A DNA stretch of 63,277 nucleotides, filler included, from Octopus bimaculoides (Eukaryota), in NCBI RefSeq assembly GCF_001194135.2. It is 6 parts of 5 records of this genome, joined end to end, with 100 filler letters (N's around TTAATTAATTAA, not from the genome) between each part and the next. Parts side by side here need not be neighbours in the genome. Positions count along the whole stretch, not along the records: positions 29,008 to 38,010 come from NC_068982.1; 5 more parts are not named here. The stretch is one strand, 5' to 3'. The notes under the pieces are model-generated. The model was not told where the DNA came from, searched no databases, and saw only the letters and a program-made list of their open reading frames with translations. The translations under genes were made by a program, and so were the position numbers. Shown here piece by piece: positions 1 to 63,277 of the stretch. How positions within the stretch are numbered: the first letter of the stretch is position 1; each line of letters opens with the position of its first letter.

Positions 1-508
1 TGGCATCCTGTTGAATTCTTAAGTAAAATGTTTATTTCTACAGTTTATCTCAGTAGAAATGAATCTGTATATTTTAAGTAGCCTCTACATCTTACACTGT
101 TGTTTCTCTATAATTTCAGAACATCAGATGACATAGACATAACAGATGAAACATCCTTAAAATCTACCATATTTTAAAGACTAAAAGAAAATATTATACA
201 AAAAAAGATGTATCAGATTGTATTTTACAAATCTGTGGAGGAATTCCTGTGAAACATTTGCTCTGGAATAATATCACTAACCAAGTTCCCGAGCATCACT
301 GAGTCGAGTGTCAAAAGGAAGTGCCTGAGTATAGATTTAAGTTGGATACATTTATGGAAGTGTTGCTAAACAAAGGTAACACTGGACAGAAATTTTTTTA
401 AGAAATAAAATAGATGACTAAAGGAAGAAAAAATATATCAATTGGGATTTGAGAGAAAAAGTGATAGAAAAGAGTGAGACAATTATAGAATTGATTTCCC
501 CTGAACAC

Positions 509-676
509 ATGGCAAAAGAGACGAGATCATATGACTGTGATATCTGTGGTAAATCATTCTCTTATAATAGTCTCTTAACTATACATAAACGTACTCATAC
601 TGGAGAGAGACCATATCATTGTGACATCTGTGGTAAATCATTCTCTCAAAATACTGTCTTAACTGCACATAAACGT
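509..676 (+). CDS. C2H2 zinc-finger gene A (5' part, two fingers; remainder lost in the gap at 677-776)
   Basis: ATG at 509 gives [56 protein letters not shown], with CxxC-x12-H-x3-H and a TGERPY linker. A splice acceptor (ttctctataatttcAG) sits at 118-119. The ORF-track tail after the gap is unrelated sequence. Confidence 0.9.
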
Positions 677-776
677 NNNNNNNNNNNNNNNNNNNNNNNN
701 NNNNNNNNNNNNNNNNNNNNNNNNNNNNNNNNNNNNNNNNNNNNNNNNNNNNNNNNNNNNNNNNNNNNNNNNNNNN

Positions 777-865
777 TCAAAATGGTGTCTTTTACGTGCC
801 ACCCGCACAAGAGTCAGTCCACAGGCACTGGCAACGATCTCGCTCGAAAATCCTATGAAGGCCAG
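777..865. mobile_element. Fragment of an interspersed repeat (SINE/LINE-3'-like) abutting the satellite
   Basis: Non-repetitive tract ggtgtcttttacgtgccacccgcac...ggcactggcaacgatctcgctcga resembles an abundant octopus repeat (recalled, not searched). Confidence 0.45.
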
Positions 866-3800
866 TAATTACGTACGTACGAACGATCGAACGAAGGAAC
901 GTACCTTGTGTCCGGACGTTCAAACGAACGAATGTACGTACGTACGGACGAACGAATGAACAAACGTACTTAAGTACGAACTTACGAACGAAGTCAGATA
1001 CGTACGAACGGACGACCGAACGTATGAACGTACGTACGTAAGTAAGGACGTAAGAAGAAACCAACCAACCAACGAAAGTACGTATGTACGAGCGAACGAA
1101 CGAACGATCGTACGTACGTCCGAACAAACGGATCATCGAACGAACGAACAAATGAATGAACGTTTGTACGTACGTACGTCTGGACGCAGGAACGAACGTA
1201 CGTACGCACGAACGAAATAACGAATGAATGAACGAAAGAACGAACGTTCGAAAGTAAGAATGATCGAACGAAGGAAGAAACGAGCGAAATTCACTACGTA
1301 CGTACGATCGAACGAACGTACGTCCATACGCACGAACGAACGAGCGTACGTACATGCGTATGGATGCATGAAAGAACGAACGAACGTACGTACATAAGCC
1401 CTTAAGTACGAACAAACAAACGAACTTACGTACGTACGAAGGAGCGAACGATAAAAATGACCGAACGTACGAACAAACGAATGAACGTACGTATATAGGA
1501 ACGAACGAACAAACGGAAGAACGAACGTGCGTACGTAAATACGTATGTACGTTAGAACGAACGAACGAACGAAAGATCGAACTAACGAATGAACGGACGT
1601 ACTTACGTACGTAAGAACGAACTAACAAACAAACGAAAGATCGTACGTAGGTACGTACGCACGTAAGTTCAAACGAACGAAGATACGTACCCACGTACGT
1701 ACGAACGAAAGAACGAACGTACATACGTTGTCCGTACGTACGATCGAACAATCGAACGAACGAACTCAAATACGTACGAATGAACGAAGAAACGGACGAC
1801 CGAACGTAAGAATGTACGAACGAACGAACGTACGTATGTACGTACTTACGAATGAACGTACGTACGTAAGTAAGTATGTAAGAAGAAAAAGACGAACGTA
1901 CGTATGTACGAGCGAAAGAACGAACGAACGAATGTAGGTTCGTCCGAACAAACGAATAAACGTTTGTACGTCTGGACGCAGGAAAGAACGTACGTACGTA
2001 CGAACGAAATAACGACTGAATGAACGAATGAACGAGCGTTCGAAGGTAAAAACGAACGAACGAACGAAGGAAAGAACGATCGTACGTAAGAACGATCGAA
2101 CGAACGAGCGAAATTCCCTACGTACGAACGAACGAACGTACGTACATAAGTCCTTAAGTACGAACAAAAAAACGTACGTACATACGAACGAACGAATGAA
2201 CGTACGTACTCACTTACGCATGTACGAACGAACGGAATAACGAACATGCGTATGTAAGTAAGCATGTACGTTCGAACAAACGAACTAAAGAACGAAACAA
2301 CGAACGACCGAAAGGACGAACGTACGTAGAAACATTCGAAAGAACGATCTTTCGTACGCACGTACGAACGATGGAACGAACGAACGAAGATACGTACGTA
2401 CGAACGAACGTACATACGTACGTCCGTACGTACGAAGGAACTAACGAACGAACGTAGGTAGGAACGAACGAAAGAGTGAACAAATGAACGTACGTTCGTA
2501 TTACAAACGATCGAACCTTCGTACGTGCATACAGACGAACAAATGAACGAACGTACGTAATTACGAACGAACGAACGAACGAAATCAGACACGTAACTAC
2601 GTACGTGCGAACGAACGAACGAACGAAATCAGACACGTAACTACGTACGTGCGAACGAACGAACGAGCGCACAAAAGAACGTACGAACGAAAAAGACGTA
2701 CGTACAAACGAACGAACGTACGTATGTACTTACGTAATTACGTACGAACGATCGAACGATCGAACGAAGGAAGGTACCTTGTGTCCGTACGTACAAACGA
2801 ACGAACCAAAAAAATCGATCGACAGAAAGAACGAACCTGCGTACGTACGTACGAACGAACGAACGAATGTACGTTCGTACGTTCGAACGAACGAATGAAC
2901 AAACGTACGTAAGTACGAACGGACGACCGAACGTTAGAACGTACGTACGCACGTAAGTAAGTACGTAAGAAGAAACGAACGAACGAACCAACCAACGAAA
3001 GTACTTATGTACGAGCGAAAGAACGTACGTACGTACGTCCGAACAAACGAATGATCGAACGAACGAACGAATGAATGTTTGTACGTACGTACGTCTGGAC
3101 GCAGGAACGAACGTACATACGCACGAACGAATGAACGAACGAACGAAAGAACGCACGTTCGAAAGTAAGAATGATCGAACGAAGGAAGGAACGAACGTTC
3201 GCACGTAGGAACGAGCGAACGAACGAGCGAAATTCTCTACGTACGTACGATCGAACAAACGTATGTTCATACGTACGAACGAACGAAAGAACGAACAAAC
3301 GTACGTACATAAGCCCTTAAGTACGAACAAACGAACGTACGTACATACGAACAAACGAACTACCGTACGTACGAAGGAGCGAACGATCAAAATGACCGAA
3401 CGAACGAAAGAATGAACGTACGTACTTACGTACGTATATACGAACGAAAGAATGAACGTACGTACTTACGTACGTATATACGAACGAACGAACGTACTTA
3501 CGTACGTATATACGAACGAACGAACGAACGGAAGAACGAACGTGCGTACGTAAATAAGTATGTACGTTAGAACGAACGAACGAACGAACAACCGAACGAA
3601 CGAATGATCTTTCTTACGTAAGTACGACCGATCGAACGAACGAACGAACGACAGATCGAACTAACGAATAAGCGGACGTACTTACGTACGTAAGAACGAA
3701 CGAACAAACACACGAAAGGTCGTACGTAGGTACGTATGCACGTACATAAGCACGTAAGTTCAAACGAACGAAGATCCGTACCCACGTATGTACGAACAAG

Positions 3801-6800
3801 CGAACGAGCGATCGAACGATCGAAAGAATGAACGTACATACGTACGTCCGTACGTACGAACGAACAATCGAACGAACGAACTCAAATACGTACGTACGTA
3901 CGAACGAACAAACGAACGAACGGACGACCGAACGTAAGAATGTACGAACGAACGAGCGAACGTGAGTACGAACGAACGAGCGAACGTGAGTACGAACGAA
4001 CGAGCGAACGTGAGTACGAACGAACGTACGTATGTACGTACTTACGAATGAACGAACGTACGTATGTACGTACTTACGAATGAACGAACGAACGAACGAA
4101 TGAACGAACGAACGAATGAACGAACAAACGAATAAACGTTTGTAAGTATGTACGTCTGGACGCAGGAAAGAACGTACGTACGTACGAACGAAATGACGAC
4201 TGAATGAACGAACCAACGAAAGAACGAACGTTCGAAGGTAAAAACGATCGAACGATCGAACGAACGAAGGAAAGAACGTTCGTACGTAAGAACGATCGAA
4301 CAAGCGAAATTCCCTGTACGTTCGTTCGATCGCTCGTTCGTTTGTTCGAACGTACGTGGGTACATATCTTCGTTCGTTTGAACTTACGTGCTTACGTACG
4401 TGCGTACGTACCTACGTACGATCTTTCGTTTGTTTGTTCGTTCGTTCTTACGTACGTAAGTACGTCCGTTCATTCGTTAGATCGATCTTTCGTTCGTTCG
4501 TTCGTTCGTTCTTTCTTTAGTTCATTCGTTCTAACGTACATACTTATTTACGTACGCACGTTCGTTCTTCCGTTCGTTCGTTCGTACATACGTACGTAAG
4601 TACGTACGTTCATTCTTTCGTTCGTTCGTTCGTTCGTACGTACGTTCATTTGTTCGTACGTTCGTTTGTTCTTTCGTTCGTTCGGTCATTTTGATCGTAC
4701 GTACGTACAAACGTTCTTTCGTGTGTTCGTTCAGTCGTTCGTTCGTTCATTCGTTCGATCATTCGTTTGTTCGGACGTACGTACGTTCGTTCGTTCGTTC
4801 TTTCGCTAGTACATAGTACTTTCATTCGTTGGTTGGCTTGTTCGTTTCTTCTTACGTACGTACGTTCATTCGTTCGTTCGTTCATTCGTACGTTTCTTAC
4901 GTTCGGTCGTTCGTTCGTTCGTTCGTTTCTTCGTTCGTTTCTTCGTTCGTACGTACGTACGTATCTGAGTTCATTCTTTCGACCGTTCATTCGTTCGTTC
5001 GTTCGTAAGTTCGTACTTACGTACGTTGGTTCATTCGTTCGTTCGTTTGTACGTACGTACGCAGGTACGTTCGTTCGTTCGTTTGTTCGTTCGTTCGTTT
5101 GTTCGTACGTACGTAATTACGTAAGTACATACGTACGTTCGTTCGTCCGATCGTTCGTTTGTACGTACGTCTTTTTCGTTGGTACGTTCTTTTGTGCGCT
5201 CGTTCGTTCGTTCGATCGTTCGTTCTTTCGTTCGTTCGTATCTTCGTACTTACGTTCGTTAATTCGTCCGTACGTTCTTACGTTCGTTCGTCCGTTCAAT
5301 CGTTCGCACGTACGTAGCTACATGTCTCAGTTCAAACGATCGAAATTCCCTACGTACGAAAGAACGAACGAAAGAACAAACGTACGTACATGCGTACGGA
5401 TGGATGAAAGAATGAACGAACGTACGTACATAAGCCCTTAAATACGAACAAACGAACGTACGTACATACGAACGAACGAACGTACGTACATACGAACGAA
5501 CGAACGAAACAATGAACGTACGTACTCACGTACGCATGTACGAACGAACGAACGAACGGAAGAACGAACATGCGTACGTAAGTAAGCATGAACGTTCGAA
5601 CGAACGAACTAAAGAACGAAACAACGAACGACTGAACGAACGAACGATCGAACGTACGTAGGAACATTCGAACGAACGATCTTTCGTACGCACGTACGAA
5701 CGATGGAACGAACGAACGAATTAACGAATGAACGGACGTAATTACGTACGCACGAACGAACGAATAAACGAACGAAGGATCGTACGTAGGTTCGCACGTA
5801 CATACGTAAGTACGTAAGTTCAAACGAACGAAGATACGTACGTACGAACGAACGAAAGAACAAACGTAAATACGTACGTCCTTACGTACGTCCATACGTA
5901 CGTCCATACGTACGTCCATACGTACGTCCATACGTACGAACGAACTAATGAACGAAGGAACTAACGAACGAACGTAGGAACGAACGAACGAACGAACGAT
6001 CGAACAAACGAACGTTCGTACGCACTTACGTAAGTACGTACGTACGAACGATCGAACGAAGGAACGTACCTTATGTACGTACGTACAAACGAACGAATGA
6101 ACAAACGAACGAAAGAACAAACGAACGAAAGAGTGAGCAAACAAACGTACGTTCGTATTACGAACGATCGAACCTTCATACAGACGAACGAACGAATGTA
6201 CGAACGCACCTGCGAACGANNNNNNNNNNNNNNNNNNNNNNNNNNNNNNNNNNNNNNNNNNNNNNNNNNNNNNNNNNNNNNNNNNNNNNNNNNNNNNNNN
6301 NNNNNNNNNNNNNNNNNNNNNNNNNNNNNNNNNNNNNNNNNNNNNNNNNNNNNNNNNNNNNNNNNNNNNNNNNNNNNNNNNNNNNNNNNNNNNNNNNNNN
6401 NNNNNNNNNNNNNNNNNNNNNNNNNNNNNNNNNNNNNNNNNNNNNNNNNNNNNNNNNNNNNNNNNNNNAACGAACGAACGATCGAACAAACGAACGTTCG
6501 TACGCACTTACGTAAGTACGTACGTACGAACGATCGAACGAAGGAACGTACCTTGTGTCCGTACGTACAAACGAACGACCGAACGAACGAACCTGCGTAC
6601 GTACGTACAAACGAACGAACGAACGAATGTACGTACGTACGTTCGAACGAACGGACGAACGAATGAACAAACGTACGTAAGAACGAACTTACGAACGAAT
6701 GAACGATCGAACGAACGAAGTCAGATACGTACGTACGTTCGTTCGTTCGTTCGTTCGTTCGTTCGTTCGTTCGTTCGTTCGTTCGTACATACGTACGTAA

Positions 6801-9482
6801 GTACTACGTTCATTCTTTCGTTCGTTCGTACGTACGTTCGTTTGTTCGTACGTTCGTTTGTTCGTACGTTCGTTTGTTCTTTCGTTCGTTCGGTCATTTT
6901 GATCGTTCGATCCTTCTTACGTACGTAAGTTCGTTTGTTCGTATGTACGTACGTTCGTTCATTCAGTCGTTATTTCGTTCGTGCGTACGTACGTTCGTTC
7001 CTGCGTCCAGACGTACGTACGTACAAACTTTCATTCGTTTGTTCGTTCATTCGTTCGTTCGTTCATTTATTCGATCATTCGCTTGTTCGGACGTACGTAC
7101 GTTCGTTTGTTCTTTGGTTCTTTCGCTCGTTCTTTCCCTCGTACATGCGTACTTTCGTTGGAAAATACGAACGAACGATCGAAGAAACGAACGTACGTAT
7201 GTACTTACGTAATTACGTACGTAAGAACGATCGAACGAAGGAACGTACCTTGTGTCCGTACGTACAAATGAACAAACGAAAGAACGAACGTTCGAAGGTA
7301 AAAACGATAGAACGAACGAAGGAAAGAACGTTCGTACGTAAGAACGATCGAACGAACAAGCGAAATTCCCTGTACGTTCGTTCTTTCATTCGTTCGTTCG
7401 ATCGTTCCATCGTTCGTACGTGCGTACGAAAGATCGTTCTTTCGAATGTTCCTACGTACGTTCGTTTGTTCGTTCGGTCGGTGGTTCGTTTTTCCGTTCG
7501 TTCGTTCGTTAGTACATGCGTACGTGAGTACGTACGTTCATTCGTTCTTTCGTTCGTATTTACGTACGTTCGTTTGTTCGTTCTTAAGGGCTTATGTACG
7601 TACGTTCGTTCGTTCTTTCATCCATCCGTACGCATGTACGTACGTTCGTTCGTTCGTTTTTTCGTTCGTTTGTACGTACGTCTTTTTCGTTCGTACGTTC
7701 TTTTGTGCGCTCGTTCGTTCGTTCGTTCTTTCGTTCGTCCGTTCCTTCGTACTTACGTTCGTTAATTCGTTCTTACGTTCTTACGTTCGTTCCTCCGTTC
7801 GTTCGTTCGCACGTACGTAGTTACGTGTCTGAGTTCGTTCGTTCATTCGTTCGTAAGTTCGTACTTGCGTACGTTCGTTCATTTGTTCATCCGTTCGTAC
7901 GTACGTGCGTACGTACATTCTTTCATCTTCTGTATGCACGTACGAAGGTTCGATCGTTTGTAATATGAACGTACGTTCGTTTGTTCACACTTTCGTTCGT
8001 TTGATCTTTCGTTTGTTTGTTCGTTCGTTCGTTTGTACGTACGTACATAAGGTACGTTCCTTCGTTCGATCGTTCGTACGTACGTACTTACGTAAGTGCG
8101 TACGAACGTTCGTTTGTTCGATCGTTCATTCGTAATTACTAACGTACTTTCGTTCGTTCGTTCGTCCATTCTTACGTTCGAATGTTCCTACGTACGTTCG
8201 TCCTTTCTTTCGTTCGTTCGGTCGTTCGTTGTTTTGTTATTTAGTTCGTTCGTTCGAACGTACATGCTTACTTACGTACGCATGTTCGTTCTTCTGTTCG
8301 TTCGTACATGCGTACGTGAGTACGTACGTTCATTCTTTCGTTCGTTCGTTCATATGTACTTACGTTCGTTTCTTCGTACTTAAGGGCTTATGTTCGTTCG
8401 GTCTTTCATCCATCCGTTTGTTCGATCGTTCGTTCGTACTTACTAACGTACTTTCGTTCGTTTATTCGTACCTACGTTCGTTCGTTCGTTCGTTCGTACG
8501 TACGGACGTACGTATGTACGTTCGTTCTTTCGTTCGTTCGTACGTACGTAGGTACGTATCTTCGTTCGTTTCAACATACGTACTTACGTATGTACGTGCG
8601 TGTCTACGTACGATTTTTCGTTCGTTTGTTCGTTCGTTCGTGCGTATGTAATTACGTCCGTTCATTCGTTAGTTCGTTCGTTCGTTCGATCGTTCCATCG
8701 TTCGTGCGTGCGTACGAAAGATCGTTCGTTCGAATGTTCCTACTTACGTTCGTCCTTTCGTTCGTTAGTTCATTCGTTCGGTCGTTCGTTGTTTCGTTCT
8801 TTAGTTCGTTCGTTTGAACGTACATGCTTACTTACGTACCCATGTTCGTTCTTCTTCTCGTTCGTTCGTTCGTTCGTACATGCGTACGTGAGTACGTACG
8901 TTCATTCTTTCGTTCGTTCGTTCGTATGTACGTACGTTCGTTTCTTCGTACTTAAGGGCTTATGTACGTACGTTCGTTCGTTCTTTCATCCATCCGTACG
9001 CATGTACGTACGTTCGTTCGTTCGTTCGTACGTAGGGAATTTCGCTCGTTCGTTCGATCGTTCTTACGTACGAACGTTCTTTCCTTCGTTCGTTCGTTCG
9101 TTCGATCGTTTTTACCTACGAACGTTCGTTCTTTCGTTCGATCGTTCATTCAGTCGTTATCTCGTTCGTACGTACGTACGTTCTTTCCTGCGTCCAGACG
9201 TACATACGTACAAACGTTTATTCGTTTGTTCGGACAAACGTACGTTTGTTCGTTCGTTCTTTCGCTCGTACATACATACGTTCGTCCTTTCGTTCGTTTC
9301 TTCTTACATACTTACTTACGTACGTACGTTCATTCGTTCGTTCGTACGTTCATTCGTATGTACGTACATACGTACGTTCGTTCGTACTTACGTTCGCTCG
9401 TTCGTTTGTTCGTACGTACGTGGGTACATATCTTCGTTCGTTTCAACTTACGTGCTTACGTACGTGAGTACGTACCTACGTA
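866..9482. repeat. Degenerate tetranucleotide (ACGA/ACGT) satellite with modular higher-order structure and internal inversions
   Basis: 4-bp periodic ACGW units. Landmark tctggacgcagg recurs at 1179, 1971, 3094, 4155 and reverse-complemented at 7000, 9187. Landmark taagcccttaag or a variant recurs at 1395, 2147, 3310, 5431 and reversed at 7583, 8379, 8951. Internal gap at 6220-6468. Confidence 0.97.
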
Positions 9483-9784
9483 NNNNNNNNNNNNNNNNNN
9501 NNNNNNNNNNNNNNNNNNNNNNNNNNNNNNNNNNNNNNNNNNNNNNNNNNNNNNNNNNNNNNNNNNNNNNNNNNNNNNNNNNAATGGAAAAGTGTCTTTT
9601 ATTAGCAGGTACTTGTTTTGCAGATCATCATCTTATTGTTTAAATTTTTATGCTTCCATGAGTCAAATTCCTTTTATCTATTATGCACTTAAAATGGGGT
9701 AAGATATTTCCCCATTGTTTAAAAAAAAACTGAAATCTAAGAAAATTCATAATTTAGGAAAGTTGCTTCCGACATAAAACCACA

Positions 9785-10266
9785 TAACCAAAAGAAACTA
9801 TTAACAAAGGCAAAATTCAACATGAACAAAGAGGGGGAAATGTTCACTGTACCCAAGTGTAATGATAACAGATGTGGAACGTGAGACTACATGCATATTA
9901 GTAGATCTATCAGGACAATAAGTGGACAGAATTTCGTAAATGCAAATATGATCTGCAAAAACAGAAATTTTAATCTACTGCATTAAATGCCCAAATTGCA
10001 AGGAACTATATATTGTCGTGACAGGGAAGACATTATCAGAATGCTCAGGAGACCACAGACAACATATCTCGAACACTAATGTTCACGAAATTCCATTGAG
10101 CAAACATACAGAAATATGTGGTCAGAAATTGTTTCTAATTTTTCCTTTCCCCAAACAACATGACACAAGTGAGGCTGGAAGAAAGATAAAAGGAAAATGG
10201 TTTATCAAAATGTTGAAACCTGTTCTGCACGGAAATAACAACAGTAATATAACAACGGAGTGTTAA
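9785..10266 (+). mobile_element. Penelope-like element remnant: GIY-YIG endonuclease C-terminus (frameshifted, with a stop)
   Basis: Hand translation KKLLTKAKF..KCNDNRCGT*DY..NANMICKNR/NLIYCIKCPNCKELYIVVTGKTLSE..HRQHI..IPLSKH..FPF..IKMLKPVLH matches the LIY..C..C...YIG GIY-YIG pattern of PLEs. Confidence 0.8.
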
Positions 10267-10959
10267 ACTATATAATAACCAAATCTCGTACAACTCATAG
10301 AATCTCTTCCATCGCTAGAAATAGCAACCTGGTCCTGAGCAAATGATGGACATCCCTCATCCAGAGCTAGAAATAGCAGCCAAATCCCGCACAAATCAAG
10401 GACATCGCTCGTTCATAAAACAGAAATCGTACGAAGAATCGATGAGCCAAAAACCGAACGTCTACAGCATTAAAAACATTGAATATTTTCATTGTTTGAT
10501 ACTTACGGAAATGTTTCATAAAGGATAGTGTTGTTATATAGGTGTGTATCTGGTAGTTGAGAAATTCATGCACAAGACATTTAACCGGAGATACATAAAG
10601 TGAGCAGTTCATTCAATGCGCATGCGTAGCTTCTACCTTAAAATGTCTAAGTCTAATTATCTCCCTTTCATCGGACAATGACAAAAGCTAAAGAAGATCA
10701 AATAACACTGGTTCTTTCACTTCAAGGCACAGGGCCATTCGACGAAGTCAACCATAGTTTCACACACAAGGGCAAAAATTTTTTTGAATACCTCAAAACT
10801 TTCCCCAGAATTCTTGTGTGGTGATACAGAAATTTCCATGATTTCACTGTTTTATGATTGTCTAAGTGATAGACAGATAGATAGAGGATACCTACTGGTA
10901 GCGAATGGTCTCTGTATAGCCTTATGGCTAGTTCTTGAGATAAGTGTGTCATGAAATGT

Positions 10960-11330
10960 GAGCGCTTTTGGACCTATAATCTTTATTAGACGTTCCATGG
11001 GGATTATTGTAGGCGTTGATCAAAGGCTCCCAACGCAGTAAATGAATTTCTAGCCCTCAAGTTCATTCTCCTGGTCGAAGCTGGCTGCCCTCCTTCTGAT
11101 GAGATGGACCTCTGCATCTCTTCCCCTCGCCATTATAAGGTTGGGGAAATCCCAATCAGTGTTGGATTATGACCTTGTGAAAAGTCTTCTTTCACTCTGA
11201 TGTGAAGCTATCGTTTAGTCAATCCTATATGTTTCCCCACAAGTACAGGTCATCTTCTATATCCCGTGAGTTTGCAAAAAATAGCTGGACAATGTCCATT
11301 GGCCCCTTTGGCTTTGATGGGGCAGTGGTT
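10960..11330 (-). mobile_element. Second, highly decayed Penelope-like GIY-YIG remnant
   Basis: Minus-strand HGI*KMTCTCGETYRID and EVHLIRRRAASFDQENELE resemble GVYKIxCxCGxxYIG and EAIHI..xLNRDxG PLE motifs; many disablements. Confidence 0.45.
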
Positions 11331-11649
11331 CAGACAGCATATGTCCTGTATGTTATTATTGTGGGAGAGGTAGTGTAGAGGTAGTGTCTGAGAGTATGGT
11401 TCACCTCGTCATTCTGACAGGGAGGACAGACTTTTTGATGTCGTTCCTTATCTGGTTCTCAAAATGTTCCCCATAGTATTAAATTGTCTGGAAAGTGCCA
11501 AGCGTTTTAAACACAAATCTTTTATTGCTTCAGTGAACACAGCTGAAACGTAACGCAGTTAAAACTTTGGCATTACTTAAATCGGTAGAGCATCTCTTCT
11601 TTGTTCCCGACTAAAAATAGATTTATCTTTCATTTTGGTTAATCTTTGA

Positions 11650-11889
11650 CATTTGAAATGGATAACCAAAACTACTTTTCTGTTTGAAAAATGTAGAAAC
11701 ACTTGCTAAAACATTGGTGATGCTGTAGGTGAATCAACTATTCAAAGGTGGTTTGCAAAATTTCAAGCTGAAGAGTTTAGCTTGGAAAATGATAGTCACA
11801 GTAGAAGAGGTTCAACATTTGATGAAGATGTTTTGAAAGCAAAAACTGAAGAAAACTTACATCTCATGACTAGAGCGTTTCCAGAGTAG
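11650..11889 (+). mobile_element. Mariner transposase remnant (N-terminal HTH)
   Basis: GESTIQRWFAKFQAEEFSLENDSHSRRGSTFDEDVLKAKTEENLHLMTRAFPE* matches the mariner pattern TVxRWFxKFxxGxFxLEDxxRSGRPxxxDxDxLKxxxExNP. Confidence 0.8.
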
Positions 11890-12741
11890 TGGGAAGCAGA
11901 AGTAATTATGATGGCAAATAGAATTTGTCAGCAGGGTGATGAATATTTGAGGAAGGACTATAATAAACATGAGGGGACAGATGATAAACAAAATGCTGAT
12001 CAACTCCTAACTGCACACATATCCCACACTTCAATTTCTGCAAACCAGAATACTTCATAATTTTGATCCTTAATCTGTAGAATGTTAGCACACCTGTTTT
12101 GTTTATTTTCCCCTTGCTAAATAAAGCTGTTTCTAAGCTTCACTTCCAGCTGTTCCCATTTTTCCAAATAACCAAGAATGCCTCTGCTTTTATACCATAG
12201 TTTACTTCCCTGTTCATATCACTCTTCACCTGCCAGGCAATTGCCCTTTATTTTATATATCTCTTGTGCTCTATTTTATATATTTCCAAATCCACCTGTT
12301 CGTTAAAGGCTTTAATTAGTATATCAACAGTTTTAAGGATCACTAAACTATACTTGTGCCACATGTTCTTCCTTTGGGGTCTCTTCTGTTCTGCAATTGG
12401 GGGTCATTGTTTATGTACATATTTGACAACTTTACAATATTCCCATGTATGAAAAAGTCATAACTTATGTTTTAGTATAACATATTTAATGAGTAAAGCG
12501 TTAAAAAAAAAAAGAAACAAAAAATTTCCAGGAATTAAAGGATGTGATATAGAAGAAAGAATAGGGTTATTTGGAGGAAGAAGAGTTTTGGTATAGAAAT
12601 CCTTATATCACGAAAAGAAAGGCGAAAATTACAAAAAAAGCAAAACCAAAAAGAAGTCTAAAAGATTTGGAAATACTTTAATTTCCATTGCATAAAACAC
12701 AGGAATATCAAAAATAAACAGCAAACACAAAACTATAGGAA

Positions 12742-14553
<1,812 letters not shown>

Positions 14554-14904
14554 NNNNNNNNNNNNNNNNNNNNNNNNNNNNNNNNNNNNNNNNNNNNNNN
14601 NNNNNNNNNNNNNNNNNNNNNNNNNNNNNNNNNNNNNNNNNNNNNNNNNNNNNNNNNNNNNNNNNNNNNNNNNNNNNNNNNNNNNNNNNNNNNNNNNNNN
14701 NNNNNNNNNNNNNNNNNNNNNNNNNNNNNNNNNNNNNNNNNNNNNNNNNNNNNNNNNNNNNNNNNNNNNNNNNNNNNNNNNNNNNNNNNNNNNNNNNNNN
14801 NNNNNNNNNNNNNNNNNNNNNNNNNNNNNNNNNNNNNNNNNNNNNNNNNNNNNNNNNNNNNNNNNNNNNNNNNNNNNNNNNNNNNNNNNNNNNNNNNNNN
14901 NNNT

Positions 14905-15280
14905 TTTATACTTTATTCCTTACATGCACTTCTACTGTTGTATTTCTGTCCAGTGTTATCTTTGTTTAGCAAACTTAATCAACACAGAAGCTACTCTTCT
15001 TGACACTCCAGTCAGTAATGTTCAGAAATTTGGTTGATAATATTATTTCAGAGCAAATGATTCACAAGAATTCTATCACAGACCAGTAGAAGCAATTTGA
15101 TACATCTGCTTTGTATATTTTCCTGTTGTCTTTCAAACATGGTAGACATTGAGGTTGCTTCTTCTGTTACGTCAATGTTGTCTGATGTTCTGAAATTATA
15201 GAGAAACAACAGTGTAAGATGTAGAGGCTACTTAAAGGATACACATTCATTTCTGTTGAGATGAACCGGATAAACAAAAG
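14905..15280 (-). other. 5' non-coding part of the ZNF-B exon and its splice acceptor (AG at 15191-15190), paralogous to positions ~40-400
   Basis: The reverse complement aligns by eye with 40-400; 15181-15236 is identical to 73-128 (56 bp). Confidence 0.85.
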
Positions 15281-15299
15281 TTTACCTCAACAACTCAGC

Positions 15300-15710
15300 T
15301 GGATTCTGACAGCTCCAGAAGGAAGAGCCGATCTAACATGAAAGTGGGACACACAGAAAGACATGGGATGAAGCGCTGAAGAGTGAACTAAGAATGCTGC
15401 TCCAGTCACGTGATATGACAAAGAACCAAGATACACCGCCAGTGCTGGTGGCATGTAAAATGCACCATTCGAGCGTGATTGATGCCACTGTTATCTGACT
15501 GGTGCCCATGTCAGTGGCACTTAAAAAGTACCCACTACACTCTCAGAGTGGTTGGTGTTAGGAAGGGCATCCAGCTGTAGACACCTTGTCAGAACAGACT
15601 GGAGCCTGATTGCAGGCTCCAGGCTTGCCAGTCCTCAGTCAAACTGTCCAACCCATGCCAGCATGGAAAGCAGACGTTAAACGATGATGATGATGATGAT
15701 GATGATGATA
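15300..15710 (+). mobile_element. RTE-clade LINE 3' end with (GAT)n tail
   Basis: HRKTWDEALKSELRMLLQSRDMTKNQD resembles the RTE C-terminal RPRKTWDEVVxxDLRxLxLxxEMTxDR motif; a 3'UTR follows, then (GAT)n at 15683-15709. Confidence 0.75.
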
Positions 15711-16255
15711 TATATAATTATGATATATTGTTACACCATTGAAAGTTGAGGTGAATTTCATTACGTGCTCACGCTCTCGACACACAAAAATGAAACTCAT
15801 TTCGGTGCCAAAAATTGCAAAGAGAAAATGCTTGACTTTATCAAATCTATTCTGCAACCTGGGATTATATATATGTATTATATCCAGTGATTTTAAGAGG
15901 TAGGAAAAAGATATTTTGTTTTAATATACTTCTACTTTGTTTCACACACAAATGCAAAACTCTAGTGTTTTTTTTTTAGATAAATTTATTGTTTCTTATC
16001 TCTCCACACACTTTGTTACCACTAACTTCTATAAGCTCTTCATCTACACTTGTTCATTTCAAACTTCTTTGAATTTCCAATCTAATGTAATCCACATTCT
16101 CTCAAAAACGTATTTCTGCAAAATGTTACCTAAAATTATGGGTAAAGAAAGAAAGNNNNNNNNNNNNNNNNNNNNNNNNNNNNNNNNNNNNNNNNNNNNT
16201 TAATTAATTAANNNNNNNNNNNNNNNNNNNNNNNNNNNNNNNNNNNNNNNNNNNN

Positions 16256-16298
<43 letters not shown>

Positions 16299-16475
16299 TG
16301 GGGAGCAAATTGGTAACCACACAGCCGCACTTACGGTATATGCACGTATGTATGTGTGTGTGTTTGTGTGTGAGTGGTAGTAGTAGTAGTAGTAGTAGTT
16401 ATTAGAAACGGAAGTCGTATTAGTTGAAAATAGCAATCTGTAAATCCTACTTAGTGCTTATTTTCCTCAGATGCA

Positions 16476-16595
16476 AGATGAGGTATCCAAATGAGGATAT
16501 CCAGGAGCGGTATCCAGGTGAGGTTATCCAGGGGAAGTTACCTAGCTGAGACTATCCAGGTAAGGGTATATAGGTGATGGTATTTAGATTAGCAT
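16476..16595. repeat. Short degenerate minisatellite (~13-15 bp unit, core GAGGTATCCAGG)
   Basis: About 8 imperfect copies: gaggtatccaaat, gaggatatccag, gcggtatccaggt, gaggttatccagg, gactatccaggt and others. Confidence 0.6.
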
Positions 16596-18136
16596 ATCTA
16601 AGTAAGGATATTCCAGTTGAGAGTATCCGGGCTCACACATTGAGCTCAAAACTTCAAATTAGAAGAATAGTTTATTCTGATCAAAGAAACAATGAAACGA
16701 AAGTTTATTGGAGGTATTCTTTTAATTTCAGAATCTCGAATTCCAAACAAAATTCGAGACAGATTTTTTTTTTTTTTGTGCGCCAACTATTTAAATGTGA
16801 TTTATGTCCACCGTATTCCAACTGACGTTATCATCCTTCCAGCAATTTACTAAACTAAGAAGGAATGTTTTAGCTTTCAGTTACTATTTAATTAATATTC
16901 TTAGTATGGTGTATAATTTTGAATTAATTTTAAATAAGTCCTTGATAATGTGTTTAAAAAAATTCTAATATTGTATACGATATGTCTTTGAAACCCTGTT
17001 TTTTAACATATTTAGCACTTTGCCTGTCCAAAGTATTTCACAGGTTTGTTTCAAATGTTCTGTGCTTTTCTTTCATAAGTCCTAAGTTACTCTGGTGGTT
17101 GAAAAACAAAAAGGAAACATCTATCATATGTGATGCATGGACGCCAGAGAAATATGTCCTCTGTATTTGATGTGATAAACAGAACAGGCAGAAAGTTATA
17201 GTTTATCTGAGATTAACTTGCCTTTTAGATCGATAAAATAAATGCCAGTGCTGTACTGGAAATTATTTAAATCGGGAATTCCTCGATCGGTAAAAATAAA
17301 ATGGCCTTCAGTCGCAAGAAAAAACATCAATGAAGATTTTCTTTACGTTTCCAAGATATGAAGGTAATATAAGAACAAGAAATATGAAGTTCATAATTCC
17401 GCGGTTTTAAAGACTGTAATGTTTGAAAAATGTACAAAATATGAACCATTTCTCTTGAATGAATGTTATCCAAGCTCGCTGGGGAATCAAATAAGATTTA
17501 GTCTTGAAAAGAAATATAAAAATATTGTTTCCTGGATACAGCCTTTAAGGAGTTCCAACCTATAATGGAGCATATATGGTATTTTTGAAGCAAATTAATA
17601 GAGCGTGTTATGGAAGCGAAAGCCAATGCTGTTTTAGTGCCTTTATTAAAAAGACGTACTCTAAATAATTAGTATATTTGGTGGTAGGGAGAATTTTCTT
17701 GTTTTCATCTTTTTCTGTTAGGTAGGAATGTCTGCTAAAAGTGAAAAGGTGTCTAATTTTTAGGCAATGGGAGATTTTCAAAGTGAGTCGTGAGTGAATG
17801 AGCGATAGCATATGTCGACAGAAAACGTCAAAAGCTGTCTGGATGAAGTGTGGTGGGGTGGGGTGTATGAGGTTGATATATATATAAAATTAAGTACTTG
17901 TTTTTGGTCGGAGGGAACATAAAAAGAATCGGAGCCATAAAACTAGGGATATATTTAGGATATTTATGCAGTACAGATAGCATGAAGTTAATTAGGTTTC
18001 TTTTCTTTTTCTTTAAGTTCATGGAGAGAGACATTGACTTGAAATTAGAATTGAGAAACTGAAATGATAACTGAGCGGTTATTAGATATAAGTTGTGTGA
18101 AAGACATTATGCGTATGTATGTGTGTGTGTGTGTGT

Positions 18137-18181
<45 letters not shown>

Positions 18182-18712
18182 CGTAAGTGCGTAAGTGCAT
18201 GCATGTGCGAGACTAAGTGTTTCTATCACTCNNNNNNNNNNNNNNNNNNNNNNNNNNNNNNNNNNNNNNNNNNNNNNNNNNNNNNNNNNNNNNNNNNNNN
18301 NNNNNNNNNNNNNNNNNNNNNNNNNNNNNNNNNNNNNNNNNNNNNNNNNNNNNNNNNNNNNNNNNNNNNNNNNNNNNNNNNNNNNNNNNNNNNNNNNNNN
18401 NNNNNNNNNNNNNNNNNNNNNNNACCAACATTATTCAATGAATATTGAGAAAATGAGAGACTTGCCGTAGTTTTGGTAGCAAGAACTTTCGTCTGATCAA
18501 GAGGAACGAATTCTCTGGTGTTTCTAGCTTTATTTTTTTTTTAAATTTTATAAAACTGTGTATTGGCGACTGAGCATCTGATCCATGTAAGGAATGAAGA
18601 CCAATATATACCCCCAGTAGCTAGATGTTGCTTAACTTAATGGTACAGAGCGCTCAGCCAGAACTGGAGAGGTACAGGGTTCAATTATCTGTAGCGGCTT
18701 GCTGGCCACGTT

Positions 18713-19350
18713 TTTATTATTATTATTATCTCTTTATCACAAGTTTTGTTGGAGCTCTTGGAGTCTTGCATGCGCAGCGGGCTTACTACCTGCAGCCTAC
18801 GGTACCATACTATTCTTTCTTTTCATCTATCTAATACTTTCCTGATTATTCTGGCAAACATTTTGTAACAGTTCTACTAGGCACTTTATTCTGATTTCCT
18901 TTATATTCCTCTTGATGTCTTCTGATACTGTTCCCAAAGACCCAACAATAATTAAAATCTATCTTCACCTTCATTTTCCATAGCTGGGCTATTTCGTACA
19001 TAAGAGGGTTGTATCTATCTTTTCACCTTCCTTCTTGACTATTCGTGGGTCAAAGGGACATGCAACGTCAACTATATAGCATATGTGGTGCTCCTTGGCC
19101 ACCACCGCTGGGTCCAGTCTTTTATGCTCAAGCACCTGATCAGTTTGGATTGGGAAATCCCAGAGGATTTGCTAGTCTACGACTCTGCCACTCTCTGCAG
19201 TTTGTGTTCATACCACGTCTTGCCGCTCTCTAGCCCTCACTTTTCGCACAGTTTCCAATGTAGCACTTTTGCTACTCGGTCGTGTCGCCATAACTTGTAG
19301 TGGTTTTGGGCATGTCTAGGGCATTCGTTCGTCATATGGGCAATGGGAAC
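18713..19350 (-). mobile_element. R4/Dong-like non-LTR retrotransposon 3' end (REL endonuclease) with (TAA)n tail
   Basis: AQNHYKLWRHDRVAKVLHWKLCEK*..WYEH..KILWDFPIQTDQVLEHKRLD..IVDVACPFDPRIVKKEGEK; the tail is tttttattattattattat on the plus strand at ~18713-18730. Confidence 0.85.
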
Positions 19351-19419
19351 CAGTGATTTCAATAATAAATACATATGTTTGAAAGAAAAATAATTATTAT
19401 TTTGTTTAACCTAATAGAT

Positions 19420-19550
19420 ACAGTTCGCAATCATAATGTCGTGGGCTCAACTCCTGGACTGGTCAACATGTGTCCTCCAGCAAAGCATTTTATTTTACGC
19501 TGCTTCAGGTTACTCGTCTGACAATGTGTACCAACCGAGTATGATGCAGC
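19420..19550 (+). mobile_element. Decayed tRNA-derived SINE fragment
   Basis: gggctcaactcct...gtgtcctccagcaaagcattttattttacgctgcttcag resembles the copies at 22750 and (reversed) 28517. Confidence 0.45.
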
Positions 19551-21019
19551 TCTCCCCCCCTCTCTCTCTCTCTCTAGCTGTTACATACTGGATGTGCTAC
19601 TGGGTCAGATGCGTGGGGTTTGAGTGAATTTATGTTTGCTCGCGACTACATAGTCAGCCAAAGCAATTCGCGAAAGCATGGTACATTTTTGACCTTGCCA
19701 TTTTGGTTCATGAGAATTGGACTTCTTTTTTTTATTTTCAATTAAACTTCTCATAACTATTAGCTGAAACCGCGACTGTTGATTAATTAATAAAATAACG
19801 AATGTCAATATTGAAAAAGACACAACCTAGTACCGAATCAAGAGAAACACTCTTTCTCAATGCTAATCTTTCTTTAAAATATTTTTTCTGTGCGACGTGC
19901 GTGATATTTATTAGTACCTCATGGGGCAAATGGAGAATCATATCCAAATGTTATTTTGGTTTCGCATCTTCGAAGAAAGCAAAAACGTGTCTGCTTTTAT
20001 CAAATTACAAACTAATTGTAAGTTTTTCCATTTCACAAATGACAGTAGAACTTGACAATGAACAAACGGCAAAAATAATGATGATTATGATGTCATTCCT
20101 CAAATTAATTAATCCTCTATGTACGAGAATCATATTGAATTGTGTTTTAAGATCTCTCTTTAAATTTTTATCTTAAGAATAATTTTGTAGCAAAACTAAA
20201 TATCTAGAAGGAATTCTTCTCCGTATGAGAACTGACCACCTCGTAACTAAATGTGTTTAGATATACAGAATTCATTAACTCATTTGCTGTATGGTGCTTT
20301 AACTTCGTCTTTTTTTTTTTTAAGAAAATATAATTTGTTAAATGTGAAGTGAATCTGCAACTTACTAAGGGATTTGTCGACAAAGAAGAAAATGACACGT
20401 AACAGTTTTATGCCAAATCTTAGAAGGAGGTAGTGAAAGATAAGGAAACAGAGTTATAACTGTCTTCCTTTCTCTAATTAATTGATTACGCTTCAGACAG
20501 AAATTACGATAACCTCAGATTCTCAGGATGACTAAGCTCTTTCTACGGATCGTCGACAACATGTAGCTACTTTCATGCTTCAGTGCCTGGCTACAAACCT
20601 CACATTTAGAGTAGCAAAGAAGCGAGATAAAATGGTAAACTTTTCAAGTTGGCGTCCCATATATTGTTATGAGATATTAAAGGTGTCTCTAGGTGAAATT
20701 GATAGTTTCCTAAATAATTAAAATAAAGNNNNNNNNNNAGTGAATACTGAGGTATTTAGGATATAACACCGATAGAAAACAATAAGCAAATATTGAAAAA
20801 TTTTAAAACCATTTCCTTAACTAAGTGAGCCAACTATAAAGGTCATTCTGTGATTCGGAAATATTTTAAAGAAAAATTAAGACACATTTCAATGGAAATG
20901 GAAATTCAACAATGAGTCTTCAAAGACAGTTACTCCCAAAAATTCTAAAATAAGATTTAGGTTTTATGGAAGATCAAAGTTGGGAACAAAAACAGGACAG
21001 TGGAGACATACAAGGAAAC

Positions 21020-21109
21020 CGAACGAAAACAAACATGGAGCGTGGGGTCCGTGGGAAAGCTCATTTAAATAAAAGGGATCCTTGGTAGTGAAAAGGTTGG
21101 GAACCACTG
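21020..21109. mobile_element. hAT (Charlie-type) MITE end
   Basis: Ends in aaaaggttgggaaccactg, the reverse complement of the cagtggttcccaa terminus seen at 40446 and (variant) 61359. Confidence 0.55.
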
Positions 21110-22681
21110 TACTATATCCTTGTTTTACTACGAACTGTTTGAAAATTTCAGAAGGAAAAAGATCATGCTTTTTAATAATTTCAAAAACGCCGTCAAAAAC
21201 AATTGCCTATTTCCCAGTCTCTCAGATCCTTCTAAGGTAAGACTAATACGAGAATTAGATGGAAAATTTCTTTTACATCATAAGGAGCTGATGATTTCAG
21301 TTTCTTCGCAACAATCATTACTTTTTTTTGTTATGAGGAGTCATGTGGGTAACAACTGAATTTCGACTGCATTATAAATGTACCTGGATCAAATCATATT
21401 AACACATACGTATACACATTCATACGTAGATATATGTTCAACTCCCTCCACCTTTCCCTCTCTATTTTTCTCGCTTTCTTTTTCCCAAAATATTTTCAAT
21501 CTCCTACCTTTTAGAAATAATGGCTTCTAAAATTTAGGTAGGAGGCCAGCAATGTCGGAAAGATGGGGCGAATCGATACCAATTACCCCAATATTTTACT
21601 AGTACTGTATTATATCGACCCAGGAGGGATAAATGGCAAAGTTGACTTTGACGAGCTTTTTTTTTTCACGTTTGAATGTACACGAACGTGTTAAATAAAA
21701 TTGTATATCTTTATATTTCAATCAAGGCCACTTCGTGTGCCTCTAGTTAATTAATTAGTTAATTAATTGCAGCTTGGTAAAGTTTTAAGTACATCAGTAA
21801 ATTTACTATTTGCTCTTTAAAAGGTTTGGGAGAAGATTTGACTGCTGTATCTTGCATTTCGAACGGCTACATAAAATCTGTTGCTTGATCGCTTCACAAC
21901 CATTGCTCAACACACATTACAGTGATTCAATCGCCATGAAGTCTGAATACAATATGGAGAATCGAATAACATTTCAGATTTTGCTGGTGTCAGTAAATCC
22001 AGTTGTTGCTTCAGACTAAAGTTTGTTGACGGACAGGAGTTAATTAATGGTCAAACCCTTACAAATTTCCTCGGATTTGGATTTTTTTTTTTCCCGTGTA
22101 AAATATTTAGCTTCGCGTAAAACTGTGTGCCTAAACCTCGTCCCAATAGCGAACTATAAAGACTTTCTGTTGACTCTGAACTGGCATATTTAAGGTCAGT
22201 ATTGTCTCGCTGCTAACATTAAGTAGCGTAGCCAGGGGTAAACTTGAAAATGACATGATGGACATGGATGGAATGCCTTTTAATACAGATCAGCTGAATC
22301 AGGACTAACTTGGGACTAAACAACAACAAAAAGATCCTTAACAATGTCCTTGAAACTGACAAAAGAATCGATAATGAATACATATTAACAATTTGGTTTA
22401 AATTCATAATCGATATTATTACTTGCTCATATATATTCTTAATTACTGATTTCTAATTACACATCTGTAATTACACACACTCAATTACATATCCTTAATT
22501 ACAGCGTCTTAATTACACGTTCCTAATTCCAAAGCCTACACCGGATAATCAGACAACTGCAATCAGGAATTCTGTATTTGATTTCGCGATTTTCTAAAGA
22601 ATGGCAACTTGGATTGTCATCTAGTCATTCATTTCTAGTTTGGAATAGGGCGTCATATGCTGTATTTTCTCCTTATATGCA

Positions 22682-22717
<36 letters not shown>

Positions 22718-22749
22718 CGTGTGTGTGCGCGCGTGCGTGCGCGTGAAAG

Positions 22750-22910
22750 TGCGGGGCTCAGTGATAAGAGTGTTGCACTCACGATCGCAAGATCGTGGTC
22801 TCGATTCCTAGTCTGGCGATGCGTGGTGCTCTTCATTTCACGTTGCTCCAGTCCACTGAGCTATAAATGTGTAATCCTGCGACGGACTGGCATCCCATTC
22901 ATGAGACGTT
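22750..22910 (+). mobile_element. tRNA-derived SINE
   Basis: A-box/B-box-like head (ctcagtgataag..gtctcgattcc) followed by tttcacgttgctccagtccact, shared with 28517-28816. Confidence 0.65.
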
Positions 22911-23649
22911 GGTCCGCCCACCGACATAGTGGGGTAGCATCATTCCATAGCTTCAATAATGCGTGAAAGTGCATTCTCAGCAGTGGTGTATTACCACTTC
23001 CAAAAGTCTAGTTGTACAATGATGTATATATATATATATATATATTAGTTAAATTAATTTCAATCGTGTTTTGTTTTGGAAAAAATTTATAAGGTTTGAA
23101 CTTTCATTATAGTAGTATCTATGGAAGACCGGTGGGATTATTATTTATATGGACTTAAAGATGGATCGCAATTTAGCATATAATATAGTTATTGCAGTTT
23201 ACTATTTATACCGATACAATGTAGACTGGTTTAAATATCTCTTGTAGTTTTAGTAAAGTTAGTGTTTAATTCTACCTATATATTGATTGATTGAAATAAT
23301 GTGGTTATTAAGCTTTACTTTTATATTACACCACGAAAGACGGTAGAGATTATAATTTTTTCTGATTTAATAGAGTTGTAGCTGTTTAGTTACGTATTTA
23401 GAAGTGGGTGCAATTTACTTATGGAATTTATTTATCGATACGGTTGAATATTGGGTAAATGTGTTTGAAAGTTGTGGTTTCTTTAGTATGTTTGTTCCCA
23501 AACAACACTTATTTTAGTGCTGTTGACACCGCTGGATTGAATGGTACAGCCCAGGTGTCGAAACCATAATGATATCTGTGGGGCAGCTGATGATGGAGGT
23601 ATGTTGGATTGTTGGTATGGCTGTGGAATAGTATCATAACACATCCTTT

Positions 23650-23694
<45 letters not shown>

Positions 23695-25759
23695 CATGTG
23701 TGTGTGTATGTGTGTGGTGGTGTAGTCGAGATCAAGAAGCATCTTCACCTGTGTTTCTGAAATACGGTGGAAACTGATCGGGAGACGGTAACCGTACCTT
23801 TTTCTTTTCTTTTAACGCTGTGCTGTGACCATCTTGGTGTAGTCGTTGATTTTTTTATTGGTGCTTTATCCTGTATAGATTTAAACGGTTTCATTAATGT
23901 ATACTTTCTTTATTGCGATCTAATAAACATCGAAATTATTAACTTTTTAAATCTTTTCTTCGATTTTCGCGTTGATGATGAATAATAATGAGAATGCCGT
24001 TAAGTTTCCTTTGGAAAAGGATAAGCCAAGTAAAACGAAGTAATGTCAGATGAATGCCTTAAAAGTCATTGATCTGATATTGAACAGCAACGCCTTTACA
24101 AAATTTAGCCTCTTTTTCTAAACCAGTGTTATTAATTCAATTTTGAAGAACGAAAGTGTTGAATAAAAATTTGTGATGCGTTTCTTCATCCCCAAGTAAT
24201 TTTGACAATTACAAAAACAACAAAAAAGTGTTTTCAATTTGTACGTGTCGATTCTTAAGGTCCGCCTCATAATTAATTTAATTATACCGTGTAATTAATT
24301 ATTTGTATTTAAATCCGTATAAAAGAATCCCTCATCAAATTTATTTCATACAGCATTCAGTCGTAATTAGGAGAAGGGTTCTGCTGGTCTCTAATTAAGA
24401 CATAATTTGTTTCATGTAAATAGTGATATCATGACTAGTGCCATGAAAGGAAGTGAAAAACGGAAGTGTTTTTAATACTGGTGTAAATATTTGAAGTATG
24501 TAAGTATTTCATTCATTATGGATGACAGCTATCAATATTCATCGGATGAGCTTTTTATCTTATTCACTGTTTTAATAACATTGTGCTAAGTTTGATGTAG
24601 CCTACCACCTACATGTTTTGTAGCCCTAAGTGTCAACGACTAACACAGTGAAACGTAAAGACATTTACAGCTGCTTCTTTTGAACGTCCTATGAATCCAC
24701 AGTGGAGACCAATCGTAAGAAGCTCCATTTAAATAACATTAATGATTGTAATATTTTTGTTATTAAAAAAATCGAGATCGACTGCTCTGTAAATTGTAGA
24801 ACCTTTAGCGCCAGATTTCAATTGTTCGGCAACAACAGAAAAGCAAAAAAAAATTCACACCACTTATCTTTTGATATCTTCAAACAAATTAAAAGAAACA
24901 CACCAAATTACATGAAAAAAGCAGCAGAAAAGAAAAATGAAATTATAAATCCTTTTATCAGCTATATGGCATACTGTTCAAAGATGCAGAACAAGTATTA
25001 TAATCTTTGGCAAGAAATAAATTATGAGTGATGTTAATTTTTTTTTCTTCTTGTTTCGCGAGAAAGAATTCAGTGATGTGTTGCAATTGTTAACTAAGCA
25101 GCTAAATTGTAAATTAATGAAAGAAGAACCTAGAGACTTCATTTGTTAAATATTGAAGTTGATTTTTAAAATTTGGCAAATTATCAAGTGCATGCTAACC
25201 ATTATATTATATAGTTATTTTTCATTGAATACATCAAGTTTACACGGTTTTTGCAATAGTAATTTCTGGTCATGTTCTTTGTTTACAAATAAATTTGTTT
25301 CAAGTTTACATTTTAATTTTTTTTTTTTAGTTTTCCTATAATTACAAAAATACAAATAGTAATGACTTGTTTAATTAACCTTTGTACTTTAATAATCATT
25401 AAGTCATTAATTATTGTCAAATTTATGCGAACAGGGAGTATCTTCTGCAAATATTTGAAAGAAGGGGAATAAAGTAAAAGGGTAAGAACTACTGCTCTAC
25501 TCGGTCGTCGCTCAGTCTACTAAAATTAACAGCTAAACGCCCATCATCCACTAGTCACACGTAGCTGTTTCACAAAAGAAAAAAAAAGCACACTGTACAA
25601 TACATTAGTAGACAAACTGTGTCTAAAATAGGTTTTACGAAAGTTTTACTCGCTACGACCTGGCTTTGGGTTAAACAACAAAGGCAACAACAGGATAGAG
25701 AAATATATTGATTCTTAATATAAGTATAGCGTCACGAATTCTTGGATAGGGTAACACTC

Positions 25760-25895
25760 AACTCTATCACATCGTGGGCACCTATTTAATCGAGTAAGAA
25801 TGCTAAAATACAAAATCGACCTCGAGTAGATTCGAACACAGAAAACACATCGTCGTTCTGCAGGACATTTTACGCCACGCTCTACTAATTCTGCC
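25760..25895 (-). mobile_element. Decayed SINE of the ggcggcgagctggcagaa family
   Basis: The reverse complement begins ggtgcgttggcagaattagtagagcg and contains gaatctactcgaggtcgattttg. Confidence 0.5.
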
Positions 25896-26094
25896 AACGC
25901 ACCAGCCCCAAATCTGGAAATCTATTGTCATTTATCACGTGCCGATATTGTACATGTATATTTGGAATTTATTGTTGTACAACAAGCAAGATAAAATATT
26001 ACAAATCTCTACGTCATATTTTATCAAAAAACATTACACAACTATGCATACATACATACAAACATATACATATATATATATATATATTATATAC

Positions 26095-26166
<72 letters not shown>

Positions 26167-26343
26167 NNNNNNNNNNTAGGTTGGTAGGTAGGTAGGTAGG
26201 TAGGTAGGTTAGTAGGTTGGTAGGTAGGTAGGCAGGTAGGTAGGTAGGTAGGTAGGGAGGGAGGTAAGTAGGTATAGACAAAAAGCAAGTAAAATATCAC
26301 AATCCTCTACGATGTCATATTTTGTCAATAAACATTACAGAAC

Positions 26344-26374
<31 letters not shown>

Positions 26375-26526
26375 GGTTCTATATATGTATGTAATAATAT
26401 ATATGTGTGTTTGTGTGTGTGTGTGTGCATATGTGTANNNNNNNNNNNNNNNNNNNNNNNNNNNNNNNNNNNNNNNNNNNNNNNNNNNNNNNNNNNNNNN
26501 NNNNNNNNNNNNNNNNNNNNNNNNNN

Positions 26527-26578
<52 letters not shown>

Positions 26579-27441
26579 ACTGATTATCTCGTTTGGTTGC
26601 GTTTGCATCACAATTGGAGTTAGTGGAAAATCAATCACCAGAAAAGGTACATTAGAAACGTAAATGTATTATCTGATGGTCTCAGAGGACTGAGAATGTT
26701 ATGAGAATGTATTGCAGGTAATACATATATGACAGTTTTAGCTGACTAGCGATAATAATTTATAATGGCTGCACTAGATATGAGAGCTTGATACTTATAT
26801 TGTCTCCACACTAAGAATGTAAGCAAAAGAATCGCTGATTACAAATTATAATGCGTTATATACTGTTTTTATTTATACAGTATTATATATAAGCTACATC
26901 TTTTCTTTTTTTTTTTTTTTTGATCTTGATGTTTGGAGTGAAATTTCATTCAAACAAAAACATATGCAATTTCTTGTTTTCTGTTATTTTTTTCTTGCCA
27001 AAGTTAATAGGTTCCCCCGTTGTGTGCTGTTTTTGTTCAGCCCCATTTCAACACTAATTGAGGAGAACATTAATCAAGATTATTCCAGCTGTGACCATGC
27101 CGTCTTTTTGTGTNNNNNNNNNNNNNNNNNNNNNNNNNNNNNNNNNNNNNNNNNNNNNNNNNNNNNNNNNNNNNNNNNNNNNNNNNNNNNNNNNNNNNNN
27201 NNNNNNNNNNNNNNNNNNNNNNNNNNNNNNNNNNNATATACATATGTTATACACACACATATATATATTTATATGTACGTGAATATCTGCAAGTATATAC
27301 ATGCATCTGTGGCTTGTTATTACTAAGTCTTTATATATACATGTGGATGTTTCTGCAGAATTCTGTGCATACATTTAAATATGTGTATATGTAGGGATGT
27401 GTGTGCGTGTATGTGTGTGTGAAAGGGGTAGAGAGAGAGAG

Positions 27442-27487
<46 letters not shown>

Positions 27488-27899
27488 AGGTATAAAATTA
27501 AACAGCATCTAGTGGTGTTCGGGAGTTCTGGAATTTTGGAGAGCATGGAGTGCTCCTTAATTACCATTACTGCCAGACCCGTTCTGACCTGAAACGATAG
27601 TACTTATCAAGAACACATCCATGACTTAAATAGATTTCCCAGGGTTAGCGGCGTTTCCTGTCATAATTGACAAACCCATGAATGGGTCAGATCTTCTAGG
27701 AGAAAGATACTCCGGCATAAAACCTCCACTCAAAATAGTGGTAGTCATTATGCAATGCTTGTTACTGCAACATCAATAGTGGCCGAGAGAGCGGCAAAAG
27801 TGTCGTACAGCCTTTTGTCACTTAAATCCAATGACGTATGATGACTCACTATCATGTTTGTGGGACAGCTAGCATCTGACAAGATGAAGCAATCATCAT

Positions 27900-27971
<72 letters not shown>

Positions 27972-28516
27972 GTTTCTTTATTAGCCACACAGGGCCGAAC
28001 ACAGAGAGGACAAAATGCAATGTAGAACTTTTCTTTTCGAAAATAGAAAAAAAAAAGGAGAAAAATAAAATTCCTATCAAAGAGGATCGTGTATCACAGA
28101 AAATATTAAAAATGTAAAAAACAAGATTAGGTTTATCTGTGGAAAGAAAAGCCTACGGAAAAGACCACGGTAACCTCAGGCAGGGAGGGAATAAACACAT
28201 GAGAGCAAAGTGCTCTCTCTCTCTCTCCCTTTTCGATTTACAGGATCATGTGCAAAATGGTTTCGCCACTCGCACATACCAGTTTTGCTTTATTCACCCA
28301 ACTTTTATTGAAACTTTCACGAGACAAAACTTGCTTCTCTATTCTCACCTTCCTTTTTAAGTGGTATTTGAAAAAGTTGATGAGCGACTGGCCAGAGAGG
28401 AAAGTGTTTGTATCTAAACCTTTCGCTCGAGTTCACCACACACATTCTTTCACCATGGGCACCAGTACGATGAACACTGCCTTGCCTTGCCTATATATAT
28501 ATAGGAGTAATCCGTC

Positions 28517-28816
28517 GGTTACGACGACGTGGGTTCCAGCTGATACGATCAACGGAACAGCTTGCTCGTGAAATTAGCGTGCAAGTCGCTGAGCACTCCA
28601 CAGACACGTGTACCCATAACGTGGTTCTCAGGGAGATTCAGCGTGTCTCAGAGCGTGACAAGGCTGGGCGTTTGAAATACAGGTACTACTCATTTTTGCC
28701 AGCTGGACTGAAGCAACGTGAAAATGAAGTGTTTTGTTCAAGGACACAACGCGTCGCCGGGAATTGAACTCTCGACTTTACGATCGTTAGCCAAATGCCC
28801 CTAACCACTAAGCCAC
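28517..28816 (-). mobile_element. tRNA-derived SINE, near full length
   Basis: The reverse complement starts gtggcttagtggttagggg...gagttcaattcccgg (A and B boxes); its body is shared with 29408-29688 and 53780-53960. Confidence 0.8.
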
Positions 28817-29133
28817 ATACATACATACATATAAATATGTAAATTATGAATGTATGTGCATATGTATATGTACGTGTGTGTATCTGTGGGCACTTATACC
28901 TGTGCGTNNNNNNNNNNNNNNNNNNNNNNNNNNNNNNNNNNNNNNNNNNNNTTAATTAATTAANNNNNNNNNNNNNNNNNNNNNNNNNNNNNNNNNNNNN
29001 NNNNNNNTCTTCTTCTTCTTCTTCTTCTTCTTCTTCTTCTTCTTCTTCTTCTTCTTCTTCTGCTTCTTCTTCTTCCATTCCTTCATTATCATCATCACAA
29101 TTAAATTGATCACTAATGCGTTTATCGTTCCAG

Positions 29134-29258
29134 CTGCTGTAGGAATCACGACCATTGCTACGAACGCGTCAATCGAGTTCAGTGTAATTCCCTCACACAT
29201 ACAAAAGTTTATTTCGCTTCATATCATTGGTATAAACATCAAGGATTAATCTATTGTT
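29134..29258 (+). CDS. Secreted phospholipase A2, catalytic exon
   Basis: Branch-like cactaat at 29111, acceptor tttatcgttccAG at 29132-33 and donor GTAAGT at 29259. Translates as CCRNHDHCYERVNRVQCNSLTHTKVYFASYHWYKHQGLIYC, containing the CCxxHDxCY His-Asp motif of sPLA2. Confidence 0.9.
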
Positions 29259-29407
29259 GTAAGTATATGCATTATCATCAAAATATTAAACGTACACACA
29301 GGTTGAGTAAAAAGTTTTTTCGTATTTTAAGCTTTAATTAATAGTTTAAACAGATTGAATGCGAAAAGTGTTTATTCATCAACATGAACTGAATTGGTTC
29401 TCTATCG

Positions 29408-29688
29408 ATTACAACAACGAGGGTTCCAGTTGATCCGATCAACGGAACAGCCTCCCCATGAAATTAACGTGTAAGTGGTTGAGCACTCCACAGACACGGG
29501 TATCTTTAACATAATTCACAAGGAGATTCGGCACGATACAGAATGTGACAAGGCTGGCTCCTTTGAAATACTGGTACAGCTCAATTGTTGACAGTTGAGT
29601 GGACTGGAGCAACGTGAAATAAAGGGTTTTGCTCAAGGACACAACGTGCGGACGGGAATCGAATTCATGACCTTACTCTAACCACCAC
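29408..29688 (-). mobile_element. tRNA-derived SINE (same family as 28517-28816)
   Basis: Shares ggttccagttgatccgatcaacggaacagc...gagcactccacagacacg...ctggagcaacgtgaaat...aaggacacaacg. Confidence 0.8.
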
Positions 29689-29749
29689 GTGTTTTCACAT
29701 TCATCAACATATGATTTATTTTCTGTTACATAATTTATTTTCTTTTGTG

Positions 29750-30380
29750 CCAGGAGCTCAATTCAATGCTTTAAGCATTTGGTTGGTTTGGAGGCAAAAC
29801 ACACCCTACTCTCGTTTTTAACTTCATCCACACTGTCAAACCTCAGTCTGTGCAGGAAATGAGCCATGATTCCAAAAGTGATAACCTGGCGGTGCAAAGT
29901 CTGGACCGTAGGCAGAGTGAGGCAGCCCTTCCATCCCCTTAAGTTTGCACTTGGTCATATTGGCAGTGTGTGTCGGGGTACAGTGTCATGCTGTAGGAGT
30001 GCGTGTCATTGAGAGCTTATGGAAGTGTTGATTGATGGTGCTTTGTGAAGGACCAAGTTCTGCCGGCAATGTACGAGTGCTTGTGCTTGGCTGTTATTCA
30101 ACTATTTCAAGTAAGGCTTCATCTCTCACACCAGCAGTTCTCCCTGACCAAGAAAGGCGAGTTCAGCCTCCAAGGCTGGTGTCATCTTCCTTGAAACATT
30201 TGAACTAATTTTGTACAACACATTCGTTGGCAATACCTTGGCCTTTGGACGCAGCCCTTGTACTAGGTAATTTTTTCCACAGGCGGTGTAAAATGGCTTT
30301 AATTGCAATTTTTCACCACTCATTATCAAAGCTACAAAATAAGGAATAGGCAATTCAGCATGAGTGGATAACAAGTTATA
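29750..30380 (-). mobile_element. Mariner transposase remnant (catalytic C-terminal half)
   Basis: LLQHD, LPHSAYGPDFAP (the LPHPxYSPDLAP motif) and MAHFLHRLRFDSVDEVKNE across frameshifts. Confidence 0.75.
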
Positions 30381-30589
30381 TTTAATTGATATAACATGGC
30401 AGCATAATTTGCCAAAAGTGATCAGTTAAAATTCGAAAAAAGCTTTCATCTCAACCTGGTATACATACATGTGTGTATGTATGTATGTATGTATGTATGT
30501 ATGTATCTATGTATGTATGTATGTGTATGTGCGTGTATGTGTGTGTGTGTGTGTGCACGTGTGCATGTGCGTGTCTTTAAGCTTCTATC

Positions 30590-30780
30590 TAAACCGCTTG
30601 ACAATTGGTGTTGCTTTGTTTAAGTCACAGTAGTTTAACAGTTTAGCCAAAGAATCCGATAGAATGTGTATAAGATTTAAAAAGGATTAGTACAGGGGTA
30701 GATATACTCGATACAGGGCGGTGTTGCAGCATAAGCCTCAGTCCAATGATTGAAACAAAAGAAACAATAAATACAAAAGA
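30590..30780 (+). mobile_element. 3' half of an abundant SINE (gcttgacaac...ccgatagaata...aaggcggtg family)
   Basis: Same ordered motifs as 56000-56180 and 54600-54800. Confidence 0.6.
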
Positions 30781-30789
30781 AACTGGAAT

Positions 30790-31430
30790 TTTGCAATATT
30801 ATTTCATTCACTTTTTTTTACAGTTTACACTTTTATTTGAAGCAATACTTCGGTCCAGACGCGTTTTCCACTGTTCGAAGCAGTGCTGGTGCTCTTGCGA
30901 AGTGATGCCTTTTAAGTCCGCCGACGTTTTTTCTTTCCATCTGCAAATTCCGTAGCACCAGCTTTCGTCACCAGTGATGACCTCCGAAAAAAGGTTCAGA
31001 TCAACTTCCAGCTGTTCTTTCAGTTCGCGACACGCATTCGGTCGTGACTGCTTTTGATCTTCTGTGAGCAAACGAGGCACAAATTTTGCAGCAACTTTTT
31101 TCATTCGCAGTTCCTCGCTCAAAATTCATTGGCAGGAGCTCTAGGACACACCAGTCATATCAACAAGTTCGTCAATTGTTCGATGACTGTTCTCCAAGAT
31201 CAGTTCATGAATTTTCGTGATGTTTTCATTCATTCGGGAGGTCGACAGTCGTCCTGAAGGAGATTGGTCTTCAAGCGGTAAATTATCATTCCTAAATTTG
31301 TGTTTTGCTCATGGCTGCGTCCTTGTAAGCTGTTCAGCTCATGACAGCTGTTTTGGCCGCCGTTTTCTCCCGCAGAAAACAGAATTTCACGGAAGCACGC
31401 TGTTCCTTCGTTTCAGCCATCGCAAAAATT
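30790..31430 (-). mobile_element. Internally deleted mariner element
   Basis: ATG at 31420: MAETKEQRASVKFCFL..TAYKDAAMSKTQ..; SEELRMKKVAAKFVPRLLTEDQK..VITGDESWCYG is joined directly to the C-terminal LKGITS..CFEQWKTRLDRSIASN. A (TA)n run flanks it at 31436. Confidence 0.9.
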
Positions 31431-31432
31431 GA

Positions 31433-31475
<43 letters not shown>

Positions 31476-31841
31476 GTGCACTGTTGTACTTTGGGTGAGT
31501 CATACTGCCAATAAAATCACATGCACTGGTTATGTTTCACTTAAGTTTTATTACCTGTCACTTAGATAATTAATTAATTAATTAATCGATAAGTTTGTGA
31601 AAGTCCTTTCGTTACAGACTTTGATCTTATCACAAGACTTCTGAGATGATCAATAATTATTCATTAAGCTGCTGAGGTGAAAGAGATGACAAGGTCACAA
31701 TCTGTGACAAAAGGACTTTGACACTAATCGTTCAACTGATGAACTGGTCAAATATTTAATTGATTGGTAATAAAACTAATCTGAAATACAACCAGTGAGT
31801 GTGTGTTTTTTAATTATTAGTATGACCCGCACCTCCCGTAT

Positions 31842-32040
31842 GGCGGCGAGCTGGCAGAATCGTTAGCATGCCGGGCAAAATGCTTAGCGGCATTTCGTCC
31901 GTCTTTACGAGGTCAACTTTGCCTTTTTTTCCTTTCGGGGTCGATAAATTAAGTGCCAGTGAAACACTAGGTCGATGTAATCGACTTACCCACTATCCAC
32001 AAAATTTCAGGCCTTGTGCCTTAAGTAGAAAGGATTATTA
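31842..32040 (+). mobile_element. SINE (ggcggcgagctggcagaa family; Meta-domain-like core)
   Basis: tRNA-like head plus ggtcaactttgcctttt..cctttcggggtcgataaattaagtgccag core; several copies in the window. Confidence 0.85.
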
Positions 32041-32163
32041 GTTTGACCCTCATAATATACAACAATATCAGCTTCAAAACATTTTCTCATGAAGAGTATT
32101 TTAAAACAAATACAGATATGAAGTTTAATCATTTGTGTTTTCTTTTTCTTCTCTCTTTTCTAG

Positions 32164-32306
32164 TGAATAGTGATGAATGTCAGCAGGCTACGTGTATGTG
32201 TGATAAAAAAGCATCAATCTGCTTCTATAATCATCTCATTGAGTACAATGAATCGAACCAATTGCCATTCAGTAAATTAATAGGTGGTCTTTTCAACCAT
32301 CGCTGA
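32164..32306 (+). CDS. Secreted phospholipase A2, terminal exon
   Basis: Long polypyrimidine tract plus AG at 32162-63. The phase-1 join with 29258 (t+tg = Leu) gives NSDECQQATCMCDKKASICFYNHLIEYNESNQLPFSKLIGGLFNHR*; CxxxxCxCDxxAxxCF carries the second catalytic Asp. Confidence 0.88.
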
Positions 32307-32380
32307 AAATTTATTTTGCTTCAGCCAACTCTGGGCACTATTTTTTCATCAACTGTTTCTGCAATTCACAGTAAATCGCC

Positions 32381-32386
32381 AATAAA
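32381..32386 (+). terminator. Polyadenylation signal AATAAA of the PLA2 gene
   Basis: AATAAA lies 75 nt after the stop codon and is followed by a genomic A22 run at 32406-32427. Confidence 0.6.
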
Positions 32387-33639
32387 ACAAGAAAATGAGA
32401 CTAAGAAAAAAAAAAAAAAAAAAAAAAGAACAGTCATCATTGCAACATTTCCTCATGTTGTTGATGTTGTTGATGTTGTTGATGTTTTCTGCCAGATCAA
32501 CCGTCTTAGAACACTTATGATCTAAGGCAATCTCGCAGTGACCATCCGGTCGTTTGTTTTTCAGACAAGGTGTAGCTAGAGCTACTTTATCTAATGCGCC
32601 CTTCCTTTGATTTGAGAGAAATTTGACTGCTATTTCTAAAAGACTGAGCGACCACGTCTTCATTGAACAGTCTTGTACTTGTTGGCATGAGAATTGTTAG
32701 CGCATCGGAGAAAATGGCTCTTTGTGCTCTGAGTTCAAATACCTTTGAATTGATAAAATAATGTACCAGAGAAGTACTAGAGTTGAGGTAATGAACTTGA
32801 CCCCCTCCTTCAAAAATGCTAGTCTAGTACCAAAATTAAAAGCAATTATGAAATTAGATTTGTGCAGTACATCTATTCTCGCTTATCACTGATTCATTCA
32901 AAACTGATCTGGGATAACACGGTACACTAAACTGTGAACCACGTTGCGCTAATCACGGATTAATCCGTGATAAATGATCAGTTAACGATTTTACTTGAAC
33001 AACAAAAGTGCGCCCCGGCAACTATCCACAATGCTCAGCTACCCAGAATGAATTGTTTACAATCTATACTTACATCACCATGCTGGGGAACTGGGTATTT
33101 TTTTAATACGGATTTACGTACACGTAGCCATCGACATGCGATTAATGAGCAGAAAAAGTATTTTTCGTTGTTATATTCTTATTGTTTACTGACCATATAT
33201 TATTAAATTTTCCTCTATATACTAATCCAACTATGAAACAATCTCATGTGTATTTAAAATCTGTTCGGGGGTGTCATTTGGTTAAGTTAGTAGTGGGACA
33301 GCTTGCGGTCTCGGAATGAAACCTATTTTTCTAATGCGTTTGATCCATTTATGAACGATTCATTTAACACTGTCTTTTTTAAACCAGACTCGCGTGATAA
33401 ACAAGGGTAAGCGTATATTACAGTGTAGGGAACACAACAGTATCATTTGAAGATAGTGGACAAACATTTGAAATATCGTCAGTTTGTATCTAACCAGGCT
33501 GTGATTATGAGCAAGAAACATAACTCATGAATGACTAACTTTTGTTTGTACGTTGTTGCTGTTTATCCCCAGGTCAGCTCTGATCGGTTACTGTTATTTC
33601 ACTTGTAACCTTCTTATCTGAGACTACATCGTCCACTAT

Positions 33640-34080
33640 ATCCGTCACTCACAAAGCATTGGTCGGTCCGAGACTATAGTACAGTGCTGGTCAACCTGAG
33701 GCCCGGTGCAGCATGCGGCCTGAAGACTTTTATCGATACTTTCTTGAAATGGGTTTATTTAAACAAACATTTAAAAATATTTAGCAAAAAATTCAAGATT
33801 GTAATGAAATTAAAAAAGAAAGATACTACTGTTTTTGCAACAATATTTCATGTTGAATCAACGATCATCCATTCATTATTTGCATGAGAAAGCAAAATGC
33901 TTTCAATTCTGTAAGTATACAAGCGGCCCTCAAAAAACTTTCTGTGATTAAAGTGGCCTGCACTATAATTCGAGTTGGCCAGTCCTGCTATAGTAGAAAA
34001 CATTTACCCAAAGTGCACGCATTGGGACTGAACCCGAAACTTGTTGGTTGAAAATGAGCTTCTTAACCACACAGCTATAC
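33640..34080 (-). mobile_element. SINE 5' half (CORE-like) split by a hAT MITE
   Basis: The reverse complement reads gctgtgtggttaagaagctc..ttcagtccca..ctttgggtaaatgttttctactatag|..|tctcggaccgaccaatgctttgtgagtg, colinear with the copy at 55780-55900. Confidence 0.8.
33682..33987. mobile_element. hAT-type MITE (306 bp) with perfect 8-bp TSD CTATAGTA
   Basis: TIRs CAGTGCTGGTCAAC / CAGGACTGGCCAAC (11 of 14 match); TSD at 33674-33681 and 33988-33995. Confidence 0.9.
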
Positions 34081-34168
34081 TTCTAGATCCTATAGCTTCG
34101 GAATTTTTCTTATAATGTGCCCAACATCCTTAATAAAAATTATTATTATAATTATTATCATTGAGCAA

Positions 34169-34558
34169 GGCGGTGAGCTGGCAGAATCGTTAGCACGCTG
34201 GACAAAATGAGTTCAAATTCTGCCGAGGTCAATTTTGCCTTCCATCCTTCCTGTGTCGATAAATTAAGTACCAGTGAAATACTGGGATCGATGTAACCGA
34301 CTAATCCCCTCTCCCCGGTCTTTAATAGAAAGGATTATTATAATTATTAAGGCAGCAAGCTGGCAGAATTGTTAGCACGCCGGGCAAAATACTTAGCGGT
34401 ATTTCGCTCGTTGCCACTTTCTGGGTTCAAATTCCGCCGAGGTCGACTTTGCCTTTCATCCTTTCGGGGTCAGTAAAATAAGTACCAGTGAAACACTAGG
34501 GTCGATGTAATCAACTAGCCTCCTCTCCCAAAATTTCAGGCCTTGTGTCTTTAAAAGA
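34169..34558 (+). mobile_element. Two adjacent SINE copies (ggcgg/ggcag...gagctggcagaa family)
   Basis: Heads at 34169 and 34351, both with the gccgaggtc..tttgcctt..atcctt..gtcgataaatt core. Confidence 0.85.
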
Positions 34559-34559
34559 A

Positions 34560-34960
34560 AGGAGTGAAAGAGCAGCGCATGCCATCAAAATGAAACTGGT
34601 TTACAAATATACGAAGCCCGACTACCCGTCTGATAAGGGTAAACCGGGCTCATGCATCACAACCATATATGTGCGACATGGTGATCTCATATCAAGACAA
34701 ACAGCGCATGACCTTGCAGTTGGGGCCCAGTTAGAATTTTCTTCAGGTTGAGTAGCTCATCCCACTCAAAAGGTCCTTGAATAAGGGTTGTTTAAGAATG
34801 TTGAACAAAACACCCATGTTTCCAGGGTGGTATTATTCAAACCCCAAAAATTCCTCTCAAACATTGCTATGATGTTCCCCCACTACTTCTGCTCGTAATC
34901 AGTGATGCTCATATCGTCAGCCACTAAGAGACATGCTCAACTAGTTATGGTCAAACAACT
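34560..34960. mobile_element. Interspersed repeat (second copy at 37100-37640), probably a LINE 3'UTR or LINE-derived SINE on the minus strand
   Basis: gagagcagcgcatgccatcaaa..catgcatcacaaccatat..ctcaaaaggtcc..gtcagccactaag.gacatgctcaact is present in both places. Confidence 0.65.
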
Positions 34961-34965
34961 GAAAT

Positions 34966-35000
34966 TTCTTCTTCTTCTTCTTCTTCTTCTTCTTCTTCTT

Positions 35001-35031
<31 letters not shown>

Positions 35032-36570
35032 GTTATTTATGTTACATCTCTTCTTCATTCCGCTGCTTAAGGATGTAATTTTTCTCTCAGCACGTGTTGT
35101 TCCAAGTACTGCTGCCAATTGTGTACTTCCTATGAAGTTTGGTATTTGCAGCTTTTGATACCGCACTCACTTTTACATGCCACATTCACTTTTGTGGTTC
35201 TATGGATGCATTTCATTTCCAATGCTAGGTCTTGGTACTTCCCGACTTTTTCGTCTTCAGAATATTCCGATCTGTTGGTAAAGCTATATCGTTGTAGATC
35301 CATTATTTGGACTCTTTCTGTAGGAAAGTGATATCTGCTCGATTATGTTGCAGCTTTTTATCTGTGCATATTGGCATATCCCATGTGACTTTCACCGGAT
35401 CATTCTCTGCTACAGACAAAATTTATTACTTATATCACCTGTTGGATCATTGTAGCCAATACTTCAAACACAACAGCTAGTATATTCGTTCAGTCACTTT
35501 GTCACGGTGTTTTTTTAACTCCCTTTGCACCAGTTTTGAGTATCCACTAATTATATATGTAACTGCCTCAGAAGTTTTCTGACATAATTTACACCAAGGT
35601 GATACTACTGTCATATCAATGCTACACTCGATTGAGTTTTCTTGTAAATCTTGTTCTTGAGTAACAAGAATCGTTCTTTCTCTTTCCCTTAAAAAAAAAA
35701 AACCATGTCATTTCTATCTCCGGATTCTTCATCAGCTTCATCCGTTCTTTGCCGGAAAAAAATCCCTCCCAGAGTCGGACCTTCTCTTTCCATTTGATGA
35801 TCTTTTATTTATTAGTCTCATTTTGAACTTCAGGAGAGTCACACTATTGTCTGTGATCACCTTCTCATTCAGTGCAAAGGGCAACATTCTTTCATCACTA
35901 TACTTCAGATAGGTATGCAAAAGCTTGATCTCCTTCATAAAACTATCCTTTATTACCACCAATCCTCTTCCAACCTCTTTCTTGGGTAAGTAAACCTCGC
36001 TTCGTTACTTCTAGTATGAAGGCACCCATGCATAACCATTCTCTTCCTATTTTTTCTCTCCCTATTGACCAGTTCTTCCTTTGTACATTCCACAATTCCA
36101 ACCGCTGATGTCTCTACCCAGGTTTCCTCCATTCAGCTTGGATCCACATAACTTTTTTACTACTCTGGTATATTCAGAAGAAATTTTTTCCTTCATCTTG
36201 ATGTTCATCATCTGACCTTATCGTAAAACACCAAGATACTTATCTAGACCGAATGCAATCTGGATGTCATGAGAGAAAATTCATACAGTCTCAATAAGGG
36301 AGTCTAGTTGACCTCTGCTAGCTCCGTAAAGCTTCAAATCGCCCATAAACAGCAATTGGTTAATTGGTCTCATGTTTTTCTGCAGTTTGTAACCAAATCT
36401 CAACTTCTATACTATTATTAAACAGCAAGGGTGACACAGGGTCTCTTCGAAAGATTGCCCCCTTGATGTCGATTTGTCCAGCTTCCCCTCCACCTGCTGT
36501 CAAAACTGTCTTCCAGTTCCTCATACTGTTTTGAATAAATATATTCCATTTTTAGTTGCCCCGACCATCT
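34966..36570 (-). mobile_element. 5'-truncated, decayed R4/Dong-like LINE (RT through REL) with (GAA)n tail
   Basis: PINQLLFMGDLKLY at ~36325-36366 (decayed F/YMDD), YLPKKEVGRGL, HRDKV, VKVTWDMPICTDKKLQHNRADI; (TTC)n at 34966-35030. Confidence 0.85.
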
Positions 36571-36614
36571 CCAGGTATTTCAGAAACTACGAGTGAAGAA
36601 TCATATCATATGCC

Positions 36615-37050
36615 CTTATTATTATTATTTTCATTATTATCTTCTGTTTCCATTTCTTGCCAAGTGTCTTCCTGATACCCAGGGCAGAGAAACACACTGT
36701 ATATATTGGCAGGCCATTAAAATAAATACTCCAGATTGTTCATTTACAAAGTCATGTGATAGAGAAAAAGGGGAAGAAAGGAGAGAGAAAAAGGGAAAAA
36801 TAAAAAGTAAACAAGTAAACAAAGATAATTAAGGGGAAAGGGAAAGAAAATTCAGGGCGACAATACTCTTCTCAGTACGTGTGGTGTACCATTTAAGACA
36901 ATCTTTTGCACTTCCTGCATGGATGGTAAACCAGAGATCATTCTTAAATCACTTTCAGTTCCTTTTTTGATCGTTCCAAGTGCTCCTACATTCACTGATA
37001 TTGTAACCGTCTTGAGAAACCACATCTTTTCGATTTCGATTAAAAATCTT
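36615..37050 (-). mobile_element. R4/Dong-like LINE 3' end with (TAA)n tail
   Basis: IEIEKMWFLKTVTISVNVGALGTIKKG..QEVQKIVLNGTPHVLRRVLSP*; tail at ~36617-36640. Confidence 0.8.
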
Positions 37051-37099
37051 TATATTTTCTGAGTTTATTATTATTATTATAATTATTATTATTATTATT

Positions 37100-37640
37100 A
37101 GTGAGTGAGAGAGCAGCACATGCTATCAAAGTGATGCTAGAGTATAAATCTACGAAACTCAATATACACATCATGACTACCCATCTGATATGGGTACACC
37201 AGGCACATGCATCACAACCATATGTGCGTGACATAGAAATCTCATAAGGAAATAAGCAAGTGGGGTGGAGGTGTTTCAGTCAGAATTTTTTTCAGGTCGA
37301 ATTGCTCATCCGTCTCAAAAGGTCCATGAATAAGAGTTATTTAAAAATGCTGAATGAAACAGCTATGTCATCAGAGGGGAATTATTCAAATCCCAAAGAA
37401 TTCCTCTCAGCGCATGGCTATGATGTACTCTCGCTACTTCTGCTTGTAACCAAAAATGTACATAATGTCAGCCACTAAGGGACATGCTCAACTGGTTAAG
37501 TTCAAACAGCTGACAAGTAAATCTGCGGTACTGAGCAAAATATTTGTTGCAGCCCATCTTTTACGCTAAGACAAAACATGTACATGTTAGTTAATACTTC
37601 CAATCAGTTAAGATCAGAAGCTGTGAGAGACTCTGCCTGA
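37100..37640. mobile_element. Interspersed repeat, same family as 34560-34960, abutting a (TTA)n run
   Basis: Colinear similarity with 34560-34960; (TTA)n at ~37066-37100. Confidence 0.65.
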
Positions 37641-37653
37641 TACATCTAAGCTT

Positions 37654-38010
37654 TTATTATTATTATTTTATGTTTGACTTTTGTTTTGCATTTGTACAAG
37701 TTGGATCCAAGTCTCACCCAGAGACCTCAAGAGACAACAAGTTAGAAGTTCATGTAGGTGTTATGCCTAGGGTACCATATATTTGGATTTGTACAGTTTT
37801 GTTCAAGTGAATGTTTAAGAAACCATAAGAAAATAATGTGTTTGCTTTAAAATTTGCGATCACATAGACAGTATTTTACGTAGGATATGGGCAGTTCCAA
37901 CGAGCACTATCTTTTGAACTTCAGCCATTTTGGGGTTTCCTGGAATCTGATCTAGGTAGTAACCAGCCCGTTTTGCTGTCATTCCCAGGGCACCTATGAC
38001 AATAGGTATT
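37654..38010 (-). mobile_element. R4/Dong-like LINE 3' end with (TAA)n tail
   Basis: IPIVIGALGMTAKRAGYYLDQIPGNPKMAEVQKIVLVGTAHILRKILSM*. Confidence 0.85.
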
Positions 38011-38813
38011 NNNNNNNNNNNNNNNNNNNNNNNNNNNNNNNNNNNNNNNNNNNNTTAATTAATTAANNNNNNNNNNNNNNNNNNNNNNNNNNNNNNNNNN
38101 NNNNNNNNNNTATATATATATATATATATATATATGAAAATAAGGTAGGACAAGTGTTATGTCTAACGAGACAGCAACATGTGTCTTCGGATGTCCTCTT
38201 CTCGTCAGAGAGTAAGCCTGTCTTTTTCGTTGATGGCAAGTCAACTTCGGAGAATTCTTGATTTTAAATTTTATTTCTCCTCATATACAGCTGATCTTAA
38301 CTGCCATTTGGTAGTTTTGTCACATCCTCTGAATACAATGATGGTTTTGATGAATTGAGAATATAAATATGTATGTATTCTTCCTACCTTGATTTCCATG
38401 AGTGTTCTAAATATTCAACTAACTGAAACGAAATTTATGCGTAACTGGTTGAATATTTCACAAATAGGTGTATCTTTAGCGTAGTTCTCATGCACAGTCT
38501 TTCATGACTCAGTTTGTAACGCTACTGCACGTTTGACTTGTAGTTACAGTCCATTTGACAGACTTCCAAAGCGTTCCGTCTTCACTGTTTCATTCATTCG
38601 TCGGTGGGCGAAACAAGGTTACGACAATCTTGCTCGTGATACACACTGTGAGATCGAACTTGATTGCATAGCGGATTTCCTAAACATTACACACACGCGC
38701 GCGCGCGCACGCACGCACGTATGCAAGCACGCACACATTCTAATTTAATCTTCCATATCTTAAAATGTACTTCCTTGCGACAATGTAAACTTCAATTTAA
38801 TCAAGATACCTTT

Positions 38814-38900
38814 GGCCTGACGATTAGCCTGCGGTATAAACCGCGCTTGGATATTCACCACTTCTGAGGTTCCGCTCGCTATGAAACATATGTAACCCGG
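38814..38900 (+). ncRNA. Type I hammerhead-ribozyme-like motif (partly decayed)
   Basis: CUGACGA at 38817-23, stem II closed by UAGC/GCUA, GAAAC at 38883-87, palindromic ACAUAUGU stem III and a GUA triplet. Stem I is weak and 10.1-11.1 is U-U. Confidence 0.6.
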
Positions 38901-39196
38901 ATTTTATCTACTCCAGTCTTTAACTCTTGTATTCTTATTCGCACACCCGGCAACTCTGGTGACCCACCGCGAAATATAAAACTTTTTTTCAGTTTATCGT
39001 ACTTCGATACGAAAAAGATCCACAACCTTCCGTCTCAATAAACCACTATTGTCCCTGAAAGTTCTTTTTTGCATTTACTACGGATTGCTTGAAGCTAACT
39101 TTCTTCTTACACATCAATCCCTGGATCTTATATATAGCTTATTTTGGAAAATCGCCAGAAATCGGTTGAGGACTCTGCCCCGCAGAAGAATCCAAT

Positions 39197-39290
39197 ATGG
39201 ACGCCTACTACATTGATTATTCTATGAAAAACATATCTATACCATCTAAGAAACTTTTGGAGAAAATTAGAGATTTTTTTCTCGATGGCC
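39197..39290 (+). mobile_element. N-terminal fragment of a Penelope-like ORF
   Basis: MDAYYIDYSMKNISIPSKKLLEKI resembles the recalled PLE N-terminal motif YSxKNIPIPSK..LIEK; it lies between two hammerhead motifs. Confidence 0.5.
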
Positions 39291-39291
39291 C

Positions 39292-39352
39292 GATAACTGA
39301 AGAGATGCCGGCGTGGGTTTCCGCCTCGACATCCGAAACTCGGAGTTTTATC
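39292..39352 (+). ncRNA. Type I hammerhead-ribozyme motif
   Basis: Stem I GAUAA(39292-96)/UUAUC(39348-52), CUGAAGA at 39297-303, a degenerate GAUG..CAUC stem II, GAAAC at 39335-39, near-palindromic AACUCGGAGUU stem III and a GUU triplet. Confidence 0.7.
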
Positions 39353-39449
39353 ATGGCTACCGAATAATTGTCACATATTATATTTACAGATATATATATA
39401 TATACAAAGAAAGAAAGAGAGAGATAGAGAGAGACAGACAGAGAGAGAT

Positions 39450-39573
<124 letters not shown>

Positions 39574-39869
39574 CCTGCAATCCTATTGATCTATTTAAAA
39601 AATAAAGACAACTGAATATGTACACATACCTATGTGTGTATGTATGTATGTATGTATGCATGTATGTATGTATGTAAGGATACGTCTTTTTGCAATCACT
39701 CTTTGCTCTTTCTTTACTAGTTTATGCTTTAAGTTGCTTTGATATTCCTTTCAAATCTTACAATCCTAAAGCATGAAATATTTACTTTTCAACTAATATT
39801 TTTCTTTAAATAGATAAGTAAAAACATGAAATTTTTACTTTCGTTGATGTTTTATAATGTTTATTACTA

Positions 39870-39933
<64 letters not shown>

Positions 39934-40445
39934 CATCATCATCATCGTTGTTGTTGTTGTCACTATGATTTAAAACATTTTCACATCTGAAACTGTAATG
40001 TCTTTGATTTTGTTTTGATTAGAGATATAGAGATCTTCGTATATCGCTAATCAAAGTCGCTTTATATTTTTATGCGTTACATCATTCCGCAAGCACAATG
40101 ATCGTTAACTCTGTGTGGTATCCGAACCCTTCCCCCACGAACATCCACATCCACCGCAAATGCCACCTTAACCTCTTAAAAAAAGTAAGGACGCTTTGGG
40201 TAAATTACTTCTTCATACACAACATGATCATCAACCTCCAGACAAATGATTGTTACTGGTGGAAATCATTGGATCATAGGTCTCCGCAGTTTGCAGTGAC
40301 CTGGCACTAAACCACCACCATCACCACCTCCACAACAACAGCAACAACAATTATAACAGCAATCGCAACATAATTGTCGGTGATTTTGGTAAAATACCAA
40401 ATGTTGTAGAACATCATGATGTAGAAGGTCATGTTTCCTCTACAT

Positions 40446-40510
40446 CAGTGGTTCCCAATAGGAGCCAATGTGGCCCTTTGGTGGAGTGGGGGCCCATATA
40501 AGATTTTATG
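40446..40510. mobile_element. hAT MITE 5' end (truncated)
   Basis: cagtggttcccaa...ggcccatataagatttt matches the start of the element at 61359. Confidence 0.55.
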
Positions 40511-40558
40511 TATATAAGCATGTGTGAATGTGAAATTGCATGTGCGTGTTTGTATGTG

Positions 40559-40598
<40 letters not shown>

Positions 40599-40669
40599 TG
40601 TGTGTGTGTGTGTGTGTGTACATATATACGATATAGAAGAAATTACGATAAACGCAAGTTTACATTATT

Positions 40670-40762
40670 TGTTCCTACGTATGTTTCACCATTGTGGTTG
40701 TTTGAAACACTACTTCGGATGTTCTAAGTGCGAGTTCAATATTTTACCTGAACCGAGGAACA
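40670..40762 (-). ncRNA. Decayed paralogue of the 50274 hammerhead (catalytic CUGANGA destroyed)
   Basis: The reverse complement tgttcc...aacaaccacaatggt-GAAAC-atac-GTA-ggaaca-aataatgtaaac matches the 50274 motif and its 3' flank. Confidence 0.55.
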
Positions 40763-41059
40763 CTTTCTTGCATTATATTACAGAGAGCTAATGTCTAAAT
40801 GTATGTATAAACATCACTACATATATACGTTCGTATATACAATACATACGCGTGTGTGTGCATATGTTTGTTTGTGTGTGTGCGTGTGATGGCTGAAAAC
40901 TCGTGTTCGAGTATTGCCATCGCCCGATCGAAAGTCCCACATGCGAAGGCTACGATCAGTCAGTTTGAGGATACATACATACATGCATACATAGATACAT
41001 ACATCCATACATCCATGCATACATGCATACAAACATACATACATACATACATACATACA

Positions 41060-41090
<31 letters not shown>

Positions 41091-41313
41091 GTGAGCATTT
41101 ATTTCTTTATTCAGTGAATTCTGAAAAATCAGCTGCTGGTTCTGTTATGTAATATAAATTGTATAATATGCATGACTAAACCGTCTTTTATCATAAATTT
41201 TGAAAGAGGTGATATGAAATTACTTGATCAATCTCAAGTTGTTGAAACAATTGTATACCATGGAATAAACTTATACCATAAACGCTACTCTTCGCTTATT
41301 CTGATACACGTGC

Positions 41314-41459
<146 letters not shown>

Positions 41460-43146
41460 ATCTATGCATATATAGATATATCTACATATACATAAACACA
41501 TATATATATGCTATGTACTTTATACTCTTAGGTGTTTCAGTGAGTTGACATTCAGAAATTTTTGTGTCCGTTCTACAGGCGACTAGTACTGACTTTGAAA
41601 GCTTTGTTATACTCATTATTGGTGTATATACATCAATGTTATGCACACACACACACACATATACACATACACACATATATATATATATATACCTATACAC
41701 AAACAAACTTACATTCATATACGTACAGATCGCAAATAATATACTCTGTATATGGGTGTGTGTGTGTGTGTGTGTGTGTATGTGTCTGTGTACATTTATA
41801 TATTACATTTAATATGTATATACTTTTATACATACATCCATATTCATATAAAGCGATCGATCGGTTGGTCGATCGAGAGAGAGATACAGAGAAAGAGAGA
41901 GTGGGAGAGAGAGAGTAGGAGAGAGAGATTGATGCCACGCAATGAACGTATGCACACGCATACACATAAAGTAGTGCATAGATACATGTATTGTATCAAC
42001 TGTTTTCGATTATATGTCTATATATATATATATACGCATACAATATTAGTTAGACGCTTGTATTTATGCGTGAATGCGCATGTGTGTGTGTGTGTCTATA
42101 TATATCTGTATGCATATATTATGATTGTATGAGAGTATTTCCGTATACATTACTTGTTAAACACTGTTATATTTATGTGTAAGGACGCATTTGTGTATGG
42201 TTAGGCATGTATGTGTATGTTTGAAGTACTTGTATGTGAGTGTATGTGTCTTTGTGGTCGTTTTGTGTATGTGTGTATGTTTATGCATGAGTGCATGCTT
42301 GGATTTGCGGGTGTCTATGAATGCATCTATACACTAATGAGTGTGTATATATGCAGCATACACGCGTTTTATACGCATGCGTTTGAGTATCTGTCAGTAA
42401 GTATGACAATGTATGCGCATAGGTACGAATAATACTGTGTCGGTGTCTATGTATATACATGGATGTGAATATAGGTATGATTATAGTTTGCATGTGCTAA
42501 GTATGTGTATATGAGAATATATATGAATGTATTTGTGTATCAATGTGTGTATGTATATGCTTGTGTGTACGTGCATTTACGAGGGTGAGCATATGCATCC
42601 GTATATCTATCAGCATCTGTATCTGTAAATGCACGAACAGTTGGTACGTATGTGTATATACGCGTGTGTTTTTTGCTAGCAAAAGGACCAACCAACAATT
42701 TCATACAACCTGCAAGAGATGAAAAGCGAACGATGTAGTAATGTGAAAAAATAAAGAGAGGTAATCAGAGATATGATTATAACCCTGCTTGGATTTTTTT
42801 TTAATCTTTTACCAACGTAGTTGCATGCACAGACGCAAGCATAAATCACATGAATGACCGAACATCAAATGATTCCTCTGAAAATACTTATATATATATA
42901 TATCAATATTATTGTATCTATTTTTCTCACCTATATTTTTGCTGTTCCTTCTTTTTTCTGTTTTTCTTGTTATTTTCGTTTTTACTTTTGACTTTCTACT
43001 CGGTAAGGCTTTTGTTTCGTATCGTACAAGAAATTACATACTTCAAGAGATGTACATTCCTTTATATATATTCGTATACATATTTACTAACCGTGCCATA
43101 AAAATTGCAACAAAACTTTTATATATATATATATATNNNNNNNNNN

Positions 43147-43188
<42 letters not shown>

Positions 43189-43661
43189 CGAGAGAGTAAG
43201 AGAGTTTCTTTTGATAAAAACTTTTTCTTTGTATGTTTTTTACACAAATGATGTCCGTTCTCTTTTTTTGTATTTTTACATTATTCCCTATCTTTCTGAT
43301 TTCATCCTACTTACCATTTCGTGTATGTGTATATATGTGTGCATATCTATATACGTATGTATGTATGTATATATGCATGTGTACCCATACATATACATAC
43401 GCGTATATATGATATATATATATGATGCTTTTTTTTTCGATAAACATATAATTTTAACTTGACTATAAAAAGTAAACATTGATACTAAAATTGCATGTTT
43501 GCTAAAAATATATAAATCACATTTGAAATTATCAAAAAATCAAAATGCACACACACGCACACACATCTATGTATGTATATATGAACAAACATATATATAT
43601 GTGTGTATATATATATTTATTTATATATACATATGAACATACATACATATGTATGTATAGT

Positions 43662-43860
43662 GAGGTCGTGTGTCTTAGTGGTTAGGGTGATGCAGTCGTG
43701 AGTTCGTGCTTTCAATTCTCAGACTTTCTTCTGCGATCACTTTCACATCCGACGTGTGGAACATTACGCACCTCTACAGGCGTTGTCCATTTTTGTTTTG
43801 AGAGAGTGAGCTAATCTGCAGTACAAATATTTGATCACAATAAACAAATCATCAGTGCAA
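43662..43860 (+). mobile_element. tRNA-derived SINE (decayed)
   Basis: The head gtcttagtggttagggtg..tttcaattctc resembles A and B boxes. Confidence 0.55.
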
Positions 43861-44106
43861 GCAATTGCAGGACTCTCTGGCGACCTCTTCCTACTTCCTG
43901 TTATTTCATCATGCGGTGACCGTCTAATTGAGACACTCATGTTCTTTTCTCTAACCATTTCTTTTCTCTTCTCGTCTATCCTCTCTGTAAAAGATTGCGT
44001 GCTCGAAAAGCCAAAGACTTTTCTTTCTATTTTCCCTAAGCATAAACCTGATTCACTCTATTTGTTTACATACATACATGTATATACGTCTATGTATATA
44101 TCTGTA

Positions 44107-44191
<85 letters not shown>

Positions 44192-44879
44192 ATGTATGTA
44201 TATATATACGTGTGTGTATGTGTGTATGTATATATATATATATATATGCATATGTGTGCGCGCGCGCGTATTTGTGTATGTATGTATGTATGTACGTATG
44301 TATAATTAATTAATTAATTAATTAATTCAGAAATATATTTAAATTATTGGCCAGAATGAGAACTATCTGTTTTAAATCCCATGTATATGTCCGTGCCCTA
44401 CAATAAATTTTCTGAAACAACAGTAAAAGCTGCCGACATGACATCTAACATTTCGTTCAAAGGATATTTACAGGTTACTGAAAATTAGGAGAACTTTCTA
44501 CTGTATTGAAAGTTATAGCGTTTTGGTGATGACGGGATTATCCCTCACGTCGTCTTCTGGTGGAGTGTAGCGCGTGCATATATAAATGCACTTACACCTC
44601 AGTACATACTACTGGGATGATAGGGCCCGAGTAAGAGGGGAGTTTAAACAGAGAAGAGAATCAAGAGGAGAAAACTGGAAAACACCGATGTTCTAGAAGA
44701 GTTCTAGAAACTGTTTTTAAAGAGAAAAAATTGTAATATAAAATGCATGAAATAAAATTACCTAAAATTATATAAAATATATAAATCCATAAAATACTAT
44801 TTTGGAAAAAATGTTTTCTAGGGAAAAATTAACTGTTATACGTAGATAGAAGGAGCCTATTCTTGAATGTCTTATGTCT

Positions 44880-45200
44880 GAGTATGAATTTTTTCATGTG
44901 TGTGTCGAAGCTAAAGTTTTCTGTGTTTGCATTAAGATAGGCTTGTTGCCATAAGTTTCTCAGAATTATGCTCTATTATTCTATGCATTGGACCCTTGGT
45001 AGCATGCATGGTCTGTAATTTTCTGCGACCTTCTAGTTGATATAAAATACTGTACCATTTTCTTTTCACTGCCCGATGTACCTTATGAGTTTTGTTATCC
45101 CGTTTTTAGTTGGTTTCTTTTTCTGTTGTGATGTGGTTATGAAATCCTCACTTGAAAGACCTTTCAGTCAAACTTCTATACCGTTTTCGGTTGGTGTTCT
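44880..45200 (-). mobile_element. Penelope-like GIY-YIG remnant
   Basis: RYRSLTERSFK*GFHNH..IN*KVAENYRP..LNANTENFSFDTHMKKF resembles the YIGLTExxFKxRFxNH..IxWKI..LNxRSE..RHxxKF pattern. Confidence 0.6.
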
Positions 45201-45566
45201 GGTTCGCTTCTGTAAATTCGTTCTCCGCTTTATTAAGTAATAGCCTCATTATTTTATAAGTCATTTAGCTGGCATGCCGTAGGTTTCCTGCATGAATGTC
45301 CAACCTCAACAGTAAGAGCGGTTTGTAACATAATGTTTTCTAAATTAGGGATACAAGTACAAGTGATCTTAACTGTACGTTTATTGATCACCTTCCTATT
45401 GCTGTGTTTTTATGGGAAATTTCTATCCGTTAAATTTTGGAATACGTTACCTATATTAGATTTAATGTTGAGTGAAAAGGTCACTGATTCTGCTGGCAGT
45501 TCTTTTGTTTTAGTTGTAGCTTTATAGCTGATTCTGTCTTCGTGATTCCGCTACTTCAAGACCCTG

Positions 45567-45603
<37 letters not shown>

Positions 45604-46193
45604 GGAGAGAGGGAGTCCTGTATGCATATGTTAGTATTTAGAAATGAGATAAATAGTGCACTGTATGTGCCGTATACTCTTCCAAGTTTTCGTTTTACAT
45701 GCTCGTTCCGGCATATATTTACATCGCCTCAACTAACACATAATAGGAGAAGCTCAGAGTAGCTTTCAACAGCTTTTGGACAGTTATATATGATTACATG
45801 TGTAAATATATGGACCAAAGATATAAATCCTTACACACAAAAAAAAAATAATAAATAAATAAATAATAAAATAGAATGATTTCTTGCGGACATTAGTACA
45901 ATGCTGCAAGTTTTAAGTGTTGAATTTGGCGATCATAGCTACTAAAATATTTGAGTGGAATTTTATTTTTAATAACCTAGATAAGATGCAAGTCGTATTG
46001 ACTTCGACAGAATTTGAACTTACGACGACATAACTAAATATCGCATTGTCTTTTGGTCAATGCTCTGTTAATTTTCACCCTTAATAAATAGTAAATATTT
46101 TGATGTTTTTTAAAATGGACTTCTTAAATACGCCATTGAACATTTGTTAGGTATTTTCAGTAACAGAAGTATACTTTGGTGACCAAGAAGTAA

Positions 46194-46410
46194 GGCGTCG
46201 AGCTGGCAGGAACGTTAGCACGCCGGGCGAAATGCTTAGCGGTATTTCGTCTGCCGTTACGTTCTGAGTTCAAATTCCGCCGAGGTCGACTTTGCCTTTC
46301 ATCCTTTCGGGGTCGACAAATTAAGTACCAGTTACGTACTGAGGTCGATACGCACTGTCTGTCCTTATTTGTCCCCTCTATGTTTAGCCCTTTGTGGGCA
46401 ATAAAGAAAT
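46194..46410 (+). mobile_element. Young SINE with 9-bp TSD AAGAAGTAA
   Basis: Head ggcgtcgagctggcagg..gagttcaaattcc; TSD at 46185-46193 and 46411-46419. Confidence 0.9.
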
Positions 46411-46910
46411 AAGAAGTAATAGGAATTTAGTGAGGTCCTTGATCATGTGAATTAAGCTATGACAATTATGCAACATTTTTCCCAAAACAAAACAATATAA
46501 TAATAACTTTACAGAATAACACTTCAATTAATTTGTTTGAAATAAAATAAGGCATACCTACAATTAGCTTTTCTTTCTTGTTTAAAATCTCAAAACAAAA
46601 AGAAAATAGTAAGAAATATGTCTGTAATTAATTCGTTAAAAAAAAAAACTACTGTGAAGGCAATATGAAATTATAGTAAACATAAGCGCCATGTTGGGTG
46701 TAACTATTGAAAAGTAAAGCCAGCAACGAATGGCAGCCAATGAGTGTGTTTTACGTTCATTTCAAACTGGAAATGATACGAGTTATAAAGCAGTAGAAGA
46801 CACATGTGTGTGTGTGTGTGTATGTTTTCATATCTGTGTATAAGTTATTTATGTACGAGATGTACATATTACGTTTCAGTATTCGACGTCTGTGTGGATG
46901 CATATGTACC

Positions 46911-46944
<34 letters not shown>

Positions 46945-46995
46945 CACATACATACACATGTGTGTGTGTGTGTGTGCATGTATGTATATTTATAT

Positions 46996-47038
<43 letters not shown>

Positions 47039-48399
47039 CACATGGTGAAGCAAATATTTGCTGATCCCTTAATTATATTTATAAATATACATACACATAT
47101 AGATAGATAGATAGATAGACAGATATTCTTATTTGCTTGTATTCATATGCATATATATGCATTTTTATGTCTGAATATTTTGCCTATATACAAATATATA
47201 TATTTATGTATATAAATATTTGTACATAGGCAAAATATGTATATAAATATATATGTATACGTGTGAGTGAGTGTGTGTGTGTTTGTGTGTGCGTGTGTGT
47301 GTGCGTGTGTGTACGTGTGTGTGTACATTTGCGTATATAGTTTTTGTGCGTTCGTTTATCAACAAACAGACTAAAACATGAATTTGCTTAACTAACCAGA
47401 GAAGTTAATTTTCTATCGAGTTTGATATTCCCTCGATTAACATTAGAGTCGTTTGGTGTTTAGTGGCAACCACCAGACAAACCCTCGCAGGCACAGCTCA
47501 CCGTTTTGTTAGCATTATTTATTGTATCTTTTTTTTCTGTTCGTTTTCGTTTAGTTTTCTTATATTTTCTTATATTTTGCTCATTATTTTGCTGTAAGTA
47601 TTTTCACTTTCTTCCTCATTTCTTTGTTTCATTTTTTATTGTTCTTTTCATTCTTTAATATTTCCATTTTGTTCATTTTTACTTCTAATTTTACTTAGTC
47701 TTTGCATTCGTTCATTCATTTATTCGTTCATTCAACCTTCTCCTGTATCGTGCATACCTTTGCAGCAACTAACCGCTTCTAGATACCACACAATTAAAAC
47801 AACAGACATTAATCTTTAAACTTTCGTTACCAATACGTCTTTTTTTTTTTTACCCTTCTATTTCGTTGCAAGATTTCGGCATTCTCTTGCATTTGCATTT
47901 CACTTCCAACTTATGTATTTATCGATTCTTCGAAACAGACATCAACACACAACCACATCTGTAATTATATTAGATGCACCAACTCAGGTGATGAATTATC
48001 AAGTTATACTCTTCTTGAATATTTTACCAAGTTTATGTCGCTGGATACGTTTTCAATAATTCTTACCGACAAATGTTTACACACTTCATACATATTTCAT
48101 GTAATTAATGAATCAAAGAATTTGCATTTTCCATCATTACTGACTAAAATACAATTCATGAGTGTATTTCAAATCTGAGATGTGTATGCTATGTATATAA
48201 ACCTTATAGAATCTCTTTCATAATTGAATTACATACTTCGTGTAGTGTACACTGTACTGTGCACATGATGTACATAACTTCCATTGTCGTATGCCCCGCG
48301 ATCATTTCTATTTTAGTGTATTCAATAACATGTTCAGGGACAATATCTAAAAGAGTTGTTGTTGTTGTTGTTGTTNNNNNNNNNNAAAATAACGTTTTT

Positions 48400-49050
48400 T
48401 CAGTTGCGGAGTAGCTAAGACTTAATTATATTGTTCCCTTCCCTTTTATTTGCTAGTGGAATCTGATTTGTGAGTGATTACCTGCCATTTCTAACAGAGG
48501 TTCCCTTATTGGCATAGTATTAGGTGATAACAGTTACATTCCTCGTGTCGCGCAACCACTCTAAAAACAATGAGTTCCATTGCGTGGCATAGAAATTACT
48601 CCAAAGTATCGCCTTCATGAAATGTGTCTAAGGTATGTCATTCTGACAGAAGCCATCCCTTGCTAAATCATTCAATAATTTGAAGGTAAAAAATTATAGT
48701 CCCACAGTTGTCTTCCTTGATTACAAAACCCACCAGCTTTCTCTTGATTTCTCTTGATATGTTGTTAGGTTAAGTTATATTTCTATATCAATACTGGATA
48801 ATACTCTAGTTTTCCAACTGTTATACAAATATTTGACCTATGTGTGCCCTGTAGACTACGTTTTGTAGACAAACAAAGAATAGATGTAAGTTTTGAATAG
48901 AAGCAGCAGCATTTATATGACGGATAGTGGTTCTCTTGAACTGATATCAGGAACAACATCCAATCACTCGCCAAACCTATACTACGACATTTCAAATCAC
49001 CACCAGACCACTTTTTTGGCAATTTCCCTGTTTGTCGGAGCTCTCAACGC
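48400..49050 (-). mobile_element. Possible very old LINE RT remnant
   Basis: YLYNSWKTRVLSSIDIE and THFMKAILWSNFYA weakly echo R4/Dong RT motifs; many stops. Confidence 0.3.
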
Positions 49051-49559
49051 CCATCCTCAAAACAGGTGAGAAAAAGAACTTAATTATTACTGTGGTCTCT
49101 TACTCGTGCATAGGCAGTAACGAACGCCTCTCATTCTTGTAGTTTACCGTGACGTTGTTCGCTGTTTCTCTCGTTTTGGGGTTTATTTTTCTTTCAACAC
49201 CCATCTTGTAGTTTGTTATTCTAATTCTCAATAATTTAAATCTATTTATTCACCACTTCCAGTAAATATTTCCTTTTTCTCTAACGATAGATTCCACCTG
49301 AAACATTACACGCCATCTCTTTCTCATGGCAAAATATTTTATTCCACATTGCAAATTTCTTGAATAGAACATACTCTATTATAAGTCATTGCGAGATTAC
49401 ATTTCTTACATTCTTTCATAAGTAACATGAAATTATTAACTCTTAGGGCTTTGAAAAGTCGAAAAAACGAGAAGTCCTGAAAATTTCTTGGCTTTGGGTA
49501 AAATAAAATAGAGGAGAATCAGTCAATTATGATTTTATTCCAATATTCTCTTCTTAGAT

Positions 49560-49685
49560 TCACACACTTATAGCAGCGGTCCTTCAGCTTTTCCAAGCCC
49601 TGTAGAAGAACCCGGAATGTTGGGCCTCCAGCCAGGCCTTTCGCGATACCTTAAAGCCAGGAACTTTTCAGCACCCCCTCGTATA
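49560..49685 (-). mobile_element. Mariner-derived end fragment
   Basis: Terminus tacgagggggtgctgaaaagttcctggc (reverse complement) resembles a mariner TIR next to a TA. Confidence 0.5.
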
Positions 49686-49875
49686 CTTTAGGGTATTTTG
49701 AACAATAGGTTTACCCTTGCTGTATCAATAAGGCGTTGATCAAACGAACTCGAGTCCAAACTATTTAGTTTCTATTCGTTATTGCGATCTTGGTCTAATT
49801 GTGTTTAACATTCAGAGAAGATAGGGAACAGTTTTGAGCTATTTATAAGGTTATTTAATGAATAGCAAGCACTCA

Positions 49876-49940
49876 TTAAATACACCTGCATATCAATAAA
49901 TGTGCTGACAGAAAATTTATTGATATGCAGGTGTATTTAA
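49876..49940. repeat. Perfect 26-bp inverted repeat with 13-nt loop
   Basis: ttaaatacacctgcatatcaataaat (49876-49901) is the exact reverse complement of 49915-49940. Confidence 0.95.
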
Positions 49941-50051
49941 CGCTAAGGTAGAGCACATATATTTGATCGTTATAAGCAAATAATTTGTGCAAGCTGTTCA
50001 GCGAGAAATTGCAGAACCGTCGTTCTCGGACTATGAGAGACTACCACCATC

Positions 50052-50082
<31 letters not shown>

Positions 50083-50273
50083 TGTATGTATGTATGTATT
50101 ATGTACGTACGTACGTGTGTATGTCTGCATGTATGCATGTAGGCATGCATGCATGTATCCATGTATGTATGCATGTATGCATGCATGTATGCATGTCTGT
50201 ATGTCCTGTATGTAGAGTTAGATGTACGACTGCTACTGGTGTATTACATCTATGTGAACATAAAGCAATAGAA

Positions 50274-50356
50274 TGTTCCCCTGAAGAACTGTTGTGGTTC
50301 AGCATCCACTGCAGAGGATGCAAATAACGACAATGGCGAAACGTACGTAGGGAACA
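50274..50356 (+). ncRNA. Type I hammerhead ribozyme with palindromic stem III
   Basis: Perfect 7-bp stem I UGUUCCC/GGGAACA, CUGAAGA at 50281-87, long stem II capped by GCAUCC/GGAUGC, GAAAC at 50338-42, ACGUACGU palindrome and a GUA cleavage triplet at 50347-49. Confidence 0.88.
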
Positions 50357-51228
50357 AAGAATATAAACTATATCTTGTTTCGTTTTTAATAATGCTTTTT
50401 CCTACACACACACACATGTATAATTTGATCCAGATGTATTTCTATCGAAATGTGAGATGGCTATCTTCATTCCACGAGTGAAAGAATAAGAATAAGTCTT
50501 TCAACAGCTTTTGATAAGTAAATAGGTTTTAGTAGTTCTCTCTGTACTGACAAAAATTTGAGCAAACAATGTTTTAAGATTCTGCTTCTCAACTTGACAT
50601 CATGCCATCAAAGTAAATCTTTAAAAGCTAACAACGAATCCTATCCTTTAATATTGCTACGTGGAATTTCAGTGATTCATTGTTCTAATTTCGCAAAATG
50701 GATACCTCTTTGGTCTCAGATATTTTCAATATAAAATTCAAAAGATTTTATTTACTTTCATTCTGTGACTCATCTGCCAAAATAATTTTTTCTTTTACCG
50801 TATATTTTCATAACTTCTTTAAGAATGTCTTCGTTTCTGATTATTTTGCCTCCACTATCGTAGGTGGCAAGTGTCACAATATGATAATGTGGCGTAGAAT
50901 CTTTTACTACATCGCGTTTGGAATACCGATGTTGTAATTTCAAATCTTGTTGAGGTGTAGTTCATATCTCTAACTATTGGTACCAGTCACATAAGAAGCC
51001 GTAATATAATAATTTTTAACATAGGTACAAAGAAATTTGTCGGGTGTAGTTAGACGATTAAATCGGTCACAGTAATTGATTAGTACATTAATTTTGACCC
51101 TGGAATGATAAAAGCCAAACATGAATTCGGTGAGATTTGAACTCTAGCAATATAACAGGGTTCTTTCAAGTAATTATACCTTCCAACTGCAGAAAATAAT
51201 GTTTCACCCACTAAAGACAGTTTTAAAA

Positions 51229-51468
51229 TTATACTTTATTAACTACTAAAGAATTGAGGCATACGTGCACACAGATATACTTTTGGTCGCATCTTGGGAC
51301 ACTAAGGGTTTCGTTGTCTCTTGTGTTCATTAGATACTTTGTAGCAATTTCCTGCTTTTGGATTGCAAGCGCATAGCCTTCGAAGTCTGTATGTATCTGT
51401 TGGTCGTAACGAACAGAAGAAAAACTATTCGATACAATTGTAGAGTATAAGAATATACTTCCGCTCAT
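51229..51468 (-). mobile_element. R4/Dong-like LINE remnant
   Basis: TDFEGYALAIQKQEIATKYLMNTRD matches the recalled FEGYxxAIQEQEIxTKYL region that precedes the CCHC knuckle. Confidence 0.6.
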
Positions 51469-51947
51469 CTAGTTGATTGTTACTCTGGAGTTTCTCTAAC
51501 ATCCGGTCGATTTATCAGTCAGGATATTCTTACTAGTATAAACAAACACCTACCGCTTTTTAGATGGACTGCAATGTATGAGTGGTTGTCCTTGAATTTC
51601 CACATGTAATGGTGTTTTTCAAAGGATAAAAGTTCAATATATCGAAGCACACCCACTCAATATAGAGTGACTCGTATAAAGTGGTGACACATTGAATGAT
51701 ATACGCAAAAGATCACCGTGCGTATGTATGTATGTATGTATGTATGTATGTATGTATGTATGTATGTATGTATGTATGTGTGTATGTGTGTAAGTACGTG
51801 TGCAGAGTTGTATGTTTTGCTTCATGTATGTATACTCATGCATATAGTTGCATATCTAGACATATTCATATATACTTAAATGATAAACTTCTGGAAAGTT
51901 TTACAGATTTTTATGTATGTACGTATGAATGTATGTATATATAACGA

Positions 51948-51985
<38 letters not shown>

Positions 51986-53217
51986 TTTGTGAAGACTGTT
52001 GGCCCACATGGAGCAGATCCTTTCCTATGACAAGTTTTGTTTTTAGTCCGGCAGAGTGTCCTCTAGACTGACCTTAGATATAGTGTTCGTACACAAACGT
52101 TGGGTGGAAAGCAACGCATATTAAAAGTTTAGGTAAATCTTGAAACCGCCGGGTTCTTTCTCGTTTTGTCCTTTCTACAGATATTAAATATAATTTCAGA
52201 ATATAAAAACCATATTTCATCGATCAATCTTAGCTTCACTATCAATTAATTGCATAAAAATACGTTTCTAAGCACAAGAGTGTACCCTGCCCGCTTTGTG
52301 TAAATATGTGCGTGAGTGTGTGTGTGTGAATTTGTGTGCGTGTCTTTGTGTGTGCGTGTGTGTGTTATTACGCGTGATTATATAAAAACCCTGAAAGAAA
52401 TTATTAGAAAATAATTATATCAACGCAAATGGCAGGAAATATAAGTGATACGAAAAAAATACGAAAAGAAAACTCTATCTATGAAAGGAAGTTATATGAT
52501 ATTTGGCAAATATAGTGAGAGAAATAAACAATCAATCTTGCATTCCAAAACGATTTTCGTTCAAGTAACAGGCTTTGATATAATTTAGGGGAAAAGGTTT
52601 GGGTGCTATGATTCCTAACTGTAATTTATAGAAGATAGTTTTATCGAAATCTGATTGATAAAATTACAACCTGAATTTTTTTATTTTTAAACATTTTTGA
52701 AATTTGTTTTCTTTTGGCTAACGATTTTTAAAAATATTTTTCTTTACATATCTCAGTTTTACCCTAAATTTTCAATTTTAAGCCGACATGAATATAATGT
52801 ATATGAAGTTGTTGTTGTTGTTGTTGTTGTAATGGTGTGGCAGGTGGTAGTGGTGTAATTTGGTAAAGATTCATAAAAGCATGATGTTTGGCTGATGGTG
52901 CAAACATCGTCGAGAATTAAAACAGCATTTACATCCCAACGAAATGGTTTCAGGATCGATTCGAAACAACTTAGTTTCGAAGTGAACTTCTTAAATGCAC
53001 ACATACACATTACACTCACTCATTCATACTAGTACTTATACATATACATCCCCGTAACTTAGCGACTCGGCAAACGAGAGCTGTAGAATAAGTAGAAGGC
53101 TAAAAATAAAGAAAGAAAGAAAGAATGAAAGAAAGAAAGGTCGATTGTTTGACTAAAGCTTTCTAGGCAGTGCCCAGTCTAATGACTGAAACAAGTAAAA
53201 GATACAAGGATTATACA

Positions 53218-53407
53218 TACATTGGGTTGTCCGGAAAGTTCGTGCCGATTTTTAAAGGAAAGAAAAAGGTCAATGAATATTTGCCATTACATGTTTAATC
53301 AACCAAATATGAACCATTTTGTTGCACAATGCGTCCTCATCTTTCCTTTAACTTGAAAATACCCTCTTCCCAGAATTAAGGTGGTTTCATGGCAAATAAG
53401 TCGAAAG
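53218..53407 (-). mobile_element. Mariner element 3' end with TIR (rest in gap)
   Basis: Minus-strand FAMKPP*FWEEGIFKLKER*GRIVQQNGSYLVD*; TIR-like ttgggttgtccggaaagttcgtgccgattt. Confidence 0.8.
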
Positions 53408-53779
53408 NNNNNNNNNNNNNNNNNNNNNNNNNNNNNNNNNNNNNNNNNNNNTTAATTAATTAANNNNNNNNNNNNNNNNNNNNNNNNNNNNNNNNNNNNN
53501 NNNNNNNATATATATATATATACATACATATATATTTATATGATTATATGTATGCATATAGATACATATTATTGTATGTGTGTGTGAGTGTGTGTATGTG
53601 TGTGTGTAAGCATGTATTATGAACTTGGTGTCTCGTCTTTCTACGTTTTTCCTACAACAGGTCTATAAAAGATTTTATCTGGGATGAAAATCACACTATC
53701 TTGCCTATCAATGGTGTACATACATATATAATATGATACATAACTGTCAAACTCAACTCAATGCTGCTTCAGATGGAAT

Positions 53780-54800
53780 GTATAGGAAATTCAAAGGTAC
53801 AGCCTTGTCTCATACTACGTCACATAGAAATCTGTATGAAGGTTATGTTAAGGGTGCACGTATCTGTGAAATACTCAACCAAGAACACACTAACTCAATT
53901 AATAGGTAGTTCAGTTGATTGAATAACTAAACACTCATCGCCGAAACCGACGGAGACCCATTCGTGTGGTAAGAGGTTTGCTTTCCAATCACATGGTTCC
54001 AGTTTAAATCCCACCTTGGTCAAGTGTATTTTACTATGGTCTGGGGTTAACCAAAGTCTTATGGGTGGATTTTTCGTAGACGGAAGCTGAAAGAGGCTCC
54101 TCGCGTGTATGTGGGGGTGGGNNNNNNNNNNNNNNNNNNNNNNNNNNNNNNNNNNNNNNNNNNNNNNNNNNNNNNNNNNNNNNNNNNNNNNNNNNNNNNN
54201 NNNNNNNNNNNNNNNNNNNNNNNNNNNNNNNNNNNNNNNNNNNNNNNNNNNNNNNNNNNNNNNNNNNNNNNNNNNNNNNNNNNNNNNNNNNNNNNNNNNN
54301 NNNNNNNNNNNNNNNNNNNNNNNNNNNNNNNNNNNNNNNNNNNNNNNNNNNNNNNNNNNNNNNNNNNNNNNNNNNNNNNNNNNNNNNNNNNNNNNNNNNN
54401 NNNNNNNNNNNNNNNNNNNNNNNNNNNNNNNNNNNNNNNNNNNNNNNNNNNNNNNNNNNNNNNNNNNNNNNNNNNNNNNNNNNNNNNNNNNNNNNNNNNN
54501 NNNNNNNNNNNNNNNNNNNNNNNNNNNNNNNNNNNNNNNNNNNNNNNNNNNNNNNNNNNNNNNNNNNNNNNNNNNNNNNNNNNNNNNNNNNNNNNNNNGT
54601 TACACACAACCACTTGACAACAGGCGTTGGTGCGTTTACGTCACCGTAATTTAGCAACATAGCGATCCGGTAAACGAAACCGATAGAACAAGTATCAGGC
54701 CTTTAAAAAAATATAAGTACTGGGGTCGATTTGTTCTAAAATTCTTCAAGGCGATGCCCCAGCATGGCCGCAGTCTAATGACTGAAACAAGTGAAAGAGA
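53780..54800 (+). mobile_element. Adjacent SINE pieces (28517-family 3' part at 53780-53960; CORE-like SINE at 53960-54800 spanning a gap)
   Basis: cagccttgtc..aagggtgcacgtatctgtg.. followed by gtgtggtaagaggtttgc..tagacggaagctgaaagag..ccgatagaac..cagcatggccgcagtc. Confidence 0.7.
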
Positions 54801-54884
54801 AAAGAAAATATTTTGCATGTATATGCATGAGCAAACAGGAAGAAACCGAGCCAGCAAAATCGTTAGCGCATCGGATGATATCAT

Positions 54885-55190
54885 GCGGAGCGGCATGACG
54901 TCATCCTCACTGGAGATACAGCCAATGACTGATACAGTTTGGAGGAACTTGGATTCCACAATGTCTCTGTCACGTCTTATAGCCTTTACAGTGTTCACAG
55001 CACGTTGAGCAGCAGTCGTCATTTCGGCATTTGGATACTCGGCGCAAATAATCATGATACACGTCAAACTTTTCCAGTATTCAGATGGCCTTCAGTCCTC
55101 GATGTCAGCTAACTTTTTCTCAACTACAACTTTAATCTTTATGCTCTCCAACACCGTTGACTCTTCCCCAATACATCAAGCTGTTCCTGA
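54885..55190 (-). mobile_element. Internally deleted maT/DD37D-like Tc1-mariner remnant
   Basis: AEYPNAEMTTAAQRAVNTVKAIRRD (HTH-like) is fused to SKFLQTVSVIGCISSEDDVMP, resembling TKFPQTVMVFGCVSSEGDVMP. Confidence 0.6.
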
Positions 55191-55364
55191 AACAAAAAAT
55201 AAAAATAAAGATATCAGGTGTAGGCGTGGCTGTGTGGTAAGAAGCTTACTTACCGCACAGGCGTAAGTACCAGTTGCGTACTGGGGTCGATCTACTCGAC
55301 TGGCCCCCTCCCCAGAAATTTCGAACCTTGTGCCTAGAGTAGAAAAGAATATATATATTCTTCA

Positions 55365-55775
55365 AGGCAGCGATCTGGCAGAAACGTTAGCACGCCGGGC
55401 GAAATGCTTAGCGGTATTTCGTCTGCCACTGCGTTCTGAGTTCAAATTCCGCCGAGGTCGACTTTGCCTTTCATCCTTTCGGGGTCGATAAATTAAGTAC
55501 CAGTTACGCACTGGGATCGATAAAATCGACTTAATCCGTTTGTCTGTCCTTGTTTGTCCCCTCTGTGTGTAGTCCCTTGTGGGCAGTAAAGAAATAGGTA
55601 TTTCGTCTGCCGCTACGTTCTGAGTTCAAATTCCGCCGAGGTCGACTTTACCTTTCATCCGTTCGGGGTCGATTAAATAAGTACCAGTTACGCACTGGGG
55701 TAGATATAATCGACTTCATCCGTTTGTCTGTCTTTGTTTGTTCCCTCTGTGTATAGCCCCTTGTGGGCAGTAAGG
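55365..55775 (+). mobile_element. Full SINE directly followed by a 5'-truncated tandem copy
   Basis: 55365-55596 is complete; 55597-55775 restarts at ggtatttcgtctgcc with near-identical sequence. Confidence 0.9.
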
Positions 55776-55779
55776 ACAT

Positions 55780-56180
55780 AAGAAGCTTGCTTACCAACCA
55801 CTTGGTTCCAGTCCCCACTGCGTGACATTTTGGGCAAATGTCTTTTACAATAGCTTTGGGCCGATCAAATCTTGTGAGTGGAGTTTGGTAGACGGAAACT
55901 GAAAGAGGCCTGTCGTGCATATATATGTGTGAATGTGTGTGTGAGTGTGTGTCTGTGCGTGTGTGTATCTTTGTCTCTGTGTTTGTCCCCCACCATCACC
56001 GCTTGTTGATGTGTTTACACCGGTGTTGGTGCGTTTACGTCCTCGTAACTTTAGCGGTTTGGCAAAAACAGTCCGATAGAATAAGTACAAAGCTTTTAAA
56101 AAAGTCCTAGGCGGTACTCCAAGGCGGTACTCCAGCATGGCCGCAGTCAGATGACAGAAACAAATAAAAGAATAAAAGAA
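55780..56180 (+). mobile_element. CORE-like SINE, near full length, with internal (TG)n
   Basis: aagaagcttgc..ttttgggcaaatgtc..tagacggaaactgaaagag..ccgatagaataagtac..cagcatggccgcagtc..aataaaagaataaaagaat. Confidence 0.85.
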
Positions 56181-56739
56181 TATAGAAAAATGGAATATCA
56201 GCCATATCTAAATTTCAATAATCGCAAATAGAGGTGACTCTATATGGTTGCTCGTTCTGTTAAAAATAACAGTCAAATTTCGCTTAAATCACATCCGACA
56301 GTCTTAAAGTGGATTTATACATCGGATACTGTAGTTTATTGCTTGGTACAAGAGGGAAAAAAACAGAGACAGGATATCAATGTTGTAATATGTTTGGTCA
56401 AATTGATCAGATTTGACCTAGGAGTAAACAACACTAAACAATCAATCAATCAATTAGTCTGCCATAATGATCTTTGTTATATATCCTCCGATCAGCTCTG
56501 TTCGAACAGACCAAGGATCAAAGATATTACAGTCAAATATTATTGAGTCCAGGATAAAAGAAACCAGTGGGTCTTTTGTTTTATTTTTTATTAGTGTACT
56601 TTATTCATTTATTCTATTAGTGTACTTTATTTGTTTGTTTGTTTGTTTGTTTCGAAAACTGTAAAGCAGCATTTCTCAACCCTTTTTTTCTTTTTTTTTT
56701 CTTTTACTCTTGGGAACCTTTATTGCATAAAGATCTTTC

Positions 56740-56920
56740 TTTTATCTCTTATTTGCTTCGGCCATTGAACTTGCGACCATGCCGAGGCGCACAGCCTTGA
56801 AGGGTTTCAATCGAACAGACCGATCCTAGCATCTATTATTTCAGTTTCGTCTCTTTTTTGCCGAGGATGTTAACAAACTAACATCGGTTGTCAGGCAGTC
56901 GTGGGGGACAAACTCACAGA
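56740..56920 (-). mobile_element. Decayed SINE fragment
   Basis: ggccattgaacttgcgaccatg..aacatcggttgtcaggc..gggggacaaac is the reverse complement of the 3' part of the 55780 family. Confidence 0.55.
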
Positions 56921-57123
56921 CACACACACATATATATATTTTTCAATATTTATTTTCGCTTGCAATAGCCGGTTCTTTTGGTATCTCCAGTTGCTTCAGA
57001 TGCCAAGATAACAAAAATTGTCACAGTGTAGTAACAACGGTTTTGCTATGGAACGGTGAAACTATGTTCTCGTTTTCTGAAAAATCAACGTTTTGGACTT
57101 ACGTCACTTAGGCATAGAAGCAA

Positions 57124-57156
<33 letters not shown>

Positions 57157-57161
<5 letters not shown>

Positions 57162-57449
57162 AAAAATAATAAGGTACTCAGATATCTGGATGGTTGCACA
57201 TTTACAAATTTTTATTAATATGTCACATGTTTTATAAATACTAGCGCTTGCACCTATTCTTGTAGGTTCTTCTTTTAATATGTCACATATTTTATAAATA
57301 TTAGTGCTTACACCTATTCTTGTAGGTTCTTCTTAAGAACCTACAAGAATAGGTGCAAGCGCTAGTATTTATAAAATGTGTGACATATTAATAAAAATTT
57401 GTAAATGTACAACCATCCAGATATCTGAGTACCTTATTGTTTTTTCCAA
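57157..57449. mobile_element. Foldback/palindromic MITE-like element (293 bp) in TA context
   Basis: 57157-~57272 pairs almost perfectly with 57335-57449; the centre carries a 60-bp tandem duplication (57215-57274 / 57275-57334); TA repeats flank both sides. Confidence 0.85.
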
Positions 57450-57509
57450 TATATAATTCCTGTACATCACCTCCAAACCTTCCAGTATATATAGATAGAT
57501 AGAGAGAGG

Positions 57510-57572
<63 letters not shown>

Positions 57573-57924
57573 TGATTATGATGATGATGATGACGAGGAT
57601 GATGATGCCATTACCACTACGGTTGGCACACTTGATGTACTGTTGCACTGTTCTTTTTCTTGTTGTTTTCGTCTTGCAGTTGTAACTATTGTTGTTTGTG
57701 AGGAGGAGGAGGAGGAGGAGNNNNNNNNNNNNNNNNNNNNNNNNNNNNNNNNNNNNNNNNNNNNTTAATTAATTAANNNNNNNNNNNNNNNNNNNNNNNN
57801 NNNNNNNNNNNNNNNNNNNNGTGGTGGTGGTGGTGGTGGTGGCGGTGTTACTGTTGTTGGTGGTGGTGGAGTAATATACTTGCATTTGCATAAACCGTGG
57901 AATAGCAGATGAAGTAAATGGAAC

Positions 57925-58003
<79 letters not shown>

Positions 58004-58380
58004 GTGATGCTGGTGATGGTGGTGGTGTTGGCGACGGTGATGATAGTGATTGCGATGATCATGCTGGTTGTAGTGGTGATGATAATGATGGTGGTGGTGA
58101 TGGTGATGATAATGACGGCATCTATGACGACGGTGACAAGGATGATTGTCATGATGATGATGTTGATAGAGGTGATGATTGATGTGATATCAATGTTCAT
58201 GATGGTGACGGTGCTGAGCATGAGGAGGAGGAGGAGGAGTAGAAGAAGAAGAAGAAGAAGAAGAAGAAGAAGAAGAAGAAGAAGAAAAAGAAGAAGAAGA
58301 AGAAGAAGAAGAAGAAGAAGAAGAAGAAGAAGAAGAAGAAGAAGAAGAAGAAGAAGAAGAAGAAGAAGAAGAAGAAGAAT
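57925..58380. repeat. Compound trinucleotide microsatellite (GAT)n/(GGT)n/(GAG)n/(GAA)n
   Basis: Directly visible; source of the poly-M, poly-R, poly-L and poly-S ORFs. Confidence 0.95.
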
Positions 58381-58992
58381 GGGGAAGAATGGGGAAGAAG
58401 AAAAAGGAAAAATATAAAAGAACGCGAATAAAAAAAGTAAACGATGTGTTGAGGCGTTTAAAATCAAAGAGAAACATATTTGTATAGTGTTGTCTGGAGG
58501 GTGCGGCTTGGAATATAACAATAACTCGAAATAATATTGTTAAAAAGCCGTTCGCCGCCATTGAAAAGCTAGATTGGAAGAAGCAGACGACTTTGCTTCG
58601 ACTGCAGCCTTTCACAGCTTTTCCTATTTCCCGCCTTCCTATTTATATATTCTCCCTCCCATCTCTCACTCTCGCTCTCTCTCACTCGTCTTTTGCTTTT
58701 ACTTTTCCTCTGTAACTCATTCTATCACTCATTTGTAACATCTATCACTCATATCGTTAATCTCTTTTTATCTCACTCCTTTATTGCTAATCTCTTTCTC
58801 TCTCCCTCTATCTATCTATCTATCTATCTATCTNNNNNNNNNNCTATCTATCTATCTATCTATCTATCTACTTTCATTTTCTTCTCTTTATTAACTAATC
58901 TCCAGTTTTCATTGTCTTTCTTTATCCTTCTCTTTCTTTCCCTCCAAAACATTTTCACTCATTCTAGTTTTCTTACTCTTATTTCTTTAAAT

Positions 58993-59046
<54 letters not shown>

Positions 59047-59415
59047 NNNNNNNNNNNNNNNNNNNNNNNNNNNNNNNNNNNNNNNNNNNNNNNNNNNNNN
59101 NNNNNNNNNNNNNNNNNNNNNNNNNNNNNNNNNNNNNNNNNNNNNNNNNNNNNNNNNNNNNNNNNNNNNNNNNNNNNNNNNNNNNNNNNNNNNNNNNNNN
59201 NNNNNNNNNNNNNNNNNNNNNNNNNNNNNNNNNNNNNNNNNNNNNNNNNNNNNNNNNNNNNNNNNNNNNNNNNNNNNNNNNNNNNNNNNNNNNNNNNNNN
59301 NNNNNNNNNNNNNNNNNNNNNNNNNNNNNNNNNNNNNNNNNNNNNNNNNNNNNNNNNNNNNNNNNNNNNNNNNNNNNNNNNNNNNNNNNNNNNNNNNNNN
59401 NNNNNNNNNNNNNNN

Positions 59416-59456
<41 letters not shown>

Positions 59457-60262
59457 GTATATAATCATTTTCTACACGTCTTTTCTCTCTTTTGGCTAAT
59501 TTTCCCCACTCCTTAAACTATGCTGCTGTTGGCAGAAGTAATAGCGATTGTACCGTAATGGTTTTGGTGATGGTGGTGCTCTTCAATTGTTGTTTTGAAG
59601 TATTGCTGTGTTGTGAATGCTGGTAGTTCTCTTGCAGTATTAACTGCCTTTATGTAGTGTTGTTAGTGTCATTGTTGAAACATTACAAAGTGTTGTTGTA
59701 GTCTTGTTGCTTATGTAATGCTCTACATGGTATCGTCGGTAAGTAGGTACAGGCAATAAAGACCCTTGTACTATGAGTGGCAGTGTATTTAATGATGGTA
59801 AATATGTAATTTGTATTGTGGTGTTGGCGATAGTAAAGGTGGTGTGTAGTGGTATTGGTGGTCATGGTGGTCGTGGCAATGACTGATGTAAATGCTGCTA
59901 AACTTGTTACAAATTGCAGGAAACGAAAGAAAAAAACAATACATGAACATTATTGGTTGTTAAAATATCAATATCAAAGAGCATGTGTGTGTACGCGCGC
60001 GCGTGTGTTTGTGTGTAGTGTGCGGTTGTGTGCATACATGTGTTTATGTATGTATATATATGAATGGATATATATGCGTGTGTGTAGGTATATGCATAAA
60101 TATATATACACACACACTATATATATGTATATACACATATACATTTACACACACATACACACATACACACACACACGCATACATAAACACACGCATACAC
60201 ACACACACATATATACATATGTATACCAAAGACAAAAATTTATATGTATACTGGTGTGTTTG

Positions 60263-60297
<35 letters not shown>

Positions 60298-60562
60298 GTA
60301 TATATATATGAACACATACATATACACATCACTACATTTTTTATACGTATAGATGCATGTATTTACATATATATGCATATCTATCTAACCATCTATTCAC
60401 GTGTATATATGTATGTTTGTATGTATGCATGTATCTAACTATGTATGTATATATATATATATATATACATACATACACACACACACATATATATGTATGG
60501 ATATATATACATGAGAGTGAGAAAGCCAAAGAAAGAGAGAGGGAGAACGAGAGAGAGAGGGT

Positions 60563-60644
<82 letters not shown>

Positions 60645-61134
60645 GCTTCATTTCCATTCCCTAACAGTCTAATGATCTGAAATTTAAATTCGCAAATCCA
60701 CGCTCTTATAATTATGATCTGTATAAAGGAAGAATAAAAATCTAAAGAAAAATGCCATGAAATCTTTAAAAGACATTAAAACGCCTGAATCAGTAATATT
60801 TTGAAAAGAAAGGAGTAAAATTGAAAAGGAAGCGAAATGTATAAACTTAAAAACATCAATGATGCTACGTAGAAGAGATATAGATAACAGAGCGTGTTTT
60901 TGAATGGAGAAAACGTTAATATTATTTTACATTTTAGATTTGTTATTGAATTGGTGTTGTCTCTACATGTTAATAAACAGAAAAAGGAAGGAAAGAAGGA
61001 AAGAAAGAATGAATGAAAGAAACAAAGGAAAAAGATCCCCGTCAAATATCTTTGTCGTCAGAAGATTAGAAAGTGTCCGGCAAAACGACCGAGTAACAAA
61101 CAAACACTAAGCTGCATTAGATGCTTGTCTAATT

Positions 61135-61950
61135 TTAGTCAGACAATCTGTAGTGATTAAAGGTTTTCCGCAATAAGCATGAAGTATTTGGTTTGCAGGA
61201 AATTGACCCCAAACGGCAAATCTTATCAAGGTTAGCTGTGCAGATCACAAACTCATGATCTGTGAAGGTGGCTGAACGAAATTTTCGATTCCACATTCTG
61301 TTCACTGACAATAAATATTCTATATGCAATTTGTTAAGCCGATACGGTTTGTCTAATGCAATGGTTCTCAACCGGGGTCCGTTTGACCTTACGGGGTCCA
61401 TATAAGATTTTTTTAGGTGGTGAGGTACGCAAGCAAAATAGAAAATTGCGGATCTAGTGTAATGTAGTAAAGGTCCATTAAAAAGTTTTGATTTAGACGT
61501 ATTTGATGCAAGAAACAGGTTTTTTTTTTTCTCTAATGATCTACATTGTCCAACCTACGGAAGTTAATGTGTGAAAAACAAGATAGGAGTTTTGGAAGAA
61601 GCACCAATGAAATCAGGTTTTAAACAGCAAATATCTTAGAGGGTGCATCAAAATAGAATAGCAAACAAAGGAGTCCTGGTCTAATGACACATTTGGAAAA
61701 TGCACTTGGTACCTGACAGCCGGTTGGAACTGCCTGAGTAGGTTTTCGAGGTTTCTATTCTACAATCTTGCGTAGACAGTTCCCACAAAATTCTTGTTTG
61801 CCCAATGTTTTATTCGAATCGCCCTTTTGCACAAACGAAATAGATTTTTCATGAATGATACCGACGTTTGTAGAAGTCTAGCTTGCTACGTCTTAGTCAG
61901 AAATATATAAGTTCACTTGTCTGATGGTGGCAATGATTAGAATATCTTGC
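61135..61950 (-). mobile_element. Tx1/L1-clade ORF2 APE-endonuclease remnant interrupted by a hAT MITE
   Basis: LENLLRQFQPAVRYQVHFPNV (~61690-61755) and FRSATFTDHEFVICTANLDK (~61225-61290; the xDH catalytic motif) flank the insertion. Confidence 0.65.
61359..61678. mobile_element. hAT MITE (320 bp) with 8-bp TSD GTCTAATG
   Basis: Left end caatggttctcaacc; TSD at 61351-61358 and 61679-61686; the right TIR is reduced to cctg. Confidence 0.8.
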
Positions 61951-62642
61951 TCATAGTCATAACGTGTTACTTGGTGCAAGAATTGAATCCACAGTCCTAT
62001 TATTACGATCCGAACACAACCACTCAGCTACAAATGGCACTATATGTACATTTAGACACGCACCTACAAACACACACACGCACACACAAACACATACAAA
62101 CACTCACAAACACGCATACATATCTGTGTGTTTATGTGTATGTGTTTATGTGCCTAGGCATGCGTATATAGAATGGAATGACATATTCCTAAATATATTA
62201 GGAAGAAAGGTAATATAAATGCTATGATGATAACGTTAAAATATACACACATAATATATACATCTATATGTACACATACATATATAAGCATGTATGTATA
62301 TGTCTGCAACTCTCGGCTTCTCTCTCTCTCTCTGTAATTCCCTGTGCCTATTAAAACAATGATTTATGTCTATTTCCCGAGATTGCATCTTTACTCTTCC
62401 ATCATGTTATTTTTACCTTTAGTCTCAGCCAACGCATCTCCCTCTAAAGATTTCTTTGCTGTCATTGTGTATTATTTTTATTACTTTTCATTGTATTTCA
62501 TTGCTTTTCACTTGTTTTCAGTTGTTTTCATTGGTTTCCATTAGTTTTTCAACACAATTTCTCTTTTTTTTNNNNNNNNNNATATATATGTACACATACA
62601 CACACACATATATATATATATATGTATATATATATCTATATC

Positions 62643-62676
<34 letters not shown>

Positions 62677-63092
62677 TATATGTGTGTGTTTGAATGTATA
62701 GGAAGTTTGTATGCGTTTGTATGTATTGATGGATAGATGTTACTTTCATTCTAGGTACACATACTCGTACTTCCATATACTCACGCACACGTGTGTGTGT
62801 GTGTGTGTGTCAGTCTGTTTATCTATCGTTCTGTTTGTCTGCCTGTCTATTTGCCTGTCTGTCTGTCTGTCTGTCTGGCTAGTTGTCTGTGTGACTGTCT
62901 GTCTATCTCTCTATATCATCGCCTGCTTATCTATCGGTCTCTCTCTCTATCCATCTATTTATCTGTTTAACTGTCTACCTGTCTGCCTTTATATTGTGTG
63001 TGTGTTTGTGTGTGTGNNNNNNNNNNAAGAAGTCCAAGACGTCTTTCCGATCCCACTGCGTGGCCACTTAGATAAGTGCCTGCTACCAAAGC

Positions 63093-63147
63093 TTGACTCA
63101 AGATTGACTCAAGATTGACTCAAGATTGACTCAAGATTGACTCAAGA
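63093..63147. repeat. Five perfect tandem copies of the 11-mer TTGACTCAAGA (each holds the AP-1 consensus TGACTCA)
   Basis: Copies start at 63093, 63104, 63115, 63126 and 63137, directly after a SINE fragment. Confidence 0.95.
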
Positions 63148-63162
63148 GAGAAAGCCCATGAC

Positions 63163-63220
<58 letters not shown>

Positions 63221-63277
63221 TTATCTGAGAGTAGAAAGGGAAGTCTTGTCTAGTGAATGCTTCAAAAAAAAAGATGG

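Follow-up and report, generated by a model that had tools for sequence, protein, structure and literature searches.

We wondered whether two exon-like stretches in a repeat-rich piece of the Octopus bimaculoides genome belong to a functional secreted phospholipase A2 (sPLA2) gene and, if so, whether this gene contributes to octopus venom. The window, meaning the whole stretch of DNA that was analysed, comprises 63,277 nucleotides, and both exons lie in its piece 29,008-38,010, which is flanked by assembly gaps. The initial annotation had described them as a hidden sPLA2 gene and had proposed a member of a venom toxin family. The features of the locus are, in positions of the window:

29134..29258, plus strand: coding exon 3 of 4 (exon A, the catalytic exon), from the sequence and RNA contigs of 12 runs
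29259..32163, plus strand: intron of 2905 nt from exon 3 to exon 4a, skipped by RNA contigs of runs X9 and X2
30808..31430, minus strand: degenerate mariner-type transposase remnant, from six-frame reading and a PDB match to Mos1 (4u7b)
30824..30840, plus strand: start of the alternative terminal exon of RefSeq isoform X4, from the match to the X4 C-terminus
31839..32040, no strand assigned: SINE-like interspersed repeat just 5' of exon 4a, from RNA contigs and direct repeats
32164..32306, plus strand: coding part of terminal exon 4a (exon B), from the sequence and contigs of runs X9 and X2
32307..32427, plus strand: 3' UTR of exon 4a, from the ends of the X9 and X2 contigs

The borders of both exons bore out the canonical splice signals and matching phase put forward in the initial annotation. 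Exon 3 follows an acceptor AG at 29132-29133 (context ttccAG/CTGCTGT), finishes a split codon with its base 1 and ends at a GTAAGT donor that starts at 29259 (TTGTT/GTAAGT). Exon 4a follows a polypyrimidine tract and an acceptor (AG/TGAATAG) and reads to a TGA stop at 32304-32306. The peptide of exon 3, (N)CCRNHDHCYERVNRVQCNSLTHTKVYFASYHWYKHQGLIYC, carries His48, Asp49 and Tyr52, and that of exon 4a, (L)NSDECQQATCMCDKKASICFYNHLIEYNESNQLPFSKLIGGLFNHR followed by the stop, carries Asp99 and four Cys. A Leu codon (T/TG) is shared between the exons, and the in-frame join gives a product of 88 aa, CCRNHDHCYERVNRVQC...IYCLNSDECQQATCMCDKKASICFYNHLIEYNESNQLPFSKLIGGLFNHR, before the stop. The catalytic exon is indeed missing from the mechanical ORF list, because its reading frame contains no start codon.

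RNA contigs show that the predicted splice is used in vivo. Exon 3 was covered base-exactly by contigs of 12 runs, depth fell to zero in the flanking intron, and exon joins were read from the loose contig ends at each exon border. A transcript joining 29258 to 32164 was found in a contig of run X9 (929 nt, depth 410), where the junction was crossed in both directions, and again in a contig of run X2; both start exon 4a at 32164, directly after the last bases of exon 3. The 3' UTR contains an AATAAA at 32381-32386, and the contigs end at 32427 (X9, 929 nt) and 32423 (run X2, 284 nt). As these ends fall inside a genomic A-run at 32406-32427, the cleavage site can be placed only to about 32400-32427. 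Contig depth, a poor measure of expression, was 410 for exon 3 in X9 (a 2015 run) versus 2.5-41 in the eleven other runs. Three deep raw-read RNA runs (X41-43) held zero reads of the gene, which argues for expression restricted to some tissues.

The joined peptide also passed the Pfam check for which the initial annotation had called. The 88 aa matched Phospholip_A2_1 (PF00068) with an E value of 2.8e-11 (44.3 bits against a gathering cutoff of 32.1), far above chance. The E value was 1.5e-16 when 10 upstream codons taken from the RNA were added, and 1.3e-28 (100.2 bits, profile positions 3-108 of 110) for the full-length protein XP_014780854.1. The best PDB match of the 88-aa peptide was human group IIE sPLA2, in an alignment (E 5.7e-8) that pairs the motifs CCxxHDxCY and CxCDxxAxxCF; for the mature protein the E value against the human enzyme was 6.8e-22, with the Ca loop and the active site aligned. 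CCRNHDHCY (exon 3) and CMCD (exon 4a) align to the corresponding motifs of human group IIE, and the catalytic residues His48, Asp49, Tyr52 and Asp99 are intact, as had been claimed. Judged by its sequence, the window gene encodes a PLA2 of the secreted type whose predicted catalytic centre is intact.

The description of the gene as hidden did not survive. When exon 3 was searched exhaustively against proteins, the orthologue P0001 was found and, through it, its 90% cluster, which holds XP_014780854.1 (UniProt A0A0L8IC38), the product of a gene called in GCA_001194135.2. The joined 88 aa are identical to the C-terminal 88 residues of this protein (isoform X2, 153 aa). The peptide of exon 3 equals residues 66-106 of both XP_014780854.1 and XP_014780847.1 (isoform X1), and the C-terminus of XP_014780854.1 is identical to the peptide of exon 4a, the exon that defines isoform X2. 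The piece 29,008-38,010 corresponds at 100% identity to chromosome CM046602.1 of GCA_001194135.2 (19003-28005 of locus L001, the genomic stretch around the gene; L002 is its O. vulgaris counterpart). Spliced translations of the L001 exons equal isoforms X2 and X1 exactly, the whole 153 aa of A0A0L8IC38_OCTBM included, and no mismatch between the piece and the RefSeq gene model was seen. Exons 3 and 4a almost certainly belong to this annotated O. bimaculoides sPLA2 gene, which has four exons, spans about 31 kb and encodes a secreted precursor of 153 aa. RefSeq and UniProt already list the gene with its product and isoforms, and the family ranks among the best understood families of enzymes, so the significance of the locus is small as it stands. 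Its RefSeq name, "acidic phospholipase A2 Cc1-PLA2 isoform X2", is an automatic best-hit label that stands for no characterised function.

The initial annotation had found neither the Ca-loop exon nor the signal-peptide exon in the piece. This was correct, as both lie beyond the upstream assembly gap: the upstream distances are about 1.4 kb for the missing phase-2 exon, which carries the Ca loop, and about 9 kb for the signal-peptide exon. Exon 1 provides the start codon and a hydrophobic stretch, MFQHLLVLFLGCFLCT, that by eye is a candidate signal peptide. Exon 2 encodes a short propeptide, VSDGLVKR, ending in KR, the helix SLDSFGEMI and the Ca2+ loop YGKWCGFGGSG. The core of this loop, YGKWCGFGG (L001 17674), fits Y-G-x-x-C-G-x-G-G and was aligned to YGCYCGIGG of 5wzo. 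mRNA contigs extend 538 nt upstream of exon 3, and the loose RNA end 5' of this exon, TTCCGGTGATCCTGTAGATAGCATTGATAA, reads SGDPVDSIDN and is located at L001 17700.

The O. vulgaris locus retains the exon order E1, E2, E3, 4a, 4b, and the orthologous proteins (P0001, P0005) are 81-92% identical to the products of the window gene. Between both species exon 3 has a dN/dS of 0.09 and, by this ratio, is under strong purifying selection. Exon 4a differs by 6.5 non-synonymous versus 0.5 synonymous changes, which are tiny counts. These data bear on the idea that the exons are a gene relic, an orphan 3' PLA2 fragment left in transposon-rich DNA without functional upstream exons. The absence of a Ca-loop or signal-peptide exon from the piece itself, and the assembly gaps that bound this repeat-rich DNA, would fit such a relic. 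We rejected it as exceedingly improbable in view of the RNA upstream of exon 3, the presence of exons 1 and 2 in the same assembly just past the gap, the intact spliced ORF, the conserved gene structure in O. vulgaris and the low dN/dS of exon 3.

Taking the locus as an intact sPLA2 gene, the mature protein would have 129 aa, about 14.8 kDa and 10 Cys and, going by its family, would be a Ca2+-dependent enzyme that works outside the cell. The role of His48 would be to activate a water molecule and that of Asp49, together with the loop carbonyls, to hold Ca2+, with hydrolysis of the sn-2 ester of glycerophospholipids as the result. Vertebrate group I/II/V/X sPLA2s fall into the same Pfam family, the best solved match being human group IIE (PDB 5wzo), and are about 35-40% identical to the octopus protein by eye. 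Both share the N-terminal helix, an XCGXGG Ca loop, CCxxHDxCY, Tyr52, CxCD(99) and five core disulfides, for which the partners 29-45, 44-105, 51-98, 61-91 and 84-96 are present in the octopus. Unlike the vertebrate enzymes, the octopus protein has no 27-126 disulfide, since Cys27 is replaced by Lys (YGKWCG) and Cys126 by Ile (SKLIGG). It also lacks the group I bond Cys11-Cys77, Cys being absent both from the N-terminal helix and from the segment that separates Cys61 from Cys84, as well as the group II bond from Cys50 to a C-terminal Cys: position 50 is His (HDHCY) and no Cys follows Cys105 in exon 4a or exon 4b. The 10 Cys of the mature protein thus compare with 12-16 in vertebrate sPLA2s. 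Loss of the 27-126 bond represents a fold variant that is still compatible with membership of the Pfam family; as this bond is missing, stability and activity of the product are assumed. An AlphaFold model computed from a 6-row alignment reached a pLDDT of 39 and was discarded.

The nearest non-cephalopod relative found was XP_064645166.1 ("Scol/Pla-like") of the nemertean Lineus longissimus, which is 45% identical to the window gene by BLASTP and 40% over the alignment. Its Ca loop, YGGWCG, likewise has no Cys27, and the same applies to YGNYCG of a protein from the moth Leguminivora, which also belongs to the "Scol/Pla-like" invertebrate sPLA2s. Both partners of the 27-126 bond are lost in the Lineus and moth relatives too, and this shared loss might be of specialist interest. 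The Lineus protein carries an acidic C-terminal extension of about 120 aa that, in comparison with the octopus, is a Lineus feature only. Isoforms of Lineus vary in the segment of the catalytic exon, whereas those of the octopus vary in the last exon.

How does one gene give rise to the octopus isoforms? Isoform X1 has exons 1-3 in common with isoform X2 and ends in exon 4b instead of exon 4a. Exon 4b is a duplicated last exon that serves as the alternative to exon 4a. It is located 19 kb further downstream, outside the window, and is identical to exon 4a at 115 of 143 nt and 29 of 47 aa. Its peptide is slightly more basic (pI 7.9 versus 6.0). Both exons are used mutually exclusively: exon 4a was found in the deepest run (X9) and in one other, exon 4b in 6 of 12 runs at lower depth. 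Orthologues of O. sinensis and O. vulgaris (P0001, P0005, P0007) share this gene layout, including the two alternative last exons. A conserved terminal exon pair across Octopus with sample-dependent usage might interest specialists.

Two separate paralogous genes with an identical exon 3, or chimeric RNA contigs, could mimic alternative splicing. Logan contigs derive from a de Bruijn graph that could in principle join paralogues across identical stretches, and the 125 nt of exon 3 are identical in both 3' forms. Nevertheless, we consider this explanation very improbable. In both species exons 1-3 each occur only once, ahead of 4a and then 4b, in a stretch of 24-31 kb; the O. vulgaris locus is gap-free and showed no second copy of exon 3. 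No other PLA2 motif, further PLA2 gene or tandem duplicate was found in the piece or in the 10 kb on either side of the gene in the two species. Moreover, the RefSeq models of O. bimaculoides and O. sinensis assign both 3' forms to a single gene, as its isoforms.

Alternative splicing of a single gene would give two enzymes that have a common catalytic core but differ in their surface at the C-terminus, where 29 of 47 residues are shared. We speculated that the octopus draws these two enzymes from one sPLA2 gene by tissue-specific choice between two ancient duplicated last exons, a reading that we put forward tentatively and hold to be rather unlikely in this full form. If the high expression occurred in a secretory gland, be it salivary or digestive, then exon 4a would serve as a module specialised for glands, and the excess of amino-acid changes in this exon would fit that role. 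Diversification of a toxin or digestive enzyme would then have occurred by exon duplication and alternative splicing, not by gene duplication.

Is the window gene the venom sPLA2 of the octopus? The initial annotation rightly stated that sPLA2s are known from cephalopod posterior salivary glands (PSG), where they have been reported (PMC7693380; bioRxiv 10.64898/2026.04.09.716377). Its suggestion of a toxin-family gene found no direct support. Besides these reports, the sample-restricted expression with its peak in X9 (depth 410, against 2.5-41 in eleven runs and 0 in three) and the few but mainly non-synonymous changes in exon 4a speak for expression of the window gene as a venom sPLA2 of the PSG. 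The tissue labels of the runs are coded, that of X9 included. The O. vulgaris PSG proteome contains a single sPLA2 (proteinGroup 434), and its best nr hit is the product of a different O. bimaculoides gene, XP_014780833.1 / OCBIM_22024452mg, at 73.7% identity (PMC7693380 supplement). At 81-92% identity, the O. vulgaris orthologue of the window gene is closer to the window gene. By the published best hit, which is indirect evidence, the salivary protein, the cephalopod "venom" sPLA2 on record, is probably not the orthologue of the window gene and appears to be its paralogue, from the same family and genus. Furthermore, the authors of that proteome study state that an important contribution of sPLA2 to octopod venom has not been demonstrated (PMC7693380). 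We therefore regard a venom function in the PSG as doubtful. A profile search for the paralogue XP_014780833.1 did not return it. Literature searches found no mention of the gene's accession numbers and nothing useful on PLA2 expression in the O. bimaculoides PSG, and no enzymatic or proteomic evidence for the product of the window gene was found. The useful outcome is a negative one: the window gene is not an unannotated toxin gene. For specialists, a point of interest might be that it is apparently paralogous to, and not identical with, the gene for the PLA2 found in octopus saliva.

The intron between exon 3 and exon 4a contains a mariner remnant, microsatellites, a hairpin-forming inverted repeat and a SINE-like element. 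In six-frame reading the mariner remnant showed stops and frameshifts; it matched the Mos1 mariner transposase 4u7b in the PDB with an E value of 8.2e-5 and gave only a sub-threshold HTH_24 match in Pfam. RefSeq isoform X4 ends in an alternative terminal exon whose acceptor (tttttttacAG) lies within this remnant and which adds FYTFI and a stop, so that the X4 product carries neither Asp99 nor the four Cys. Junction-bearing contigs for this exon were sought in four RNA runs and none were found; its use is putative. Scans of the 29,008-38,010 piece for tRNA and Rfam families gave zero matches, the SINE-like repeat included. This repeat, whose direct-repeat families are D3, D4 and D6, has more copies at 34166-34315 and 34348-34529, and hundreds of imperfect RNA contigs map to it with summed depths in the thousands.

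The piece of the window drawn from NC_068982.1 (29008-38010) carries two exons that the initial annotation had assigned to a hidden secreted phospholipase A2 (sPLA2) gene. We read the sequence directly and found its two-exon description, including coordinates, splice borders and phase, to be correct:

29134-29258, plus strand: exon A (coding exon 3, catalytic), with ttccAG before and GTAAGT after
32164-32306, plus strand: coding part of exon B (terminal exon 4a), TGA at 32304-32306, with a 24-nt polypyrimidine tract and AG before

Exon A opens with the third base of a split codon, and the codon across the border, composed of the last base of exon A and the first two of exon B, is TTG (Leu). 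When joined, the exons encode CCRNHDHCYERVNRVQCNSLTHTKVYFASYHWYKHQGLIYCLNSDECQQATCMCDKKASICFYNHLIEYNESNQLPFSKLIGGLFNHR followed by the stop. This peptide scored 44.3 bits (E 2.8e-11) against Pfam Phospholip_A2_1, above the cutoff of 32.1, and covered profile positions 42-108 of 110. It also aligned with human group IIE sPLA2 (E 5.7e-8) with the CCxxHDxCY and CxCDxxAxxCF motifs in register, showing that the proposed His48, Asp49, Tyr52 and Asp99 are present. Exon A is missing from the mechanical ORF list, as had been noticed, because its frame has no start codon.

Exon A was covered without mismatch by contigs in 12 RNA runs, with depth falling to zero on either side. The initial annotation had made the gene depend on a transcript joining 29258 to 32164, and this transcript is seen in run X9 as a 929-nt contig (depth 410) in which exon A occupies nt 539-663 and exon B follows at 664-927. 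Its loose end past 29258, TGAATAGTGATGAATGTCAGCAGG, is the start of exon B, and its loose end ahead of 32164, ...GGATTAATCTATTGTT, is the end of exon A. The mRNA contig terminates in a run of A in the genome (32406-32427), 20 nt past AATAAA (32381-32386). Upstream of exon A all contigs read TTCCGGTGATCCTGTAGATAGCATTGATAA, which translates to SGDPVDSIDN, the conserved stretch that links the Ca loop to CC; with it included, the Pfam score rose to 61.3 bits. Exon A words were also found in run X27, labelled termite gut metatranscriptome, at a share equal to that of octopus RNA runs, most likely due to cross-sample contamination.

A word-indexed protein search returned no match to the query. When exon A by itself was used as query in an exhaustive HMMER search, it retrieved P0001 (155 aa, 93% identity), a PLA2 of Octopus vulgaris / O. 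sinensis whose 90% cluster includes four O. bimaculoides RefSeq products. In one of these, P0010 (XP_014780854.1, isoform X2, UniProt A0A0L8IC38), the C-terminal 88 residues match the joined peptide without a difference. The piece matches 19003-28005 of the O. bimaculoides locus L001 (GCA_001194135.2, CM046602.1:78915534-78966821) with 100% identity and has runs of N at either end. Splicing of L001 segments gave the following products:

10001-10049, 17585-17729, 19129-19253 and 22159-22301: spliced translation exactly P0010
41146-41288 in place of the last segment: spliced translation exactly P0009 (isoform X1)

These matches show that the organism is Octopus bimaculoides, that the gene is annotated and that the Ca-loop and signal-peptide exons missing from the window exist beyond the gap. 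The Ca-loop exon ends 15 nt ahead of the assembly gap, ~1.4 kb upstream of exon A in assembly coordinates, and the signal-peptide exon lies ~9 kb upstream. The full protein scored 100 bits against PF00068, and its mature part matched group IIE sPLA2 with E 6.8e-22. The ORF is intact, conserved, spliced and expressed, with all catalytic and Ca-binding motifs of the family, which rules out a gene relic. Thus, the proposed intact PLA2 and its splicing hold, but the gene is not hidden: it is already known from RefSeq and UniProt, automatically annotated and uncharacterised. Exon 2 has tandem acceptors 6 nt apart at L001 17585 and 17591, outside the window (ttacAG|TTTCAG|ATGG), which account for the presence or absence of Val-Ser at the signal peptide end among isoforms (P0009 versus P0011).

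The only mildly new angle is a conserved pair of alternative terminal exons with sample-specific use. Exon 4b, the last exon of isoform X1, is located 19 kb further downstream than 4a and is not part of the window. It belongs to a segment of 2 kb or more that is tandemly duplicated (window 31486-33586 versus L001 40665-42981, 78-84% identity). The two exons share 115 of 143 nt and 29 of 47 aa; they have the same acceptor tract and each has a separate AATAAA. The gap-free O. vulgaris locus L002 shows the identical order E1-E2-E3-4a-4b, and both kinds of isoform are found in O. sinensis (P0005, P0007), indicating that the duplication is older than the divergence of these species. Exons 4a and 4b are mutually exclusive. 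The 3>4b junction was seen in half of the 12 exon 3-bearing runs (X18, X26, X29, X32, X35, X36; depth 14-41) and the 3>4a junction in X9, the deepest, and in an X2 contig; in the remaining runs the contig goes no further than the branch point. Exon 3 drew no reads in three deep raw-read RNA runs. Together with the differing junctions, this shows that expression is restricted and that exon choice varies among samples (tissue labels coded). Mismatch-free RNA contigs also continue past the poly(A) site of 4a (32410-33600) at lower depth (X9 22.7, X2 12.5, X18 4.9), and X18 shows no exon 4a. These contigs could stem from read-through, from an extended 3' UTR or from exon 4b isoform pre-mRNA. In the nemertean Lineus longissimus, isoforms P0004 and P0012 differ only in the catalytic-exon segment (CCMHHDHCYEHIRK... 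versus CCMKHDHCYYKLHR...), so duplication of an exon with mutually exclusive splicing occurs there as well, but in another exon.

How the enzyme would work can be inferred from group I/II/V/X sPLA2s, whose chemistry is well established. The signal peptide would be removed, with probable cleavage after Lys-Arg, to give a 129-aa protein expected to bind Ca2+ via Asp49 and loop carbonyls. His48, with Asp99 and Tyr52 behind it, would activate water to hydrolyse the sn-2 acyl ester at lipid interfaces. The choice between 4a and 4b would alter the third helix past Asp99 and the C-terminal tail. Both regions take part in interfacial and target binding in other sPLA2s, and through them the two last exons plausibly tune substrate or target preference.

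The disulfide pattern is reduced. In the Ca loop (YGKWCGFGG) position 27 is Lys, and the C-terminal segment has SKLIGG in place of the KLC of group II enzymes, with Ile at position 126. The 27-126 bridge has lost its two partners, in either isoform and in the other Octopus species. Nor does the protein have the pair of group I (11-77) or that of group II (50 to the C-terminus), so that 10 Cys, i.e. five bridges, are left. Cys27 is also lacking in the Lineus homologue, the nearest non-cephalopod relative found, and in a moth 'Scol/Pla-like' protein, whereas nematode relatives have kept it. For O. bimaculoides versus O. vulgaris, Nei-Gojobori counts gave dN/dS of 0.09 for exon 3 and 0.76 for exon 4b, with counts far too small for a test, and 6.5 non-synonymous versus 0.5 synonymous differences for exon 4a, again too few. 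Selection differences between the exons are a hint only.

Published work confirms that the posterior salivary glands of cephalopods contain sPLA2s. In the gland proteome of O. vulgaris there is a single sPLA2, best matching XP_014780833.1 / OCBIM_22024452mg with 73.7% identity (PMC7693380 supplement). This is a different O. bimaculoides gene, whereas the O. vulgaris orthologue of the window gene is 81-92% identical to the window gene's products. Judged by these identities, the documented salivary enzyme is most likely a paralogue; a venom or digestive role of the window gene itself, as initially suggested, is no more than a possibility.

Repeats, including microsatellites, are abundant in the intron and elsewhere in the piece:

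30808-31430, minus strand: degenerate intronic remnant of a mariner-type transposase (Mos1 transposase match, E 8e-5)
~29830-30330, minus strand: second fragment with a transposase-like C-terminal motif (LPHSAYGPDFAPPGYHFW), seen by eye
30824-30840: FYTFI and stop, the end of isoform X4 (P0006), after a cryptic acceptor (30822-30823) inside the mariner remnant
31510-31589 and 31732-31811: arms of a 320-nt hairpin-forming inverted repeat (MFE -95.4 kcal/mol, z = -7.3)
31839-32040, 34166-34315 and 34348-34529: three copies of a SINE-like repeat
34545-34962 and 37100-37513: dispersed repeat pair, ~81% identity

The X4 end would be a transposon-derived terminal exon yielding a truncated protein without Asp99; no contig for its junction was found in four RNA runs. 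Compared with the genome, an intronic X9 RNA contig shows three A>G changes (31772, 31773, 31794), all in one arm of the inverted repeat. They look like A-to-I editing of a MITE-like pre-mRNA hairpin, but could be polymorphism or derive from another repeat copy. Reverse-transcriptase-like ORF scraps (LLFMGDLKLYG) at ~35950-36550 on the minus strand had no Pfam match. The SINE-like repeat had no tRNA or Rfam match, and its copy at 31839-32040 was hit by imperfect RNA contigs that number in the hundreds and whose depths sum to thousands.
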